Virus record (IMG/VR): IMGVR_UViG_3300033146_005170
Location: 1-64,000 of that record
Reading direction: 5' to 3' (one strand)
DNA from: a virus
Length of the DNA stretch: 64,000 bases
The translations under genes were made by a program, and so were the position numbers. The notes beneath the pieces were generated by a model. That model was not told where the DNA came from. It saw only the letters and a program-made list of their open reading frames with translations, and searched no databases. Each line of letters opens with the position of its first letter. The first letter of the stretch is position 1. Positions 1-64,000 of this stretch are shown here, one piece after another.

Positions 1-87
1 GTCGATGGCTATGCTGAATGTTTAGAAGAAACAAGCTGTATTGGCTATGTCGCTAGTGGCTATATGGTCGATGGCTATGCTGAATGT
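1..87 (+). repeat. 66-nt period coding repeat (GTCGATGGCTATGCTGAATGT x2)
   Basis: Identical 21-mers at 1-21 and 67-87. Confidence 0.9.
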
Positions 88-3000
88 AAAGAGGAAGCAA
101 ATGGTCAAGATCTTTATGGCAGTTGTATTCTTGAGAGCTCTAGTAGCTTAGATATTTTAGCAAAGATACTTAGTTCAAAAGCTATACTAGAAGGCTCTGC
201 TAAACTTAAAGGCTCTACAGGTCATAGAATAGCTGAATGGCTTTTTGAAACTGATTTAACTGATACTGTTTCTAATACTCCTACTTATGGTAAGAATTAT
301 GAAATATTGAATGGTTGTGTCAATGCTTTAAATCTTCAAGCTAATAGTGGTATGCACTTTGTTTTTAATGACTTACCATTTTCTTTAAATGATTACACTG
401 TTGATATAAATATTAAATTTGGACCCTTAATATCTGGTCTTGATGAGCGAATTTATAGAAACAGAGCTTTAGACTCTATAGAATATCTTTTTATAGATAC
501 TGATTTAAGTAGACTATATTATGGTCTTTCAGGATATGGTGGTTGGGTTCTTGTAGATATAAAACCTTATTCTAGTCATAGAATAACTTTTACTAAAGTT
601 CATAAGGACTCTTATTATTATATAGCTATTTATCTAGATGGTAATATGCTTACTAGCTTTAGTCGTAGCACAAATGTTGAATTATCCGATCCTAATGGAG
701 AAGTTAGCTTTGGATCTTATTTTCAAGTAGGCAATTACTATGACTCTACTAATATGCTTTATAAGTTAACTATTTATGATGAAGTTTTAAGACCTTTAAC
801 TTTACCAGAGTATAAAACTTGTAGCTTACTGTCCGGTAATACTGAAGTTAATATAAATATTCCAGTACCTTATTTTGAACAGCTATTTGATAATCACAGT
901 ATAGAAGATACTTATAATCATACTATTTTTGAGAGCTTTGTATATTTTGATTGTGTAGCTAGATCTTGTTTAATACCTGAACATGCAGGTATGTTTTTTG
1001 AAAATTTTAAGGCCAATGAGCAAAATTTTACTGTAGATCTAGATTTTATTATTTTTGATAAATTAGTCAATGTTCTATTTCATAATCATTATCTTATAGT
1101 TCTTTATGTCTATTATGATACTCTTGCTCTTTATATAGGTGATATTACTTTAGACTTAGATTATCAATTTTTTGAAAATACTTATTATAGTTTAAGATTT
1201 ACTCTAAGGCATCTTAATACTAATTTAGTTTTTGTAGAAGTATCAGTTAATGGTGAAATTATCTATAGTGCTGAAATTAGTCTTACTTGGCTAAATAATT
1301 CTAATAATTTATTTTATATAGGAGCTTATGATCACACTGTTTCAGGCTCAGATTATCTCTTTGACTACTCTTTAGAAGGTAGGCTCTTTTATTCTTTAAT
1401 TACTATAGGCACTTTGCCTCAACCAAAAGAATTTATTGATCGAGGTACTTCAGCTTGTGCAGCTGGTCAATCTGATTTATATTTACTTCCAACTATGACT
1501 TATAGTAAGGCTGATTTATCTGCAGAGGCTAGTATTTACTGTTATGGAGATCTTCATCTGGATATTGGACAAGCTAACTTATCTGCAGAGGCTAATTTAT
1601 ATATTCATTTAGCTACTTGGATTTGTGGTAAAAGTAGTTTAATAATAAAAGGTCAGAGTATTCCAGGGCCTAAAGGTCATTTATTTATAAATACAGAATT
1701 ATTAAGTCAAGCTAATTTAATTTGTTTTCCAGCTAATACAGTTGGTATTAAAGATATTTTTGGGGATGGCAGCTGTGAAATGTACTGGCCAGGAAATAAA
1801 TATTCAGATCCTCAATATCCTTTATCTTCTTATGGAAGTGAGGTAAATAGACCTGGTAGATTTAATTTAGCTTATTGGAGTGTACCTACTTTTAGTTGGG
1901 GTATGTACTATTCCTATGATGTTGCTAGTTGGCTAGGTGGTAGAGGTACTACTACACTTTCTCTATGGCTTACAAATGAAACAGACAATTTGATGCTTAC
2001 TCCTTATGAAATAGAAAATTCTTTTGATCCTGTAGAGCCCGGAGATTGTGGTTTTAATATTAGAGTTATAGATGGTGTTAATGATAGGAATTTAGTAATT
2101 GCTATTGGACATACTAGTAACCAAATTATTATTCCTTGGTTATGGGGATCTTATCAAGAAGAGGCTGATTGTCAAAGTCAAAGAGGCTATATACATTTAT
2201 TAATTCAAGTAACTAATCAACAGGCAGATATTTTTATTAACTATGATGAAAAACACTATAACTTATCTCTTCCACAGGCTACTTTTTCAAGTATAGCTTT
2301 ATATAGAATTGAAGGATTTTTAGATGAAATTAGATTCTTTAATAGGGTTTTAACTGATAAAGAAAGAGAAATTCTTTTTTATGAAAATGATCTTAAAAAT
2401 AGAGCTTATTTAGTAGGTGAAGGTCTTATAACAAGAGCTCATCCAGATAGAATGATTTGTCATATGCACTTTAGTAGGATAGGTACAGCTTTAAATAATG
2501 AAATAGTAAATGAAGTACCTTTTTATGTCAGGTCATTTAAAAAGAATCTGACAATAGCAACTAGATTTAGAGAACCAATGCAATTGGAGTTTACTGGTCA
2601 TCGGCCTGAGTTTACTTTACCTTCAGAAGAAGGTACCTTTAGAGGTATTTTTATTAATATCTATGAAAATGCTCCTGTTCTTTGGTTAAGTAGTCAGTCT
2701 CAATATAGTCTTTTTGGTTTTAAATGTTCCATAATTAATTACAGGTTAGAAATTATTATGGATTGCCTTGATCATACTTTAGAGTATCTTTCAGATGTTC
2801 TAGAGTTTTCTAGTTTTAATGACTTAGTAATAACTTATGACAATCAAAGAATTACTTTCTATCTTAACTCAGAACTAGTTTTAGATGCTCCTTGGGTTTC
2901 TAGAACTATGACAATTTACTACGGTGCTAAACAAGATATTTGGTATGGTAAAGGTGGAGGGCAATACTGCTTTATAGACGGTCTTGATTTTAAAGCATCT

Positions 3001-5739
3001 CATAATGTAATAAGATCTTGGTATAATTTACAGGCTAAAGACTATTTTAAAGAAGAACAAAGCTATCCTAATAGGTATATTAGAAGCTTAGGTTCTCGTG
3101 AGCAAACTCCCCCAGCTTTAGGCTATAGAAACTATTACAATACTGAGATTGGCCAATTTGACTTTGTTCATACCATAAATACAATAGCTACAAGTCAAGG
3201 CTATGACTTTTTACAGACAGATAGAAGACTTGCTACTTATGGCTATAGAGTAACTTCAAAAATTAGACCTAATTATTTTTACTTTTTTCTAAACTTTATT
3301 GACTTTAAAATAGATTTATCTAAGTATTTAAGATTTGCTATATTCTATACTTATAGAGACACTACAGATAGACTAATTATCCTGATTTATAACTACAAAG
3401 GTAGTGGTCTAGCTGATATGTCAGTTAATCTAGAAAGTATAACTGAAGTATCATTTAATCCAGAAGACTTTAAACTCACTGCTAATACAGGCTATTCTAG
3501 CAGTGTTAAACTTTTTAATGAATGTCATATAATGCTGGGAAATTATAGTCCTGAAGATATTATAGAGCTAGTAAATTCAAAGCAATCTGAACTTATTTTA
3601 AGTACCACAGGTAAGTGCCATTTAAGTTGTAAAGCTCTTTTATATGCTGCACCTAGAAGAGATTGGAGTGTTGGTCTTATAGCTACAATTAAGTTAAGTT
3701 ACAATGGCACTGCCATTGCTATTAGGCAAAAGTTAACTGGCCTATCTAATCTAACTGTAGCTAAAGCTTATCCTCTACAAGATCAAGGAGCTCGTTGTAG
3801 AATTAATACTAAAACTTATGTAAAAGCTAAAGAGGTTCATGATTATTACTATTATTCTAATACAAGAGCTTTAGATAATAAGCAGCTTTTACCTATTGAA
3901 TATTTAAAAAATAGTTTAACATGGGCTACTGGTTTTATTGCTAAAGATATTTATGGCAGATATTTAATAGCTAATGCTTCTTGGAACTTAGTTTCATTCA
4001 AAAGCTTCCCAAATGAAGTTTATACTTTAAATGGCTGGCGCCACGGTTGGACTAGTAAATATTATTCTGATGGTCTATTTGGTTTAGATATTGATGGCTC
4101 ATTTATTGGTATGTCTCATGCAGGTTATACTGATGGTTCAGGTACTAATTATATAGTTAATGATTCTGAAGAGCTTGGTTTGCCTTTAGGTACTGGTTGG
4201 CATGACATATTGTTTATTAATTCTAATTTATACTTTGTTAAAGACTCTAATGGCTCTCAAGTTCAGATTAAGCCTTCTAGAACAATCTTACTTAATAACA
4301 ATTGGATTTATGGCCTTTATGTTACAGATCATCAAACTACTTATCCTTCAAGTTGGATTCTTATGACTAATGATCTAAATAAAACTTACTATTTTGATGT
4401 TACTCTAGATGTTGCTGATATGATTGAATTTGGAGTGGATTTAGCTATTAAGATAGTTTATTGTCGTCGCTTATATTGGAATGAGAATGGTCAAGGTACT
4501 ACTCTTCTTAGTGTGTATAATTTTATAGTGATAGATCAAAATAATAACTTATGTTTAGTAGCTCCAGAGGGTAGCGCTTTAAATGAAACTTTAAATAATC
4601 AATTATTAGCCTTACCAGATGAGTATAGTCAGGTTGTACACATTGGGGCCTACTATTCCACACACTTTCTGGCTCTAGTTAATATAACTACTGGTAAGGT
4701 TGATTATATTGATCTTGAGTACTGGTGGGGTTCTACTAATTCTGAGCACCACACCACTGCTCAGGAGTGTATTGATAGATTAGAGAGTAAGTTTAATAAT
4801 GTTAGTAGTCCTGTACTATATGTAGGATATGTTCAAATTTGGCTTCCTGGTGGAATATGGGTTAAAAATTTATTCTGGCATACTAAAGATCAAGTTGGGC
4901 TGTTCTGGCATGAAAAAGAGCCTTATATCAGTAGTAGCCCTACTGATTATACAATTACTTTACCATTTGATGATATTAAGCATGCTTCTTTTTCTAATAT
5001 CAATTATATTACTATAACTAGAACTAATGGCTATGTCTATATCTATGACCTTGAAACTGGTCTTGAGATAAAAACAAGAGAGCAAAGATTTTTTCCTAAT
5101 AAGAATTTTATCTCAGTACAGACTCGTTTTGCAGCTATTCCTCCTAGTATAACAAAAGTAGAATGTAGATTAAATGGAACTGCTGGACTTATTAGCTATG
5201 CTAATGAAGATTTGTTAAATTTTGTTCATAATGTTCTAAAGATTAATCCTTCTAACTATCCAGAAGAAGACTTTAGTGAGGAAAAATATATTAGAGAAAC
5301 TAATCCTATTAATGATCCCTTAGGAATGCACATAGATTTGAACTATCAGCCTAAGTATCATTGGCATAGATATACTGAAACAGAAGTAATACAATCTCTA
5401 GGTCCAAAACTACCAGTTAAAATTCAGGTTAAGCAATATCTTTCTGGAATACTCTATAATAGCTCTAATGATCATGAAAAATGGGTATATGTTTTGATTT
5501 TAGACACCATAGGCACAATTCATGCCTATAGCACTTACTTATATGATGGTGTTTATAGTGCAGTTGGAGATTATAATTTATTTGATTTGCCTCAGCTAGG
5601 AGATCTAGACTACTTTAAAAATAGAAAAATTTCAATCAGGCAAGTAGAAACTGCTCACCGAGTTTTTCATTATGAGCTTATTGTTATAGATTATTTAGGC
5701 CTAGTACAAATAAGAACAATCGATTTAGGCGGTGTATAA
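1..5739 (+). CDS. Very large virion/fibre protein with probable LamG/ConA-like beta domains; 5' end lies upstream of the window
   Basis: Frame is open from base 1 (VDGYAECLEETSCIGYVASGYM-VDGYAECKEE, 22-aa repeat), so ATG 64 is probably internal. LamG-like signatures (IYLDG, GFLDEIRFFNRVLTDKE, LVITYDNQRITFYLN). Sits in the + strand structural block. Confidence 0.65.
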   Translation, partial: VDGYAECLEETSCIGYVASGYMVDGYAECKEEANGQDLYGSCILESSSSLDILAKILSSKAILEGSAKLKGSTGHRIAEWLFETDLTDTVSNTPTYGKNYEILNGCVNALNLQANSGMHFVFNDLPFSLNDYTVDINIKFGPLISGLDERIYRNRALDSIEYLFIDTDLSRLYYGLSGYGGWVLVDIKPYSSHRITFTKVHKDSYYYIAIYLDGNMLTSFSRSTNVELSDPNGEVSFGSYFQVGNYYDSTNMLYKLTIYDEVLRPLTLPEYKTCSLLSGNTEVNINIPVPYFEQLFDNHSIEDTYNHTIFESFVYFDCVARSCLIPEHAGMFFENFKANEQNFTVDLDFIIFDKLVNVLFHNHYLIVLYVYYDTLALYIGDITLDLDYQFFENTYYSLRFTLRHLNTNLVFVEVSVNGEIIYSAEISLTWLNNSNNLFYIGAYDHTVSGSDYLFDYSLEGRLFYSLITIGTLPQPKEFIDRGTSACAAGQSDLYLLPTMTYSKADLSAEASIYCYGDLHLDIGQANLSAEANLYIHLATWICGKSSLIIKGQSIPGPKGHLFINTELLSQANLICFPANTVGIKDIFGDGSCEMYWPGNKYSDPQYPLSSYGSEVNRPGRFNLAYWSVPTFSWGMYYSYDVASWLGGRGTTTLSLWLTNETDNLMLTPYEIENSFDPVEPGDCGFNIRVIDGVNDRNLVIAIGHTSNQIIIPWLWGSYQEEADCQSQRGYIHLLIQVTNQQADIFINYDEKHYNLSLPQATFSSIALYRIEGFLDEIRFFNRVLTDKEREILFYENDLKNRAYLVGEGLITRAHPDRMICHMHFSRIGTALNNEIVNEVPFYVRSFKKNLTIATRFREPMQLEFTGHRPEFTLPSEEGTFRGIFINIYENAPVLWLSSQSQYSLFGFKCSIINYRLEIIMDCLDHTLEYLSDVLEFSSFNDLVITYDNQRITFYLNSELVLDAPWVSRTMTIYYGAKQDIWYGKGGGQYCFIDGLDFKASHNVIRSWYNLQAKDYFKEEQSYPNRYIRSLGSREQTPPALGYRNYYNTEIGQFDFVHTINTIATSQGYDFLQTDRRLATYGYRVTSKIRPNYFYFFLNFIDFKIDLSKYLRFAIFYTYRDTTDRLIILIYNYKGSGLADMSVNLESITEVSFNPEDFKLTANTGYSSSVKLFNECHIMLGNYSPEDIIELVNSKQSELILSTTGKCHLSCKALLYAAPRRDWSVGLIATIKLSYNGTAIAIRQKLTGLSNLTVAKAYPLQDQGARCRINTKTYVKAKEVHDYYYYSNTRALDNKQLLPIEYLKNSLTWATGFIAKDIYGRYLIANASWNLVSFKSFPNEVYTLNGWRHGWTSKYYSDGLFGLDIDGSFIGMSHAGYTDGSGTNYIVNDSEELGLPLGTGWHDILFINSNLYFVKDSNGSQVQIKPSRTILLNNNWIYGLYVTDHQTTYPSSWILMTNDLNKTYYFDVTLDVADMIEFGVDLAIKIVYCRRLYWNENGQGTTLLSVYNFIVIDQNNNLCLVAPEGSALNETLNNQLLALPDEYSQVVHIGAYYSTHFLALVNITTGKVDYIDLEYWWGSTNSEHHTTAQECIDRLESKFNNVSSPVLYVGYVQIWLPGGIWVKNLFWHTKDQVGLFWHEKEPYISSSPTDYTITLPFDDIKHASFSNINYITITRTNGYVYIYDLETGLEIKTREQRFFPNKNFISVQTRFAAIPPSITKVECRLNGTAGLISYANEDLLNFVHNVLKINPSNYPEEDFSEEKYIRETNPINDPLGMHIDLNYQPKYHWHRYTETEVIQSLGPKLPVKIQVKQYLSGILYNSSNDHEKWVYVLILDTIGTIHAYSTYLYDGVYSAVGDYNLFDLPQLGDLDYFKNRKISIRQVETAHRVFHYELIVIDYLGLVQIRTIDLGGV

Positions 5740-6704
5740 TGGCTTATATAACTGTAGATGAACCAAGTAATTTAAATGATTTAGTTGACTATCATCATTA
5801 TGTAAGTACCTGGAAAAATACTGATTTTCATATTGCTTTAACTAGAACTGGAGAAATAAAAGCCTGGGGAACCGCAGATGAAGCTGCCTTTAACGTTCCC
5901 TATGGAACTGGTTATAATAACTTGATTGCTACAGCTTATTATGATGGCCTATGCTTTATGGTACTAGATGGCACCGGCTTTTTGGTAGGCTGGCAGACTG
6001 TAGCTGTTGATGTCTGGACTACCCCACCTTTTAATACTGATTATCTACCTAAACCTAGATATGCTTTTGTTAAGCTTAAGTATATTTCAAGTGAGCATAA
6101 GCTTATAGCTATACGCTCAGATGGTGCCAGTATTATTTATCATAATGGCATAGATTATAGGAGTGATGATCTTGACAGAAGCACTGATTATTTAGACTAT
6201 AGTGAGTATGAATATAATATAAACGATAATATAACTGATGCTAATGTGGCTATTCTAGGCTATGATAAGTCTTTAGAAAAGTCTGTAGAAGACCTATTTG
6301 AGCAAGCTTTAATAAGTCTGCAAACAAAAGTAATAAGAACTACTAAGATTAAATTTGTTAACGCTGCTAGGCTTCAATGTATGCCTAAGTTTAGTGATAT
6401 AGGCTCTACTCTAAGTACTTATTCTATTTTAGAGGTCGCTGGTGGTACGTATGTTTATGGTCAAGGTCTACTATATGGGTCTATTGCTAAACTGATAATT
6501 GGAAAGACACCAGCTGTTTTTATTTCTGGAGATGCAAGACTTGTTTTAAAAACTACTTTAGAAATAGAACCTCTAGAACTTAGTGCTAAAGCTTCTTTAT
6601 TAATCAAAGCAAGTTCTTTAGCTTGTGTAGCTAGAAATTGGGATCTTTTAGAGCAGATAAGAGAGAGCTTAGGGATTTCCTCGTGTTCTTATCTGCATAA
6701 TTAA
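5739..6704 (+). CDS. Virion-associated protein with an RCC1/BLIP-II-like repeat
   Basis: DFHIALTRTGEIKAWG resembles an RCC1-like repeat; TAATG coupling to the upstream gene. Confidence 0.5.
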   Translation: MAYITVDEPSNLNDLVDYHHYVSTWKNTDFHIALTRTGEIKAWGTADEAAFNVPYGTGYNNLIATAYYDGLCFMVLDGTGFLVGWQTVAVDVWTTPPFNTDYLPKPRYAFVKLKYISSEHKLIAIRSDGASIIYHNGIDYRSDDLDRSTDYLDYSEYEYNINDNITDANVAILGYDKSLEKSVEDLFEQALISLQTKVIRTTKIKFVNAARLQCMPKFSDIGSTLSTYSILEVAGGTYVYGQGLLYGSIAKLIIGKTPAVFISGDARLVLKTTLEIEPLELSAKASLLIKASSLACVARNWDLLEQIRESLGISSCSYLHN

Positions 6705-6732
6705 ATCAATATAAATTTATAGGAGACTTATT

Positions 6733-7137
6733 ATGGCTAACAATATGACAGACTATCTGGAAAAGAAACTTCTAGATCATACTCTTGGTGTAGGAGCTTT
6801 TACTATGCCTACGGTTTATTTGGCTTTGTTTACGGCTGATCCTGGAGAAACTGGAGATCTTACTAATGAAGTAGCAAATTCAGCTGCTTATGCTAGAGTT
6901 GAGATTAGTACCAAGTTTTCAGCGGCTACTAACGAAACTAGTGCTAATACAGCTGAGATTTCTTTTCCACAAGCAACAGGTGCATGGGGCATTGTTACTC
7001 ATATTGGCCTAATGGACACAGCTACTCACGGTGCAGGTAATATGATTTATCATGGTCAACTCACTGCTTCAAAAGATGTAGGCAATGGTGATACCTTTAA
7101 AATCGCTGTAGGCGATCTATCAATTACCTTGGCATAA
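6733..7137 (+). CDS. Small conserved phage virion beta-sandwich protein (family often annotated tail fibre/Gp80-like)
   Basis: TDYLEKKLLDH...VYLALFTADP...YARV...ISFPQATGAWG.VTHIGLMD...GDTFKI pattern; strong AGGAG RBS. Confidence 0.75.
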   Translation: MANNMTDYLEKKLLDHTLGVGAFTMPTVYLALFTADPGETGDLTNEVANSAAYARVEISTKFSAATNETSANTAEISFPQATGAWGIVTHIGLMDTATHGAGNMIYHGQLTASKDVGNGDTFKIAVGDLSITLA

Positions 7138-7140
7138 GCT

Positions 7141-7974
7141 ATGGATATACTAGCCTCGGCTAGTCTCTTCGGCATTACTACGGTTGAGGTAGCTGGGGAG
7201 GCTTTTATTGCCCCAGTTAATCTTTCAGCTTTTGCTAGCTTACTCTTAACTAAACATGAATTAGGTCAATGCTTTTTAGAAAGTAATGCTAGTATTCTTT
7301 CTTATGGAACTACTTTTAAAATGGCTAAAAGCCAGTTGCGAGAGGCAGCTGATTTAGCTATTTTAGAGACAGTTGTTAACCCGAATACTCCAGCTTCTGC
7401 TTTTCTTAGAACTCAGTCTAGTGTTTTTATCATTCCAAATGTTAAATCTACTATTAAAATGGGCGCTAGTAAACTTTATGCTAAAGCTAATACTCATTGT
7501 GTACCTTTATATGAAGTAAGAGGTATACCAGAACCTTTATCTGAAAAAGCTTATTTAAAAAGACCTCCCGAGGCTATTTTAGATACTAAATCTGAACTAC
7601 TTTGTTTTGGTTATAAAGTTTTAAAATGTAATATATGCTTACCTGAAGAACCTACTATACCTATACTTGGTTCAAGTAAATTAAAATGCACTGCAGTTCC
7701 AATTCCAGTAGCTGGAGAAGTAAAAGGAGGTATAGCTTTATATGCTATACCAGAGTCTTTAGGAATAACCTTTAGCTACTTACACGCTAGAATGTCTATG
7801 GACTGGGTAAGAAATAATACTTGGAAAATAAATGAAATTTGTAGAATTCAACAGTGTTTATTAGATGCTGTTAGAGAGGTTATAGCAAGACAAGATAATT
7901 TTCTTCAACCTAATGATATTCAACCTTTATTTGATAAAGCTCAAGAATTAATTTATGAGGTGGGTGATGTATAG
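7141..7974 (+). CDS. Hypothetical virion protein with repeated short beta-strand motifs
   Basis: Recurring L-x-x-x-(A/S)-x-(L/V/I) motifs; structural operon context. Confidence 0.5.
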   Translation: MDILASASLFGITTVEVAGEAFIAPVNLSAFASLLLTKHELGQCFLESNASILSYGTTFKMAKSQLREAADLAILETVVNPNTPASAFLRTQSSVFIIPNVKSTIKMGASKLYAKANTHCVPLYEVRGIPEPLSEKAYLKRPPEAILDTKSELLCFGYKVLKCNICLPEEPTIPILGSSKLKCTAVPIPVAGEVKGGIALYAIPESLGITFSYLHARMSMDWVRNNTWKINEICRIQQCLLDAVREVIARQDNFLQPNDIQPLFDKAQELIYEVGDV

Positions 7975-8926
7975 TGGACAAGAAATAGTAGCTCAAGAAG
8001 AATGTAAAATTGTTCTTGCTGAATTTTTTGAGAGTATAAAATGTATAGACTATAAAAAACCAAAAGCTAATGATTCATACTATACAGCTATAAATATGAT
8101 TTTGATTAATGCTGAAACTGCTTACTATGATCCTTTAACTAAAACTCTTTCTACGATCAATTTTAGTGTTAGACCTTTAAATATTGCTCCTAATACTAGT
8201 TATAATTATTTATTTGAAGCTGAAGTACCTGAAGGAGTTACTGGTCTCGAAGTTATTATGCTTGCAGAGGAATATAAGAAGATAAGAATTATGCCTTTAC
8301 ATTACATAGAAGATTGTAATAGCTTTCCAGAGTATAACTATGACATAAATATTCCAAAACCTATACCTCTACCGCCTTTTAATTTTCCACCTTTAAATTT
8401 TCCACCTCCTAGTAGTCTGGATAGCAGTTACATAAGAAGTTTTTGTATTGAACCAGATAACTCTGTAAAAATAATCTTTATAGGCAAATTTTCAGGAATT
8501 AAGAACAATAGAGCTTATTTAGTTGGTGATACTTATTATGGCCCAATTAATTTTGAATTAAGCTTAGATGATACTTTAGTAGATTTAAACTCATATACTC
8601 TAGTTCCAACCATAGAAAAAGTTAAAAGTTTTGAACTAGATGGTAATGGTGAATATAAAATGGTAGAGAAAGAAGTACCAGGGGGTATTTTAACTTTTAA
8701 CAACACTGCAGATACTATTAAAACTTATGGCGCTTTAAACTGGGAAGCTATGATAGGTCCCTGCGGTAGACAACCTTATGAGTATAAACAATTCTCTTTT
8801 TGTTATGATGATTTAACTGGAGCAATTAAAGTAACCTACGAAACAGACTCTACTGAAATTATTAAACCTGATGATCAAGGCTGGTATGATCTAGGTACAG
8901 TTAAAATAAGGCCTAAAGATGACTAA
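7955..8926 (+). CDS. Hypothetical protein with a proline-rich linker
   Basis: 323-aa ORF in operon; PKPIPLPPFNFPPLNFPPP; true start may be ATG 7967. Confidence 0.55.
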   Translation: MRWVMYSGQEIVAQEECKIVLAEFFESIKCIDYKKPKANDSYYTAINMILINAETAYYDPLTKTLSTINFSVRPLNIAPNTSYNYLFEAEVPEGVTGLEVIMLAEEYKKIRIMPLHYIEDCNSFPEYNYDINIPKPIPLPPFNFPPLNFPPPSSLDSSYIRSFCIEPDNSVKIIFIGKFSGIKNNRAYLVGDTYYGPINFELSLDDTLVDLNSYTLVPTIEKVKSFELDGNGEYKMVEKEVPGGILTFNNTADTIKTYGALNWEAMIGPCGRQPYEYKQFSFCYDDLTGAIKVTYETDSTEIIKPDDQGWYDLGTVKIRPKDD

Positions 8927-10253
8927 AACATTTTATATTCCAAGAGCTCCTAAATTAGAAGTTTTAAACTCTTATGGTACTTATGATTATTTCGTTTATC
9001 CTTGTTTTAGACCCTATAAACAAGGCTGTTTAGTTGAAGCTAAAGTTACTTGGTCTAAAAATAAGGGTTGGCTATTGTGTTTAAATACTACAGCTTCAGT
9101 AGGATATAATCAAAATGATGATTTACTTGTTGATGATTTAATATATAAATTTTATGATGGTCAAGGTACTAGAATCTATCCTAAACTTTGTGGCTATGGT
9201 AAAAATAATTATTATTCTATAAATTATCCAAAAGGTTATTATACTACTGAAGATACTTCAGGAGTTATTTGTACTCAAGATTATATTATTGACACTGTAC
9301 CTACTCTTTGTAATGGCACACAAATATATAATTTTCAAAGTAATCAATTTGAACCTAGTCTTAATATATATAATTCTTCTTGCCATACAGTGAGTAGACT
9401 TGCTGATGGCTCCGCTCAATGGCTTAATACTACTCCAGGTAATAAGGTTTGTATTAATGGCAATGAAGAAGACAAATACCTCTTGAGTTATCCTTGTGCA
9501 ACTTCTGGTTCTAGTTTAAAAGCTGGTCAATACCCTGTTCTAGGTCTTCCTATTGGTGGAGGTCAAGGAAAGCCTTACTATTCTGAACGATATACAAGAA
9601 AGTACTATATAGACTATAGTATGCAAGTATGGATTAAAGCAGAGATTCCAAATACTAATCTCTTTAGAATGTTTAAGATATTAAATCTTCAACAGGAAGT
9701 AAATCAGCAAGTAATTCAAGATGCTATAACTCTATACTCTTTTATAATTTTACTTAGGAGCTATATTTGGCTAGTTATTTTTGAAGTACCATATGGCTTA
9801 ATACAAGATAATGGTTGGCCAGATCCAGTATTTTTTAGTACTCCAGATAATAAATATGGCTTAGAGCCTTATTCAAAAGGTATTAAACTTTCTAGAAGTG
9901 CTTTAGCTAGATTAGACTCTTTTGAATTTATTCGTTGGGACTGGATATCGGTACAAGGAATTAGTAATGGTAGAGCTTGTAGATGGATGATGGTAGAAAC
10001 TTATAGAGAGCTCCGATATAGGTCAGTAACTATAGCTCCAGAAGAATGCCCTACAGATAAAGACTTAAATGAATTAAAAATAAATATAGTCACCACTGCT
10101 CTACCTTATATCTTTTACCCTATTCAATTAGGTAATTTAACTATAGATGTAGGTTTTCAAAGCTATGTTAAAAGAGTTAAATACCTTACCTCTAATGACA
10201 GTGTTCGTTATGGTACTTTTATTTATGAGCTTCCAAATGGAGGCCTAATTTAG
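8919..10253 (+). CDS. Hypothetical protein, last gene of the + strand block
   Basis: 444-aa ORF overlapping the upstream stop. Confidence 0.55.
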   Translation: MTKTFYIPRAPKLEVLNSYGTYDYFVYPCFRPYKQGCLVEAKVTWSKNKGWLLCLNTTASVGYNQNDDLLVDDLIYKFYDGQGTRIYPKLCGYGKNNYYSINYPKGYYTTEDTSGVICTQDYIIDTVPTLCNGTQIYNFQSNQFEPSLNIYNSSCHTVSRLADGSAQWLNTTPGNKVCINGNEEDKYLLSYPCATSGSSLKAGQYPVLGLPIGGGQGKPYYSERYTRKYYIDYSMQVWIKAEIPNTNLFRMFKILNLQQEVNQQVIQDAITLYSFIILLRSYIWLVIFEVPYGLIQDNGWPDPVFFSTPDNKYGLEPYSKGIKLSRSALARLDSFEFIRWDWISVQGISNGRACRWMMVETYRELRYRSVTIAPEECPTDKDLNELKINIVTTALPYIFYPIQLGNLTIDVGFQSYVKRVKYLTSNDSVRYGTFIYELPNGGLI

Positions 10254-10260
10254 GTCTCCA
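10238..10260. terminator. Hairpin at the convergent gene junction, possible bidirectional terminator
   Basis: TGGAGGCCTA-ATT-TAGGTCTCCA spans both overlapping stop codons. Confidence 0.45.
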
Positions 10261-12116
10261 TGGGTAATGTATATGAGTTGATTTTCTTGAGCTTTTAAAA
10301 TTTCCAAGAGTAATTTTTCTCTTGTACTATCAAAACTAGCAGCCACTTCATCTAAGATTAAAGTTCTAAAACTGCCAAGTCTAGATATTTGAGCTAAACT
10401 TAGTCTAAGAGCTAGACTAATAGAGTCTTGTTCTGAACCACTAAAGTATTCAAAATCTTCAATACCATAGTCACTGTTTATTTTTACCTTTTCATATTTA
10501 CCTTCTGAAAGGTAATTAACTATATTAGAAACATTTTTCTCTAATAGAGGTATAACATTTTGTCCAAAAGCTTTTCTATAATTATCTATAAACTTAAGAA
10601 AATTTTTAAGGCTATTATACTTAGTCTCTTGAAGCTTAAGTTTAAGTTCTAATCTTTCTGACTCTTTTTTTAGTCTTTTATAGGACTCGTGTGCTTCTTG
10701 AATTGCAGTTAGATGATTAGCCTCTCTCTTATAAGGCTCTATATCTATTTCTTCTGGAGCTTCTAAATTTTGAATTTTTTGCTTGATGTTTACTTGTTTT
10801 CTAATTTCTATAATATTTTTTAAAGGCTTAGCTTCTAATAGAGCATTTGGAACTTTATTATTTAATTCTAAATATCTATTATAAGTATCTTTATATCTTA
10901 ATGATATTAAGGCCTCCTCTATTTCAAGTAAACTTAGAGAAGGCTTTGTTATGCTATTTAGCTCTTGAACCAATTCATAAGCTTTATTTCTAGCTAAAGC
11001 TGCTTGATATTTTTCTTGAGATATTTCCATACTCTTTTTAAATTGATCTATGCTTTTTGGAGGTTTCTTAGGCCAAGGCTGTTCACAAGTTGGACAAGTA
11101 GCTGGTACACTCTTCCAAGTATTATAGAGTCTTTTTGCAGTGACTGTATCTTCATAAAGAAGTTTTAAGTTATCTTCTTTTTTTGGCTCAACATTTAGTT
11201 TTTCTAACTCTTTTTTAATATTTTGTATATTTTTATGAGTTATCTTGAGATTCATTAAGTCTTCTATTTGCATTGTGAAATACTCTGGCAATACTTTTAT
11301 ATCTTTTAATTTTTTCCTTAAAGTTAATTTTTCATTGATTAGATCATTTGTAGCTTTGATTTGGCTATTGTAAGCTATCTTTTCTTCATGTTCTTTTTCC
11401 TCTTGCTCAAGATCATAGTCAATGCCATGCCATTGTCTAATCAAAAGTCTATCTTTTTGATAAGCTTCTAGTTTAGTTTTATAAGCTCCATATTCTATTA
11501 GCTTATTTTCTAATTTTGCTTTGGCTAATTTTAATTGCTCAGATACATCTTCTATAGGCTTACCTAGATTAATAGAGCTTAAAGAATTCTTAGTATCTTC
11601 TAATAAACCTATTTCAAGTCTTAGAGCTATTTTAACTTCATCTTTAATAGCATCTAACTTATCTATTCTAAGAATTTTCTCTACTCTTTTTGTTCGCTCT
11701 AAAGGAGACAAGGCAGCGAAACTTCCTATTTCTTTTTGACCTATAAAAAAAGAAGTTTTAAATAACTCAGGAGTTAAACCATAGTGTTCAGTAACCCATT
11801 CAGATATACCTGTTTTATTTCTAGCAAGGATATTTCCAGTACTAAGATCTGTAACTAAAGCTAATTTATTGGTTCTTTCTATAACAAAATTATCAAGGTA
11901 TAGCTTTACTCCACCATCAGTTTGACCTTTTCTAATCCAATCTCTAGCTTTACCTCTAGTCATGGCTGTACCAAATAGTGCAAAGCCTATAGCCTCTACA
12001 ATAGTTGTTTTTCCTGTACCATTTCTGGCTTGGATTAAATTAAATCCAGGATCAAATTCAATTAACTTATAGTTAAAAAGTCTATAGTTAACAAGTTCAA
12101 GCTTTAATAAATTCAT
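10245..12116 (-). CDS. sbcC: SbcC/Rad50-like SMC ATPase (recombination exonuclease subunit)
   Basis: Walker A ARNGTGKTT, coiled coil with CPTC zinc hook, signature FSGSE, Walker B LILDE, ITH. Confidence 0.93.
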   Translation of the reverse strand: MNLLKLELVNYRLFNYKLIEFDPGFNLIQARNGTGKTTIVEAIGFALFGTAMTRGKARDWIRKGQTDGGVKLYLDNFVIERTNKLALVTDLSTGNILARNKTGISEWVTEHYGLTPELFKTSFFIGQKEIGSFAALSPLERTKRVEKILRIDKLDAIKDEVKIALRLEIGLLEDTKNSLSSINLGKPIEDVSEQLKLAKAKLENKLIEYGAYKTKLEAYQKDRLLIRQWHGIDYDLEQEEKEHEEKIAYNSQIKATNDLINEKLTLRKKLKDIKVLPEYFTMQIEDLMNLKITHKNIQNIKKELEKLNVEPKKEDNLKLLYEDTVTAKRLYNTWKSVPATCPTCEQPWPKKPPKSIDQFKKSMEISQEKYQAALARNKAYELVQELNSITKPSLSLLEIEEALISLRYKDTYNRYLELNNKVPNALLEAKPLKNIIEIRKQVNIKQKIQNLEAPEEIDIEPYKREANHLTAIQEAHESYKRLKKESERLELKLKLQETKYNSLKNFLKFIDNYRKAFGQNVIPLLEKNVSNIVNYLSEGKYEKVKINSDYGIEDFEYFSGSEQDSISLALRLSLAQISRLGSFRTLILDEVAASFDSTREKLLLEILKAQENQLIYITHGDLN

Positions 12117-12966
12117 CTATTAACTCCTCTGTAAAGCCCTCTTTTAGAGCTGCTTGTTTAAATGAAGCAATTATATCAATATTGATATCTTTTTCTTCAA
12201 GTTTTAAATCTTTAATAGTAACATCTTTAGAAGTCTTTACATAATAGCAATGGCCTTCTAAAAGATTAATAGGCTCTTCATAAAGTAAATGAACTTTATC
12301 AGCTTGAGGTACCTCTTTTAGGGTATTATTAATAACATAATAACGTTTGCCTATTTGATTTATAGCTTGAGGTACAACACTGCCTAGATGAACAAAATTT
12401 TTAGATATTGAGGCAGAGTGTTCGTGGCCAGAATAGATTATAATATCTTTTGCAGCTGCTAAGTTATAAAGTTCATCTGTAAAGCTATTGTCATTGTCAT
12501 TATCCCAGTATTTTCTATTGCAGTGGGCTATAATAGTTCCCTTCTCTGGAGTTTTATGAATACATTCTTTCATAGCCTCTAAAAAGAGCTGTTGTGTATC
12601 TTGCCAAGCTACTATAGAAAAATTTTCTCCTATATAGCTTTGATTTGCTTTAATTAGAAATATGTACTCTAAAATTTCAAGTCTAGAAAAGGCAGTGTCT
12701 TTTTTTAACATTGGAATATCATGATTTCCTGCAACTATATAAACTAAAGGCACACGAGTTGTAACTGAAATTAACTTCATTAAATCTAAAGCCGTCGGTT
12801 CTGAACTATCAAAAACGTCACCGGCGAGTATTAGTTCTGTAGGATCTTCTTTTTGAAGTAATTCTTCCAGTATTTTTAGAGCTGCGTTATCCCAGATAGT
12901 AGGATCTCCATAAGTAGTTCTATGTTTTTTTCCTATATGAAGATCCCCAATTATCATTGTTTTCAT
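12097..12966 (-). CDS. sbcD: SbcD/Mre11-like metallophosphoesterase nuclease
   Basis: GDLHIG, AGDVFD, AGNHD and SGHEH motifs; adjacent to SbcC; ATG 12966 preferred over 12987. Confidence 0.92.
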   Translation of the reverse strand: MKTMIIGDLHIGKKHRTTYGDPTIWDNAALKILEELLQKEDPTELILAGDVFDSSEPTALDLMKLISVTTRVPLVYIVAGNHDIPMLKKDTAFSRLEILEYIFLIKANQSYIGENFSIVAWQDTQQLFLEAMKECIHKTPEKGTIIAHCNRKYWDNDNDNSFTDELYNLAAAKDIIIYSGHEHSASISKNFVHLGSVVPQAINQIGKRYYVINNTLKEVPQADKVHLLYEEPINLLEGHCYYVKTSKDVTIKDLKLEEKDINIDIIASFKQAALKEGFTEELIDEFIKA

Positions 12967-13058
12967 TTTATGTCCCTTCTGAACCAAATAAATTGTAAAA
13001 TGGCATTAAAGATACTTGCTAGAGCGCCTAGTACTAAAAATGAGTAGACTACTGTCAT
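12963..13058 (-). CDS. 31-aa single-TM peptide (not in ORF track)
   Basis: MTVVYSFLVLGALASIFNAILQFIWFRRDIK; ATGA overlaps at both ends. Confidence 0.5.
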   Translation of the reverse strand: MTVVYSFLVLGALASIFNAILQFIWFRRDIK

Positions 13059-13510
13059 ACTTGCCACCATTTATATTCTTTACATTGTTTATAAAACTGA
13101 AGTTCTTCCCAACGCCAGCTAGCTTTTTTACTTTTTGCTTTAGCTAAAACTTCACTAAAAGGTACAAAATAAAATTCATTAGTAGGAATTCTATGAATAA
13201 TAAATATAGATTTTGCACCTGCAAAAGACCATCTTTGAGCATGTCCAATTTGTTTACTAGAAATATTTTTTAATGGAAATCTAGCTACATCATTTGAAGA
13301 TTTAATTTCTACAAGATAAGTTTGTCCATTATAGATCGCTAAGCGATCTGAAGGCTGATTAGTAACCAAATTTCTAGCTGCATGGGTATCTATAAATTTA
13401 TAAAAGACAAATGACTTTGTCAATGCCATTTCTTCTTTGTATAAGTTATCAAAGATTTTCTCAGTGTCTTTACCATCGTTTCTCATAGATTTCCTCCTGA
13501 TAGATCCCAT
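13055..13510 (-). CDS. recU: RecU-like Holliday junction resolvase (PD-(D/E)XK)
   Basis: GKDTE...PSD...LVEIKS...FPLKNISSKQI...FIIH pattern. Confidence 0.8.
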   Translation of the reverse strand: MGSIRRKSMRNDGKDTEKIFDNLYKEEMALTKSFVFYKFIDTHAARNLVTNQPSDRLAIYNGQTYLVEIKSSNDVARFPLKNISSKQIGHAQRWSFAGAKSIFIIHRIPTNEFYFVPFSEVLAKAKSKKASWRWEELQFYKQCKEYKWWQV

Positions 13511-13871
13511 TAAAATGAATTACAGTGATAAGAGCATAGCCCCTAAAGAACTTTTCTGGTAACTTTACACCCTCAATGTCAAAATAAGTTCTATGAATTA
13601 TTAAAATTTCAGGTCTAAATTGCATCAAAGATTTAACCCCTCCAAAATGAATATCTGTAGTTCTTTTTGGATAGATAAAATGCCAAGCTTTTGGAAGAGC
13701 TATAAGCTGTTTATAGTTCTTAATAGTCTCCCAAGTACGCTTACCTACAAATACATTTTGATCTTTAATAAGATTTCTTAGCCATTTTTTATCTTCAGGA
13801 GGTCCCCAAGCAACGCTACCATCATAACTAGCATAGCAGTTATTTTTTGATAAAAGTAATACTCCAAGCAT
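13470..13871 (-). CDS. folA: Dihydrofolate reductase, divergent
   Basis: DGSVAWGPPEDKKW, VFVGKRTWETI and HFGG match DHFR motifs. Confidence 0.8.
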   Translation of the reverse strand: MLGVLLLSKNNCYASYDGSVAWGPPEDKKWLRNLIKDQNVFVGKRTWETIKNYKQLIALPKAWHFIYPKRTTDIHFGGVKSLMQFRPEILIIHRTYFDIEGVKLPEKFFRGYALITVIHFNGIYQEEIYEKRW

Positions 13872-13874
13872 CTG

Positions 13875-14042
13875 TTAATCCTCAAAGATAAATACTACTG
13901 GTATAATTAAGGTTACAGTCAAAATAGCAAAGAAAAATCTTATAAAGCCTACACCTTCTAAATCCATTTTATCATAGTGAGCAGTTAGAAAAGCACCAGT
14001 AAGTAATAGTCCTACCGCTAAATAGCCAATAACAAATATCAT
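13875..14042 (-). CDS. 55-aa two-TM membrane protein (not in ORF track)
   Basis: MIFVIGYLAVGLLLTGAFL...FFFAILTVTLIIPVVFIFED; fills the intergenic gap. Confidence 0.55.
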   Translation of the reverse strand: MIFVIGYLAVGLLLTGAFLTAHYDKMDLEGVGFIRFFFAILTVTLIIPVVFIFED

Positions 14043-14347
14043 TTTTTATTCCTTTTAGGTAAATTTATGTGATATTTCACAGTTAAGTAGTAACAAATAT
14101 CATCATATTGTTGCTGCTGCTCTGTAGTTAATTTTTTTCTTATATAATAAACTTTCCAGAGCTCTACTACTTGATCTTTAGTCTTAGTTTCCAAGAGATC
14201 TATAGTTTTAGATTTTCTAGTGACAGTTCCTAATTTTCTTCTTGTAGTTTTAAAATTGAAAGAAATAGGTTTTGTCTTCTTTTCTTTTTCTTTTCTCTCT
14301 TTTCTTATGGCTTTCATAGTAAAGCCTACTTTGAGTCCTTCTAGCAT
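14039..14347 (-). CDS. Basic hypothetical protein
   Basis: 102-aa ORF in operon. Confidence 0.55.
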   Translation of the reverse strand: MLEGLKVGFTMKAIRKERKEKEKKTKPISFNFKTTRRKLGTVTRKSKTIDLLETKTKDQVVELWKVYYIRKKLTTEQQQQYDDICYYLTVKYHINLPKRNKK

Positions 14348-14740
14348 CTAAAATTCCTTTACTTCTACGAGATCTCCTAAAGAAATTAGACTAGACCAAT
14401 TTTCTTCAAGATCTATTTCCTGACGAAAAGCTTTAAATAGAGTAACTCGATCTATCTTTTCTGTGATATTATATTTTTTAGTAAGATAGCTAGCTATCAA
14501 GGCTCCATTAAAAATTTTTAAATTACTAGTTATGAGTAAATTAAGCTCTCCTTTCCTATAAGATTCAAAAGCATACTTACCGTAATGATCATAGCCTTCG
14601 CTCTTTTCATAGCCATCACTTAGCAATTTATCATTAGTTTCTTGTAAATCACTAACTAAAGCTATTATATCATCATCCGTATTTAAAATAGGTGGATTAA
14701 GTAAATTTCGACTACCAGATTTAAAAGCTTTTATAAACAT
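14348..14740 (-). CDS. Minimal nucleotidyltransferase-like protein (pol-beta superfamily motif)
   Basis: N-terminal GSR...NPP..NTDDD resembles the GS/DxD motif. Confidence 0.45.
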   Translation of the reverse strand: MFIKAFKSGSRNLLNPPILNTDDDIIALVSDLQETNDKLLSDGYEKSEGYDHYGKYAFESYRKGELNLLITSNLKIFNGALIASYLTKKYNITEKIDRVTLFKAFRQEIDLEENWSSLISLGDLVEVKEF

Positions 14741-15135
14741 TGCTCTACCTCCATATATTGTGAGAGGTATTCTAGTACCTCTTCATATTCTTCTTTCACT
14801 GCTCCATATACCAATTTTGCTGGCTTATGGCCAATAATATTCTTTGCACATTCCCAGCAAGGAGCTAAAGTAACATAAAAAGTTGAACCTTTTGTTTGTC
14901 TAACTGATACTTGGCGAATAGCATTCATTTCAGCATGATGAACTCGCCAGTGCTCAGTATTTCCATCCTCATCCTCACATCTATTGCTATCGCCTTCGAT
15001 AGTGCCATTTACGCCCATAGAAATAAGTCTTTTATCTTTAACTATTAGACAAGCTACTTGAGCTTTTTTACAAGAAGATTGTGTAGCAGCGAGTTCTGCA
15101 AAAGTTATCCAAAAATCATCTCCCCATCTACTCAT
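14731..15135 (-). CDS. dCMP deaminase
   Basis: HAEMNAI and PCWEC zinc-deaminase motifs; SSC...VAC.IV...GVNG. Confidence 0.93.
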   Translation of the reverse strand: MSRWGDDFWITFAELAATQSSCKKAQVACLIVKDKRLISMGVNGTIEGDSNRCEDEDGNTEHWRVHHAEMNAIRQVSVRQTKGSTFYVTLAPCWECAKNIIGHKPAKLVYGAVKEEYEEVLEYLSQYMEVEQCL

Positions 15136-15959
15136 GTTACAACCTTCACTCTAAAAATAGCCTCTGGTTTAACTTTGTATTCAGGAACTTTTATACTATC
15201 AATAAAATCATCCTTGTCTTTTCTAACTTTTTTAATAGTCCATTCAGGGTCTATTTCTACTCTATAAGTACTAGGCTTAGCAGACCTTTTCATATACTCA
15301 ACAACTGCATCATATTGGTTTTCATAAACATGAAGATGGGCTATAGAATAAAAAAGTTCTCCTACACCTACTTTTAAAGTATTAGCTAAAAGGTTACTTA
15401 AAATAGTGTACATCATAATATCATAAGGTAAGCCTAAATAGGCATCATTACTTCGCAAAGTTAAATGGCAATTAAGCTGGCCTTCTATGATATTAAATAC
15501 AGCTGTATAAGGACAAGGTACATTTTTATGTTGAAATACTAAGTCTGATGGATGCCAAGACATTAAAACTTGTTGTCTTGATGAAGGATCTCTACTTAGA
15601 TTTAGTAAAATCTGATTAATCTGATTAAAACCATAAGCTGTAGCCCATCTATAACCATAAGCTCCTTTAACTATACCTGGAGAGTCTTCAAAAGCTTTCC
15701 AAATACTAGTGTATCTATTAATCCATTCAGTTTCTTGAGTTCCAGATAAAAACCAAGTAACCTCAGCAGCTCCAGTTCTAGGATACATTTTTCTAATGTT
15801 TGACAATGGCCAATAGTTCATATTCCATCTAAAAGCATAACCATGTGCAGCTGTTATGCTTGAATTAGTTCTTTGGTTTTTTTGAACCTTTCCATGTTTG
15901 CTAAGATACCTAAATACCTTTCTATGAAGATAGTCAAAATTATTTTCCAGCTGAAACAT
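15132..15959 (-). CDS. Thymidylate-synthase-family enzyme carrying the dCMP-type Asp (possible dCMP methylase/hydroxymethylase)
   Basis: AAEVTWFLSG, AYGYRW, DPSSR, catalytic PC, RSNDAYLGLPYD, HVY. Confidence 0.9.
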   Translation of the reverse strand: MFQLENNFDYLHRKVFRYLSKHGKVQKNQRTNSSITAAHGYAFRWNMNYWPLSNIRKMYPRTGAAEVTWFLSGTQETEWINRYTSIWKAFEDSPGIVKGAYGYRWATAYGFNQINQILLNLSRDPSSRQQVLMSWHPSDLVFQHKNVPCPYTAVFNIIEGQLNCHLTLRSNDAYLGLPYDIMMYTILSNLLANTLKVGVGELFYSIAHLHVYENQYDAVVEYMKRSAKPSTYRVEIDPEWTIKKVRKDKDDFIDSIKVPEYKVKPEAIFRVKVVT

Positions 15960-17859
15960 CTAAAGCCCTTTCTATATTTTTAGGAGAAAAATCTCCTTTA
16001 AGTTCAATTTGATCTGCAAAATTAATACCTATACTAGCTTCAGCTATTAGTGGTACTGAAAAGCCTCTAGGAGTTCTTTCCATTATTTCAACTGCTTGTT
16101 TTATAAGCTCTGAAGCTTTTTCTTTCTTACAAGACCATACAAATTCATCGTGTACAGGAGCAATAAATTTATAATCTTCGTGAAATAAAAGATTTGATTC
16201 ATCTAGAGATAGCATACTAAGTTTCATAAGCTCACCAGCTGAGCCTTGAATAGTAAAATTTAGACCTTGATTTTCTGCTGATTTTGCTAGAGCTTTTATA
16301 GGACTGGCTATATCTGGTAAACGTCTTCTTCTACCAAAGATAGTAAGAACATATTTATTAGTCTTTAAAAAAGCCATAATCTTATTTACATAGTCATAAA
16401 AATAGCCTTTATAACCTAGTTTATGTGCAGCTAGAAAATTTTCAGCCTCAGCTTCACTACAGTTTAGTAAATCAAATTTACTTAATCTAGCAGCTCCAGC
16501 TAAATAAAGAGCAGCGAAGTTTAGAGTTTTACCCTTTTGACGATTAGCTTTCTGCTCTTTATCACCTTTGTTTATTAGCTCTTTCATTTTATCATAGTCT
16601 AAACCACTAATATTGGTTCCAGATAAAGTGTGCATATCTTTTTTGGTACGATAACCATCTATTAACTTAGGATCTTGAGAAACATGAGCAGCTATACGCA
16701 TTTCTATCTGTGACCAGTCAATAGAAACAATACAGTCGTGATTAAATTTTGAAAAAGGTACTATTACTTTTCTTACTTTAACACCCTCACCTCTTTTACT
16801 TAATTGTTGAAGATTTGGTGCTTGCATAGAAAATCGACCTGTCACTGTACCTGTTTGTCTAATTTGTGAATGAATTTTACCATCAGGGTATATTAACTTT
16901 GGATAAGGCTTATAATAAAGCTTAAGTCTAGTTTCAACTTTTCTAATTTCACTAAAAGCCTTAATGACCTTATGAGTTTCGCCATATTTAGCTTCAAGTT
17001 CAAATAGTGACTCTTTATCTGTACTAGGAACACCAGTCTTTTTAGACACTTTATGTGGCTGTAGACCTAAATCTTTAAATAAAAATTTAGAGACTTGAGC
17101 TGGACTATTAAGATTAATATTAGCCAATTCAGGAAATTCATCCAATAACCTATTCTTAATCTCAATATCTTCAGCTTGAATTTTATCAAGCATGGCTAAA
17201 TCAACTTGTTGGCCTTGGCGATAGTGCTTAGCAACAATTTTGATTAAATCCATTTCAAATAATCTATAATAATCCATATTAACATAGTCTAGATAAAATT
17301 TATAAAGCTTTAAAGTCCAAATAGTATCAGACATACCATAATCAAAACCTTCTTCTGCAGTTATGTCTTTCATAGTTCCATTGCCAACGGTTTCAGCATA
17401 TGAAGGCATAACATGACCAAAAAGCCTTTTTACACTAGGTTTTAAACCTTGGGCATTATTTTCATTTGCTAAGACTCCCATAATCATGGTATCAAGAAGT
17501 TCTCCTTTAAAGTCATAGCCATGGTTTAAAAAAATGCCATATTCAAAAGCCAAGTTATGTCCTACCATTTGTTTACAATCTTTTAAGATCTTAGGTAAAT
17601 AGTCATAACTTAATCTTAAGTCTTCTCCCTCTTGTTTATGATTAAAATCAAAATAAAATTCTAAGCCATCTTCTAAGTACAGCTGTAGAGATACCATTTT
17701 AGACTCTAGTTGATTAAGAGGTCTTTGTTTAGGCGAAAGATCCATAAACCAAGCATTTTCATAAGGATTATAGGTCTCTATATCAACAGAGTAAAGAGTC
17801 TCTTTAGAATTCTCCAAGGCTTTTAAAGCCTCATTAATATTTGTTTTATTTATAATCAT
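15940..17859 (-). CDS. polA: Family A DNA polymerase with 3'-5' exonuclease
   Basis: DIET, HNLAFE, TGRFS..PNLQQ, motif A DWSQIEMR, motif B KTLNFAALY, motif C VHDE. Confidence 0.96.
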   Translation of the reverse strand: MIINKTNINEALKALENSKETLYSVDIETYNPYENAWFMDLSPKQRPLNQLESKMVSLQLYLEDGLEFYFDFNHKQEGEDLRLSYDYLPKILKDCKQMVGHNLAFEYGIFLNHGYDFKGELLDTMIMGVLANENNAQGLKPSVKRLFGHVMPSYAETVGNGTMKDITAEEGFDYGMSDTIWTLKLYKFYLDYVNMDYYRLFEMDLIKIVAKHYRQGQQVDLAMLDKIQAEDIEIKNRLLDEFPELANINLNSPAQVSKFLFKDLGLQPHKVSKKTGVPSTDKESLFELEAKYGETHKVIKAFSEIRKVETRLKLYYKPYPKLIYPDGKIHSQIRQTGTVTGRFSMQAPNLQQLSKRGEGVKVRKVIVPFSKFNHDCIVSIDWSQIEMRIAAHVSQDPKLIDGYRTKKDMHTLSGTNISGLDYDKMKELINKGDKEQKANRQKGKTLNFAALYLAGAARLSKFDLLNCSEAEAENFLAAHKLGYKGYFYDYVNKIMAFLKTNKYVLTIFGRRRRLPDIASPIKALAKSAENQGLNFTIQGSAGELMKLSMLSLDESNLLFHEDYKFIAPVHDEFVWSCKKEKASELIKQAVEIMERTPRGFSVPLIAEASIGINFADQIELKGDFSPKNIERALDVSAGK

Positions 17860-18590
17860 AGCATTATTCCTTTTCTACCGCAGTAAGCTATAATATCTTT
17901 TTTAGCTCCTATACAGGTATCTATTTCTTTAGGCTCTATAGGCGTTGCTAGCTTCCAAGACATACAGGCTTGTTCAGTCATCATTTTAGGATCATAATCA
18001 CAATTTCCAATTGAAAAATGGTGATTGTACAGCTCTCTATCACTAAAAGTTAGCTTATTCCAAGCTGCTTTTCCAAAGCCTTTTTTACCTGGAATTTTAT
18101 CTGAAGGATCTCCAACTAAAGTTTTATATAGATCAATATGTCCTGGTATGCAATTGAATTTAACTCCCACAAGTTCTCTAGTTACTTTAGTGGTGGCATT
18201 TAAAAGAATTTCTACTTCTTTATTTATTAAAGGCCAAAGATCTTTGTCATTAGAGATAACTATATCTCCTTTTTTGGCATTTAGTCTTAGATAATCATCT
18301 GCTTCAGCATCATTTATATAAAGAACTTTATTTTTAGTGTAGCAAAGGGCCATACCAATACAGTTCTTTAAAACCTCAAAATAAACTGGATCTTCACCCA
18401 TATTACGCCCTTTTTTATAGTCAGCAAAAATTTCTCTTCTAGCTTTTCTAGAAGTTGGGGTATCACTAACTAAAGTCATAGGCTCGTGTTTACGTTTTAA
18501 AAGAAGATCATACATAAGTTGATAAGGATTACCTCCTCCATGATAGATTCTTTTAATGTAATTATTTAGATCAATATAAATCATCACCAT
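17856..18590 (-). CDS. 5'-3' exonuclease / flap endonuclease
   Basis: YKKGR, EADD, SNDKDL, LVGDPSDKIPG. Confidence 0.92.
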   Translation of the reverse strand: MVMIYIDLNNYIKRIYHGGGNPYQLMYDLLLKRKHEPMTLVSDTPTSRKARREIFADYKKGRNMGEDPVYFEVLKNCIGMALCYTKNKVLYINDAEADDYLRLNAKKGDIVISNDKDLWPLINKEVEILLNATTKVTRELVGVKFNCIPGHIDLYKTLVGDPSDKIPGKKGFGKAAWNKLTFSDRELYNHHFSIGNCDYDPKMMTEQACMSWKLATPIEPKEIDTCIGAKKDIIAYCGRKGIML

Positions 18591-18861
18591 TCTCCGCTAA
18601 ATAGGCTTCTATATAATCGATATAGTCTTGCCATACTTCTAAATTATTTTTTGGCGTACGAGGATCTACAGTTTCTATCTTATGATAAAAATACTCTAGT
18701 AACGTTTCCAAATCATAAAGATTAGCAAGACCACCTTTAGAAGTAACTACAGAGCCAACAACTGCATCTTGACACTTATGCAATTGTTGTCTAACGCTAC
18801 TTCTACTTTTACCATTTCGTAGTACTATAAAGTCTACTAATGAATTACTTAATGTTGCCAT
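18571..18861 (-). CDS. Hypothetical protein
   Basis: 96-aa ORF in operon. Confidence 0.55.
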   Translation of the reverse strand: MATLSNSLVDFIVLRNGKSRSSVRQQLHKCQDAVVGSVVTSKGGLANLYDLETLLEYFYHKIETVDPRTPKNNLEVWQDYIDYIEAYLAENGDDLY

Positions 18862-19340
18862 TTTAAATCCAACATAGTAATTTTAATCTCTGGCATATTT
18901 GCTTTTACAAAACCAAGAGCGTCATGATAGGCTTCTCTAATTTGATCATATCCATAAGCTTCAAAAGGATCATTTTTATCATACTCTTCAAAAGGAGTAT
19001 TAGTAAGATAGATAATTTCATCTATCTCTGGTTTAACAATACTTTTATAAAGATTAAGAATAATCAAAGGTGGCATATTACCTAGTAAATAGCCTTGATA
19101 AACGAGCATGCTAAGCATACCTCTATCAGCAATCAACTGTATAGGATTTTTTCTCCAGTCTTGCCAAAACTGCATTTCATTGGCAAAGAATAAAAAAGTA
19201 GCTGCTGTACCTTCTATATTAGACTTAAGTAATAAGTCTCTAAAAACCCCATTTGGTAAATGTAATTTTTCTAAATTAGAGTTATTAACAAGAGTGGTTT
19301 TGCCACATTTATCTGGGCCTTCTACTAAAATTATTCCCAC
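18849..19340 (-). CDS. Thymidylate/dNMP kinase
   Basis: EGPDKCGKTT P-loop; LFFA; IADR..LS..VYQG. Confidence 0.88.
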   Translation of the reverse strand: MGIILVEGPDKCGKTTLVNNSNLEKLHLPNGVFRDLLLKSNIEGTAATFLFFANEMQFWQDWRKNPIQLIADRGMLSMLVYQGYLLGNMPPLIILNLYKSIVKPEIDEIIYLTNTPFEEYDKNDPFEAYGYDQIREAYHDALGFVKANMPEIKITMLDLKWQH

Positions 19341-19527
19341 GAATTTCTCCTTGATAGGTTATACAGTCTAGTGCTAGCAATATGAAAGGATTTTTAGAGC
19401 ACTTAGAACTAAGTGCTCCTTTTCTTATTTTTTCAAGCTTATTATAAGTTTGAGAAAAAAGACCTTGTCTATGTCTATAAACAGCAACGGCTGCTTCTAC
19501 AGCTGAATATGCCATTGCCATTACCAT
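19309..19527 (-). CDS. Hypothetical protein
   Basis: Fills the operon gap. Confidence 0.45.
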   Translation of the reverse strand: MVMAMAYSAVEAAVAVYRHRQGLFSQTYNKLEKIRKGALSSKCSKNPFILLALDCITYQGEIRGNNFSRRPR

Positions 19528-19688
19528 TCTCTTAGAATTTCATCAACTTCATCAGCACTTGTAGCTACAGAGAGTAGATCATGAGCAGCTTCAAGGCCAT
19601 TAATAAGACCAGGTCCCCAAGTTGGATTTTCTCTTTCAATATAATCAAATAGAGCTTCCAAAATTTCAATGCAAGTTATATTATCCAT
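19521..19688 (-). CDS. Small acidic hypothetical protein
   Basis: MDNITCIEIL...; AAGGA RBS upstream of ATG 19688. Confidence 0.5.
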   Translation of the reverse strand: MDNITCIEILEALFDYIERENPTWGPGLINGLEAAHDLLSVATSADEVDEILREW

Positions 19689-19827
19689 TTTTAATCCTTT
19701 TAGCATTAGCTTTACGTCTGGCTTTTTCTTTACGCCTATTTTTCAACTTTCTTGTTCTAATCGATGGCCTAGTAAATACTGAGCCATCTGGTCTTTCTCT
19801 TCTACCTTTACCTTCTAGTTTTTTCAT
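19681..19827 (-). CDS. 48-aa highly basic peptide (not in ORF track)
   Basis: MKKLEGKGRRERPDGSVFTRPSIRTRKLKNRRKEKARRKANAKRIKNG; ATGA overlap with the upstream gene. Confidence 0.55.
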   Translation of the reverse strand: MKKLEGKGRRERPDGSVFTRPSIRTRKLKNRRKEKARRKANAKRIKNG

Positions 19828-20471
19828 ACTATACCTACTTTTTCAAAAGTTGCTTTAGAGTATCTAAAACCTTGTTTTGAAACAGTTCTTTCTACACCAA
19901 TTTTAGTGATAATTTCCGTCATCTTATAGCCTTCTTTAGTCAGCTCTTTAATATAATCTGCAAAGGCAAATTTAGATGCTGGAGACAAAGAAATTTTTGT
20001 AAGCTTTTCGCCTTCATCAGCATAATCCCACTGAAAATAAATTTCATACCTAGCCTGAATTTTCATTTTTTCTGGCTCACCTGCTTTTGCTTTTTCTTCC
20101 ATCAATAGCTCTTGCATTGATCGACCTGCAGTGTCAGTATGACCATCAAAACTTTCAGCAACTAGATTAGAACTTTCATCCCAAAGCTGCCATACAGGCT
20201 TGCCTCCTTCAATTACTACTTCAATTGATGGATGAACACTATTGTCTGTTTTGTTAAGAAGTTCAGACCCATCAAGAATGAAGTAAGGCATAAAAGATGC
20301 AATTGTATCCAAACCTTCGAACTCGGGATTTGCAGCTTGCATAGCTGAGCTTGAAGTAGCTGCTACTGGTGTAGCTGCATTTCCTGTAACCATTACTTCT
20401 GTAGCTGGTTGTTCACTAACTTTTGTCTCTTCTGTTGCATTTACATCCAACTCTCTAATATCTCTAGCCAT
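19824..20471 (-). CDS. Putative ssDNA-binding protein
   Basis: Acidic, beta-rich, has its own promoter and RBS, lies in the replication cluster; function inferred from context. Confidence 0.45.
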   Translation of the reverse strand: MARDIRELDVNATEETKVSEQPATEVMVTGNAATPVAATSSSAMQAANPEFEGLDTIASFMPYFILDGSELLNKTDNSVHPSIEVVIEGGKPVWQLWDESSNLVAESFDGHTDTAGRSMQELLMEEKAKAGEPEKMKIQARYEIYFQWDYADEGEKLTKISLSPASKFAFADYIKELTKEGYKMTEIITKIGVERTVSKQGFRYSKATFEKVGIV

Positions 20472-20537
20472 AACTAATCCTTAAAATAAATTTGTAGTGA
20501 AGTTCGAAAACTTCTCTATCAATTTATTTATAATAAT

Positions 20538-20568
20538 ATTATATCATAAGATTTATTATGAGTAACAC
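20538..20568 (-). promoter_or_regulatory. Promoter GTTAC-N18-TATAAT
   Basis: gtgttac tcataataaatcttatga tataat on the minus strand. Confidence 0.7.
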
Positions 20569-20572
20569 AAAC

Positions 20573-21142
20573 TTAAATCTTTGCCATTAAATTAAATTTT
20601 AAGGCTATGACTAATTTTTCTTTTGGACTAAGTTTTTTAAGTCCTCTTATAACAAAGTCAAAATTATCTTCTTGTTCTACTATTTCTAAAGTATCTTCTG
20701 TATTATGATCAATATGATCTAGCTCAGTAAGCCCACACTTATCAGTTTGAAGTTCTAAAACTTGAATTATTAAATGTTTATTCATTCCTAACTCTTTAGC
20801 AATTAAATTAGCATCAGGGATAAAATCATGAATTTTTGCAAAGTCTTCAATAAATTTGTAAACTTTAAATCTATTATAGACAATATGACTTGGCAGTTTT
20901 AATACTCTAGATCTAGAGGTAAGAGCATATGTAATAGCTTGTTTTATCCAAAAGCCTGCATAAGTAGAGAACTTAGTACCATAAGAAGGATCATAATGCT
21001 CTATAGCATTTAGTAAGCCAATACTACCTTCTTGAATAAGATCTTGAAAGTCTAAGCCTTTACTTGTTTTTCGATATTTATTAGCTATTATTTTCACTAA
21101 ATATAAGTAATCTTCTACTAGGTCATTTATAAATGGGTCCAC
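20573..21142 (-). CDS. Sigma-70-family factor lacking the region 4.2 HTH
   Basis: Region 2 DLIQEGSIGLLNAIEHYDP..GTKFSTYAGFWIKQAI; ends at LSPKEKLVIALKFNLMAKI (region 4.1). Confidence 0.9.
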   Translation of the reverse strand: MDPFINDLVEDYLYLVKIIANKYRKTSKGLDFQDLIQEGSIGLLNAIEHYDPSYGTKFSTYAGFWIKQAITYALTSRSRVLKLPSHIVYNRFKVYKFIEDFAKIHDFIPDANLIAKELGMNKHLIIQVLELQTDKCGLTELDHIDHNTEDTLEIVEQEDNFDFVIRGLKKLSPKEKLVIALKFNLMAKI

Positions 21143-22560
21143 TCTCTTATCTCCTTTTCAGTTATACGATTATCGAAAAATACAGATACTTCTTCTTTAC
21201 CACTAAGAACTTGTTTAATAAAATCTATATTAGTTTTTATACCTCTAAATAAAGCTACTGCTGGTGTATTTTTAGCAATTAGAACAAAAATATTCACTTC
21301 CTCAGTTTGACCTGGTCTATGAACTCTATCTTGTCCTTGAAAAAATCCATCTACTTCATGATCAAGTTCAGCAAAAATTACATTATGAGCTTGTTGAAGA
21401 TCTAGACCTACTCCTGCTGATTTAGGATTAGCCAAAAGGCATTGAACTTTTTTTGATTTAAAAAGTCTAACTGCTTCATCTTTCTTTTTAGCAGATACTC
21501 TTCCGTGTAATTCTGTAAAAGTTATTTTTTTATTTATAAGCAGCTCTTTCATTAAGTCCATATTAGCATGGAAATGTCCAAAAAGTATAAATTGTTCTGT
21601 ACCTAAATCATCAATTAAATTGCTTAAAACCTCCAAATAAGCTGATGGTTCTTTGGAATCTACTAACTTAGGATTAAACATAGCTCTTCTAGCTTCCATC
21701 ATTAAAGCTGAGCCTTGTAAATAGACCAATTCTTTACTTACATCTTTAAGTTCTAAAAAGCCAAAACTAATAAGTTCACGTAGATTTTTTTCATGCTTTT
21801 CAGCTAAACTAAACTGCTTTATAATCAGTCTTTTTTTAGGCAAGTCTTTTAAAACATCTTTTTTTAATAGTCTTCTACTAAATTTATTTAGCATATTACC
21901 TAATTCTGTTAGTCTTCTCCAACCAGTTATCAAAGGAAAACCATCTTTACCTTTACCCCTAATGACATGAATTCTTTCAAAGTTCTTTTTAGTCACATAA
22001 ACTGCAGGTTTTATTAATTGAAAAATATGAAATAAATCTCTTGGATCTTTAGTTAAAGGTGTACCATTCATTACAGTGACATACTTTGCTTTAAAGGCTA
22101 AAGCTTGAACTACACCAAAACGATTCATTCTACCTGTAGAAGTAGATCTTTTGACTTCTCCAATTTTTACATTTTTAGATTCATCTATGGTAACAATATT
22201 CCAGGGAAATTTTTTAAGCTTTTCATAGTCTCTTACAACTAAATCATAGCTTATAATAACAATATTATGAGCCTCAATATTAAGTTTAGAACGTTGTTTA
22301 ATTGTACCTTTATACTTTAAAGCTTTTAAATTAGTATCAAAATACTCATAAATTTTATCATACCAAGTATCTAGCAATATTGGAGGTACAATTACTAAAG
22401 CCTTGCCACCTTCAGTCTCTAAAACATAAGTAATTAGTAAAAGAGCTCCAAAAGTTTTACCAACTCCAGGATCATGTAAAAGAGCTCCTTTTTGTTTATG
22501 TAAAAGATATTTAAAATCTTCTAACTGATAGTCATATGGATCTAATTTTATCTTAGTCAT
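21127..22560 (-). CDS. SNF2-family helicase
   Basis: HDPGVGKT, IDES, GTP, SAGVGLDL, QGQDRVHRPGQ. Confidence 0.92.
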   Translation of the reverse strand: MTKIKLDPYDYQLEDFKYLLHKQKGALLHDPGVGKTFGALLLITYVLETEGGKALVIVPPILLDTWYDKIYEYFDTNLKALKYKGTIKQRSKLNIEAHNIVIISYDLVVRDYEKLKKFPWNIVTIDESKNVKIGEVKRSTSTGRMNRFGVVQALAFKAKYVTVMNGTPLTKDPRDLFHIFQLIKPAVYVTKKNFERIHVIRGKGKDGFPLITGWRRLTELGNMLNKFSRRLLKKDVLKDLPKKRLIIKQFSLAEKHEKNLRELISFGFLELKDVSKELVYLQGSALMMEARRAMFNPKLVDSKEPSAYLEVLSNLIDDLGTEQFILFGHFHANMDLMKELLINKKITFTELHGRVSAKKKDEAVRLFKSKKVQCLLANPKSAGVGLDLQQAHNVIFAELDHEVDGFFQGQDRVHRPGQTEEVNIFVLIAKNTPAVALFRGIKTNIDFIKQVLSGKEEVSVFFDNRITEKEIREWTHL

Positions 22561-22562
22561 AG

Positions 22563-25307
22563 TTACTCCATAAAATTATCTAATACAATATTCTCTTTAG
22601 AGGCTAGATAAGTATTAATGCCTATAATAGCTCTATGCTTACCTTTTATAATCTTATCAGATCTATGAATCTTAACAGTTACATAAGACTTTTTAGACAT
22701 TTGAGAGGCAAAGCTAACTCTATCTGTTAAATATACACTAATCTTATTTTTATGAATATAGGCAGATAGATTATTATAGCAAGCCATAATATCTAAATAG
22801 AGTATTCCATTTTCAATAAGATAATGCCTATCTTTCATGAGTATCAAATCTCCAACAGTGATATTCATAAGATCTGCTATATCATTCATAATTGTAAGAC
22901 TTTGAGCTATGTCATCCATTGATTTCATTTCTTGATAAACAAGATTAGCTTCAGAAGTACAACTTTTAATATAGCTATTCATAGCAACTTGCATTTTGTC
23001 TACAAGAGCTTCATCACTAGTATAAAGTAAAACATACTGCTGCAGGTAGTCCATTACAGTGATTAGATTGGCTATATTCCTTCTAGGACGATTTTCAAAT
23101 ACTTGCTTATATTTATTTTCTAGATCTTTGTCATAAGCAAGAATTTTGTCTACAAATTCTTCAGGTCTTATGCGCATAACAAATTCTAAAAAATGAGCAC
23201 CAATAATTTCTACATTAAGTCGTTTCATATTTTCTAAAGCTTCAGATCTTCTTTTTGTATGTGTTACTTTATCCATATGAATTAAAATAATTCTATCTTG
23301 AACTGCACCTTCATTTATTTGTTGCTCACCAATTATTGCTAAAGGAGCTAGGAAAGGTGTTTCTTCTATAGTTCTAGACCTGGTACCTCTAGATTCAAAA
23401 CTTTTATTATAAGAAGCTCTAATAGCTTGAGATACTTGACCTTCTTCTCCTCTTTTAGAAGTATTTGCAGAAGGCTTAAATTCATCAAAAATTAAAGGCA
23501 TAAGATTAGTTGAGCTACAAAATTTATTCATAGAGAAAGCTGTAGTTGAGCTAATGCTAGGAAAAGAAGGTCTTTCTGGTGCAAACAGTCTATGTAGTTG
23601 TAACATTGTTTGAGTTTTACCAGAGCCGTGAGTACCTGTTACAAATAAACTTGGCATAGGCTCATTTAAAGTCATACAATGTGGACTAAAGAAAGCTGAA
23701 AAGAACCAAGTAGTTAAAGGTACTATTACTTCATTTGCATTCATATCTAAAAAAGTATTAAAGAAAGTAATTATCTGATCTGCTCTAGGTGGTTCTGTAG
23801 AAGTAAAATTCAATTTAGTCCTAGTAGTGACAGAAGAATCTGTAGTAGACTTAATCTTATCAATAGTATTGTTTAAAGACATAGAGCCTTCATGAGTTAC
23901 ATAGTGCCATTCATCTTTATACCAATATAAACCAGTATAGCTTATCTCCCTTATCTTTTTGTGATCACTTTCGTGCATGATAGCTAGTTTTAGCATCTGT
24001 AAATCCTTATCTGTTCCAACATAGGCCATTCGCATTCCACAAAGTTTAGCAAATAATGCTCTAGAAGTAAAAGCCTCATCTGTAAATTCTTTTATTTCAT
24101 CTTGACAACTAGGACTACTAAATTTAGCCAAAAACTTACTCTTGTCTTCATAGCTAGCGTCCATTTTAACAGTCTCAGAAATTAATTCAATAGTAAAGTT
24201 TGAAAGTCTTCTTGGAGCATCTTCTAGACCTTCTCCTATATAGTAGTACTCTCCATCTTTAATCAATATACCTTCGTATACTGAAGCATTTGCTTCTCCT
24301 GTTTTAATTTCACAAGAGTTACAATCTACGTTATCTACACAACTAAGCATCATTTTGCAACCAAATTTAAACTTATCTGGTGCTTCTTTAGCATAGTCAT
24401 ATAGACCTCTAAAATGTTGTTCAAAAGCAGTAGGTGTCTTATACTGCGTAGATCTATAAGTTTGAATAAACATTCTATTATAAGAAACTATCTGATCAAT
24501 TGTCCAACCTTTAGCAATACCGTAGCTAATAGCTTGCATAGTAAGTAAATTACTGTTTACATTACCTTTAATATCAGAGTTTTCAGCTAGCTTTCTTACA
24601 CAAATAGGTGTAGCAGTTTCTAGTACGACATTATCTGGTACTGGTTTACCTATTTTAACTAGATCAACTAATTTTTTAGTAGATTGAAACCAAGAAACAA
24701 GCAGTTCATTTTTCTTATTCTTTTTAAATTTAGGTGGATATTCTCCAGGCTTAGTAACTAGCTGTTTAATTTGATCAGCAGTTATACCATTAAAAAGAGC
24801 CTCAGGTATCCAAACCTTATAGTTACCATTTTCTCTTTTTACATTTGTACGGCGCCATTGTCGTCCTTTACCTTGAGAATAAACAGCTAAATCTAGAGAA
24901 CTAATAGTTGGTAAACTATCATTGAGCCTAATAGCTAAATTTTTATATCTTAAAGGTAGAGCTTTTACAAACTTAGGATCCATATATAAATTAGGGTTTA
25001 GTTCAAAATGAAAACCTTTACCACCACTGGCGTAAATTCTATAGTCTTCAGCTTCTAAATGATATGTAGCCTTAAAATAAGCTAATACTTCTCTAAGATC
25101 AGCTAAAGCTTCAGTTAAATTAGGGCTATCAAAATCTAAATAAAAAGGTCCCCAATACTCTTGCTCTTCTCCACTTGCTTCTACATCCTCTTGTCTATAT
25201 TTTACGTATAATACAGACTCATATTTAGCATTTTCTGGAATTTGCTCTTCAGGTACGCATTTCCACTTCTCTTTATGCTCAATATGGTAATATTTTAAAC
25301 TGTGCAT
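22563..25307 (-). CDS. Primase-helicase fusion (AEP primase, Cys-rich domain, P-loop helicase)
   Basis: LDFD and SGGKGFH AEP motifs; PICV...CKMMLSC..VDCNSC; GTHGSGKT and LIFDE. Confidence 0.85.
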   Translation of the reverse strand: MHSLKYYHIEHKEKWKCVPEEQIPENAKYESVLYVKYRQEDVEASGEEQEYWGPFYLDFDSPNLTEALADLREVLAYFKATYHLEAEDYRIYASGGKGFHFELNPNLYMDPKFVKALPLRYKNLAIRLNDSLPTISSLDLAVYSQGKGRQWRRTNVKRENGNYKVWIPEALFNGITADQIKQLVTKPGEYPPKFKKNKKNELLVSWFQSTKKLVDLVKIGKPVPDNVVLETATPICVRKLAENSDIKGNVNSNLLTMQAISYGIAKGWTIDQIVSYNRMFIQTYRSTQYKTPTAFEQHFRGLYDYAKEAPDKFKFGCKMMLSCVDNVDCNSCEIKTGEANASVYEGILIKDGEYYYIGEGLEDAPRRLSNFTIELISETVKMDASYEDKSKFLAKFSSPSCQDEIKEFTDEAFTSRALFAKLCGMRMAYVGTDKDLQMLKLAIMHESDHKKIREISYTGLYWYKDEWHYVTHEGSMSLNNTIDKIKSTTDSSVTTRTKLNFTSTEPPRADQIITFFNTFLDMNANEVIVPLTTWFFSAFFSPHCMTLNEPMPSLFVTGTHGSGKTQTMLQLHRLFAPERPSFPSISSTTAFSMNKFCSSTNLMPLIFDEFKPSANTSKRGEEGQVSQAIRASYNKSFESRGTRSRTIEETPFLAPLAIIGEQQINEGAVQDRIILIHMDKVTHTKRRSEALENMKRLNVEIIGAHFLEFVMRIRPEEFVDKILAYDKDLENKYKQVFENRPRRNIANLITVMDYLQQYVLLYTSDEALVDKMQVAMNSYIKSCTSEANLVYQEMKSMDDIAQSLTIMNDIADLMNITVGDLILMKDRHYLIENGILYLDIMACYNNLSAYIHKNKISVYLTDRVSFASQMSKKSYVTVKIHRSDKIIKGKHRAIIGINTYLASKENIVLDNFME

Positions 25308-25319
25308 TTATTTACCCCA

Positions 25320-25892
25320 TTATAAAGGTAGACGACTAGTTTGTACCTTTAGATATGTATCTTCTAAATAGTTATAAGTTTCTTCAAAAGTCCAAGCTTT
25401 ATCTAGACAGTGTACTAAAAAAGCATTATCTTCAATAGGCTGGAGATTAGTACCCCAGTTTTTAAAGTATTCTCCTTGCTTATAGCCATAATCTTGACGA
25501 AGTTTATTTAAAGCTTGTTTACCAAGAATATAATTAACAACTGCCGGATTTTGATTAACTATTAACCTAATAGCTTGATTATATTGATCTGTAGTAAAGG
25601 TGTAGGTTAGCTTTCTAAGAAAAAGGTAATCAGACTCTGCTGGTGCAAGCTCTATAATCGGCTTAAGAGGTTGCTTTTTGTAATAGGCAACATTAATTAT
25701 AAAGATAACTATATCTGCCATTTCAATTAGGATATTTAACTCGTCTCTGTCTACTTTTTTCCAGTCAGCATAACCTAAACTAGCAGTTAGTTCTCCAATT
25801 TCTTCTAAACCTGCAAGCCACATTACTTCAGCATTAGAGTCCATAGTCTTTTGCCAAGCAAATTGTCTTGTGATTATATCTGAAATATTCAT
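25320..25892 (-). CDS. dut: Dimeric all-alpha dUTPase-family pyrophosphatase
   Basis: EEIGE, WKK, IEMADI..F, GKQALNKLRQDYGYKQGEY.K.W...EDN. Confidence 0.85.
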   Translation of the reverse strand: MNISDIITRQFAWQKTMDSNAEVMWLAGLEEIGELTASLGYADWKKVDRDELNILIEMADIVIFIINVAYYKKQPLKPIIELAPAESDYLFLRKLTYTFTTDQYNQAIRLIVNQNPAVVNYILGKQALNKLRQDYGYKQGEYFKNWGTNLQPIEDNAFLVHCLDKAWTFEETYNYLEDTYLKVQTSRLPL

Positions 25893-26090
25893 TATTTATC
25901 CTTTAATATGTATATTAAAATATTATATAATAAGCTATAAAATAAGATGTACGAAGAGAAAAATTAGGGAGTCAAAAAAGAGGGTGGAGCAGCCAAACCT
26001 TTTTAGGGTTAATTTATTTTATCGCCAAACAAACTTAAATTTAAGCTCCACCCCTTATAGTGTAATTAAAAGAACATGGCTAGTTTAATG

Positions 26091-26264
26091 TCATTTACCT
26101 TTCGGACAGCGCTCTCCATAACAAGGATCATTACCAACAAGAACTTCTGGAGTTTGATTTAAAAGTCCTCGTAAGTATCTCCACATAGGAAGCCTTCTTT
26201 TTTTGGCTTCCTTCTGTAAAATTTCTTTTAATTCTACAGGAATGGCTATATGAGTATATTTCAT
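26091..26264 (-). CDS. 57-aa ribbon-helix-helix-like protein (not in ORF track)
   Basis: MKYTHIAIPVELKEILQKEAKKRRLPMWRYLRGLL: strand-helix-helix pattern; ATGA overlap. Confidence 0.6.
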   Translation of the reverse strand: MKYTHIAIPVELKEILQKEAKKRRLPMWRYLRGLLNQTPEVLVGNDPCYGERCPKGK

Positions 26265-26632
26265 TTAAAAAAATCCTTTAAAGAACTTAATTTTTTAGCT
26301 GGCTTAATAAACTCAGCTCTTTTATAGAAAGTACCTTTTTTAGATTCATTCCAACAAGAACTGTCAATATGAAAAGTACTATCTTTATTTATTACAAAAG
26401 CAAAGTCAAGATTATTCATACTTCTTACAAATCTAGCATTGCCTTTACGAATTTGTATAAAACAACCTTCTTTAAGAGCCTTATCTATTTTATCTGAAGA
26501 TAGAATAGAAATTTTAACAGGCTCTTGATTAAAATTTTGAATTACTTCTTTTCTTAAAATGAAGGTATTTAAAACTAGAGCATAGACTATTAATATGACA
26601 ATAATTACTGATTTCATATCAGTCTCCTGCAC
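26261..26632 (-). CDS. N-terminally membrane-anchored hypothetical protein
   Basis: Hydrophobic N-terminus VIIVILIVYALVL. Confidence 0.55.
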   Translation of the reverse strand: MQETDMKSVIIVILIVYALVLNTFILRKEVIQNFNQEPVKISILSSDKIDKALKEGCFIQIRKGNARFVRSMNNLDFAFVINKDSTFHIDSSCWNESKKGTFYKRAEFIKPAKKLSSLKDFFK

Positions 26633-27695
26633 TTACACATTCATTATAAGGTATACCTTGGCCCTGAGCTAAGCATTCTGCTTCTGTACGTTTATCAGCA
26701 CAACAGTGTTTATGAAAACTGTCGTGAATTTCTCTACGTACTTCATAACCCTCATAGTCTTTAAAGCATTTAACCATTGGACCTCTATAATATACGTGAT
26801 CATCAACATGATCAATAACTGTAAGATTCCAATCACCTACACCAGAATAATTTTTTACTATTTGCTTTCCATCATAGACTAAAGTAACTTTATTAGTTGC
26901 TTTATTTCTGTCCCATTTATATCTAGAAGTATAAGCAGCATAGTGTGTTTGATTATCTGCACAGATGCAAGGTTCAGGCTCTGGACAAAAATCTACTTTC
27001 TTAACATTAAGATAATCTAAAGCTGTATAAGTAGTAAGGGTAGATTGTTCATCACCAAACATAACATACATAATATCAGCTAAAGCTTTAAATCTAAATA
27101 CGGTGGTATTACTATCATAAGGATTAAAACCGTCTTGCCAACTCCATTGATAAGGTGCATTTATATAAGTATTTGGGGTTTCTGAAACAGCTAGTCTTAT
27201 AGTATTAGAAACTACAGCGGCTACTTTAGCTCTAAGTTCATACCAGCTATCTTTTTCAAGATTTAGTCTTTTATGAGCTATTCTTTTACCATTATATTTA
27301 TAAGAACAATTAAGCTCGCCATTCTCTACTGTAAGAATTGCGTTTTCAGGTTCCCAGTCTAGTAAAGTTTGGTTTTTGTCGTCAAAGGTAGTATAATAAA
27401 CATACCTAGGTTCTGTATTATTACAATCGGGAGGCTCCGGACAATCTGGTGGTTCAGGACAAGTACAATTGCATTCTGGTGGTTCAGGACAAGTACAGTT
27501 GCATTCTGGTGGTTCAGGACAATCTGGCTCATTAAAAGTAAGCCAATTAATTTGGTCTATAATCTGCTCTAAAGAGGAACTATAGCTTAAAGTAGTTCTA
27601 GGGCCTAAAGTTATAGGATTTATAAAGTATAAGCTTAAAGCTACAAGAAAAAAGGTTGCAATAGCGCCAAATAAGAAGTTTTTCATTGGTAACAC
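26619..27695 (-). CDS. Membrane-anchored/exported protein with Cys-Pro repeats and a beta-sandwich domain
   Basis: N-terminal TM; (PEPPECNCTC)n; CBM-like segment. Confidence 0.6.
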   Translation of the reverse strand: MLPMKNFLFGAIATFFLVALSLYFINPITLGPRTTLSYSSSLEQIIDQINWLTFNEPDCPEPPECNCTCPEPPECNCTCPEPPDCPEPPDCNNTEPRYVYYTTFDDKNQTLLDWEPENAILTVENGELNCSYKYNGKRIAHKRLNLEKDSWYELRAKVAAVVSNTIRLAVSETPNTYINAPYQWSWQDGFNPYDSNTTVFRFKALADIMYVMFGDEQSTLTTYTALDYLNVKKVDFCPEPEPCICADNQTHYAAYTSRYKWDRNKATNKVTLVYDGKQIVKNYSGVGDWNLTVIDHVDDHVYYRGPMVKCFKDYEGYEVRREIHDSFHKHCCADKRTEAECLAQGQGIPYNECVSAGD

Positions 27696-27969
27696 CTATT
27701 AAAGGAATTAAGAGCCTAAAAAGGCTCTAAAGGAGATAGTAAATGCACAAAACTTGAGGAGAAGGCACTTACCGCCAGCACTAGTTTAAAGCAAGAAAAA
27801 AGACTGCACTGGGCGGTTGTGGGGTGTGGTAACTTGCTATTCTCAAGAAAATACCAGCCGTTGAGTAGGCAGCAAAAAATATCAAAAAACGCCTATAGTT
27901 ACTCTTACCATCGTGAAGTGATTGACACCCCTAAACATGAAGCCTAAGAAGGCTTCACTATTAGAAGTG

Positions 27970-28485
27970 TTAAACTTCTTTAGGAGTCTCTTCAGCCTCA
28001 GCATCAGGAGCATCAGGAGCATCTTCAGGAATACCTGCTGGCTCTTCATTATTTGTTTCAGGATTAGGATCCTCAACTTTTTTCTTTCTAGCTCTAGCCA
28101 CAACCGGACGGCCTTTGCTTTTCAACCAATTTGCATACCAAGCAATAGAATTTGAGGTAGTCTCAACGCCTTCAGTTTCTTTCAGGTACCTAGCAAGTTC
28201 CGTATAGCTAAGTTCTGCCAAACTTTCATCTTGCAGTACTTTTATAGTATGATAAGCTTTTGTATTAGGATTCTCTCCTAGGGAGCCTCGCTTTGTCTTT
28301 TTAACGATAACGCCCTCATCATCAAGAGCAAAACCATTCTCATCTAGAAATTCTACCATAGCCTCTCGATCATCAATCTCATTATAATGATTAACGATTT
28401 TTTCCATCAGACGTTCTTTTGAGTCCTTGTCTTCCACCTCTAGCCCTAAACCAGCTGCTCTAGCTATCAACTGTACTTTTGTCAT
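27970..28485 (-). CDS. Putative DNA-binding protein, paralogue of 36547-36888
   Basis: LQDE...SYTELARYL...TTSNSIAWY; acidic tail; AAGGA RBS before ATG 28485. Confidence 0.55.
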   Translation of the reverse strand: MTKVQLIARAAGLGLEVEDKDSKERLMEKIVNHYNEIDDREAMVEFLDENGFALDDEGVIVKKTKRGSLGENPNTKAYHTIKVLQDESLAELSYTELARYLKETEGVETTSNSIAWYANWLKSKGRPVVARARKKKVEDPNPETNNEEPAGIPEDAPDAPDAEAEETPKEV

Positions 28486-28533
28486 AGTATTTCCTTTTAT
28501 GTTTTTCAAAGTTACTTTAGCTTTGATATTATT

Positions 28534-28564
28534 ATTATAACGTGAGTTTTAATACAAGTTACAC
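28534..28564 (-). promoter_or_regulatory. Promoter GTAAC-N18-TATAAT
   Basis: gtgtaac ttgtattaaaactcacgt tataat. Confidence 0.7.
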
Positions 28565-28567
28565 AAT

Positions 28568-28771
28568 TCAAAATTTATCATTTTGAACTAGTCTTACTAT
28601 AGCTTCATATACCTCCTTTGCATAGTTGCTTTTTTCAAAAAACCAATTTGACTCTCCAGCGGCAGTGATGAACTTAATACTTTTATCAAGCTGAATTATC
28701 TCAACTGCCAGATTCAAATTAAAAATATTTTTATCATTATATGGGTTTACAAACCAGCCATTAAATTTCAT
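28568..28771 (-). CDS. Hypothetical protein
   Basis: 67-aa ORF in operon. Confidence 0.55.
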   Translation of the reverse strand: MKFNGWFVNPYNDKNIFNLNLAVEIIQLDKSIKFITAAGESNWFFEKSNYAKEVYEAIVRLVQNDKF

Positions 28772-29713
28772 TTAAAAATCCTCAAGTTGTTTTAATAAGC
28801 ACTCTTCTGGTAGTTTATCATCATACCAACGAACAAATACTCCATGCCTAAGTTTTTTATTCTTGGTTACATCATTAGCTCGAACTGTTAAAACCTTATG
28901 TTTAAGTTTTCCGTCTATAGCCAGTTGAGTTGCTTCTGCTCGACTGTTTAGATCTCCTAAAGAAGTAATTTTACCAATAGGATATATAGCTCCATGATGG
29001 TATACAGCGACTTCTAAAGCTCCTATCATACCTTCAAATTTACCTTTTCCAGGAGTAGTACCTATAACAAAACAATCAACTTCTAATTGCTTTTTGACTT
29101 TAGTCCAGCCTTTTTCATACCTTACTAAGTCATGTTTAAGCATAATACCTTCTCCATTATGCTCCATAATATCATTCCAAAGTCTTTTATAATTGTTAAT
29201 ACTCCAAGATCTGGCATGATAAACATGGTCATCTCCATAAATAAAAGGACTTTTTAAAATTTGAGGTTTTAGACTATCAAACATAAAAGTTCTAATAGTT
29301 TCTCTTCTAGTTAAGTAACTCTCATTAAAAATATTAAATCCAGCCCATCTTTGAACATCAAAGATTATGATTTTTAAATCTTCTGAAACTATTCCTTTTG
29401 AACCTAGTTCTGATTGAGTAGCATTCCAACTATTCTCTGCTATTACTAGAGCTTCAACGTCTAAAATAGTATCATTGGGTAAATTCATTTTCTCTAATTG
29501 AGAAATTATATGAGGAATTTGTTCTGCCTTATTATGACCACCTCTAGTATGAGCATAATACTTATTTTCCACCTTAGATAAAATAAGCCTATGCCCATCA
29601 AATTTTTCTTCTACATAGATATGTGGCAGTTTAGCTAATACGCTAACTCCATCTATATTGATAGACTTTCCTGCTGATAAAAAATTACCGTATTTAGAAC
29701 TTTTAAAAGACAT
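28772..29713 (-). CDS. Minimal ATP-dependent DNA ligase
   Basis: Motif I EEKFDGHR, IFDV, EGIMLK, WTKVK, OB domain GKGKFEGMIGAL...LRHGVF. Confidence 0.9.
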   Translation of the reverse strand: MSFKSSKYGNFLSAGKSINIDGVSVLAKLPHIYVEEKFDGHRLILSKVENKYYAHTRGGHNKAEQIPHIISQLEKMNLPNDTILDVEALVIAENSWNATQSELGSKGIVSEDLKIIIFDVQRWAGFNIFNESYLTRRETIRTFMFDSLKPQILKSPFIYGDDHVYHARSWSINNYKRLWNDIMEHNGEGIMLKHDLVRYEKGWTKVKKQLEVDCFVIGTTPGKGKFEGMIGALEVAVYHHGAIYPIGKITSLGDLNSRAEATQLAIDGKLKHKVLTVRANDVTKNKKLRHGVFVRWYDDKLPEECLLKQLEDF

Positions 29714-29963
29714 AGTTATCTCCTTTTATAAACTCGCATACCTCTTCAGCTAAATCTCTTATATAGGTAGTTTCGCAGGTATCTTCATAATCGCTGCACA
29801 TTGCCACGACACCATCGCATATTTCTGTGATCCCCATAATTTGCAATACATCTAAATAAACTGAGACTGTTCCTATTGAATATTCAGATAATATAGCTTT
29901 AAAGGTATTATGCTCTATAAGATCATTTAAGGTTATCTTATTCTGAGTCAAAGTCAGAGCCAT
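29703..29963 (-). CDS. Hypothetical protein
   Basis: 86-aa ORF in operon. Confidence 0.5.
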   Translation of the reverse strand: MALTLTQNKITLNDLIEHNTFKAILSEYSIGTVSVYLDVLQIMGITEICDGVVAMCSDYEDTCETTYIRDLAEEVCEFIKGDNYVF

Positions 29964-30198
29964 TAAAGCCTCCTTCTATATTTGGTTCATAGCTTTTACC
30001 ACCTACAAAATCTCCATCAGGAGTAACATTATAGGTTTTACCACCCACAAAATCTCCATCAGGTGTAACATTATAAGTTTTGCTTTCTACAAAGTCTCCA
30101 TCAGGTGTAATATTATAAGTATCACTGTTGAGAAGCCTACCTTCAGGTGTCATTGTCAATGCCATTATGGCAATACTTATAGATAAGGCTTTTTTCAT
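29938..30198 (-). CDS. Small exported protein with 14-aa tandem repeats
   Basis: Signal-like N-terminus; TYN(I/V)TPDGDFV(ES/GG)K x3 (42-nt repeats). Confidence 0.65.
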   Translation of the reverse strand: MKKALSISIAIMALTMTPEGRLLNSDTYNITPDGDFVESKTYNVTPDGDFVGGKTYNVTPDGDFVGGKSYEPNIEGGFNGSDFDSE

Positions 30199-30199
30199 A

Positions 30200-30697
30200 T
30201 TATACTTCCTCCTCTAGAACTACTTCATTAGCTTTTAAAGGTCTTGCAAAAGCCCAACGAGCACCAGCTATACCTTTATAGGCTGAAAACTTAGTATCAG
30301 ATATATAACCCTTAAATACAGTCGGTATCCAGTTGTCTGATTCATCATCTCTAACCATAATGACTTTATTAATATTAGAGTTATCTAAGTACCATTCAGG
30401 CTTTTCTCTATATTTATAACCTTGCATCCAAAGTTGATGACTGCTAGTTACTGGCATCCAATCTTCAGAATTTTCTAAAGCAATTTCTATAGACTTACCC
30501 AAAGCCTTAGCTTTGCGAGCCTCAAAAAACTCATCTTCAATAACATAGTAAGTTGGACTATCAAACATAATATTTATAGGTTGAGCTTTATCATATTTAA
30601 CCCAAATATTCTCAGCAGCGTTATACCACCATAGATTGCCATTATTGGCCCAATGCTTAAATATTGGCCAAAGTTGTTTAGCTCTTTCTTTTGTCAT
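30200..30697 (-). CDS. Hypothetical protein
   Basis: 165-aa Trp-rich ORF. Confidence 0.6.
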   Translation of the reverse strand: MTKERAKQLWPIFKHWANNGNLWWYNAAENIWVKYDKAQPINIMFDSPTYYVIEDEFFEARKAKALGKSIEIALENSEDWMPVTSSHQLWMQGYKYREKPEWYLDNSNINKVIMVRDDESDNWIPTVFKGYISDTKFSAYKGIAGARWAFARPLKANEVVLEEEV

Positions 30698-30960
30698 AAT
30701 AAGTCCTCCAATTTATTTTCATTACCTAACAGCTCTCTAATATCTTCTCTTAGTCTTTTTATAGTAGTAGAACCTTCTGCTACTAAAAGACAATGTGCAT
30801 AACCAATCCATCTGTTCATTTTAGCAATATCCCAAATAGATTTATTATTATAAAGGGTTATTAAGAGTTCATTAGCTTTACTGCAGTGTCTGTCTGAAAT
30901 AGACAAACTGTAGTCTAAAATAGCTAGAGTATCTGCTAGCTGTTTCTTTTTCTTTTTCAT
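30694..30960 (-). CDS. Hypothetical protein
   Basis: KMNRWIGY motif, resembling small phage proteins. Confidence 0.55.
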   Translation of the reverse strand: MKKKKKQLADTLAILDYSLSISDRHCSKANELLITLYNNKSIWDIAKMNRWIGYAHCLLVAEGSTTIKRLREDIRELLGNENKLEDLL

Positions 30961-31098
30961 TTTTCCATCCTTACTAGAATACCAAATCTAGAGTTAAAAA
31001 TTCTAGAAGCCTTTATATAACCAGCACGTTTCCAGAGTTCTCTGAAATAACAAACTGGACAACTTAGTTTATTAACCCTAGTAGGGGTTAAAATTACT

Positions 31099-31335
31099 TT
31101 AGGCATTGTTAAGTTTATAGCTATCTTCAGCTAGTAACCAAAGTCTATTTTCTGACATATAAGCTTCTTCTTTAGACTCATATTCTCTGCCAACTTTAGG
31201 TAGCTTCCAAGTTTTTGATTTTTTATCAAACCAAATTTCTTGATCGTCAATGCCATAGGCACCAACTTTGATATAGTCAATGCCATTGACATTGTAGTGC
31301 CAACTAGCATCCCCATGATAGTTTCTAAACTTCAC
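31099..31335 (-). CDS. Hypothetical protein
   Basis: GTG start with AAGGAG RBS. Confidence 0.55.
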   Translation of the reverse strand: MKFRNYHGDASWHYNVNGIDYIKVGAYGIDDQEIWFDKKSKTWKLPKVGREYESKEEAYMSENRLWLLAEDSYKLNNA

Positions 31336-31423
31336 TTTTTCTCCTTAGTAGATTGAGGTGAAGGAGTATTGTAGCATTCACTTTTTCTCCTTAGTAGATT
31401 AGGATGAAGGAATATTGTAGCAT
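31332..31423. repeat. 46-nt tandem duplication
   Basis: Two near-identical copies, 31332-31377 and 31378-31423. Confidence 0.9.
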
Positions 31424-31697
31424 CCATAAGTTCCCAAAATATTATAGCCTCAGGAATTACATCTAAAGCAACAAGTTCTAAATGGCTAAACAGTTGTTTT
31501 AATAGAGCTCTTCCATGCCCTTGTCTCATAGGTGAAATTAAGATATTATATATCCTAGCTTCACCATCTGAGATATAAAAGCATATTATTCCAATATCTA
31601 AGCCTTTATACAGAACTTGATATTCTTTTAACTCAGGCTTTTCTAAATCTTTACAAATAAAACTTAGCTTATAGGGCCGAGTAGCCATAGCTAGCAT
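31332..31697 (-). CDS. GNAT-like acetyltransferase
   Basis: IYNILISPMRQGHGRALLKQL (acetyl-CoA motif A); AIIFW. Confidence 0.65.
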   Translation of the reverse strand: MLAMATRPYKLSFICKDLEKPELKEYQVLYKGLDIGIICFYISDGEARIYNILISPMRQGHGRALLKQLFSHLELVALDVIPEAIIFWELMDATIFLHPNLLRRKSECYNTPSPQSTKEKK

Positions 31698-31899
31698 TTC
31701 TTACATTTTTCCAGAAATAGCTTCCAACACTGTCAGCATCTCTAAGACCCTCATAGACCTCAAATGGAACATCATAATACTCATATTCTTTACCACTTAC
31801 AAAGGTAATAAATAGAGAATTAGTTTGGCTATTGTAACCAATACTAGCTATATTGCTGCTTTCTACCTCAGTAGAATGATCCATACGTGGTTTTGACAT
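31669..31899 (-). CDS. KTSC-domain protein
   Basis: VESSNIASIGYN...LFITFVSGKEYEYYDVP..VYEGL..ADSVGSYF; AAGGAG before ATG 31899. Confidence 0.9.
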   Translation of the reverse strand: MSKPRMDHSTEVESSNIASIGYNSQTNSLFITFVSGKEYEYYDVPFEVYEGLRDADSVGSYFWKNVRNASYGYSAL

Positions 31900-31929
31900 T
31901 TTTAACTCCTTTAATATATATATACTATA

Positions 31930-31958
31930 ATTATATAATGAGTTTTTTAATGGGTTAT
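31930..31958 (-). promoter_or_regulatory. Promoter variant ATAAC-N18-TATAAT
   Basis: gaataac ccattaaaaaactcatta tataat. Confidence 0.6.
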
Positions 31959-32191
31959 TCGTAGTATCTTTTGACTTTAACTTGTAATTTTGAGATGGCA
32001 ATATCATAAACTCGCCATATTCTTTGTCGAGAGATTTGAAGAATTTCTGCTATTTCAGCTACATCATAAGGTCTGTCCTCTAGTTGTATATCTAGAGAAC
32101 ATTTACCTTTTTTATTTCTGTATTCGCAGAAGATTTTTTTGCAGTCTTTGGACGTGTCCGCATGCTCAGGGCATACATCCATAGGTTTCAT
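31955..32191 (-). CDS. Stand-alone sigma-70 region 4.2-like HTH protein with a Cys/His N-terminus
   Basis: RPYDVAEIAEILQISRQRIWRVYDIAISKL; C-x2-H...C-x4-C-x8-C. Confidence 0.8.
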   Translation of the reverse strand: MKPMDVCPEHADTSKDCKKIFCEYRNKKGKCSLDIQLEDRPYDVAEIAEILQISRQRIWRVYDIAISKLQVKVKRYYE

Positions 32192-32192
32192 A

Positions 32193-32438
32193 TTACTCTT
32201 CTTTAACTGGTTTAGTCATGAATTCAGTAAGTTTAACCAAACTGGCATCATCATTATCAACAGCGTAACGAAGCATAGTAAGAGTATCAGCAGCTTTAGC
32301 ACTGTTTAGATTAAATTCAGTAACAAGATCTGATACTAATAGTTTAATTGGTTCATTTGACTCATCTTGGCCGATTTCTACTAGAGCTGCTCCAGCCTTA
32401 GCAAGAGCCTCAACAAAATTTTTGTAAGCATCTATCAT
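32193..32438 (-). CDS. Hypothetical protein
   Basis: 81-aa ORF with RBS. Confidence 0.55.
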   Translation of the reverse strand: MIDAYKNFVEALAKAGAALVEIGQDESNEPIKLLVSDLVTEFNLNSAKAADTLTMLRYAVDNDDASLVKLTEFMTKPVKEE

Positions 32439-32447
32439 AATAATCCT

Positions 32448-33071
32448 TTAAGAAATAGTGACAGTTCTTTTTCTGCCATAATTGTAGTCTGCATCTCTAA
32501 GACATACAGAAATAATATCTCCTGGGCTAGGAGCAACAGAGTAAACGTGAGCAACATGAGGTGTTGAAGGAGTACCTAAATCTGTTTTTGTAGTTTCATT
32601 AAATACTACTGGCGTACCAGAGTTCCAATCAAGAGTAATATCAGTAGATGTTGAGGCCTCAATAATTGGTCTTGTTTGTTGCTGAATAAGATAGTCAATA
32701 TCTAGCTCAGTATCATCTTCAAATACGATAGTACTTGAAGTTACATTTTTAAAACCTAGAGCTTCAAAGTACAGTCTGTAGTTATTCTTAATTAGAATGT
32801 GATCTGCTTGCTCTTTAAAAAGTCCTGCATCAAAAATAATTGGTAAATTTGAAGTTTTTAAATCAATATTACCATTACCTTGATCATCTAGTAACTTACC
32901 AATTCTAGATAATGCGGCTAGATTTAGATAGAATTCATTTACTCCTCCTGAGCCATCGTCTGTACCTATTGTTAGCCAATTACCAGCAAGAGCTACCTCT
33001 CTTGCTACTACTGGATCTGCATATATAGTTGAGAAAATATCTCCACGAAGAAGTATTCCTGTTTGTGCCAT
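32448..33071 (-). CDS. Hypothetical protein, possibly virion-associated
   Basis: N-terminus ILLRGD...ADPVVAREVAL resembles a fibre-attachment motif; AAGGA before ATG 33071. Confidence 0.45.
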   Translation of the reverse strand: MAQTGILLRGDIFSTIYADPVVAREVALAGNWLTIGTDDGSGGVNEFYLNLAALSRIGKLLDDQGNGNIDLKTSNLPIIFDAGLFKEQADHILIKNNYRLYFEALGFKNVTSSTIVFEDDTELDIDYLIQQQTRPIIEASTSTDITLDWNSGTPVVFNETTKTDLGTPSTPHVAHVYSVAPSPGDIISVCLRDADYNYGRKRTVTIS

Positions 33072-33092
33072 TTTTTGTCCTTTCAAATTTAA

Positions 33093-33968
33093 TTATACCT
33101 TAGGTAAACTATCAAGCTGTACGTATTTATTATGTTCTCTATAGACCATTAAAGTTCGAACAGTGATTTTATCTATAGGTTTATAGCTTAAAATTCTATA
33201 TTTTGAAGCTGCTTGGTACTCTAAAGTACACCAATAAAAGTCACCTTGGATATTGAGAACTCCTTTTAGCTGGAATTCTTCTCTGTTTAACTCTATAAAA
33301 TCAAAGTTATTGGTGAACTCAATGTCATCATCTGGACCATAGGTATCATAAGGACCATTAGGTTCATAAATTATATATTCTGGCTTGGATATATAAGGTC
33401 TACCATCTGATATTCTATAAAAATAAGTTCCTACTCTTTTACTAGCAAGAACTAAAGGTTTTACTTGTATATAATCTTTTGTATAGTATCCAGATGGTAA
33501 TTTCCACAGTGGTGGACCTTTCAAGACATAACATTCTTCTGGAGTATAAATTTCAAGAGTGGAATCTTGAGGATCAAGTATTGTATCATTATAAGGAACT
33601 GATGGCCTAGAAGGTATTGAATAGTTCATAAATGGCGAGACTTCAGACCAGTTCCAAGGTTTTGTATTAAAGCATAGAACATATAGCTTAGTAGCATCCA
33701 TTTTCATACAAGGAGAAGTGCTAAATACATTACCTATAAGATTAATATTAAGTTCTAAGGGCTTTGCAGGGACATTGCCATCAGCATTGGTAATGACATT
33801 GACATTGCCATTGAAAGTGGCGATTCCTAAGCCTAAAGGTACATTAAATTTAGGAATAGCTTGTGAAGCTACAGTTTGATCCTCAAAAACTATTGTTTCT
33901 TCTATATATGAGCGTTGCTGGTCCCATAAATCAGCATTACCATCCCATAGACCTAGATTACCATCCAT
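33093..33968 (-). CDS. Hypothetical protein
   Basis: 291-aa ORF with AAGGAG RBS. Confidence 0.6.
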   Translation of the reverse strand: MDGNLGLWDGNADLWDQQRSYIEETIVFEDQTVASQAIPKFNVPLGLGIATFNGNVNVITNADGNVPAKPLELNINLIGNVFSTSPCMKMDATKLYVLCFNTKPWNWSEVSPFMNYSIPSRPSVPYNDTILDPQDSTLEIYTPEECYVLKGPPLWKLPSGYYTKDYIQVKPLVLASKRVGTYFYRISDGRPYISKPEYIIYEPNGPYDTYGPDDDIEFTNNFDFIELNREEFQLKGVLNIQGDFYWCTLEYQAASKYRILSYKPIDKITVRTLMVYREHNKYVQLDSLPKV

Positions 33969-33979
33969 TTATGTACTCC

Positions 33980-35347
33980 TTAGAGATCATCTATATTGTT
34001 TAATAAATTTTCAATATCTTCTGGGTAATCCTCGACTTCACTTATAAAATCATCTTCAAATTCACTTACTAACTGCCAATCCTCTTCGGTTTTCGGATAT
34101 TCATACTTAGAAAGTTTGTCAAAGAAAACTATAGGCTTTGGTTTCTGGTATTTGCGTCTATACTTTAAGAACTCAAAATAAACATTTTTCGTAATTCTAG
34201 TGCTTAAATTTTTATAGTTCTTAAGCCAATGTAGCAGAGTATATTCATTAAAATGGGACTTAACAAAACCTCTTGGCAAAGGCAAATATGATAGCCATTG
34301 TGGCCACAAGCATACTGTCTTAGTAGCATTATCAATAACCCAGTCACCATGCAATAAAGGTGTCAGATTAGTAGCCAAAACGGCCTCAACTTTAAAAAGT
34401 CTAGAAAAATAAACTGGTACATATCGAATACGGCCAGCCTCTGTATCTACATAATATGGCTTATTAAGTTTAGGGATAAAGTTAAATCTCTTAACGGTAG
34501 GTTGATAATCACCATATCTTATAGTACCCTTAGCCGGACCAAAATCTTTAAGATAGCCTTTATATTTATAGCTTGAGTCATCCCAAAAGAAATAAACAAA
34601 GGAACTATCTACAGTGGTTAGTTTTTCTTCTCCATAGAGTTCTTTTCTAATTTGTATTAATATATTATTGATAGTTTTTTGAGACTTATTGAATTTATTT
34701 AACGTTTGTTCTAGTTGAGTAAATAGAGGTTTTTCTTCTTCGGGTATCTCTTTTAACTGAACTATTTTTCTTTTAACTTGATCCATTGTCCAAGAATAGT
34801 TTTCTCCGCCATCCCAACTAGAATTAACTTCAACAGTTGGTGCTGAATCTAGAGCCTCAGCATAAAAGATAAGTATTTCTTTGGCTTTTTTTAAGCCATT
34901 TTTAATGTTCTTTTCTGAATAGTTAGGAATTCTAGTTCTATAAATTCTTGATGACCAAAGAGAGAGCAGTAGGAGATAATAAGGATTGCTATAATACTCT
35001 AAAGCTTTTTCTTTTATAGTATTATAAGTTATATCTTGTAAATCACCTAAAGATAAATAGGTATTTGCCCACTTTGCAAGAATAAATTCTTTTTTTGGGT
35101 TTAAATTCCTATTATTAGTTCCTCCTAAATCTAGATCTTCTGCAGTTAGGCCTTCCTTTATTGCTGCTTCTCGCAGTGTTTTTATTCTAGACTCTACTAC
35201 ACCTAAATCTAGGTTTTCAAAAGTGAGGTTTTTAAGAATTAATATTATATCCTCTCTATATCTATAACCTAAAGAGAATAGTAGTTTTTGTCTTTTTGCT
35301 TTACTTTGTCTAAAAAAAGTGGTAGTGGACTGGTTATGTTTGGACAT
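33980..35347 (-). CDS. Hypothetical protein adjacent to the repeat region
   Basis: 455-aa ORF, AGGAG RBS, upstream promoter. Confidence 0.6.
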   Translation of the reverse strand: MSKHNQSTTTFFRQSKAKRQKLLFSLGYRYREDIILILKNLTFENLDLGVVESRIKTLREAAIKEGLTAEDLDLGGTNNRNLNPKKEFILAKWANTYLSLGDLQDITYNTIKEKALEYYSNPYYLLLLSLWSSRIYRTRIPNYSEKNIKNGLKKAKEILIFYAEALDSAPTVEVNSSWDGGENYSWTMDQVKRKIVQLKEIPEEEKPLFTQLEQTLNKFNKSQKTINNILIQIRKELYGEEKLTTVDSSFVYFFWDDSSYKYKGYLKDFGPAKGTIRYGDYQPTVKRFNFIPKLNKPYYVDTEAGRIRYVPVYFSRLFKVEAVLATNLTPLLHGDWVIDNATKTVCLWPQWLSYLPLPRGFVKSHFNEYTLLHWLKNYKNLSTRITKNVYFEFLKYRRKYQKPKPIVFFDKLSKYEYPKTEEDWQLVSEFEDDFISEVEDYPEDIENLLNNIDDL

Positions 35348-35399
35348 TGGATATGCTCCTAGTATTGTATTTTAATATTATATTATACTATAATATTAT

Positions 35400-35428
35400 A
35401 TTATACTATAAGATGTTTTATTGGGTAC
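35400..35428 (-). promoter_or_regulatory. Promoter variant GTACC-N18-TATAAT
   Basis: gagtacc caataaaacatcttatag tataat. Confidence 0.55.
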
Positions 35429-35479
35429 TCGGTACTAAATATGGGTATTTGGTATTAGGCTGTTTACTTATGGAGACTT

Positions 35480-35514
35480 GCCTAGCGATAGGCGCCTAGC
35501 GCCTAGTGCCTAGC
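35480..35514. repeat. GCCTAGY heptamer array
   Basis: gcctagc gataggc gcctagc gcctagt gcctagc. Confidence 0.8.
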
Positions 35515-35519
35515 GCTTG

Positions 35520-35689
35520 TTGCAATACTTTTAAGGGGATCTGTTATTGCAGTACTTTTAAGGGATTTGCCATTGCAGTATTTTTAGGAAGATTTGCCAT
35601 TGCAGTATTTTTAGGAAGATTTGCTATTGCAGTATTTTTAGGAAGATTTGCCATTGCTATTGCCATTGCCATTGCCATTGCCATTGCAG
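35520..35689. repeat. Five 26-27-nt tandem repeats followed by a TTGCYA hexamer run
   Basis: Consensus TTGCAGTATTTTTAGGAAGATTTGCCA at 35520-35653; then TTGCTA, (TTGCCA)x4, TTGCAG. Confidence 0.92.
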
Positions 35690-35770
35690 TGTTTTATTTA
35701 GGGAAAACATACGATGTTTTGATAAATTGATTCATTTTAAATAGTCAAAAAAAATAAAATTAAAAGTCCA

Positions 35771-35945
35771 TTGACACATGCGAATATGTTCGATAAAAAA
35801 TTTTTTTGCGTTTTTTAAAAATTGTTTATTTTTTAAGCAGGTTTTATCTATACTTGTTACTTACAGTGACGTTAAGTGAGCCAGTAAGTTTAAATGAAAA
35901 TTAAACTGCAAAAAAATAAAATGTTTCGATATCCGCGTGTGTCAA
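35771..35945. repeat. Imperfect inverted repeat in the AT-rich core
   Basis: TTGACACATGCGAATAT (35771-35787) vs ATATCCGCGTGTGTCAA (35929-35945); inner TTTTTTTGC/GCAAAAAAA. Confidence 0.75.
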
Positions 35946-36071
35946 CCGCACTTTTTTTTTATTATTTTTATATATTTAATTATAATCTTTATTATATTAT
36001 ATATATATTATATAAACACCACTGCAGAGGCATAGTTATTATTAGTAAAAAAGCTCACTGTGAATAAAGTG

Positions 36072-36107
36072 CTGCAATGTCAATGGCAATAGCAATAGCA
36101 ATGGCAT
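36072..36107. repeat. Inverted copy of the TTGCYA hexamer run
   Basis: ctgcaa tgtcaa tggcaa tagcaa tagcaa tggcat. Confidence 0.75.
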
Positions 36108-36280
36108 CTAGTATCTCATTTTAGAATTTCAAATGAGCTTGAATCATTATGGATCCCCAGAAACAGAGCAATTTTTCCTGTCTAAGGAGAAGAATTTTTT
36201 CCATAATCAAAAAACAATATTGCGTTGTTGACGTAGATATAGCGAGTATCACTATAAAAATAGCTATAAAAAATAGTTAT

Positions 36281-36379
36281 ATTTAGAATAGTATACTTGA
36301 GTTTAAATTGGGGGTTTTGAATATCATACTTAAGGGGATTTAGAATAGTATACTTGAGTTTAAACTGGGGGTTTTGAAT
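36281..36379. repeat. 42-nt direct repeat x2
   Basis: ATTTAGAATAGTATACTTGAGTTTAAAYTGGGGGTTTTGAAT at 36281-36322 and 36338-36379. Confidence 0.92.
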
Positions 36380-36546
36380 TGTTTTATTTTTGCCTATTTA
36401 GTGATTCTATAGATTTATAAAGAATAAAAAAAGGACGACTGTTCAGTCGTCCATCTTGAATATGGCGAGTATTAGATACCTTAGGTTTATTATTCCGTAG
36501 ATTAAGGCCACCACCACAAGAAGGGCGGAGGCGAAGATTAGCCCGC

Positions 36547-36888
36547 TCATGAGGAGATTCTAATTCTTCTTGGAAGCTCCCATTCTTCCTTTTTCTTAGA
36601 GACATAGGATGCGATACTCTTACTTGTGGTTTTTGCTTCAGGCATAATTTGTCTGATGGCCTCGGCAATCATTCCGTAGTCCGCGGCGATAAACTTCTCG
36701 TCTTTGAGAATTGCCTTTGCCAATTCCTGAACAGTTCCGGACTTATTCGTCTCCAGTTCAATGATTTTAGCGACCAACTCTTCTTTGGTGGACTTCATAA
36801 GTTCTTCCTTACGGGCCTCTGGGTTGTCAAGGTCTACGCCCTGATACTTTTCTACGATGTCTTCTACAGTTGGGATTGTGATAGTCAT
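36547..36888 (-). CDS. Putative DNA-binding protein, paralogue of 27970-28485
   Basis: LKDE...DYGMIAEAI...TTSKSIASY; AAGGAG RBS. Confidence 0.6.
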   Translation of the reverse strand: MTITIPTVEDIVEKYQGVDLDNPEARKEELMKSTKEELVAKIIELETNKSGTVQELAKAILKDEKFIAADYGMIAEAIRQIMPEAKTTSKSIASYVSKKKEEWELPRRIRISS

Positions 36889-36955
36889 AATTGACTCCTT
36901 TTATATTTAGTACAGTCTGTTATAAAAATAACACCTCTTGCTTTGATACATTATA

Positions 36956-36994
36956 ATTATAACGTAAGCTTCACTATGTGTTACACATAGTGAA
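36956..36994 (-). promoter_or_regulatory. Promoter GTAAC-N18-TATAAT overlapped by a palindrome
   Basis: gtgtaac acatagtgaagcttacgt tataat; TTCACTATGTG-TTA-CACATAGTGAA at 36970-36994. Confidence 0.72.
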
Positions 36995-37002
36995 ACACAC
37001 GA

Positions 37003-37287
37003 TTATTTCGACCAGTTAAAATCCGCCCCGGAATTCCAAAGCTCGAAATAAATACTGTCCAAATCGATGTTAAATCGTTTTGCCAATACCGGTAGGAAAT
37101 CGTACCAGAAATACACGCCGCTTTCCGGCTTCAGTTCATCGAATATTGTTATCCCGACACAATAGAATCCGCTTTTGTGTTCCTCGATATTCAAGTCCAT
37201 CAGTATAGATGAAATTTTTCCCTTGCCCATTTTGAATTGGACGTCTGTTGTTTCGTATTCCATTTCGAATGGCACTGTCATTGTCAT
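37003..37287 (-). CDS. Hypothetical early protein
   Basis: AAGGAG RBS and promoter upstream. Confidence 0.6.
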   Translation of the reverse strand: MTMTVPFEMEYETTDVQFKMGKGKISSILMDLNIEEHKSGFYCVGITIFDELKPESGVYFWYDFLPVLAKRFNIDLDSIYFELWNSGADFNWSK

Positions 37288-37313
37288 TTCTAACTCCTTT
37301 TTTGATATATCAT

Positions 37314-37342
37314 ATTATAACACGAGTTTTATTAAAGGTTAC
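37314..37342 (-). promoter_or_regulatory. Promoter GTAAC-N18-TATAAT
   Basis: aggtaac ctttaataaaactcgtgt tataat. Confidence 0.7.
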
Positions 37343-37358
37343 CTATGGGATTTTACCG

Positions 37359-37451
37359 ATGCCCCTGGGATTGCCCTTGCCCAATACAAAAGGGGTTGCC
37401 ATAGGTATTTACTAAATGCCTATGGGATTGCCATTGCCCAGTACAAAAGGG
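37359..37451. repeat. ~36-nt imperfect direct repeat x2 containing TTGCC
   Basis: ATGCCnnTGGGATTGCCmTTGCCCArTACAAAAGGG at about 37359 and 37416. Confidence 0.8.
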
Positions 37452-37610
37452 ATATTGGAGGAGAAAAGCAGAATTTCCCTTATGTCTTAAACTTATTAGG
37501 GAAAATAAAGCTAGATGCGATAATATTACTAAATTATTTCATTAAGCTTTAAATTATATAAAAAGTATCCCAGAATTGCACTGGATTTGCTAAAAAATGT
37601 AGCAAATTTG

Positions 37611-37880
37611 CTACATTTTCTTTATTTCTTCTAAGAAATCTTCAGTAAATGCACTATTTGGTGCATCTGACTGCATCTTCTTTAAGAAAATAGCTGTTTT
37701 ATACTTAAAAATCTCCATTTTTACCTTAGAAATTTCCAGTTTTCCTTGAGCTATATAGTCTATTGTGGCTACTATTTCACCTAATAGAATATGTGCCTCT
37801 CTTAAGTTATCACTGCTTTCTAGCTCAATATCAGCTAAAATTTTAGCTAAGATCAGCAACTTATTGTAATAATTCATCAT
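37611..37880 (-). CDS. Hypothetical early protein
   Basis: AAGGAG RBS. Confidence 0.6.
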   Translation of the reverse strand: MMNYYNKLLILAKILADIELESSDNLREAHILLGEIVATIDYIAQGKLEISKVKMEIFKYKTAIFLKKMQSDAPNSAFTEDFLEEIKKM

Positions 37881-37912
37881 CTATCTCCTTTAGATAGTAA
37901 TGGCCTAAGCCA

Positions 37913-38383
37913 TTACTTATATTGAGGGTAAAAACCCTCTAGCCAGAGTCTATATTTTAGGTCATCTTCATCAATTGAAGCTACTTTACTGAGCTTTGGA
38001 ATATAGTCAAACCAAAAGTCAAACCAAAAGTCTTCATAGTTATCGAAACCTAAGTCATGCTTTATAGGATTTTTAGCTTTTTCTAAAGTAACCCCCATAA
38101 ATTTATGGCTTTTATTGCCCCAAGTAGCCTCTAGATTAAACAAAGGGCCTTTAAGATTCAAGTACATAACCTGGTCATAGTATTCTCCGGCGGTGTAAGT
38201 CCAACTGTGAAGCCACTCTTCTTCATAAGTCCAGCTTCTGGGTTGTGGGGTATAGTTAAGAGATTGCAAAACACCATCTCTTACTAGTAATGAGCCTTCA
38301 AAAGTGAGAAAAGATCCCGGAGGAAGCTCCGTCATGATCTCTTCGTACATGTAGCTTTCGCTTTTTGGGATGTAAAGTTCCAT
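37913..38383 (-). CDS. Hypothetical early protein
   Basis: AAGGAG RBS. Confidence 0.6.
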   Translation of the reverse strand: MELYIPKSESYMYEEIMTELPPGSFLTFEGSLLVRDGVLQSLNYTPQPRSWTYEEEWLHSWTYTAGEYYDQVMYLNLKGPLFNLEATWGNKSHKFMGVTLEKAKNPIKHDLGFDNYEDFWFDFWFDYIPKLSKVASIDEDDLKYRLWLEGFYPQYK

Positions 38384-38418
38384 TTACGTCTCCTTAAGTT
38401 TGATTTGGTGTTGCCACC

Positions 38419-38907
38419 TCAATGACCTCGAAGAGAGGCCATCAAGCTAGTAATTTTACCTGACAAACAGCCATTTGCATAGTCTCTTATTTTGGGGTAT
38501 CTAACCCCATAAGATCTGATTGCTTTTCTAAGAAAATCCTGGCTATTTTCCCTAGCCACCATTATTCTTATTAAGCCCTTGTAATCTCCTTTGGCTTTCA
38601 TATCCAGTAATTCTCTAAAAGCCATAACACTGTTCTCTTCCGGCTCTAGAGTACTAAGAATATAAATTATAGCATGATCTGCTATGGCTGGTTCTTTTAT
38701 TACCCTTTCTAATAGGTCTGCTCTATATTCTTTGATTTCTGCTTTTGTCGGGTTTAGCTTAACCGCATACCCTCTAAAAGAATCTTTGAAACTCTTTAAA
38801 TCTAGAGTAAAACCAGCAGGCACAATTGCCTGCTTTAGAATGTGTAATCTTGACAACTCATTTTTACATGTTGCCACTTCCCCATCGGGGAACAGTATCT
38901 TTACCAT
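38419..38907 (-). CDS. Hypothetical early protein
   Basis: AAGGAG RBS. Confidence 0.6.
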   Translation of the reverse strand: MVKILFPDGEVATCKNELSRLHILKQAIVPAGFTLDLKSFKDSFRGYAVKLNPTKAEIKEYRADLLERVIKEPAIADHAIIYILSTLEPEENSVMAFRELLDMKAKGDYKGLIRIMVARENSQDFLRKAIRSYGVRYPKIRDYANGCLSGKITSLMASLRGH

Positions 38908-39158
38908 TCTAGCTCCTTTTTTACACTAGTCAATTCTCTAGCTAGACAATTTTCTAGAGCTTCTTGTTGTGCCATATGCTTGCTTCTCAGGTCGGAGTTA
39001 ACGTATTTAAAATACGTACCATACTCCAGTTCTCCCCTAAAATCATACTTATGTACACTATACTCTCTGCCTTCCTTATCCCGGCAGACGTAATTAGGGG
39101 TTATACAGATTACTCTGTAACCCCTAGTTTCGAATTCTTTAATCATATCTTTAATCAT
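38901..39158 (-). CDS. Hypothetical early protein
   Basis: Preceded by the conserved leader motif. Confidence 0.6.
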   Translation of the reverse strand: MIKDMIKEFETRGYRVICITPNYVCRDKEGREYSVHKYDFRGELEYGTYFKYVNSDLRSKHMAQQEALENCLARELTSVKKELEW

Positions 39159-39205
39159 AACTACTTCTCCTTTATTCTCTCAGGCAACATCCAGTTAATT
39201 AGCTT

Positions 39206-39559
39206 TTAAAGCCAAGCAAAGTAGGTGTATCTCCTAATAAGGAATTCTTCAAACAGCGCAAAGTCTTCAGCTGACCAGGAGGCCTTTGTGCTTTTTCGCC
39301 ATTGCTCATAACCTTTTCTAGTTACATAGCTACCGCCATAATCCCTTAAGATGGCAAAACCTACAACAGCCAGATTATCTAGCAGAAAATAGCCAGTTTC
39401 TTCTAGCCTAGTATCAAAGTCATCTTCTCTAATAGCCGGTTGACTTTGCTCCTTTTCAATTTCTGCTTGTGGTAAGTAGAAGATAGCCGCTTCCATGGCT
39501 ATCTTATACAACAATATGCTCTTTCGGCTCTTTATACTTGACTTAAAACAAAACTGCAT
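39206..39559 (-). CDS. Hypothetical early protein
   Basis: TAATG coupling to the upstream gene. Confidence 0.6.
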   Translation of the reverse strand: MQFCFKSSIKSRKSILLYKIAMEAAIFYLPQAEIEKEQSQPAIREDDFDTRLEETGYFLLDNLAVVGFAILRDYGGSYVTRKGYEQWRKSTKASWSAEDFALFEEFLIRRYTYFAWL

Positions 39560-40029
39560 TACTTTTCCTCCTCTTCATATTCCTTCCTCACCTCGAGCCA
39601 TGCCAGTTCTTCGAGCTTGAGCCATTTAGACCCAAGCTCGTCTTTACCGCAAACGGCCTTGTCATCCCAGATGCCGTTTGTTGAAGCTGCAGCAGCGTAC
39701 TTTAGATCCCATCTAGAGTTATATTCAGCCGCTGTAGTTAGGCTAAACTTGTTATGGATTTTATGGCGCATCATAAAAAATATTAACATAAGACCCCAGG
39801 TTTTGTACGAAATATTCGTAAACTCTTTTGCCGTAATGGTAGGGAAGTACAAATCCCTTTGCAGCCTTATAGGCTTGGTCTTCAGCTCGATCAAGCCCAT
39901 TCTCAACAGCTGTTCTGCTGCCTCCTGTAAGTTCTCAGGAATTTTAGGAGCCAGCAGCTCCTTACACCTTTTGTCCAAAAGGCGAGCTGCTTGTTGCAGC
40001 TGCTCTTTTAATCTAGTATCAACTTCCAT
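39559..40029 (-). CDS. Hypothetical early protein
   Basis: Preceded by the 107-nt repeat leader. Confidence 0.6.
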   Translation of the reverse strand: MEVDTRLKEQLQQAARLLDKRCKELLAPKIPENLQEAAEQLLRMGLIELKTKPIRLQRDLYFPTITAKEFTNISYKTWGLMLIFFMMRHKIHNKFSLTTAAEYNSRWDLKYAAAASTNGIWDDKAVCGKDELGSKWLKLEELAWLEVRKEYEEEEK

Positions 40030-40042
40030 AGTTGAATCCTCG

Positions 40043-40149
40043 CTTTATTCTTTCAGGCAACATCCAGTTATTGAGTGTTCATTAACACTATAGAGCACAC
40101 TACAATAGTGTACTCTAACTGTTAATGATCAGGTAATATTTACCTGATC
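40043..40149. repeat. 107-nt structured intergenic repeat, copy 1
   Basis: Matches 40404-40510 with one mismatch. Confidence 0.95.
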
Positions 40150-40394
40150 CTCTTTCCGTATAGGCTATGAAGCTCCGAGATGACTTCGTTAATCATCTCT
40201 TGTTTATGCTTGTAATATCCGGTATTATCCGAATACTTAAACTGACCCTTGCTGTCATAAGTGACAGTCTTGGTCACTTCATAAGTTTCTGGCGAGAATG
40301 ATATACGTATGATATACGTGTCTCCGCTATTTACCTTCATTGCTCTCGTAATATCAAAAGATGTTTTGATGTTCAAGTTATGGGGGATTACCAT
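40140..40394 (-). CDS. Hypothetical early protein bracketed by the two 107-nt repeats
   Basis: RBS in copy 2, stop codon in copy 1. Confidence 0.65.
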   Translation of the reverse strand: MVIPHNLNIKTSFDITRAMKVNSGDTYIIRISFSPETYEVTKTVTYDSKGQFKYSDNTGYYKHKQEMINEVISELHSLYGKRIR

Positions 40395-40403
40395 TTCTTA
40401 CTC

Positions 40404-40510
40404 CTTTATTCTTTCAGGCAACATCCAGTTATTGAGTGTTCATTAACACTATAGAGCACACTGCAATAGTGTACTCTAACTGTTAATGATCAGGTAATAT
40501 TTACCTGATC
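40404..40510. repeat. 107-nt structured intergenic repeat, copy 2
   Basis: Matches 40043-40149 with one mismatch. Confidence 0.95.
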
Positions 40511-40629
40511 TTTCTCAGTACGTAATAAACCGTACTTTGTGAAACTGCCATATACTTGGCAATAATCGCTGCTTTTATTCCTCGGTGGTACATACGGCAT
40601 ATTAAGCCGTTCCTTTTTTGCTTTGACAT
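40501..40629 (-). CDS. 42-aa helix-turn-helix microprotein (not in ORF track)
   Basis: MSKQKRNGLICRMYHRGIKAAIIAKYMAVSQSTVYYVLRKIR; AAGGAG RBS within the conserved leader. Confidence 0.7.
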   Translation of the reverse strand: MSKQKRNGLICRMYHRGIKAAIIAKYMAVSQSTVYYVLRKIR

Positions 40630-40675
40630 TAAACTGTCTCCTTTATTCTTTCAGGTAACATCCCGTAAAGGTTAA

Positions 40676-40765
40676 TTAGCGAAGGTAATTAACTACAAAG
40701 AATAAAACTATGGCATAAAGCCATGTTGTTATAGCAGCTATAGTAACTATGTCTATTATCTTCAT
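40676..40765 (-). CDS. 29-aa single-TM peptide (not in ORF track)
   Basis: MKIIDIVTIAAITTWLYAIVLFFVVNYLR; GAGG RBS. Confidence 0.5.
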   Translation of the reverse strand: MKIIDIVTIAAITTWLYAIVLFFVVNYLR

Positions 40766-41031
40766 AATAGGCCTCTCTTTACTAAGACGCTAGTAACTCG
40801 TACTAGCGTCTTAGTGCTTACATTAAAGCTTTTTAGGTAATTAAACCATTCAGCCATGACTTTCTCCTTAGTTCTTTCAGGTAATATCCTATTAATACTT
40901 AGGCGGGTGCCATACTTAATTATGTGTACACTGTATACACACTTATTAGTCCCCTGCTTCGCCCGGAAAATTTTTCAAATTCTCTAGAAGGGGCTACCAC
41001 TAAATAAGCTTAACATTAGTATATAGGCATT

Positions 41032-42978
41032 ATGAATTTTTTACCAATAAATATGCAAAGATCTAATATAAAAACAGCTGTTAAACCTCCATATTCTGGA
41101 TGGGTTTCTGAATATGCGAGATTTATGGAACATTATCCGGATGTTGTAGATTGGATTGATAGTTTACCAGATGAAATTTTTCCCTTAAACGGTAAAGTTG
41201 CAAGTATCAAATATGACTATATAAGTTTACTAGTAGCTGAGAGAACCATGCCAGATGTACATCATAAGGATAGAAAAAGGTTTAAGATTAGGTATGAGAC
41301 TACTAGTCAAGGGTCATGTATGATTCTTATTGATGGATGGTGTACTTGGTGGATTGAAACTTTATTTCAAGATGACTGGTGTCAGTTCAGTACTAAAGCA
41401 CACGCTGCAGCTGTAGGAGATTTAGATGTTTGGCTAGGAGATAGCCCTAATTTTAAATCTTTACGTCATGATAAAGTTAGTGTTCAAGCTAAAGCTCCAG
41501 AAGGAAATATGTACAACACTGCTCTAGACTATGTAGTTGGAAATAGTCTTTGTCAAATAGAAGCATATAAAATAGTGCCAGATATTTGGACCATTCCTCT
41601 TGAACCAGCTATTAGTTATACTCTTAAACCTAATACAGTTCCTTGGTATAAATTTCCTCCAAGAAATAGTCTATATACCACTGCAGGTAATGCTACAGAT
41701 ATTTTTGAACAAGCTAGCTTTGATTTTAAATGTTTATTTGGTACTAAAGCTTTTTTACCATCTATTGGTAAATTTATAGAATTTTATTGGTATTTTCTGA
41801 ATGAGTGGCGTGGACCTTACTACTCTAGATTTAAGGGTATTTTTGAAGATTGTGTTTTTAATGCTTCTCAGGTAAATTGTACCAAAGCAATAAAATGTAA
41901 CTTCTGGGATATTAACAAAGCTGCTGATCCATATTATAAGATAAATTTTCAGACTGCCGAGGAGTCTACTTTTGCCACTAATTGGGCTAGTATTTTTGGT
42001 ACTGGTCAGTTTATAAATAGTTGTATACGTCAAGATCAAATAGATGTTAGCTATACAGATACAAAAGTAGAAGCTTGTTGGTTAGAGGATATCGATGGCT
42101 ATGTAAGTGGAGAATTAATTAGAGTAAAGGCTATTAAACTTAAAGTTGCAGGTGAACTAATACTAAAAGGAGCTAATATTGAAGATGGGGAATTAACAGG
42201 TTCTAAATTTGATATTAGAGGCTTATACCTTAGAAATAGTTCAATACATACCTCTGGAGATATGCTACTTGATGATAGTCGCTTAATAGATAGCGTTGTC
42301 AATGCCAGTACAGGTGCCTATGCCATTAAAGGTTTAGGTATGGACAATAGTACTTTAAGTTTACAGACTGGAGCTATTTTAGAAAACAGTTCAGTAGTTG
42401 GAGGTAGTACCTTGCTACTTGGGCAAAATGTTGTTTTCAAAAGTAGTGCAGTGGCTAATGGAGGTACCTTAACCATTGGGGAAGGAACTCAGCTAGAAGG
42501 TTGTTTTTTATCAGTGGCTCAAAACACAACTGTAGTTGATAATATTACCCTTATAGGGGTTGATCTAGGTTTAAAAACTCATTGGGGTTATGCAGATGAT
42601 ATGGGAGGAGAGATAACTCATATGGGATTAAGTAGACAAACTCAAGCTACTTATGGCATACCCGTTACAAGTATAAATCTTAATCAATGCATAATAAAAC
42701 ACTCAGATTATTGGGCTTTGACTTCTGGAGCTAGATCTGAATTTGAGCTTTTTAAAGACTATGTTTTAGCCTATGACAAGTTGCTTTATCCAAGTAGTGG
42801 AGGAACTAGTAATGAGGCCGAAAAACTTTGGGTAGCAAAAGACCAAATAAGTGATAGCACACTGCAAGAATTAAAAACTTTAGAAGTGAATATACTAGGT
42901 TGTGAAAAACATAAGTGGTGGTATCCAATAAGCTATCCTTATGATCTAAATACAATAGTTGATCCAAGGAGACCATAG
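41032..42978 (+). CDS. Hypothetical protein with a C-terminal beta-helix-like region, first gene of the late block
   Basis: Periodic small/hydrophobic residues at about aa 350-510. Confidence 0.55.
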   Translation: MNFLPINMQRSNIKTAVKPPYSGWVSEYARFMEHYPDVVDWIDSLPDEIFPLNGKVASIKYDYISLLVAERTMPDVHHKDRKRFKIRYETTSQGSCMILIDGWCTWWIETLFQDDWCQFSTKAHAAAVGDLDVWLGDSPNFKSLRHDKVSVQAKAPEGNMYNTALDYVVGNSLCQIEAYKIVPDIWTIPLEPAISYTLKPNTVPWYKFPPRNSLYTTAGNATDIFEQASFDFKCLFGTKAFLPSIGKFIEFYWYFLNEWRGPYYSRFKGIFEDCVFNASQVNCTKAIKCNFWDINKAADPYYKINFQTAEESTFATNWASIFGTGQFINSCIRQDQIDVSYTDTKVEACWLEDIDGYVSGELIRVKAIKLKVAGELILKGANIEDGELTGSKFDIRGLYLRNSSIHTSGDMLLDDSRLIDSVVNASTGAYAIKGLGMDNSTLSLQTGAILENSSVVGGSTLLLGQNVVFKSSAVANGGTLTIGEGTQLEGCFLSVAQNTTVVDNITLIGVDLGLKTHWGYADDMGGEITHMGLSRQTQATYGIPVTSINLNQCIIKHSDYWALTSGARSEFELFKDYVLAYDKLLYPSSGGTSNEAEKLWVAKDQISDSTLQELKTLEVNILGCEKHKWWYPISYPYDLNTIVDPRRP

Positions 42979-43368
42979 ATGCTTATAGATGACAATATTT
43001 ATAGAGCCTTGCTAAGAATAAAAAATAAACCAGAAACTGCAGATTTATTAGTTGATCCAGAGTGTAAAGAAGACTTATTAAGCCTGCTATTAGTAGACTC
43101 TGATTCTGATGAATTTAGTTTGCAACAGGAATTTGAGTCCTCTTATAAACTAGTTAAAGACTATATTAACAATATGGATAAAATTACCAGTAAAGAGGAT
43201 TTAGATGTTTTAAAAGAAGCTCAAAAGTTTTTGACTTTTTTATTACGGAATGAAGAAAAACTTGCTAGTGTTGAAGAGGTAAAGAGATTTAAGGAGACTG
43301 TTCTTGAGGCCTTAGACGCTGCCAGTCCTGAGTTGAGAGACCAAGTTATTGCTGGATTAGCTCAATGA
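42979..43368 (+). CDS. terS: Probable terminase small subunit
   Basis: Helical 129-aa protein with ATGA overlap to TerL. Confidence 0.55.
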   Translation: MLIDDNIYRALLRIKNKPETADLLVDPECKEDLLSLLLVDSDSDEFSLQQEFESSYKLVKDYINNMDKITSKEDLDVLKEAQKFLTFLLRNEEKLASVEEVKRFKETVLEALDAASPELRDQVIAGLAQ

Positions 43369-44978
43369 ATCCGTATATTACTAACTTTAGGTCTGAACTT
43401 ATGGGTCGATATGGTTTGTTAAGTCATGGGCAAAGTAATTCTGAATGGATTGAACAAAATACAAAGTTATCAGGTAGAAATTTTAGCTTTGAAGGGCATG
43501 AGTTTCAGAGACAGATCTTAGATGATGAATGCCAACATCTGGTAGTGAAAAAGTGTTCTCAGGTAGGTTTGACTGAAGTTATTATACGTTGGGTATTGGC
43601 TTTTTTAGCTAGAAATCAGGGTCTAACTACTATCATGACTCAGCCAACTAGAATGATGGCTTTAAATTTTTCCACTACTAGAGTTGATGAGATAATAAAA
43701 GAGTCGCCACTGTTGAATAATCTTTTAGATCGTAAAGTAGATAGTAAAGAGCTTAAAAAGCTAAGTAAATCATATTTGTATATAAAAGGAACTATAGGTA
43801 GCTCATCGGCTATTTCAGTGCCTGCTGATGCTATTATTACTGATGAATATGACTTTAGCGATATGGCCGTAGTAGGTAAATATAATTCTAGACTTTCACA
43901 TTCAAAATATAAGATAATAAAAAGGTTCTCTACGCCTACTATACCTGACTTTGGAGTAACTAAAGAATTTGAGCTCTCGACTAAAAATCAAAGGCTACAA
44001 AAGTGTCCAAGTTGCAATCATTGGAACAATCATGACTTTTTTAAGGATGTCAAGATATTTCATCCTAAGTTTTATGGTGTGCCAATTGACAATATTCAAT
44101 TAGACGACCTATTAGAGATAGGTCCTGATCAAATAAAAATGCAGTGTCAAAAATGCGGTAGAGCCTTAGACTACACAGACTACACTGCTCAAGAGTGGGT
44201 TGAAGAACATCCAGGAAGATATATTCATGGTTATCAAGTTAGACCTTGGCATACTGAAACTCAGAAACCTTTTGATCTTCTTCGGTCTAGAGAAGACTAT
44301 GAACTTTACTCTGACTGGGTTAATTTTGGTTTAGGTGAGGATTATATTGATGCTAGTCAGATTTTTGATTTGAAAAAGATTACCGCTAGTAGCTTTCCTG
44401 TTTCTGACCATTTTGGGATGTTCTTAGGGATTGATTTTGGTAAGAAATGCTATTTAGCAATGGGCTTTCCTATTGACAATTCTATTATTATTTCTCTTTA
44501 TGAAGAGCTTAGTGAAGATAATGTTAAAGCTAGGGTTAAAGAGTTAATTAGAAGCTATTATATTGCTGGTATGGTTTTAGATGCCTTACCTCAAACTAAG
44601 TTGTCTTCTGATATTAGGAGTTTGCTACCTGGTAAGGCCTACACTGCTTACTACTCAGATAGTCAAAAAGATTATTTTGCCTTAAGAGCCAATAATAAAG
44701 ATGTTTCTATAGCTAGAACTCAGCTCTATGATAAGGTTTTAGGTCTAGATGAGATTATTATAAATGACACTGCACAACTTGAAACCTTTAAAAAGCATAT
44801 GCAAGGAATGATAAAACAAAGACTTAAAGACAATGAAGTTGAAGCTGTTAGATATGTAAAGGTAAAACCAGATCATTATTTACACGCTGTAGGATACTTA
44901 AAAACAGCTATAGATATCTTTGGAGCGAGTCAATCTCATATTGTAAAGCCTACTGTAACCACGACTAAAATGCAGTAG
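43365..44978 (+). CDS. terL: Terminase large subunit (lambda GpA-like ATPase)
   Basis: HEFQ, KCSQVGLTE, IITDEYD, STPT, two CxxC, GIDFG, PDHYLHA. Confidence 0.92.
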   Translation: MNPYITNFRSELMGRYGLLSHGQSNSEWIEQNTKLSGRNFSFEGHEFQRQILDDECQHLVVKKCSQVGLTEVIIRWVLAFLARNQGLTTIMTQPTRMMALNFSTTRVDEIIKESPLLNNLLDRKVDSKELKKLSKSYLYIKGTIGSSSAISVPADAIITDEYDFSDMAVVGKYNSRLSHSKYKIIKRFSTPTIPDFGVTKEFELSTKNQRLQKCPSCNHWNNHDFFKDVKIFHPKFYGVPIDNIQLDDLLEIGPDQIKMQCQKCGRALDYTDYTAQEWVEEHPGRYIHGYQVRPWHTETQKPFDLLRSREDYELYSDWVNFGLGEDYIDASQIFDLKKITASSFPVSDHFGMFLGIDFGKKCYLAMGFPIDNSIIISLYEELSEDNVKARVKELIRSYYIAGMVLDALPQTKLSSDIRSLLPGKAYTAYYSDSQKDYFALRANNKDVSIARTQLYDKVLGLDEIIINDTAQLETFKKHMQGMIKQRLKDNEVEAVRYVKVKPDHYLHAVGYLKTAIDIFGASQSHIVKPTVTTTKMQ

Positions 44979-45033
44979 GCTGCCATTAATTTACTTTGTT
45001 TCATTATATAGCAATAAATGTTAGGAGAGCCAG

Positions 45034-46446
45034 ATGGCTATTTTGTTAAAAAATTTCTTTAAAGGTGCTAAACCTAGTGCTAAGCCTAAGTCTAGATCTC
45101 CTTTAAAAGAAGGGGATAAATATTCTCCTATACCTTATAACTCTTATACAGATCCAAGTTCTTTAAGAAACTCTGGAGATACCCAAACAGTTATTAAAAA
45201 TCTTCAAAATTATGATCCTGATTTTGGTAATGCTATTTGGGCTATCTTAAGGTTTTCAGATACACCACTTAAAATAATCTTTAGAAAAGATAAAGGGGAA
45301 TTTGATGCTAAAAAGACTCTAGAGTTTATTAATTTAATTACTAATACTTGGGTTTCTAGTACTAATGCTCCTAGTCCTCGTGAGTTAGGGACTAATATTA
45401 TTCAACAACTATTCATGTTTGGAGGTGTAGGTGCTGAGGTTATATTAGACGAATTCAAATTACCTACTAGAACAGTTTTAGTCGCTGCGAAAGAGTTAGA
45501 ATGGAAAAAATCTAATGGATCTTTTATACCAATTCAAATGAATCAAGGAAAAGAGATTAAGTTAGACATTCCTACTTTTTTCTATACTGCTACAGATCTT
45601 CATCCTGATCAGGCAGCAGCTGATTCACCATTACTTTCTGCAGTACAAGCAGCAGTATTTAAACAACAAGTAATTACTGATATTCAAAGAGTTATTAGAC
45701 GGGCAGGCTATCCAAGACATAAAGTTACTATTTTAGAAGAAATTCTTAGATCTAATGCACCAGCTAATATTAGAACTGATCCTGATGAGTTAGAGAAGTG
45801 GCTTATAAAACAAAAAGAGAGTATATCTGAAGGTTTAGCTAAACTAAAGCCAGAAGATGCCATAGTTATTTTTGATTCTATTGAGATTGACTATCTATCA
45901 ACAGGTTCTAATACTACAGTTGATTTTAAACCTATTGTGGAAATTTTAGATGGGCAATTAACTTCTTCTTTAAGAGTATTGCCTAGTATACTAGGTAAGT
46001 CAGGTATGGGTGGTTCTTCACAAAATATAGCCTCAGTTGAATCTATGTTATTTATTAACACTGTCACCTACTTGCAGAATAGGGCTGCCAAATTACTAAG
46101 TCAAATTTATACTATTATGGCTAGATTACAAGGTATGAAGGGTCTTATTGAGGTTACTTATGAGCCAGTTAATCTAAGACCAGATCTTGAGCTAGAGCCT
46201 CAGAGATTGGCAAAACAGAATAGAATTTTACAGCTTCAAAGCTTTGGGCATATAACTGACTCTGAAGCCGCTTTAGAACTAGGTATTTTACATGAACCTA
46301 CAGAAGAACTTTCAGGTACTAGATTTTTAGATAGTAAGCCTGGAACTGATACAGAAAACATCTCTGCTAATACTGATCCTTTGGGTCGTAGTATTACAGG
46401 AGGTGATGGTTCTGGGGATACCAGAGGTAATGAATCAAGTTCATAG
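45034..46446 (+). CDS. Portal protein
   Basis: 470 aa directly after TerL; RRAGYPRH, LPSILG. Confidence 0.8.
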   Translation: MAILLKNFFKGAKPSAKPKSRSPLKEGDKYSPIPYNSYTDPSSLRNSGDTQTVIKNLQNYDPDFGNAIWAILRFSDTPLKIIFRKDKGEFDAKKTLEFINLITNTWVSSTNAPSPRELGTNIIQQLFMFGGVGAEVILDEFKLPTRTVLVAAKELEWKKSNGSFIPIQMNQGKEIKLDIPTFFYTATDLHPDQAAADSPLLSAVQAAVFKQQVITDIQRVIRRAGYPRHKVTILEEILRSNAPANIRTDPDELEKWLIKQKESISEGLAKLKPEDAIVIFDSIEIDYLSTGSNTTVDFKPIVEILDGQLTSSLRVLPSILGKSGMGGSSQNIASVESMLFINTVTYLQNRAAKLLSQIYTIMARLQGMKGLIEVTYEPVNLRPDLELEPQRLAKQNRILQLQSFGHITDSEAALELGILHEPTEELSGTRFLDSKPGTDTENISANTDPLGRSITGGDGSGDTRGNESSS

Positions 46447-46458
46447 AAAGGAAATAAT

Positions 46459-47517
46459 ATGGGAAAGAGACCTACAGAAGGTGCTTTTAAGGTAGAAACA
46501 GTATTTATAGACAGAAAACCCACTGCATATAATACTATTTTTTCTGAGGGAGCTTTGAGTCAAGTTGCTAATCATATCAATGAAAATGGCTTGCCATTGT
46601 TATTGAGTCATAACAGTGGTAGATTGCCATCAGGTCAATGGTATGAGGCTAATAATACTACAGAACAAGTGATTGCTAAATTTTTTATTCCTAAAGAGAT
46701 TAGAGAATTTGAAGATGTTAAAACTCGTATTGATACAGGCATTTTAGATAGTGTATCAATTGGTTTTAGTGCTAAGAAACATACTTGTTCTATTTGTAAT
46801 AATGACATAAATAACTATCAAGAGTGTCCACACATTCCAGGTAGAGAGTATGAAATTAGAGATGATCCTAAAGGACCAGTAGTAGGTAAAGAAACTTGCT
46901 ATGTAATTCTTGATGAGCTTAGTGTTTCAGAAGGTAGTTTGGTATACTCTGGAGCTGTAAAAAGTGCCAAAGTTATTAAGTCTTCTGATAAAGCAGAGTT
47001 TTTTGAAAAGAATCACTTTGAGTTTGCTGACGGTCAGCTAAAATTAGAGGCTATCCATACAAAGCATTCTCTACAAAGCTTAAATGAACAAAAAGACCCA
47101 GAAGGAAAATTGATGGATGAGAAAACATTTAAAGAGCTTCAGACTAAGCATCTAGAGCTTCAAGAAAAGTTTACAGAACTTCGTCAGACTAATCTAACTG
47201 TACAAGAGAAAGTTCTAAGCTTGAGAACTGAAGTACAGGAGTATAAAGATAAAGCTGAGAAGTATGATACTATCGTGGCTAGTTTGGAAACAAAAGAGGC
47301 TGAGCATAAAAAACTCTTTGCTGACTTTGCCGAAGCTGTTGAGAAACTAGCTGCTCCTTTTAAAGTTGACTATAAAGCTCCAGATAACTCTGAAGATTTG
47401 CTTGCTGACTTTGAAACATATATGGAAAAAGCAAAAGCTTTGCCATCAGGTCGTCAGTCTGTTAGTGAGCCTGACTCAATTGAATATGCCGCTCCAGAAG
47501 CTGCGTATAAAGTATAA
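46459..47517 (+). CDS. Prohead protease fused to a coiled-coil scaffold
   Basis: LPLLLSHN, DSVSIGF, CSIC...CPH, EGSLV; C-terminal coiled coil. Confidence 0.82.
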   Translation: MGKRPTEGAFKVETVFIDRKPTAYNTIFSEGALSQVANHINENGLPLLLSHNSGRLPSGQWYEANNTTEQVIAKFFIPKEIREFEDVKTRIDTGILDSVSIGFSAKKHTCSICNNDINNYQECPHIPGREYEIRDDPKGPVVGKETCYVILDELSVSEGSLVYSGAVKSAKVIKSSDKAEFFEKNHFEFADGQLKLEAIHTKHSLQSLNEQKDPEGKLMDEKTFKELQTKHLELQEKFTELRQTNLTVQEKVLSLRTEVQEYKDKAEKYDTIVASLETKEAEHKKLFADFAEAVEKLAAPFKVDYKAPDNSEDLLADFETYMEKAKALPSGRQSVSEPDSIEYAAPEAAYKV

Positions 47518-47528
47518 AGGGGAATTAA

Positions 47529-47900
47529 ATGTATCCAGAACTACTCTATAAAGGCCAGTATACGCTGAAAAGAGTTCTAACAATGCCAATGGTGCCTAGT
47601 CTTACAAAAGATGATATAGGTAAACTTGTTTCTCTTGATTCTACAGGTACAGTTAGACTAGCACTTGAAGACGCTGTCTTTTTTGGTGTACTTAGAACAG
47701 TCAACAACAATGACAATATCTGTACGGTTGATTTTTCTGGAGTTCATCAGTTTAAATCTACGGCTGGTATCGATGCAGGTAAAGCAGTTGTTCCAGGAGG
47801 TACTCCTGAAAATGTAAAAGAAGGTACAGGAGCTACTAAAGCTGTCACTTTGACTCAAGTTGCCGCAGGTGAGCTTGTTTCTGTATTTTTTCTAAACTAA
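47529..47900 (+). CDS. Capsid decoration/cement protein
   Basis: Small beta protein between protease and capsid; DIGKLVSL. Confidence 0.65.
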   Translation: MYPELLYKGQYTLKRVLTMPMVPSLTKDDIGKLVSLDSTGTVRLALEDAVFFGVLRTVNNNDNICTVDFSGVHQFKSTAGIDAGKAVVPGGTPENVKEGTGATKAVTLTQVAAGELVSVFFLN

Positions 47901-47910
47901 GGAGCTTTAA

Positions 47911-49071
47911 ATGAAATTTAAACGAAAAGCAGTAGCTAAAGCTACTGAAGTTAGACTTAGCCCAAGTATGTATGCCGAAGCAGCAGCTTTGAAGCTTACT
48001 TTTTCTCAGTATCTTGAAAGACTTAATCCGTCTCAGCCTGGTGATACTCTTGATGCTTTTGAGCGTCAGCTTCAGAAGTTTGGTATTGTTACTCAGTCAA
48101 TTCCTGAAAAAGGTATTTATGCATCCACTGTAGAGCAGTTCTTGAAAGCCTCAGAGGAGTATACTTATGCAGACAATCAACCACTGCAAACTGATGTACC
48201 TGAGTCTAGAATTTTGTTTCCAGAGTTTATCTCTAGGGTAGCTCGAGTAGCTTTGTTAAAAGATCAAGATTATGATGTTAATAATCTTTTGGCTACTACT
48301 CGTGTTATTCCTAATACCACTTTTAAAGAGCTGTGGATTGACACTACTCCAGGTAAATCAGATCAGCCAGATCGTACTCAATATGAGATGGGTAGAGTTG
48401 GTGAGTTTGGTACTTTTCCAAGAGTACAGATTAAATGGTCTGAAACAGCTAAAAGTGTCTATAAAAGAGGTGTACAGATAGACATGTCTTATGAGTTTCA
48501 GCGAGAAGCTACTATGGATATTCTTGCTATTGTTATCTCTCGTATCATGATGACTCAGTCTATGGATCTATTTAAGAAAGCTCTTGCAATTGGTTTTAAT
48601 GGTACTACAGTTGTTGAATCTAGTAGCCTAGACCCAGCCGCTACAGGTAATACGATCACTTACACTGCTTGGCTTAAGTGGACAGCCAGCTTTAAGCCTT
48701 ATAGCTGTGGTGTATACTATTGTTCTCTTGATACTGCATTGAAAATCATTATGATGGAAAAACCTGATGTTGATCCAGTAGCTATGATGGCAGCATTGAA
48801 ACAAGGGCCTGTAGATCAGAAGATCAGTCTTTCTAGAGGTATGTGGGATAACGTAACTATTTTCCCAATGACAGATGGATCTATTCCAGATGACTATATC
48901 TTTACTCTTGATAAAAACTATGCTCTTGAGAGAGTTATTCAAGCAGGTACAGATATCCAAGAGTCAGAGCGTATCATTACACAGCAGTTTGATTCAATTG
49001 TTATCTCTATCTCTGATGAGATTAGTAGAATTTTCTCTGATGCAACTTTTGTATTGCATCTATCAGACTAA
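47911..49071 (+). CDS. Major capsid protein
   Basis: 386 aa, strong RBS, position; RVGEFGTFP...KRGVQIDMSYE typical of the HK97 fold. Confidence 0.88.
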   Translation: MKFKRKAVAKATEVRLSPSMYAEAAALKLTFSQYLERLNPSQPGDTLDAFERQLQKFGIVTQSIPEKGIYASTVEQFLKASEEYTYADNQPLQTDVPESRILFPEFISRVARVALLKDQDYDVNNLLATTRVIPNTTFKELWIDTTPGKSDQPDRTQYEMGRVGEFGTFPRVQIKWSETAKSVYKRGVQIDMSYEFQREATMDILAIVISRIMMTQSMDLFKKALAIGFNGTTVVESSSLDPAATGNTITYTAWLKWTASFKPYSCGVYYCSLDTALKIIMMEKPDVDPVAMMAALKQGPVDQKISLSRGMWDNVTIFPMTDGSIPDDYIFTLDKNYALERVIQAGTDIQESERIITQQFDSIVISISDEISRIFSDATFVLHLSD

Positions 49072-49080
49072 GGAGAGATA

Positions 49081-49338
49081 ATGAAAGTTAAAGCTAAAGA
49101 TCCCAGTAAAGTTTACTGGGATAAAACTCAAGATAAAGTAATTCACGGTAAAAAGACTGTAGTTGTAAAAGCTACTGGTTTGATTAGAGAGCTTATTAAC
49201 TCTGGAGCTCTAGTTGAAGTCTTTGAGGATAATGAGTCTCAAGTAGGTGTTGTAGATAGCAATAAGCTTAATCCTGAAAACACTGCTACTGGCAAGGCTA
49301 AAGAAAATACTTTTAACAAGTCAAAAGAAACTGCCTAG
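49081..49338 (+). CDS. Small head-associated hypothetical protein
   Basis: Follows the major capsid gene; AAGGAG RBS. Confidence 0.55.
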   Translation: MKVKAKDPSKVYWDKTQDKVIHGKKTVVVKATGLIRELINSGALVEVFEDNESQVGVVDSNKLNPENTATGKAKENTFNKSKETA

Positions 49339-49344
49339 TTTTTA

Positions 49345-49368
49345 TCTAAAGGTCATTAGACCTTTAGA
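49345..49368 (+). terminator. Hairpin downstream of the capsid genes
   Basis: TCTAAAGGTC-ATTA-GACCTTTAGA; no U-tract. Confidence 0.5.
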
Positions 49369-49381
49369 GTAAGGACTAACT

Positions 49382-49780
49382 ATGACATTAACTTTTTCTT
49401 TTATAAGATCTTTATCTGGAGCTAGCGAGGCAGAATTGCCTGATGTTGTTTTAGAGGACTTACAAGTAATAGATATAGCTAATACTTGGTATGATTCCTT
49501 AGACAATACTATAACAGATCCAATTTCTGAAAATATTGCCTTATATTATAAAGGCTATAAATGTATTGTACTTTTAGAACTATACTTACTCACTGCCTTA
49601 CCTGAAAAAATTAAGGACAATTTTAATGAGTTGACTCGATTTGATACTATTAAAGATGTTATTGCTTTAGCTAAGCAAAAGCTTTTAGAATTAGAAAATC
49701 CAGTAAATACTCTAGGGAACATTACTCGCTTTGATATAGTTTCTCCAACTATTGATCCGGTGACTCAAGAAGGTCGTTAA
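49382..49780 (+). CDS. Putative head-tail adaptor
   Basis: Position and size; IRSLSG.SEAELPD...DPVT. Confidence 0.55.
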   Translation: MTLTFSFIRSLSGASEAELPDVVLEDLQVIDIANTWYDSLDNTITDPISENIALYYKGYKCIVLLELYLLTALPEKIKDNFNELTRFDTIKDVIALAKQKLLELENPVNTLGNITRFDIVSPTIDPVTQEGR

Positions 49781-49781
49781 A

Positions 49782-50393
49782 ATGAACATTCATAGTGTTC
49801 GTAGAAGATTTCAGCATAAAGTAGATTTTTTTATACCGAGTAAATATACTGGTAATATATTTCAAGGCTTTTATAGCTTACAGCAGGATCCCCTAAATAG
49901 CGAAAGATTTTTATTATATATAACTATTTCTTTTAAACCTAATATAGTGGGTCATTTAATTTTTATTAAAAATCAACCTTGGCTAGTTCACAGATTTTTT
50001 AAAGAGGTAGTTAATTTATCTCTATACGAGTATCTATTAATGCCTACTAATGATATGCTAGATATTCTAGTTATTAGACAAAGTGTAAATGCTCTTGGAA
50101 CTTCTAATACAGAAATAAGTACTGATGGGAATAACTTTTTACTTGATGGGAATAGTCTTTTTATTCCTAATAATAGAGTACATTGTATTCTAGATACTTT
50201 TAGTAGAAAAGAAAGGATTAATCCCACTGTTCAACCTGCTGATGCCTATGAAAGAACTTTTTTCATAGCTAGATCACAAATGATAGATTACCAAGTTCCT
50301 ATAGCAGTTTACTATAAAGGGATAAGATTTAAAGTTATGTCTAAGACTCCATATGATGGTGCCGTAGAACTTAGAGCTACACAGGAATTATAA
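49782..50393 (+). CDS. Putative head closure/neck protein
   Basis: Synteny. Confidence 0.45.
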   Translation: MNIHSVRRRFQHKVDFFIPSKYTGNIFQGFYSLQQDPLNSERFLLYITISFKPNIVGHLIFIKNQPWLVHRFFKEVVNLSLYEYLLMPTNDMLDILVIRQSVNALGTSNTEISTDGNNFLLDGNSLFIPNNRVHCILDTFSRKERINPTVQPADAYERTFFIARSQMIDYQVPIAVYYKGIRFKVMSKTPYDGAVELRATQEL

Positions 50394-51049
50394 TGGCCAC
50401 TAAAATAGCTAGAGTAGAGGATGTTATTACCAGTATTCAATATATAGCTAATGACTTTGCTCTGGCTAATAATCTTGAATTTGCTGATACTTCTTCTGTT
50501 GAAGCAGCTAATGACTTAATTCAGCAAAGTAAGAATTTATTAATTCTTGTTTTTGAGTCTTTAAAACAAGAAACTTTTAGTACTTTTTCTTTTAGACTTT
50601 TTGTTTCTTTTGCTTCTGAAATAGATGCTAATTCCTCTAAAACTGGTATAGTTTTAGCCTCTTTTATGTCTTTATTACCTAGGTTTTCTAGAGTAATTAT
50701 TTATGATGCTGATGGTCTAAGAAAACCAGTGTCTGAATTTTATGATACAGGTGTAAGGTTTGTAGTTCAAAATATAGTTCAGAAACAAATGTCTAAGCCA
50801 CAAATGAGGAATAACTTATTGTCTATCGAATTTACTCTTTTAGGTTTAGCGAATAAAGCTATGTTACAGTATTGTAATTTATTCAGTAAGTTAGCTCTAG
50901 ACGAACAAGCTAGCTTAAGAGTTAATTTACATAGAGAGATACTAGACACTGCAGAACTTCAAGGAGGTGGTTTTTATCCTGGTTCAGGAGTTAATCCTAG
51001 TCAGACTAGTTATCCTTATTCAATTATTTCAGTTAGGGGTCAAGTATGA
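50393..51049 (+). CDS. Putative tail completion/terminator protein
   Basis: Synteny. Confidence 0.4.
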   Translation: MATKIARVEDVITSIQYIANDFALANNLEFADTSSVEAANDLIQQSKNLLILVFESLKQETFSTFSFRLFVSFASEIDANSSKTGIVLASFMSLLPRFSRVIIYDADGLRKPVSEFYDTGVRFVVQNIVQKQMSKPQMRNNLLSIEFTLLGLANKAMLQYCNLFSKLALDEQASLRVNLHREILDTAELQGGGFYPGSGVNPSQTSYPYSIISVRGQV

Positions 51050-52641
51050 GTTATAATAGAGTTAATTGGCAGGATTTACCTAATATAGATACACCTGTTA
51101 ATGCTGATAATTTAAACCGAATGGATGAGGCTATAGCTAATTTAGATAGCTTTTTAGTTCCTAGCGTAGGTACTAGTGAACCTATAGTAATGCCAGATGG
51201 TAGCATTAGACACTATAGTGGTACTCATTATTTTCCTATCTATATATCAACTACAGGTGACGATAACGACACTGATGGTTCTCAAGCTAAACCTTTTAAA
51301 ACTTTTGATGGTATTGTGCAGTTTCTTCAGTCCATAGCAAGTGGTCGTATGGTAGAAGTTTATATGGAAGATGGTGAGTACATTTGGATTACTACTGGTT
51401 GGGAGTATATTACTTTAGCTGGTTTGAGAATTCGAAGTATATCAAATAATCCAGCAAATTGTAAAATTATCTCTAATGGTAGTTGTTACTCTTTAGGCTT
51501 TTTAGAACCTGCATTTATAAATATTAAAAGAGTTACTATAGATGTACAATCGACAGGTGGAACCTTATGGTTTGGTATGCTTTGGCAAGCAAGATTTTAT
51601 GGCTGTCCTATTACTTGTGATAGTGATTGGGGAGTAGTAGGTTCTTGGGTAAATTTATTTGTTTTATTTGATGGCTCACCAGACTATGAAATTAAATTAA
51701 TAGATGGGAAGCCTCTTGTATATAACAATAATAGTGGCTTTGTTAGGATTATGTTTGATGATGGTCATTATCTAAATAACCCAACTGTTGAAGCTAATTG
51801 GATTAGTAGGCCAGTAGTATTACCAGATGGATCAGTTTTAAATCCTCAAGCTATTGTTGGGTTAAGTAATCTTGTATATACTGATTTACCTGATATAACT
51901 GGCGAGCCACCTACAGCTCAAACCTTTATGAACTATACTGAGAAAAAACCATATTGGTGGACTGGAGATGAGTATATTACCTTTCCTGAAGGTGAGCAAA
52001 GTCAACTGCAAAAAACCGATACTTATTACCCTAGTTGGTACTTATTAGGTAGAAATCCTGATAATTATAAAGCTCCAGGGAAGTACGCTGTAGATTTGAG
52101 TTATAGTAGCCAAAGTGGCAATGCCAATGGCGCTTCCGGAGGTTATTCATTTACTGTAGGTTATAATGTTAAGGCTACTAAAAATTATTCAAAAGCAAGC
52201 GGGTATTTAACAGAGGCCACTGGTTATTGTGCCTATGCACATGGCTTTAAGGCTTATGCTATAGAGGATTATACAGTAGCAATAGGCTATGGTGTTAAAG
52301 CAACAGCTGAATATCAGATTGCTTATGGTTACTATAATCTTGGTGAGTCTGATTCTTTATTTGAAGTTGGAGTAGGCCAGAGTGACTCTGCTAGAGCTAA
52401 TGGCCTAGCTGTTAAACAGGATGGAACAGTTAGAGCGCAAAAAAGTACTGTAGAAGCTATTAAAAATGCTCCAGAAACAGTCTTAGTAACTAAAGAATTT
52501 TTAGACTCAAATGCTGGAACTTCTTCAGATAGACCTAATTTAACTAGTGCTAGTGGTAATGCTTTTTTTGATACTGACTTAGGTAAACCTATTTGGTTTA
52601 ATGGTACTGATTGGGTTGATGCTAGTGGAACTTTAGTATGA
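51046..52641 (+). CDS. Fibre/adhesin-like protein with YadA-head-like repeats
   Basis: N-terminal W.D.P...TPVNADNLNRMD; 14-aa A.G.YS...GY repeats; C-terminal RP...FFDTDLGKPIWFNG..WVDA. Confidence 0.75.
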   Translation: MSYNRVNWQDLPNIDTPVNADNLNRMDEAIANLDSFLVPSVGTSEPIVMPDGSIRHYSGTHYFPIYISTTGDDNDTDGSQAKPFKTFDGIVQFLQSIASGRMVEVYMEDGEYIWITTGWEYITLAGLRIRSISNNPANCKIISNGSCYSLGFLEPAFINIKRVTIDVQSTGGTLWFGMLWQARFYGCPITCDSDWGVVGSWVNLFVLFDGSPDYEIKLIDGKPLVYNNNSGFVRIMFDDGHYLNNPTVEANWISRPVVLPDGSVLNPQAIVGLSNLVYTDLPDITGEPPTAQTFMNYTEKKPYWWTGDEYITFPEGEQSQLQKTDTYYPSWYLLGRNPDNYKAPGKYAVDLSYSSQSGNANGASGGYSFTVGYNVKATKNYSKASGYLTEATGYCAYAHGFKAYAIEDYTVAIGYGVKATAEYQIAYGYYNLGESDSLFEVGVGQSDSARANGLAVKQDGTVRAQKSTVEAIKNAPETVLVTKEFLDSNAGTSSDRPNLTSASGNAFFDTDLGKPIWFNGTDWVDASGTLV

Positions 52642-52784
52642 AAAGAGTAGTTAGATGGATCTTAGTTTTAATTTTTATACTATGGTTTGGTGTTTTTTTA
52701 GTGGCCTGTACAGTTATTATAAATTCTAGTATAGATAAAGAAGAAGAAGTTAATGGCTCTACTTCTTTTGAACTTGCAATATAA
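52638..52784 (+). CDS. 48-aa putative lipoprotein (not in ORF track)
   Basis: MKRVVRWILVLIFILWFGVF-LVAC; ATGA overlap. Confidence 0.55.
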   Translation: MKRVVRWILVLIFILWFGVFLVACTVIINSSIDKEEEVNGSTSFELAI

Positions 52785-52794
52785 GGAGCATTTT

Positions 52795-53271
52795 ATGTTA
52801 AGATTAATTTTAGTTATCCTAGGAATTATTTTTCTAGGCTGTGGTGGAGATACAGAGAGTTCTTCTACATATTATATTGATGGTAATGGTACTATACCGC
52901 CACTTGAACAAAATCAAACTATTAAGCCTGATGGTAATGTTCAAAGTGTCGAGGTTAGTGATAGTGGGCTTTTAATTATGTGTAATGAAGGTTCTTCTTG
53001 TACAGTTACCATAGGAGATAACAATGGAAATCTTTTGGAAGGTAACACAGGCAAAACTAGTGTTTCTGGCTCTAATTTGGATTATACTTATTGGTATCAG
53101 TATAATGGGGGTTCTTGTTGTATTACTTGTGGTGAATGTGCTGATGAGAATATTACCGTTCCAGACATCAATGTAACCGAGGTAATACCAGATTGTTCTA
53201 GTGACTTTAGTGGAGGTGTTTGCTCATGTGATATTTCAAATAGCTTTTGTGGTCAAATAAGCGGTTCTTGA
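52795..53271 (+). CDS. Cys-rich lipoprotein
   Basis: AAGGAG then ATG 52795; MLRLILVILGII-FLGC-GG lipobox. Confidence 0.7.
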   Translation: MLRLILVILGIIFLGCGGDTESSSTYYIDGNGTIPPLEQNQTIKPDGNVQSVEVSDSGLLIMCNEGSSCTVTIGDNNGNLLEGNTGKTSVSGSNLDYTYWYQYNGGSCCITCGECADENITVPDINVTEVIPDCSSDFSGGVCSCDISNSFCGQISGS

Positions 53272-53353
53272 GTAACCGCAGTTAGAGACTGTCCAAGTAT
53301 AGTCTTTTAACCAATTATCAATTGTAAGCAATAAAATCATAGGAGGCCTAATT

Positions 53354-54184
53354 ATGGCATCACAATCAAAAACTCAAGATTTCTTTATTGGAGATCTAGA
53401 CCTTCGTCTTTCATTTGATCTAACTAAAGCAGGGGAACTTTCTCCAGCAGAAACTGTTGGTCTTATGACTCAATGTACAGTAAGTATGGTAACTAATGAG
53501 GTTAAGCTAAATGCAGGTTTTCCACAGCGTACTTATGCTAATGCTGTTGCTTCTAGAGATCTGACTATTACTGGTAATCTTAGTGAGTATACAGCATCTA
53601 ACTTGGCTATGCTTTATGGTGATAAAGAAGCTTACTTGGAGTCTCTTAGTGCAACAGAGGCTGAAACAACTCTATCTGCTGATGTTCTTGCAGCTGCTAC
53701 AACTCTAGCTGTTGTAGATTCTTCTGACTTTGCAGTTGGTGATGTTGTTTATATTGTAAGTGCTGATGACTCTAATGATGTATATGTAGCTAATGTTTCT
53801 AGTCTACCAGATGCTACATCTATTGAAATTTCTTATGGTTTGCCAAGAGGTTTTGTTAGTGGTTCACGAGTAGTTAAAGGTCAAGCTATTGAGCTTGGTT
53901 CTGCTGATACTGTTCCACCAATGACTCTTCAAGTTCTTGGTATTATGCCTCTTGATGGTGAGCCATTTATCTATGACATCTGGAAAGGCACTATTTCAGG
54001 TACAGTAGAGGTAGCTACTTCTACAGATGCTTTTGGTAGCTTGGCTTATACAATCAGTCCACTTACACCTTCTATTAAGGAAATTGAATGTGGTGTATTT
54101 GGTGATGATGCAGCTAAGAAAGCAGTTGTCAAGCACTTCAAGCAGGGTAGACTTCTCAAGAGTCTTTCTGGTACAACCTGTTAA
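53354..54184 (+). CDS. Major tail (tube) protein
   Basis: Strong AGGAGG RBS; upstream of chaperones and tape measure; tube-like beta pattern. Confidence 0.8.
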   Translation: MASQSKTQDFFIGDLDLRLSFDLTKAGELSPAETVGLMTQCTVSMVTNEVKLNAGFPQRTYANAVASRDLTITGNLSEYTASNLAMLYGDKEAYLESLSATEAETTLSADVLAAATTLAVVDSSDFAVGDVVYIVSADDSNDVYVANVSSLPDATSIEISYGLPRGFVSGSRVVKGQAIELGSADTVPPMTLQVLGIMPLDGEPFIYDIWKGTISGTVEVATSTDAFGSLAYTISPLTPSIKEIECGVFGDDAAKKAVVKHFKQGRLLKSLSGTTC

Positions 54185-54188
54185 AAAT

Positions 54189-54206
54189 TCTCACCTTCGG
54201 GTGAGA
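54189..54206 (+). terminator. C(UUCG)G hairpin after the major tail gene
   Basis: TCTCACC-TTCG-GGTGAGA. Confidence 0.7.
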
Positions 54207-54270
54207 TAGTTTAAAAAGGCCTTCAATGTCCGCTGAAGGTCTCTTTAAACTATCTAGTAAGGCGGACATT

Positions 54271-54618
54271 ATGAATGAAGAATTAATTCTAAATTATACA
54301 AACTCTACAGAGAAAAAACCTTTTAAGCTAACCTATGGGGTACATAAAGAATTACAGAATTATTTAATGAAGGATAATAACTTATTTAATATTTTCACTG
54401 ATACTGTAATAGCCGATGAGATTCTTAAAATAGCTTTATCAGATAGAAATTCTCAAGGCCAAATTGTAAAAGAGTTTGTTGATTTTGATAGTATAGAATA
54501 TTTAGATCTTAGGGCTCTTTTAGAGCTTATTTTTGATTATTTTCAAAATTTTTTTCTAGAGAATCAATTGAAAGTGGAGAAAGCAATTCAGAAACTAACT
54601 CCTCAGACTACAGCTTAA
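54271..54618 (+). CDS. Tail assembly chaperone (gpG-like)
   Basis: Between tail tube and tape measure genes; ATG 54271 with AAGGCGG preferred over 54226. Confidence 0.75.
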   Translation: MNEELILNYTNSTEKKPFKLTYGVHKELQNYLMKDNNLFNIFTDTVIADEILKIALSDRNSQGQIVKEFVDFDSIEYLDLRALLELIFDYFQNFFLENQLKVEKAIQKLTPQTTA

Positions 54619-54899
54619 TTGAAGGTCTTTTAGATAAACCTTTTGATGAACTATTACTCTGGTTATATAACTATAGACCAGATAAAGTAATAGAGGCTAG
54701 TTATTTATCTACAAGACAAGAATTACTAACTGCAGCACAACTTAAGATTGAGATCACCAATTTTAAGTACTCCGATATGTTTAAATTAATAGCAAGAGCT
54801 AATGGTAATGAAGTTAAAGGTCATAAAAATAGTAAACCTAGTAAAGAGCTTCCTAAAGCGGACTTCAATACTATAGCTGCCTTTATTGGAGCAATGTAA
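54549..54899 (+). CDS. -1 frameshift extension (gpGT-like chaperone)
   Basis: -1 frame open 54537-54899 with no suitable start; slippery T TTT TTT at 54549-54555. Confidence 0.78.
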   Translation, partial: FFSRESIESGESNSETNSSDYSLIEGLLDKPFDELLLWLYNYRPDKVIEASYLSTRQELLTAAQLKIEITNFKYSDMFKLIARANGNEVKGHKNSKPSKELPKADFNTIAAFIGAM

Positions 54900-57800
54900 T
54901 GCAATTAAATGTTAGTACTTTTATAAATCAGTTAAAGATATCTAATAGAGAAAACCCTGATTTATTTACTTCTATCTACTATAGAGGGAATAAATTAATT
55001 TTAAATTTAGAAAGTTCTATAGGTTCTATAGGTCTTTATACTTTTGAATTAGATAGACCAGTAAGAGATGTTAGACATCTTTTGAATAAAGAGGCTACTT
55101 ATGTTAAACCTCTTAGTCAAATGCCTGAAGGTTCTAGTCTTGAATTATTAGAGTTAAAAAGAACTTTAGCAGTAGGTAAGCCTAAGAGTAGATATGGTAG
55201 TGATAATTTATCTTTTTTAGATTCTCTTAAATATAGTAGTCTTGATAAAGTAGTTAATGAATTCACTGCTTTGGCTGTAACTAATGAGATTAAACTAGGT
55301 AAGACTTCTTTAAATACCTTTGATAATTCTGAAAATGCTAGAAGGTATCATAGAATAGAAGCTCTTTGGAATAAATATGCCAGAGCTAATAAGATAGCTT
55401 ATGATAAACCTATGGCTAAGAATCTTTTAAAGACTGTTAATTCTTTAGTACATAAAAGTTTAGAGCAAAGTTCTATTAATCCTGTAGTAGCTACTAAAGT
55501 ACCAAAGCAGATTCAAGCTAAATTTAAAAAGGAAAGTATTCAACAGTCTAAAAATAGTAAACAAGCTAGTATTTTATATCAAAAAAAGATAGATAATTAT
55601 AAGCAAGCTAGACTTGAAGAATACAAAAAGCCTGAGATTCATACTTTAAAGTATAATTTTCTTGTAGATAAATATGGCCTACAGCAGAAAGCTTTAAAAG
55701 TAGGTAATGAGTATGTTTTATTTTCTAAAAAAGGTATATCTGAAGGAGAAGTAGCTAGTCTAGCTGCAAACTTAAAACATGCTTTTGGTTCTTATCCTAA
55801 AGAGTATATAAATTTTAAAGTAATTACACCTGAAAAGGCTATTAAAGCTAAAGTTACACCTAGAGAGAGCTTTGTTTATAAACCTACTGAACTAGGCTAT
55901 GAACAAGTTCAGGCTGGTATAGAGTCTGATATTTTAGAATATCCTAACTATGAGCCTATAGAAGTTGAGGTTAATGGCAAAAAATATACTAAGAAACCTG
56001 TAAGTCAAAGAACTTATGTTTATAGAGCTATGCAGAAATTAGTTCCTCAAGATAAGGAAATAGATCTATTAACTAAACAAGAACAACATAGTCTTCAACA
56101 AAAAGCTATTAAGTCTAAAGCCTATAAACAGTATTTGGAATTAGCTTCTGAAACTTTAAAAGCTTTCAGTAACCCTTTTGATAGCTATGCAACTACTAGT
56201 TGGAACTTAAATAGGTTAACTTATGAAGACTTAGCTCAGATAGCCAATAATTTAGATAGACCTAATAAGTATAAAGAGTTTCTTAACTATGATGCTTTTG
56301 TTGGAAAAACTCCTAAAGATCTTTTTAGCTTTGGTACTAGAAGAGCTATTATAAAAAATGCTATAGATCTTCAGTTTAAAAATAGTCCAGAGGAAGAGCT
56401 ATTAAAGAAAAAGAAAGATCAAGCCATTAAAGTTGCTAGTAAATTTGGAATTTCTAAAGATATTATTGAAAATGAACTTGAAAATATTGATCCTAAACAA
56501 GGTATTAAACTTCTTAATAATATTGAGGATTTTTTTAATGAATCAGATTATTTAAGAAAAACTCAAGATATGTCTAAACTAGATAGGTATAAAGGAACTA
56601 TTAAAAACTATGATGACTTTAAATCTATTGCTAAAAGTTTTGGTAAATCTTTTACTAAAAATCCAAAAGAAATTAAAAGTTTAGGTCTATTAACTCGTTA
56701 TGCAAGAAATCCTATTCTTAATCTTGAAGGCCATATTAGAAAAGAGGTAGTTGATAGTACTATATATCATGCTATTAGACAAGCTCATAGTTTTAATAAG
56801 TTAGCAGATAATTCTCCTTTAAGTCCTAAGTATCTAGATGACTTCACTGCACTATTAGCTGATGAGGATAGGCTTAGACTGCTTAAGCTATTTAAAAAAT
56901 TAGACTCTTATCCTATTACTAAACAAGCTATAAAACAGACTTTTGGCAGTGATAGAGCTATTATAGAGGCTCTATCTAAAAGAGATGATCAAGGTAGAAG
57001 AGCTATTGATAAAGCTATAGCTTTTAAAGATGGCGAGCCAGTAACTTCTGAAAAGCTTACTTCATTCATTGACTATGGGAGTAACTTAGAACTAGAGGCT
57101 CATCAAAAGGATGACATACAAAGAACTTTTGAAAGTTTGATTTTAGAAGAGCAGCATAATGAAAGACAAGCAAGAGAAAAAGGGGTTGCCTATAAAAGTA
57201 AAACAAGGGCAGAACTTTTTAATCAAGCTACTAGTCAAGTTAAAACTTTAGGAGTATTTGATGATAGCCTAGAAACTATTTCTTATTTAGATAAAGTATT
57301 TAGAACTGGAAAACCCTCTGTATCTGATATTTTAACAGCTACTGAGACTTTAAAACTGTGGAAACCAGAACTATTTGAAACTAAGTCTTTAGGTACTTCT
57401 AAAGAATTTTTAAAACCAGGATTTTTGAAAAGGCAAGTTAATAATCTTTATAGTGAATTAATGAATTATAATTTTGATATATCTAATGATCCCAAGAATA
57501 TTTTTATTCGTTTGAGTCCTGAACTAGTTAAAAGACTTAATTCTATGTCTGAAAGTACTTATTACAAGCTTTGGCAAAGTTCTAAAGGTACACAATTTGA
57601 TCCAGGATTAATTAAATTTAGTACTAATAAGGCTGAGTATGGGCCATTAAAACAGCATAAGGAACAACTTACTAAGCTAGTTTTTCCTGAAGATAATCTA
57701 GAAAGAACTGCTTATTATCGGACTAGAATTTTAAAATTACTAGATCCAGTAAAGATTAAAGGTGTGAATAAAAAGCTTTATAGTGAATTACAAGACTATT

Positions 57801-60800
57801 ATGCCTCAACTAATGTGCTTACTACTAAGGATCTCAGTTTATATAATTTTTTAGAAGATAACTTATATGCACCAGAAAAAGGTCTAGAGTATTTGAATTT
57901 AGGAAGTATAAATCCTAATGAACTAATTGAACAAGTACTATATCCACAAAAGACTAAACAAGGAGTTTTAGCTCCAGTTAAAGATCCAAGGCATATAGGT
58001 GAGGTTAGTAAGACTCTTCTAAGTGATGTTCTTCCTAGTGATAAGGCTAAGCTTACTAGACTTAATAGAGGTAAAGCAGCTGCCGCTTTAAGCGATAAAA
58101 GAAACTTTTCTAGATTTCAAGCTCTTGGTAAAGGTTTTTTTGAGACTCAAAATATAGATGATCTTTTAGATGGTTTAAAAGGTCCTAAAGGTCTTACGGA
58201 AGCATTTTCTAGAGCAGCAACTGCCAAGATAGACTTAGTAGCTAATAAAGGCTTTAAGGCCTTTAAAGATACTACTTTTGGTTTAGAAGATTTTAAGGCT
58301 CTTAAAAATTTAACAGTTCCAGAAATAGAACAACGCATTAATGATATTTTTATTGGAGGTAAAAAGTATATTAGGGAGCAATATAATCTAGGAAGATATA
58401 CAAATGCTAAAGCTGGTTATGAAGCTTTAGAAAGTTTAGTTAAAAGACTTCATAGTGCAAGTTCTCTTACTGGCTTTGATATTAAAACTAATCAAGAATT
58501 TTTATTTGATCTTTTTGACTATGATAAAGATCTTTTAACTAAATTAAAGACTAAAAGTTTAACAAAGTATTTAGATATTTATAGAAGTAGCCAACCTGTA
58601 CCACAACTTAGAAGTGGAGATATTTTAGCTGATTATCAGGCTAGCACTTTAAGGGCCATTGAAAAAAGTGTTTTGGCTGAAGTTCTTCCTGGTGGAGGTT
58701 CAGCCTTTGATATTAAACACGCTGTTAAAGATGCCTCTTTTGATTCTACTTCTTTTGAATCTAGACGTTTAGTTGCTTTGAGAGAAACTTATAATAAATC
58801 TCTACCTTATGCTGATGAGCTAAAATTAGGTTATAATCCAGAAGGTCTTAAGCCCTCTAGACCTTTTCCTTTTAGACGTCAATGGAAATTAGGAAGTATA
58901 GGTGAGTTTTGGAATACTGAAAGTACTATGCTTATGCAGGAGTCATTTGCTTCTCCAGAAAAAATAAGAGATTATTTAACTCAGAAAAGGTTAAGCCTAC
59001 AGACTGAAGTAGATTTATACTTGAGTTTAAGTCCAGAAAAAAGAAAGCTTTATTTTAAAAAGCCTCCTTGGGACAGGGTTTTAGATTTTAATGTTCTTTT
59101 AGAAAGGGAATTAGATTATCCTGGGGGTCAGTTAAGTTATAATAAAAAGTATAGACCTTGGCTAGTACCTGAAGAGCCAAAAAGAAAACCTATAGTTCCA
59201 CAAAAAGAAGAGGTATTAGTAGGTACTAAAATTCATAAGCCTAAAACTACTACAAAAAATTCTGATGACGCTTGGTCTTCATTTTTTAAAAAGCACGGTA
59301 CTAAATTTAGTACTGGAGGCAAAGTACCTGGTAAAGGGCATATTGATGAAGTACCAGCATTGTTAACTAAGGGAGAAGTAGTTTTAGATGTAGCTACTTC
59401 AGAAAAACTAGGTATTAAAACTCAAGATGATTATAATAGATTTAAGAAAAAAGTAGCCTCTGGACCTGTAGTTAAATTTGCTAGAGGTGGAATTGTTGAT
59501 GCAGATAAATTAGCTGCCTCTTTAGATAAGCGTTTTACAGGATTAGATTTTGGTTCTCCAGAAGATGTAAATAAATTTACTAAAGTTTTAACTAGTTTAA
59601 ATAAAGGCTTAGCTAAGTTGGGTACAACTATAGATCAAAGAACAGCTTTTACTAATGCAGCTATAGAAAGTATTATGCAAAAAGGTAAGGGTGTACCAAC
59701 TAGTTACACTGCCAGTGAATTAAGACTAGATATTGAAGCTAATCAATTAGAATTTCATTTAAAAAGTGGTAAGGCTCTAGATCAGTTTACTGATATTTCA
59801 GGTCAAAATATAAACTATGATACTGCAAGAGGTTATATTTCTAGACTTGAGGCTAAAGGTCTTAATGTAAATAAAGCTAAATTATATAGTGCTTCAATAG
59901 AGGCTCAAAGAGCTGGATTTTCTGTTAGTGAATTTGAAAGTATGTTGAAAGGGGAGTTTACTGAGCCTATTCTAGCCAAGTTTCAAAATATGAGTGCTTT
60001 AGATAGTAGCTTACTTAAAACAGAATTACCAAATAGTATTACTAAAGGTTTAAAAGAAGCTCTTAAGTTCGCTGCTCCAGAAACTCCAAGTCTAGATAGT
60101 TTTGATAAGTTATTTGTTAAATTAGAAAAAGATGCTCCTCTACTTAAAAGAATTACAGGCATAGACTTTAGAGGTATAGATGATGTTTTACAAAGAGCAG
60201 GAAAAACTTTAAATACAGAAAATAGACTTCAAGAGTTTCATACTAGAGCTAAAGCTTTTGACTTTGAAAAGGTATCTATACCTAAAGGTACAGTTAGTGA
60301 ACTCTATGAAATGCAAGATGTTTTATCTGGTGTTAACAAAGCCTTTAAAGAAATTGAGCATATAGGAGATACTAAAGCTAGAATAGGTTTTCAAGAGTTT
60401 ACTACTGGAATAAGAGAATCTAGATCTATTAAAGAGCATGCTAATGCAAGAGCTAGAGAAATGGCAGCTTTGACTAAACAAAATGCTCTATTTGCAGCTT
60501 CTTATATTGGTATTAATTCAGTTCAACAACTTTTTGGTAATACTTTACAATTTCTTGGGGACTTTGATGATGCTTTAAAAAATCTTCAAGCTATTACTGG
60601 TGATACTTCAGAAGGCCTTAATGTAATGTCAAAGGCCATTAAGCAAGTATCAACTGATACTAAATTTTCAGCTTTAGAAATTTCTGGAGCTGCCACTATT
60701 CTTGGTCAAGCAGGTTTTAGTGCTACCGGTATTCAAAAATCTTTACAAGGGAATGTAGAATTAGCAACAGCAACTGGCTCTAAATTGGAAGACTCTACAC

Positions 60801-63800
60801 AAGTTTTAACTTCAGCTTTGACTATTTGGGATACTTCATTAACAGAGTCTAAAAAATTAGCTAATGAATTCACTGCAGCGATTAATGAATCAAAACTAGA
60901 TATTAATTCCTTAGCTTTGACTTTACAATATGCTGGTAATATTGCAGCTTCAGCTGATGTATCTATTACTGATTTAGTAACTTCAACTTCATTACTTAAA
61001 GATGCAGGTATTAAAAGAGGTTCAACGCTAGGTACAGGCCAACGACTTTTAATTAGTGACTTTGCTAATCCTACTAAAAAGTTTGCAGAGTCTCTAAATG
61101 ATGCAGGCATTTCTATAGTGAAGTTTCAAGATGCTTTTAAATCTAAAGGTTTTCAAGGTGCTTTAAAGATGATGAAAGAGGCAGGCTATGGCTTGGCTTC
61201 TGCGTCTAAAGGTATGGAAGTAAGAGAAAAATCTATATACTTAGCCTTAATTAATCAGTTAGATCAATTTGATACTTTTAGAGAAAGTATATCTGGTACA
61301 GAGGCAGCGACAGTTGCCAATGTAGTACAGATGAGTGCTATTGGTAATAAATTTAAAAATATGGTTAACTCTTGGCAGATTGCAGCAAATGACACTGTTG
61401 ATAATGCTAGTGGTCTATTTAGAAGTGCCTTAGATGCTTTAACTATTAAGCAAGAAAAACCTAATCCTAGAGAGACTTTTATTAATCTTAATAGAGATAT
61501 GTCTAAGGGAGAAAAGCCTTTTACAGAGAGTTCTTTAGTAGGTGCAGGTTTAGAACTAGGTCTAGCAGGTTTAGTGGCTGGTACAGCAGCTAAAGAGTAT
61601 ATAGGTACTACTTTAACTAACCTACCTAGAGTAGGTGGAGCTGTAGGTAAGTATGGTGCTTTGGGTTTAACAACTTTAGGAGCAGGCTTGGCTGGAGCTA
61701 CTTTTGCTCCTGAAGGGAATTCTATGGAGGGAGCCATAGAAGCAATATTACCAGCTTTAGCTTATGAGGGTATGATTAATAAAATAGAAGCTAGAAATGA
61801 AGCTATTAATCAAGGTGCTAGGGGTACTAAAATTTCTGGTATTAGGAAAACTGGTTTAGGCGTGGCAGCTGGACTATTAGTAAATGCTTTTTCTGGTGGT
61901 ACAGAATCTGATAGTGCGTGGACTAGAGCTCTTGCTTCTGGAACTGAATTTGGAGTAACTGGAGCTTTAGTTTCTAAAAATCCTCTAGCAACTGTTGGGT
62001 CAGCAATAGTTGGAGCAGTCTATGGTGCTCTTAATGAACCTAATAGACCTGAGAATGGTTTGTTTCAAGTTCTAGGTAATACTTCTAATGCTCTTAAGTC
62101 TTTAAATACAGAAATAGAAGCAGTGTCTAAGTTTTCAAGACAAGTAGTTAGTCAGCAAAATTCAGCCTATAAGATTTTTAGTGAAGATGATCTAGGCACT
62201 ATTGAATTAAAAAAGAGAGGGGTTATTTCTCAAGCTACTGAATTAGTAGATAATATTCAAGGTCTTGAAGGAACTGTAGCGTCTTTATCTGGTGAAGATG
62301 TAGTTAGAAGTATAGTTGATTCTCTTAAAAATATAACCCCAGAAAAAATAAAAGCTGTCAATGAGGGTAAGGAAGTTTATAGAGTTAATAGACTAGTAGT
62401 TAATGAAGCAGGTACTCTAGAACTAAAACAACTAGAGTATGGAGGTAGTTTTCAAGGACTAGTATCTAAACTAATGGAAGAAGCCGTTAGTGTTACAACA
62501 AATCAAGTAGATAAACTTACTCAAAAGAAATTATTTCCAGTAATTGATAGTTTAAATACTGATAAATTAGAATCTTTAGCCGACAATGCTAAAACTCAAG
62601 ATGAACGTTTAACCCTATTTACTCAAGCTATTAAGCCTATTATAGATATTAGAAAGTCTAATCCAGCCTTTACAGAGAGAAATCAAGATGAATTAATTAA
62701 TCTTATGGAACAGGCAAGAAATGCAACTGCCACTTCAATTTTTGAAGGTAGAAATGCTGAGGCTTGGAAAACCGTTTGGAAAATGGATAAGCAAATTGAC
62801 TCTTTTAAAAGAAGTCTTAATACAGCAGCTACAAGTATTAAAACTCTTCCAGAAAGTATAAACTATGCAAAAGCTGTAATAGATAGATTGAAAGCTGAAG
62901 GTCTCTCAGATAAGGAAATAAGGAGTAGTACAAAATATAAACTTGCTAGAGAGAAATATGTTGATCTAGAAAGATCAAGAGGAGATATAGGCTATTTAGT
63001 AGAACAAGCTAGAGATGGTAGAATTAGGCTAGATGACTTTCAGAAAAAGTCTAATAAGATTTATAAATCTATTTTAACCACTGCTAGTACTAATATTGAA
63101 GATATGATTTTAAATCAAGGAGTTACTCTTACTAATTTATCTGTACAAGTAGCTAAAAATCTCACTGCCTTAGATACAAAAGCTTTGGCCTCTATGAGAA
63201 GTTCTATGGGCACTTGGGGTAAGGATATTGTACCTTTAAGCAATAAAGAAATTATGTCTTTAGGTAAGGATTTAATAACAGCTGATGTAGGTAATAAAGC
63301 TTTAGAAATGTCTAAAGTTCCTCTTGATAAAAGACAAGATATTAAGCTTAGAGATATTAGACAGATAAGTGCTTTAAATGTTAATTTAGCTTCTAAAGAA
63401 GTAGTTCTTGCTGATAAGACTAGAGCTATAGTTAGCAATAAAGTTGAGAATCTTTTAACTGGTTTTATTAAAAATGTTGTTAGCCAGTCTTCATCTGAAG
63501 GTCTAGGGTATTCTGAATATAGACTCTTTAATCAATTTGATAAGTTTGCCAAAAAACTAGGTTATAAAAGTTTACAAACTGCAGATAAATCAAGGCTGGG
63601 CTATTATGAGTTAAAAAATTTAAGTTATCCTGAACTTACTAGTGTTTTTAATGAAACAACTTTAGATAAACTTAATAAGCTTGGAGAGAGAACCCTTGAA
63701 GCTCTTAAGTTAAGTAAAAAAAGAGCTGAAAGAGATGTACAAACTAAAAAAGCTCAAGCTGTAGAAGATACAGAGACTAATTATCTACGTGGAGCTCAAA

Positions 63801-64000
63801 AAATAGCTAGAGATTATATTAGAGGAGATAAGAAAATAGCTTTAGCTAGAGCTAGAGGTTTAGAAGATATTAATAAACAAGCTGAACGTGGTATGATAGA
63901 TCTTCGTAAAGGTCATAAAAGAGGTATGGAAGACCTAGCCATTGCTGAACGAAGAGGCTGGCAAGATATAGCTATAGCTACTGAGAGGGGTCTTCAAGAT
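54899..64000 (+). CDS. Tape measure protein, >3034 aa, runs off the window (not in ORF track)
   Basis: TAATG start MQLNVSTF; no stop found by hand translation; TP901-type domain from ~60560 (DFDDALKNLQAITG...TKFSALEI...LGQAGF...LQYAGNIA); TM-like G/A-rich segments; 11-aa RGxxD repeats at the end. Confidence 0.9.
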   Translation, partial: MQLNVSTFINQLKISNRENPDLFTSIYYRGNKLILNLESSIGSIGLYTFELDRPVRDVRHLLNKEATYVKPLSQMPEGSSLELLELKRTLAVGKPKSRYGSDNLSFLDSLKYSSLDKVVNEFTALAVTNEIKLGKTSLNTFDNSENARRYHRIEALWNKYARANKIAYDKPMAKNLLKTVNSLVHKSLEQSSINPVVATKVPKQIQAKFKKESIQQSKNSKQASILYQKKIDNYKQARLEEYKKPEIHTLKYNFLVDKYGLQQKALKVGNEYVLFSKKGISEGEVASLAANLKHAFGSYPKEYINFKVITPEKAIKAKVTPRESFVYKPTELGYEQVQAGIESDILEYPNYEPIEVEVNGKKYTKKPVSQRTYVYRAMQKLVPQDKEIDLLTKQEQHSLQQKAIKSKAYKQYLELASETLKAFSNPFDSYATTSWNLNRLTYEDLAQIANNLDRPNKYKEFLNYDAFVGKTPKDLFSFGTRRAIIKNAIDLQFKNSPEEELLKKKKDQAIKVASKFGISKDIIENELENIDPKQGIKLLNNIEDFFNESDYLRKTQDMSKLDRYKGTIKNYDDFKSIAKSFGKSFTKNPKEIKSLGLLTRYARNPILNLEGHIRKEVVDSTIYHAIRQAHSFNKLADNSPLSPKYLDDFTALLADEDRLRLLKLFKKLDSYPITKQAIKQTFGSDRAIIEALSKRDDQGRRAIDKAIAFKDGEPVTSEKLTSFIDYGSNLELEAHQKDDIQRTFESLILEEQHNERQAREKGVAYKSKTRAELFNQATSQVKTLGVFDDSLETISYLDKVFRTGKPSVSDILTATETLKLWKPELFETKSLGTSKEFLKPGFLKRQVNNLYSELMNYNFDISNDPKNIFIRLSPELVKRLNSMSESTYYKLWQSSKGTQFDPGLIKFSTNKAEYGPLKQHKEQLTKLVFPEDNLERTAYYRTRILKLLDPVKIKGVNKKLYSELQDYYASTNVLTTKDLSLYNFLEDNLYAPEKGLEYLNLGSINPNELIEQVLYPQKTKQGVLAPVKDPRHIGEVSKTLLSDVLPSDKAKLTRLNRGKAAAALSDKRNFSRFQALGKGFFETQNIDDLLDGLKGPKGLTEAFSRAATAKIDLVANKGFKAFKDTTFGLEDFKALKNLTVPEIEQRINDIFIGGKKYIREQYNLGRYTNAKAGYEALESLVKRLHSASSLTGFDIKTNQEFLFDLFDYDKDLLTKLKTKSLTKYLDIYRSSQPVPQLRSGDILADYQASTLRAIEKSVLAEVLPGGGSAFDIKHAVKDASFDSTSFESRRLVALRETYNKSLPYADELKLGYNPEGLKPSRPFPFRRQWKLGSIGEFWNTESTMLMQESFASPEKIRDYLTQKRLSLQTEVDLYLSLSPEKRKLYFKKPPWDRVLDFNVLLERELDYPGGQLSYNKKYRPWLVPEEPKRKPIVPQKEEVLVGTKIHKPKTTTKNSDDAWSSFFKKHGTKFSTGGKVPGKGHIDEVPALLTKGEVVLDVATSEKLGIKTQDDYNRFKKKVASGPVVKFARGGIVDADKLAASLDKRFTGLDFGSPEDVNKFTKVLTSLNKGLAKLGTTIDQRTAFTNAAIESIMQKGKGVPTSYTASELRLDIEANQLEFHLKSGKALDQFTDISGQNINYDTARGYISRLEAKGLNVNKAKLYSASIEAQRAGFSVSEFESMLKGEFTEPILAKFQNMSALDSSLLKTELPNSITKGLKEALKFAAPETPSLDSFDKLFVKLEKDAPLLKRITGIDFRGIDDVLQRAGKTLNTENRLQEFHTRAKAFDFEKVSIPKGTVSELYEMQDVLSGVNKAFKEIEHIGDTKARIGFQEFTTGIRESRSIKEHANARAREMAALTKQNALFAASYIGINSVQQLFGNTLQFLGDFDDALKNLQAITGDTSEGLNVMSKAIKQVSTDTKFSALEISGAATILGQAGFSATGIQKSLQGNVELATATGSKLEDSTQVLTSALTIWDTSLTESKKLANEFTAAINESKLDINSLALTLQYAGNIAASADVSITDLVTSTSLLKDAGIKRGSTLGTGQRLLISDFANPTKKFAESLNDAGISIVKFQDAFKSKGFQGALKMMKEAGYGLASASKGMEVREKSIYLALINQLDQFDTFRESISGTEAATVANVVQMSAIGNKFKNMVNSWQIAANDTVDNASGLFRSALDALTIKQEKPNPRETFINLNRDMSKGEKPFTESSLVGAGLELGLAGLVAGTAAKEYIGTTLTNLPRVGGAVGKYGALGLTTLGAGLAGATFAPEGNSMEGAIEAILPALAYEGMINKIEARNEAINQGARGTKISGIRKTGLGVAAGLLVNAFSGGTESDSAWTRALASGTEFGVTGALVSKNPLATVGSAIVGAVYGALNEPNRPENGLFQVLGNTSNALKSLNTEIEAVSKFSRQVVSQQNSAYKIFSEDDLGTIELKKRGVISQATELVDNIQGLEGTVASLSGEDVVRSIVDSLKNITPEKIKAVNEGKEVYRVNRLVVNEAGTLELKQLEYGGSFQGLVSKLMEEAVSVTTNQVDKLTQKKLFPVIDSLNTDKLESLADNAKTQDERLTLFTQAIKPIIDIRKSNPAFTERNQDELINLMEQARNATATSIFEGRNAEAWKTVWKMDKQIDSFKRSLNTAATSIKTLPESINYAKAVIDRLKAEGLSDKEIRSSTKYKLAREKYVDLERSRGDIGYLVEQARDGRIRLDDFQKKSNKIYKSILTTASTNIEDMILNQGVTLTNLSVQVAKNLTALDTKALASMRSSMGTWGKDIVPLSNKEIMSLGKDLITADVGNKALEMSKVPLDKRQDIKLRDIRQISALNVNLASKEVVLADKTRAIVSNKVENLLTGFIKNVVSQSSSEGLGYSEYRLFNQFDKFAKKLGYKSLQTADKSRLGYYELKNLSYPELTSVFNETTLDKLNKLGERTLEALKLSKKRAERDVQTKKAQAVEDTETNYLRGAQKIARDYIRGDKKIALARARGLEDINKQAERGMIDLRKGHKRGMEDLAIAERRGWQDIAIATERGLQD

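Follow-up and report, generated by a model that had tools for sequence, protein, structure and literature searches.

A phage sigma factor may be made of two polypeptides, with the cut inside sigma domain 4; we put the odds of this reading as roughly even. Promoter recognition would then be shared, probably between a sigma protein that lacks region 4.2 and a small Cys-rich protein that carries a helix-turn-helix (HTH) of the region 4.2 type, the two complementing each other in trans. The genome under study (G000) is that of an uncultured phage and is 74,014 bp long; the window analysed is its positions 1–64,000. The capsid protein is only ~25% identical to that of the nearest cultured phages. 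Two further complete genomes of the lineage, G001 (75,676 bp) and G002 (96,471 bp), were available for comparison, and 52 of the 83 ORFs in our own selection from G000 have a BLASTP match (E ≤ 1e-5) in one or other of them.

The truncated sigma factor

The larger of the two genes (positions 20,573–21,142, minus strand) has a GTG start, overlaps an SNF2 helicase gene and encodes a sigma-70-family protein of 189 aa with regions 2, 3 and 4.1, lacking regions 1 and 4.2. Region 2 had been described as intact from the sequence alone, and this was borne out by a strong match to Pfam Sigma70_r2 (E = 4e-17, 62 bits, cut-off 24); the PHROG sigma family was matched with E = 2.5e-36. The motif KFSTYAGFWIKQAIT retains the equivalents of Y430, W434, Q437 and T440, which we take to be −10 determinants of primary sigmas, with W433 replaced by F. 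The closest resemblance is to primary-like sigmas (RpoS and SigA). The profile of the family spans residues 94–281 of RpoS (of about 331–336), from region 2.1 to region 4.1, in a continuous alignment that shows regions 3 and 4.1 to be present. Matches to Sigma70_r3 are weak in the orthologues from G002 (23.1 bits) and from a further record, G007 (21.8 bits; cut-off 25.3), and there is no Pfam match to Sigma70_r4 in the G000 protein.

Where the protein ends was determined by alignment with full-length sigmas. The stretch LSPKEKLVIALKFNL aligns with the LspREr.V..lRfGl motif, the profile alignment with SigA reaches the start of region 4.2, and the C-terminus lies one residue short of the first helix of the 4.2 HTH, the reader of the −35 box. 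The same HTH is absent from all seven homologues, which agrees with the sequence-only reading that the protein stops right after region 4.1. Four homologues with 61–63% identity are each 189 aa long, and the sigmas of G002 (187 aa) and G007 (198 aa) stop at the same place. In all, seven distinct sequences, down to 36% identity, share a single end point and a common C-terminus, L-(K/Q)-(F/Y)-(N/G)-(L/I)-(M/L)-(A/S)-K-(I/V), situated in the loop before the 4.2 HTH. Because the end point is the same across this range of identity, the truncation is best read from the alignments as a stable design and not as decay.

The DNA beyond the stop codon points the same way. A spacer of 101 nt holds a promoter-like site, GTTAC-N18-TATAAT (20,538–20,566, minus strand, read from 20,566 to 20,538), directly after the stop codon, together with the Shine–Dalgarno site of the next gene; no remnant of region 4.2 was found in it. 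A member of the same promoter family occupies the position after the sigma gene in G001 (34,299) and G002 (18,779). The earlier view that this DNA is a promoter, and not a frameshifted remnant, is thus upheld. Six-frame scans of the whole of G000, G001 and G002 revealed no region-4 match other than the small protein described below, and none of the three encodes a full-length sigma. We also considered that the gene might be decaying or recently truncated, or that region 4.2 might be restored by recoding through a frameshift, readthrough or a hidden exon. Beyond the truncation itself nothing speaks for this, while the single end point and conserved C-terminal tail of seven sequences, the promoter and ribosome-binding site in the spacer and the lack of other region-4 coding potential all speak against it. 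We regard it as extremely improbable, the pseudogene and recoding readings being effectively refuted by the conservation and the six-frame scans.

The small Cys4–HTH protein

A candidate for the missing half is a gene of 78 codons at 31,955–32,191 (minus strand); it and the sigma gene are both present at the positions first reported for them, on the same strand. The product combines a Cys4 N-terminal module with a sigma region 4.2-type HTH (residues about 42–70). Its own match to Sigma70_r4 falls below the cut-off of 24.1 bits (18.4 bits, E = 0.0016, profile positions 19–49 of 50), but the orthologue in G002 passes it (27.8 bits), as do distant members of the family (28.5, 32.1, 37.0 and 37.7 bits). 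Matches across the family cover only profile positions from about 13 or 19 to 49, that is the 4.2 half. When the family profile was compared with solved structures, the best natural match was region 4 of Thermus aquaticus SigA (E = 2e-5). Both halves of the putative factor are therefore most like primary-like sigmas, an observation in favour of a two-part sigma. A first AlphaFold2 (AF2) model, built from 7 sequences, was of low quality (pLDDT 66) and merged the HTH into a single long helix. A second model resolved the HTH into helices at residues 44–51 and 55–77 with pLDDT 85–92, the Cys-rich half remaining at pLDDT 54–57. Foldseek placed the modelled HTH on SigA domain 4 with a deviation of 0.6–1.1 Å across some 30 residues; the E-values exceeded 1, and no match of the model was significant.

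Four cysteines (C7, C17, C22 and C31) are conserved in the N-terminal module, which probably binds zinc. The sequence-only reading had placed the missing 4.2 piece behind a Cys/His N-terminus; the HTH and the cysteines stand, while the histidine is not conserved. We defined the family by the motif C-x9-C-x4-C-x8-C-SLD, the Cys spacing of which varies among its members. WhiB-like Fe-S proteins combine the cysteine pattern C-X(14-22)-C-X2-C-X5-C with a G[VI]WGG turn; a WhiB-like identity is ruled out by the C-x9-C-x4-C-x8-C spacing and the lack of a GVWGG motif. The CSLD stretch corresponds in alignment to FGL(D), the end of helix 2 that is likewise retained in the sigma protein, and this stretch, along with the protein's own Cys4 module, may enable the small protein to fold independently, a point that counts against a two-part sigma. 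In the reading helix, E585 is replaced by Q or H, R588 by W and Q589 by R (E. coli numbering), and the equivalents of the DNA-contact arginines R584 and R586 are nearly invariant in the family. The altered reading helix that was noted at the outset is thus confirmed, alongside a −35-region motif that is not TTGACA (see below).

It had been proposed to follow the two genes through related phages, a full-length sigma beside the small protein being the case that would tell against a split. Both the truncated sigma and the small gene are present in G000, G001 and G002, all three complete genomes of the lineage, and no full-length sigma accompanies the small protein in any of them. This count comes from three syntenic relatives that share many genes anyway, and the two genes are not adjacent but 9–14 kb apart; both facts weigh against a two-part sigma. 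The small protein is 73% identical to its counterpart in G001, which exceeds the value for most shared genes, and 45% identical to that in G002; it is among the 52 shared ORFs and, by this comparison, is a core gene of the lineage. The G007 record has the truncated sigma and begins inside the helicase gene, so that the small-gene region lies off the contig, and G008 and the other records with distant relatives of the small protein are fragments that are uninformative on co-occurrence. No match was obtained when the small protein and two distant family members were searched against deposited phages with tblastn, and a metagenome scan with the family profile found matches only on contigs of 1–2 kb. 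A fused, longer form of the protein was searched for and none was found, which is weak evidence. The gene is the last of a conserved block of three that begins with an ORF of 212 aa (32,448–33,086, minus strand) and continues with an acidic ORF of 81 aa (32,193–32,438, minus strand). The latter ends 1 nt before the small gene, has a syntenic partner in the three genomes and yields no Pfam match; it could conceivably be linked to the two-part system.

The small protein might instead be aimed at the host enzyme, competing with sigma-A region 4 for the β-flap or for −35 boxes in a form of host shut-off, or retargeting the host holoenzyme. It does resemble region 4.2 of primary sigmas, and there are familiar phage proteins, T4 AsiA and gp33 among them, that act on the flap or on sigma region 4. 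However, it lacks the region 4.1 helices, its altered reading residues argue against host TTGACA boxes and nothing in these data links it to a host sigma. A host target would also leave the constant cut point of the phage sigma unexplained, and we consider it improbable.

Promoters of the non-structural module and a proposed mechanism

Promoters of the non-structural module have three parts: a short asymmetric motif in the −35 region that differs from TTGACA, the sequence ACTYG at −20 to −16, and TATAAT. Besides the site that follows the sigma gene, G000 has GTAAC-N18-TATAAT at 28,534–28,562 (with ACTC at −20 to −17), 36,956–36,984 and 37,314–37,342, all on the minus strand. Two looser members on the same strand are GTACC-N18-TATAAT (35,400–35,428), upstream of the transcription unit that includes the small gene, and ATAAC-N18-TATAAT (31,930–31,958), which overlaps the 3′ end of the small gene and reads into a KTSC-domain gene. 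Numbers of sites far exceed chance, with 4 observed against 0.14 expected for GTWAC-N18-TATAAT in G000, and 6 against 0.04 (G001) and 12 against 0.16 (G002) for AAG-N14-CTY-N4-TATAAT; every one of them is on the coding strand of the module. When sites were chosen by CTY-N4-TATAAT alone, the three genomes all showed extra information at −37 to −31. Canonical TTGACA-N17-TATAAT promoters were not enriched (100 observed, 82±9 expected), no palindromic operator was found beside the promoter-family sites, and a search for a late promoter identified none. An asymmetric motif of 3–5 bp at a fixed distance from the −10 element suggests a reader tethered to the polymerase rather than a dimeric regulator. 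The motifs GTAAC of G000 and AAGyA of G001 overlap only in part, requiring a shift of 1 bp, despite nearly identical reading helices, and this counts against a two-part sigma.

We propose that the 189-aa protein would provide sigma-2 with its primary-sigma −10 determinants, followed by sigma-3 and the linker, and also region 4.1, the pair of helices with which sigma-4 begins, located at the RNA exit channel and the β-flap. The 78-aa protein would provide the missing HTH (region 4.2), held by its four-cysteine N-terminal module, and would dock beside region 4.1 on RNA polymerase. From there it would recognise the short motif that lies around −36 to −31 (GTAAC in G000, AAG(T) in the relatives), leaving TATAAT and the ACTYG extension to be read by the large protein. 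As the truncated sigma gene and the small gene are both downstream of promoters of this family, host sigma-A could start their transcription at the consensus −10 element, after which the pair would reinforce its own promoters in a positive loop. More specifically, we think it a little short of an even chance that the Cys4 mini-protein, in a metal-bound form, attaches to the region 4.1 that the sigma has kept and confers a new specificity at −35, this lineage then exemplifying a widespread class of phage sigmas, as yet undescribed, that are cut at this point. Two-subunit sigmas do occur in nature (bioRxiv 10.64898/2026.10.01.756105). In a laboratory E. coli system, sigma-70 without region 4.2 is inactive on lacUV5, a promoter of the −10/−35 type, and is defective in initial RNA synthesis (PMC7948647), so a natural sigma without region 4.2 plausibly needs the function to be supplied.

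The main competitor to a two-polypeptide sigma, possible though clearly less likely, is that the truncated protein is self-sufficient on TATAAT plus ACTYG, the latter at −20 to −16 and partly of the TG type, while the small protein has nothing to do with it, acting as an autonomous DNA-binding regulator or in some other role and having only the type of HTH in common with sigma-4.2. The promoters do have a perfect −10 element with a conserved extension, and region 4.2 is dispensable for E. coli sigma-70 at extended, consensus −10 promoters, where the protein initiates without its −35 reader (Kumar et al. 1993, as cited in PMC7948647); this weighs against a two-part factor. The gene separation, the Cys4 module with its suggestion of independent folding, the frequency with which region-4 mini-proteins stand alone in phages and the occurrence of the same HTH in a non-sigma context, fused to a single-stranded DNA-binding protein (SSB), would also fit. 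On the other hand, self-sufficiency would leave the conserved −35-region motif without a reader. Also against this reading, no sigma-4-like HTH other than that of the small protein occurs in the three genomes, and its R584 and R586 equivalents hardly vary. An autonomous regulator is also at odds with the lack of a palindromic operator at the promoters, and a self-sufficient sigma with the impaired initial transcription that follows loss of region 4.2 in the E. coli laboratory system (PMC7948647).

Sigma domain 4 is customarily treated as one unit in both folding and function. If nature does maintain a conserved cut between its halves, it would follow that a subunit of its own can carry the −35 reader, and promoter specificity could be regulated or swapped in a new way, phages then possessing a −35 reader that is exchangeable and under separate control. 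Such a finding would aid the annotation of small phage proteins, many of which have no label beyond sigma-70 region 4, and could offer a ready-made orthogonal two-part transcription switch. The proposal is directly testable, with two small proteins and a defined three-part promoter conserved in three genomes.

Comparison with known systems

The sequence-only reading cautioned that stand-alone region-4-like proteins occur in other phages, and viral Sigma70_r4 mini-proteins of about 80 aa are indeed common among ESM Atlas clusters, an observation that counts against a two-part sigma. They share the HTH type, similar size and phage origin with the small protein, and some have a Cys-rich N-terminus, but the C-x9-C-x4-C-x8-C-SLD motif sets the latter apart. 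A zinc ribbon and region-4-type HTH fused to SSB was found in phage records without sigma region 2, one of them 90% complete, showing that such a module can work without a sigma partner; this, too, counts against a two-part factor. No truncated sigma was seen in the few records checked of other phages with mini-proteins or SSB fusions.

Sigma-Δ4.2 of E. coli, a laboratory truncation of sigma-70 to residues 1–553 (PMC7948647), is likewise a primary-type sigma with part of region 4.1 and no −35-reading HTH. It is artificial and impaired, whereas the phage sigma is natural and conserved. The phage protein ends later, at the equivalent of about residue 569, and keeps helix 2; unlike sigma-Δ4.2, it has no region 1 either, and a separate 4.2-like protein is encoded alongside it.

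T4 gp33 acts at the β-flap; to our knowledge it neither reads DNA nor is homologous to sigma region 4.2, and the late promoters of T4, which lack a −35 element, depend on the sliding clamp. The candidate partner described here differs from gp33 in its HTH, which is of the sigma-4.2 type, and a −35-region motif is present in the promoters. T4 gp55 with gp33 (and the gp45 clamp) and SPO1 gp34 with gp33 nevertheless each combine a sigma lacking a −35 reader with a small phage partner (bioRxiv 10.64898/2026.10.01.756105). A phage sigma of this kind and a small phage-encoded protein would form a similar partnership here.

In B. subtilis SigO-RsoA and Tn916 Sig7-Sig8, −10 and −35 reading are split over two polypeptides, each subunit supplying a whole region, 2 or 4, and the promoter of Sig7-8 is activated by Sig7-8 itself in a positive loop (as described in bioRxiv 10.64898/2026.10.01.756105). 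The phage pair resembles these systems, as far as sequence can tell, in distributing the sigma-2 and sigma-4 reading functions over two polypeptides, and the loop proposed above would parallel that of Sig7-8. In contrast to both, the phage sigma is divided within domain 4, at the boundary of regions 4.1 and 4.2. Its large piece, which is primary-like and includes region 3, retains region 4.1, and the small piece is extended by a Cys4 module. The SigO-RsoA and Sig7-Sig8 genes are adjacent, whereas those of the phage are 9–14 kb apart. By this comparison, the published split sigmas (SigO-RsoA, Tn916 Sig7-8, T4 gp55/33 and SPO1 gp34/33) partition their functions differently from the phage pair.

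A truncated sigma factor and a separate region 4.2-like protein

The 74,014-bp IMG/VR virus record, of which the window covers the first 64 kb, has direct terminal repeats, is rated complete and has a GC content of approximately 31–35%. Its layout is that of a tailed phage. The structural module occupies the plus strand, starting at 41 kb and wrapping round to 10 kb. Genes for replication and nucleotide metabolism form a second module on the minus strand, which runs from approximately 40 kb down to 10 kb and whose products include DNA polymerase A, a primase-like protein of 914 aa, an SNF2 helicase and a 5'-3' exonuclease. Deposited phages are very distant (identity at most 35% for the sigma factor and approximately 25% for the capsid). 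The non-structural module is split into units by strong hairpins resembling intrinsic terminators, which lie at 36433-36452(-) and 27711-27728(-) on the transcribed strand; terminator-like sites are enriched (29 found versus 8.7 expected).

The truncated sigma gene (20573-21142, minus strand, 189 aa) overlaps at its start with the 3' end of the helicase gene. Pfam yielded a Sigma70_r2 match (E=4e-17) and no region 4 match, and the sigma family profile aligned continuously to RpoS residues 94-281 and to SigA as far as the beginning of region 4.2. Aligned with full-length sigmas, the protein ends one residue ahead of the first helix of the 4.2 helix-turn-helix (HTH). These alignments indicate that regions 2, 3 and 4.1 are present while regions 1 and 4.2 are absent, bearing out the sequence-only reading of a sigma with an intact region 2 that stops after region 4.1. 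The residues by which primary sigmas read TATAAT are kept. The DNA past the stop codon had been taken for a promoter and not a frameshifted remnant; the 101 nt on its 3' side do contain a site resembling a promoter, together with a ribosome-binding site that serves the following gene, and no remnant of region 4.2 was found in them.

The missing region 4.2 had been assigned to the product of a small gene at 31955-32191 (minus strand, 78 aa). This protein matches positions 19-49 of the 50 in the Sigma70_r4 model at 18.4 bits, under the 24.1 cut-off, which is passed by the related-phage orthologue and more distant family members (27.8 to 37.7 bits). Searched against solved structures, the family profile found its best natural matches, over residues 39-74, in region 4 of Thermus aquaticus SigA (E=2e-5), and these matches support the assignment. 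An AlphaFold model from 14 sequences predicted the HTH with confidence (helices 44-51 and 55-77, pLDDT 85-92), with the N-terminal half left uncertain; the Foldseek overlay of the modelled HTH on SigA domain 4, at approximately 1 Å, was not significant. Four cysteines are conserved (C7, C17, C22 and C31), the last within a C-S-L-D motif immediately N-terminal to the HTH, and they probably bind metal. Equivalents of the DNA-contacting arginines R584 and R586 (E. coli sigma-70 numbering) are nearly invariant, and the specificity positions are altered (E585 to Q/H, R588 to W, Q589 to R). A stretch aligning with the end of helix 2 is retained, as it is in the sigma. An 81-aa acidic ORF (32193-32438, minus strand) ends 1 nt ahead of the small-gene start, a gap short enough that translational coupling is possible; no homology of this ORF to anything known was found, and its product could be a third component of the system.

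Conservation in related phages

Both genes also occur in each of the lineage's other two complete genomes, G001 (IMGVR_UViG_3300033151_000166, 75,676 bp) and G002 (IMGVR_UViG_3300033146_000857, 96,471 bp, with terminal repeats), spaced 9 and 14 kb apart. Co-occurrence across related phages thus holds in all three complete genomes, all of them syntenic kin, other lineages being reached only as fragments or short contigs. The sigma gene is flanked in each genome by the gene for the SNF2 helicase and that for a conserved protein of 215 aa, and the small gene is the last of a syntenic three-gene block, after a 212-aa protein and an acidic protein (81-117 aa). Only 52 of the 83 ORFs in our own selection from the genome under study (G000) had a BLASTP match (E≤1e-5) in either relative; at 73% identity to its G001 version, the small protein is conserved better than most of these 52.

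Six-frame scans of the three genomes with the region 4 model matched the small protein only. They revealed neither a second sigma nor a hidden exon or frameshifted remnant, and neither relative carries a full-length sigma beside the small protein. Four sigma homologues at 61-63% identity are each exactly 189 aa, and those of G002 (187 aa, 36% identity) and a fragment, G007 (198 aa), have the same end point and a common tail, ...GL(L/M)SK(I/V). A decaying sigma was rejected on this constancy of end point, tail and length and on the scans, and we regard decay or recoding as extremely improbable.

A three-part promoter family

GTWAC-N18-TATAAT occurs in four exact copies in G000 (0.14 expected). 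All lie on the minus strand, from 20.5 to 37.3 kb, and one immediately follows the sigma gene. When sites were chosen by CTY-N4-TATAAT alone, A-36, A-35 and G-34 appeared in 12-13 of 13 sites in G002, A-36 and G-34 in 10 of 13 in G001, and G-35, T-34 and C-31 in 6-7 of eight in G000, with ACTYG at -20 to -16 common to all three genomes. AAG-N14-CTY-N4-TATAAT was found 12 times on the G002 coding strand (0.16 expected) and six times in G001 (0.04 expected). These counts point to a family composed of a short asymmetric -35-region motif, a -10 extension and a consensus -10. The G000 -35-region motif overlaps partially with that of its relatives (G, then T, then A/C in common), with a 1-bp shift needed. 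Canonical TTGACA-type promoters were not enriched. Both the sigma gene and the small gene lie downstream of promoters of this family, whose sites are restricted to the non-structural module; no late promoter was identified.

Just upstream of the structural operon, a conserved non-coding block (window 40902-40990(+), G001 13633(-), G002 70317(-)) comprises, in all three genomes, AGGCGGGTRCCAT, approximately 40 nt, a TATAGCCCC-like element and then CCAGGAAATTTT, followed in G002 by tandem repeats. Possible identities include the late promoter and a packaging site. At G002 71029-72083(+), a leader of approximately 45 nt (...TTTACTGGTAAG...CCAGAGATTATAATCTGAGGAGAT) precedes small early genes in three near-identical copies, with TATAAT 2 nt ahead of the Shine-Dalgarno site, and is reminiscent of the shared leader at 39-41 kb of the window.

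A candidate two-polypeptide sigma and known systems

On sequence evidence, the most likely mechanism is a two-polypeptide sigma cut between regions 4.1 and 4.2, a view we hold with evenly balanced confidence. TATAAT promoters suit the phage sigma, since it keeps the TATAAT-reading residues; a -35-region motif that is short, asymmetric and at a fixed distance from the -10 would be expected of a polymerase-tethered reader, and a non-TTGACA motif fits the changed specificity positions of the small protein. This fit, the lone 4.2-like HTH, known two-subunit sigmas and truncation data for sigma-70 (a laboratory version lacking region 4.2 showed no activity on a -10/-35 promoter and had defects in initial RNA synthesis; PMC7948647) led us to rate the mechanism likeliest. 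Host sigma-A would initiate at the consensus -10, and the phage sigma and small protein would then reinforce transcription from the same promoter family.

Several points keep our confidence from going higher. The promoters join a perfect -10 to a conserved extension, and E. coli sigma-70 does not need region 4.2 at promoters of the extended -10 type (Kumar 1993, as cited in PMC7948647); stand-alone region 4 proteins of approximately 80 aa are common in phages. These two points also favour the main rival, a self-sufficient sigma with the small protein as an independent regulator, which we consider possible but rather unlikely. The small protein may also fold alone, given its own cysteine module and the stretch at the end of helix 2. 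Moreover, a zinc ribbon (CxxC...CxxC) and an HTH of the same type (Sigma70_r4, 33.9 bits) are fused to an SSB domain in proteins of 229-235 aa (L018:1273-1980(+) and L017:1099-1788(-), uncultured phage records); such records, one of them 90% complete, have no sigma region 2, so the module can act without a sigma. Action of the small protein on the host enzyme is a more doubtful prospect still. Among proteins from the representative search, P0017 (647 aa) consists of seven Sigma70_r4 repeats in tandem (Pfam 180 bits, seven stretches), and P0021 (395 aa) is built in the same way from successive HTH units.

As a putative two-polypeptide sigma, the phage system would be classed with the two-subunit sigma factors. 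According to bioRxiv 10.64898/2026.10.01.756105, these include SigO-RsoA, Tn916 Sig7-8, T4 gp55/33 and SPO1 gp34/33, and each subunit of SigO-RsoA and Sig7-8 supplies a whole region (2 or 4), whereas here the cut falls within domain 4. Limited literature searches found no paper on a sigma cut inside domain 4. To our knowledge, T4 gp33 is not a DNA-reading sigma-4.2 homologue, whereas the partner here is sigma-4.2-like. What sets this lineage apart is a small piece with a four-cysteine module, a distance of 9-14 kb between the two genes and a promoter in three parts.

Follow-up and report, generated by a model that had tools for sequence, protein, structure and literature searches.

The T7/T3 early region and the early mRNA of Bacillus phage SP82 carry RNase III processing sites. 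The stoperators of mycobacteriophage L5 and Cluster A are DNA sites for the immunity repressor that are found genome-wide and are not tied to a start codon. [quoted passage not shown] Another type of early repeat, the promoter-early stem-loops (PeSLs), is found in T4-type phages (Arbiol et al., 2010, PMC2839356; Comeau et al., 2014, PMC4122927). Here, we examine a repeated early leader with features of each of these systems, which was predicted from sequence in a 64,000-nt window (positions 1 to 64,000 of IMG/VR virus record IMGVR_UViG_3300033146_005170).

Results

Early operon of an uncultivated siphophage

The 74,014-bp genome belongs to a low-GC, uncultivated 74-kb siphophage in which no recognisable lysogeny genes were found. 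On our best reading, the phage is of the lytic type and region 40900-39150 constitutes the 1.7 kb closest to the promoter in a single leftward early operon. The operon likely is closed by an 11-bp terminator hairpin (Table 1) just before the first middle-type promoter; promoters of this type start only at 37344 and have a perfect TATAAT exactly 18 nt from a GTGTAAC box. A reading with T7-like promoters was dropped, since no phage RNA polymerase was found in the phage and its giant ORF encodes the tape measure protein. The best cultured terminase relatives are only ~31% identical, though terminases at 73-74% identity exist, for example on a 67.8-kb ENA contig. A distant blastn search with the 2.2-kb region against the phage collection gave no match.

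A shared leader box at a fixed distance from start codons

The original prediction held that five genes share one leader, and we found this to be the case. The 23-mer GGATRTTRCCTGARAGAAYWAAG has five exact matches, all on the minus strand within 39170-40889 and each preceding an ORF (ORF starts 39158, 40029, 40394, 40629 and 40857). The number expected by chance is zero, 0/100 shuffles gave a match, and there are no further copies in the whole 74,014-bp genome. The 18-mer within the leader, GGATGTTRCCTGAAAGAA, is followed by AAGGAG, a Shine-Dalgarno (SD) sequence, and the RNA form of the box reads (A)CUGGAUGUURCCUGAAAGAA. Its core, TTRCCTGA, occurs 9 times in the 1.7-kb stretch, of 19 occurrences genome-wide. 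The first leader after the divergent control region (copy 1) is a variant in which ATA replaces ATG and the 5´ flank has changed to compensate (AAU-AGGAU-AUU vs AAC-UGGAU-GUU). Sigma-54, sigma-28 and sigma-H promoter readings of the box were rejected in a by-eye check, as the spacing does not fit.

Table 1. Positions of the leaders, repeat modules, genes and terminator candidate in the leftward early region.
Feature	Position	Strand	Description
Leader copy 1	40867-40889	-	GGATATTACCTGAAAGAACTAAG then GAG; before 31-aa ORF
Leader copy 2	40641-40663	-	before 42-aa helix-turn-helix gene
Leader copy 3	40404-40426	-	within module A; before 84-aa gene
Leader copy 4	40043-40065	-	within module B; before conserved 156-aa gene
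Leader copy 5	39170-39192	-	before 85-aa gene
Module A	40404-40510	-	107-nt repeat; perfect hairpin 40488-40510, long hairpin 40439-40488, leader copy 3
Module B	40043-40149	-	107-nt repeat; hairpin 40127-40149, long hairpin 40078-40127, leader copy 4
31-aa ORF	40762-40857	-	downstream of leader copy 1
42-aa stand-alone helix-turn-helix protein	40501-40629	-	weak HTH_7/HTH_10/phrog_1303 matches, below curated cut-offs
84-aa ORFan	40140-40394	-	enclosed by the two 107-nt repeats
156-aa all-helical early protein	39559-40029	-	only early gene common to the whole clade
85-aa gene	38901-39158	-	translationally coupled to 162-aa gene 38419-38907
Terminator candidate	37594-37619	.	11-bp hairpin, T-runs on both sides

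Consistent with the further proposal that the units are portable, the same 18-mer stands before mostly non-homologous small genes in three phages, and other members of the clade have leaders of their own. In G001, whose large terminase (TerL) is 50% identical, one 18-mer is perfect and another has 2 mismatches; the two copies in G002 (TerL 74% identical) deviate at 1 and 2 positions. All nine copies over the three phages are intergenic and on the early strand (9/9), and the distance from the 18-mer to the start codon is 32-36 nt in 8/9. Searches for the 18-mer in viral and metagenome contigs and in prokaryote genomes returned only G001 together with chance or coding matches; the two variant 18-mers of G002 surfaced only in a degenerate-pattern scan. 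An 18-mer string in one marine-phage group was rejected because it sits inside a gene, as was a chance match in L271. Four further clade members (L023, L196, L197 and L198) repeat early leaders of their own, which form small tetraloop hairpins and display the SD in the loop of co-varying stems, from which we conclude that RNA-level constraint acts on leader function in the clade. Since the 18-mer does not align unambiguously to the L023, L197 and L198 leaders, we claim only a shared architecture. No covariation was seen in the 18-mer itself, and we therefore argue for its action in RNA from its position, its spacing and analogy.

A composite 107-nt repeat around a single gene

Two of the leaders extend into a 107-nt repeat that, as predicted, has one mismatch (the copies are 99% identical) and holds both the stop codon of the upstream gene and a palindrome. 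The repeat starts inside the last codons of the upstream genes, which end ...RKIR* and ...KRIR*, and terminates within the SD (AAAG/CGAGG vs AAAG/GAG, the slash marking the boundary). The last codons and stop of the helix-turn-helix gene are enclosed by the 10-bp hairpin of module A, and those of the 84-aa gene by the corresponding hairpin of module B. The perfect palindrome (10 bp + 3 + 10 bp, TCAGGTAA-ATA-TTACCTGA) occurs twice and was not seen in the examined parts of the relatives' genomes. Folded as minus-strand RNA, the repeat reaches -40.7 kcal/mol (z = -5.3).

Two predictions about this fold call for clarification. The hairpin mismatch had been read as a G-U pair peculiar to the minus-strand RNA; a U-G wobble is indeed present inside the stem, but the sole difference between the copies lies elsewhere, in the apical loop of the long hairpin (AUUGC vs AUUGU). 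The 5´ arm of the palindrome could also pair with the leader core, but this alternative costs ~5 kcal/mol relative to the local fold.

Both the unique flanks and the single mismatch speak against an assembly artefact. With a repeat period of 361 bp, the two copies enclose the 84-aa gene, and copies are more alike within a genome than between genomes, a pattern of concerted evolution. The boundaries inside coding sequence (..IR*) and inside the SD are as would be expected of recombination. The 361-bp unit with near-identical 107-nt bounds and chimeric C-terminal codons likewise matches the expected product of the recombination between modules that the original prediction envisaged.

The 84-aa ORFan is a candidate for the most recently gained cassette. 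For the 42-aa helix-turn-helix protein, no homologue was found in the examined parts of the relatives' genomes, and it is a candidate binder of the palindrome. The predicted model of the 156-aa protein is confident and all-helical (pLDDT 79), with no match among solved structures (Foldseek, PDB) and no family name.

The long hairpin is a conserved RNA structure

The long hairpin of this phage, located upstream of only 2/5 leaders, is a 19-20-bp, interrupted stem of 7 + 12 pairs in which a one-base bulge is conserved and a loop is present on the 3´ side. Its family comprises nine copies in five phages, two of which were found only by the covariance model (L196, 63.8 bits; L022, 28.8 bits). In the alignment, 98.6% of the cells of 16 pairs are paired and 9 of these pairs have changed on both sides, a level of pairing and covariation reached in 0/500 shuffles. 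Fourteen G-U cells of the alignment would become A-C on the opposite strand, and the early-strand fold is more stable than its complement by 4.6-9.2 kcal/mol in 9/9 copies. An Rfam 15 covariance-model search of 37000-41300 gave no match at E <= 1. These comparisons support a real conserved RNA structure on the early strand.

As the lower stem (UAGAG/CUCUA) is conserved in sequence, a sequence-specific binder of the hairpin is suggested. With about 17-20 bp and bulges, and 15-17 bp in some relatives, the stem would be at the lower limit for RNase III. No U-tract follows the hairpins in this genome. The homologous hairpin in G002 sits at the end of the early genes and is followed by a U-rich run, features that would also fit a terminator or an attenuator.

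Discussion

Beyond the observed anatomy, conservation, strand-specific RNA structure and variable gene content, we infer translation control, cleavage and a recombination history for the cassettes. The reading we favor, and to which we give an even chance of being correct, is an early operon of small cassettes with one standard RNA leader that combines a translation module, a hairpin and recombination. The 18-nt box, fused at a fixed distance to a strong SD, would act in the mRNA as a start-associated translation-initiation module, giving unrelated ORFan genes an identical ribosome entry site, and most likely would also offer a trans-acting factor of host or phage one shared point at which to set early translation or shut it off. 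Two cassettes would add an upstream part consisting of the 10-bp hairpin, which swallows the upstream stop, and the 19-20-bp interrupted hairpin. The latter most likely would be an intercistronic processing, 3´-stabilizer or attenuator site, similar to a T7 R site, that insulates neighboring cassettes. Given that they are repeated in direct orientation, the modules may recombine; a recent gain or duplication of a cassette would have left the near-identical pair of 107-nt repeats that flank the 84-aa gene, and the same repeats could delete the gene again.

A DNA-level function for the repeats is unlikely in our assessment. The TTRCCTGA core could be the half-site of a DNA-binding protein, for which the 42-aa helix-turn-helix protein is a candidate, with the palindromes binding a dimer and the leader boxes binding weakly, so that, as with L5 stoperators, roadblocks or repressor sites would turn the early operon off. 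Such operators would make sense of a perfect palindrome that is present twice and shares its 8-mer with the core of all leaders, of a helix-turn-helix gene directly upstream that itself ends in this palindrome, and of sites that, as for stoperators, are asymmetric and co-oriented with transcription. Yet G001 and G002 retain the 18-mer, although neither the protein nor the palindrome was found in the parts of relatives' genomes that were examined, and the fixed distance to the start codon would be meaningless for a DNA roadblock. Conservation also reaches well past the 8-mer, the adjoining hairpin is demonstrably constrained as RNA, and the one feature from which the idea derives, the palindrome, is specific to this genome. 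We consider it distinctly improbable that the modules instead are terminator-plus-promoter cassettes like PeSLs, in which GATGTT/GATATT would serve as a weak -10 for internal early promoters, with a start in GAAAGAA and short SD-bearing leaders. The layout of stem-loop, conserved box, SD, start codon and ORFan flanks is that of PeSLs (PMC2839356), GAT(G/A)TT has an invariant A and an invariant T at the two key -10 positions, and a GTGTTAA found 17 nt upstream in the 107-nt modules resembles the GTGTAAC box of the middle-type promoters. However, the promoter units raised in the original prediction were not supported: a consensus scan revealed no sigma-70-type promoter on the minus strand within the modules (39170-40889), the flanks upstream of the five leaders have no -35-like element in common, and the leaders lack the TATAAT of the middle-type promoters. 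In addition, the -10-like hexamers beside the SD vary in the relatives, where they co-vary with the other half of the SD hairpin.

If the leader acts as RNA, its box might be read in other ways. The ATG of the 18-mer opens an ORF of 8-13 codons (MLPER...) that, on one such reading, holds the SD of the gene and stops at or near its start; ribosomes on the mini-ORF would open up local structure and then pass on to the gene. This principle corresponds to that of synthetic two-cistron or bicistronic-design expression cassettes (PMC5995908). A coupler of this kind would suit a portable leader that needs to work before any gene; the ATG is present in 8/9 copies, the mini-ORF stop lies at about -6 to +1 of the main ATG in 5/8 copies having the ATG, and the two positions that vary most often, 8 and 14, fall third in their codons and change mostly synonymously (TTG/TTA, GAA/GAG), a pattern that is not significant with nine near-identical copies. 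Coupling nevertheless seems unlikely as well: the start of the mini-ORF has only GG directly against the ATG in place of an SD, the first copy has ATA, three copies extend 8-30 nt beyond the main start, and coding does not explain the invariant bases 5´ of the ATG or the invariant third positions T11 and A17. CsrB carries CAGGAUG repeats, to which AC-UGGAU-GU can be likened, as it can to the CsrA consensus. A repressor of the CsrA/RsmA type could bind the GGA in the loop of this mini-hairpin together with the GGA of the SD ~22 nt downstream, a bridging dimer keeping ribosomes off every early gene simultaneously. The invariant or nearly invariant GGAUGU, the constant spacing to the SD GGA and one compensatory flank change (AAC..GUU to AAU..AUU in the copy at 40889) are in line with this mechanism, which we regard as very unlikely given a mini-stem of only 2-3 bp, a U rather than a purine before the GGA, the AGA that replaces GGA in one G001 copy, the leaders of other clade members without a second GGA, and the conserved UUGCCUGAAAGAA, which it leaves unexplained. 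Least plausible of all is that the leader has no dedicated function and is the footprint of duplicating one good ribosome-binding region, the 107-nt pair being a neutral tandem duplication. The near identity of copies within the genome and the duplication boundaries in coding sequence and SD would be compatible with such an origin, but the 18-mer is kept at 16-18/18 positions despite TerL identities of 50-74% and mostly unrelated early genes, and the hairpin has evolved with compensatory changes.

The reading of the locus as cassettes with a standard RNA leader can be extended, tentatively and with less confidence, to the early operon of the whole clade. It would then consist of standardized cassettes with a universal leader that is recognized by a single dedicated factor from host or phage, an insulating hairpin, and repeats that trade ORFans. 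If this were true, one factor would switch all early proteins on or off together, the operon would be a natural counterpart of synthetic parts that join an insulator to a standard ribosome-binding site, and the long hairpin would represent a new RNA family with a specific protein partner. The covarying hairpin provides a concrete, testable RNA element and the 18-mer a short bait for the factor that reads it, and a leader that works before arbitrary genes would be a ready-made expression part.

Comparison with known systems

Among the closest parallels to the leader box is SAS. Both are short, asymmetric, conserved boxes that include or abut the SD core a few bases before start codons, both occur in one orientation and only in the non-structural part of the genome, and both are conserved across related phages before different gene families. 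As for ESAS, where an upstream inverted repeat is found at about half of the SAS sites, an upstream hairpin is present here at 2/5 leaders, and it is conserved with covariation. The sequences belong to different families, however: SAS is GGGATAGGAGCCC, compared with GGATGTTRCCTGAAAGAA plus AAGGAG here, and the two do not match within 2 deviations. The leader has 5 sites in 1.7 kb where SAS has 10-20 over half a genome, and it belongs to a low-GC, uncultivated phage without recognizable lysogeny genes. The covariation and strand asymmetry of the upstream hairpin also set the locus apart from SAS and show that this hairpin functions as RNA.

The 107-nt modules also resemble PeSLs. In both cases, composite intergenic modules of ~100 bp with a stem-loop, and with an SD and start codon at the 3´ end, are repeated in variable regions rich in small ORFans and have been proposed to mediate gain, loss and exchange of cassettes by homologous recombination; one ORFan with a module on either side is the classic arrangement for PeSLs. 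By definition, PeSLs include a consensus sigma-70 early promoter, whereas none is detectable here, and a terminator stem-loop, whereas the hairpins of this phage, in 2/5 units, have no U-tract. The welding of the box to the SD would point to translation rather than transcription.

Like the RNase III sites of T7, T3 and SP82, the long hairpin is intercistronic, lies in an early polycistronic transcript and is present in several similar copies per early region. It also has the structure of a T7-type site, an irregular hairpin of ~20 bp, or about two helical turns, with an internal loop, and by analogy would remain on the upstream RNA as a 3´ stabilizer. It differs from these sites in its presence at only 2/5 leaders, in the shorter stems of relatives (down to 15-17 bp) and in the sequence conservation of its lower stem. 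Stoperators share with the leader box their shortness, asymmetry, location in short intergenic spaces and co-orientation with transcription, but the sites described here occur in the early operon alone and keep a set spacing to the start codon.

Start-associated sequences, known since 2011, still lack an established mechanism, and to our knowledge PeSLs are the only documented regulatory repeats that act as gene-shuffling vehicles in lytic phages. The phage described here is from a second, unrelated lineage in which the two traits come together, the box being joined directly to the ribosome-binding site and single ORFans being flanked by a structured repeat. From this combination, we suggest that standard early-gene leaders are a general way to express and exchange host-takeover genes.

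The shared leaders lie at the head of the leftward early arm

The window covers bases 1-64000 of a 74,014-bp IMG/VR virus record with a 65-bp overlap between its ends, and derives from a siphophage. A plus-strand arm from 41032 encodes the large terminase, portal, major head protein and tape measure protein; the last of these spans 4097 aa, with a recognisable tape-measure domain only from ~residue 1830. A minus-strand arm from 40857 down to 10245 carries small unknown genes and then ligase, primase, helicase, DNA polymerase and SbcCD. The arms diverge between 40890 and 41031, and the finding thus spans the opening 1.7 kb of the leftward, early one. Immediately upstream of the first leader, the divergent control region contains a conserved element. 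It has a GGAAATTTCC-like palindromic box, present in 2-4 successive copies in some relatives, and after that a segment rich in GC (GCGGGG), a short hairpin that covaries and a conserved CATGG(T/C)ACCCGC. Candidate roles for the element are early promoter/operator, structured 5´ UTR, and packaging or replication site.

The early arm ends at an 11-bp hairpin with T-runs. Past this hairpin, beginning at 37344 and directly after the early operon's likely terminator, are six promoters of a different class, with a GTGTAAC-like box exactly 18 nt before a perfect TATAAT. The upstream box is unusual, and spacer bases also are common to all six. The class probably is read with a putative phage sigma factor; a search of the genome for a phage RNA polymerase found none. 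Beside the first middle-type promoters lie 57-nt tandem repeats, in two pairs of 75% and 98% identity.

Five genes follow one leader, and two leaders extend into a structured repeat

The original prediction, that five early genes share a leader and two of them a 107-nt repeat, was borne out. The 23-mer occurs five times, on the minus strand only (0 expected), with no further copy in the whole genome, and an ORF follows each copy. The leaderless genes are translationally coupled to a leader-bearing gene (31-aa/29-aa ORFs, 156-aa/117-aa genes, 85-aa/162-aa genes). The two copies of the 107-nt repeat are 99% identical, differ solely in an apical loop, start in the upstream gene's last codons and end within the SD of the downstream gene. 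Its minus-strand RNA folds into a perfect 10-bp hairpin with the stop codon inside it and then an interrupted hairpin of 19-20 bp (-40.7 kcal/mol, z = -5.3). An alternative pairing, between the 5´ arm of the palindrome and the leader core, is feasible, though 5 kcal/mol less stable than the local fold. Overall, we judge the feature to be genuine, non-random and conserved.

Within the 31-aa ORF after the first leader is a perfect stem of 15 bp closed by a 5-nt loop, and this ORF overlaps (ATGA) the 29-aa hydrophobic ORF, which contains a terminator-like hairpin. Instead of coding for proteins, these two initial "genes" may make up a structured leader.

The suggestion that the modules are promoter units was not upheld: a consensus scan found no minus-strand sigma-70-type promoter in any module, and no -35 element is common to the five upstream leader flanks. 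The 42-aa HTH protein, whose gene adjoins the palindrome, may read that palindrome; it was ruled out as a general reader of the leader, as relatives retaining the 18-mer of the leader box yielded no homologue in the parts that were fetched.

The long hairpin is a newly recognised structured RNA

Trained on the long-hairpin copies in the window and in relatives L197 and L198, a covariance model recovered two unseen copies, in relative L196 (63.8 bits) and the complete genome G002 (28.8 bits), and had no match in ~65 loci of more distant terminase relatives. In the covariation analysis called for by the original prediction (9 copies, five phages), 16 pairs were 98.6% paired and nine had changed on both sides, a level reached by 0/500 shuffles; the apical stems are wholly different among the window genome, L198/L196, L197 and G002. 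The alignment contains fourteen G-U cells, and in every copy the early strand folds 4.6-9.2 kcal/mol better than its complement, which argues that the hairpin acts as early-strand RNA, not as a DNA palindrome. Sequence is conserved in the lower stem (UAGAG/CUCUA), at a one-base bulge and along the 3´ tail GUGUUA, a pattern that hints at a specific partner. No match was found in Rfam.

The leader is conserved before unrelated genes

Relatives are rare and uncultivated. The 18-mer recurs in two complete genomes. G001 (74,883 bp; TerL 50% identical) has one perfect copy and one with 2 mismatches; the two copies of G002 (75,676 bp; TerL 74% identical) carry 1 and 2 mismatches. Across the window and these genomes, all nine copies lie between genes on the early strand, and the box starts 32-36 nt ahead of the start codon in eight of the nine. 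The downstream genes are mostly unrelated between phages. That 16-18 of 18 bases are kept between distant phages before mostly different genes therefore indicates selection on the sequence itself.

The only early protein common to the whole clade is the 156-aa protein; in G001, an 86-aa gene behind one 18-mer copy is followed directly by its homologue. This small family, with 31 representative clusters among 1.8 billion proteins, is restricted to the phage clade, has no match in Pfam, PHROG or among solved structures, and is modelled as all-helical (pLDDT 79).

The 18-mer is absent from the more distant clade loci L023, L196, L197 and L198 (TerL 48-64% identical). Their layout is the same as in the window, with 4-6 early genes each bearing a phage-specific repeat of ~50-90 nt that contains small tetraloop hairpins and ends 3´ in CTGAGGAG plus the start codon. 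For many of these genes, the SD (GAGG) sits within the apical loop of a 5-7-bp stem. The stem halves vary from copy to copy and gene to gene yet stay complementary, and the clade leaders are therefore constrained as RNA. This SD-in-loop hairpin is absent from the window genome's leaders. Just after the conserved-hairpin copy in G002, ACTTGTGATATAATAT, an extended -10 of TRTG type, occurs three times in tandem, which weakly suggests Firmicute-style promoter use in the hosts.

Coordinates of features in the window genome and clade relatives
Feature	Genome or locus	Position	Strand
Conserved control-region element	window	40890-41031	
	L019	4600-4760	
	L022 (G002)	7470-7640	
	L196	960-1090	
	L198	5080-5270	
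	L197	9080-9240	
15-bp stem in 31-aa ORF	window	40781-40815	
29-aa hydrophobic ORF	window	40676-40765	
Terminator-like hairpin	window	40710-40724	
156-aa protein gene	window	39559-40029	
11-bp hairpin with T-runs	window	37594-37619	
GTGTAAC/TATAAT promoters	window	20568, 28564, 31960, 35430, 36986, 37344	minus
57-nt tandem repeats	window	37337-37450, 36281-36379	
Large terminase	window	43365-44978	plus
Tape measure protein	L025 (window genome)	400-12693 (genome 54899-67192)	
SD-in-loop hairpins (examples)	L198	5032, 4313, 1773	
	L197	8221, 6940	
ACTTGTGATATAATAT tandem copies	L022 (G002)	3030-3210	

A proposed RNA-level cassette model

We give an RNA-level cassette model about an even chance of being the overall explanation. 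The 18-mer and SD would form a start-associated translation module common to unrelated early genes, probably the handle of a single trans-acting factor; the long hairpin would be a putative intercistronic processing, stabiliser or attenuator element, and the repeats would double as recombination sites. Judged by sequence, the 361-bp unit of one module and the 84-aa gene resembles a cassette gained or duplicated recently: its ends are near-identical, the C-termini are chimeric (..IR*) and a breakpoint falls within the SD. Copies are more alike within a genome than between genomes, as expected of ongoing exchange.

Two finer readings of the box each have a low probability. In one, its ATG opens an MLPER mini-ORF, the stop of which lies next to the real start in five of eight copies. 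In the other, the GGA at the box start, in a possible mini-loop and at a constant distance from the SD GGA, could provide paired sites with it, in what we take to be a CsrA-like layout. Neither accounts for the conserved box in full.

Comparison with known systems

Closest in kind are the SAS/ESAS of Cluster K mycobacteriophages, in which a box at the RBS, in one orientation, precedes non-structural genes, with an upstream inverted repeat at half of the sites and a function that is still open (PMC3203893; PMC12699233). Also close are the PeSLs of T4-type phages, ~100-bp composite repeats whose 3´ end is an SD and start codon and which flank ORFans and drive cassette exchange (PMC2839356; PMC4122927). 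The window element belongs to neither family, since its leaders lack the SAS consensus and its modules lack the promoter that defines PeSLs. The long hairpin matches T7-type RNase III sites in architecture, with cleavage putative. The leader and module are best filed among phage leader and cassette repeats, as a variant that includes a structured RNA.
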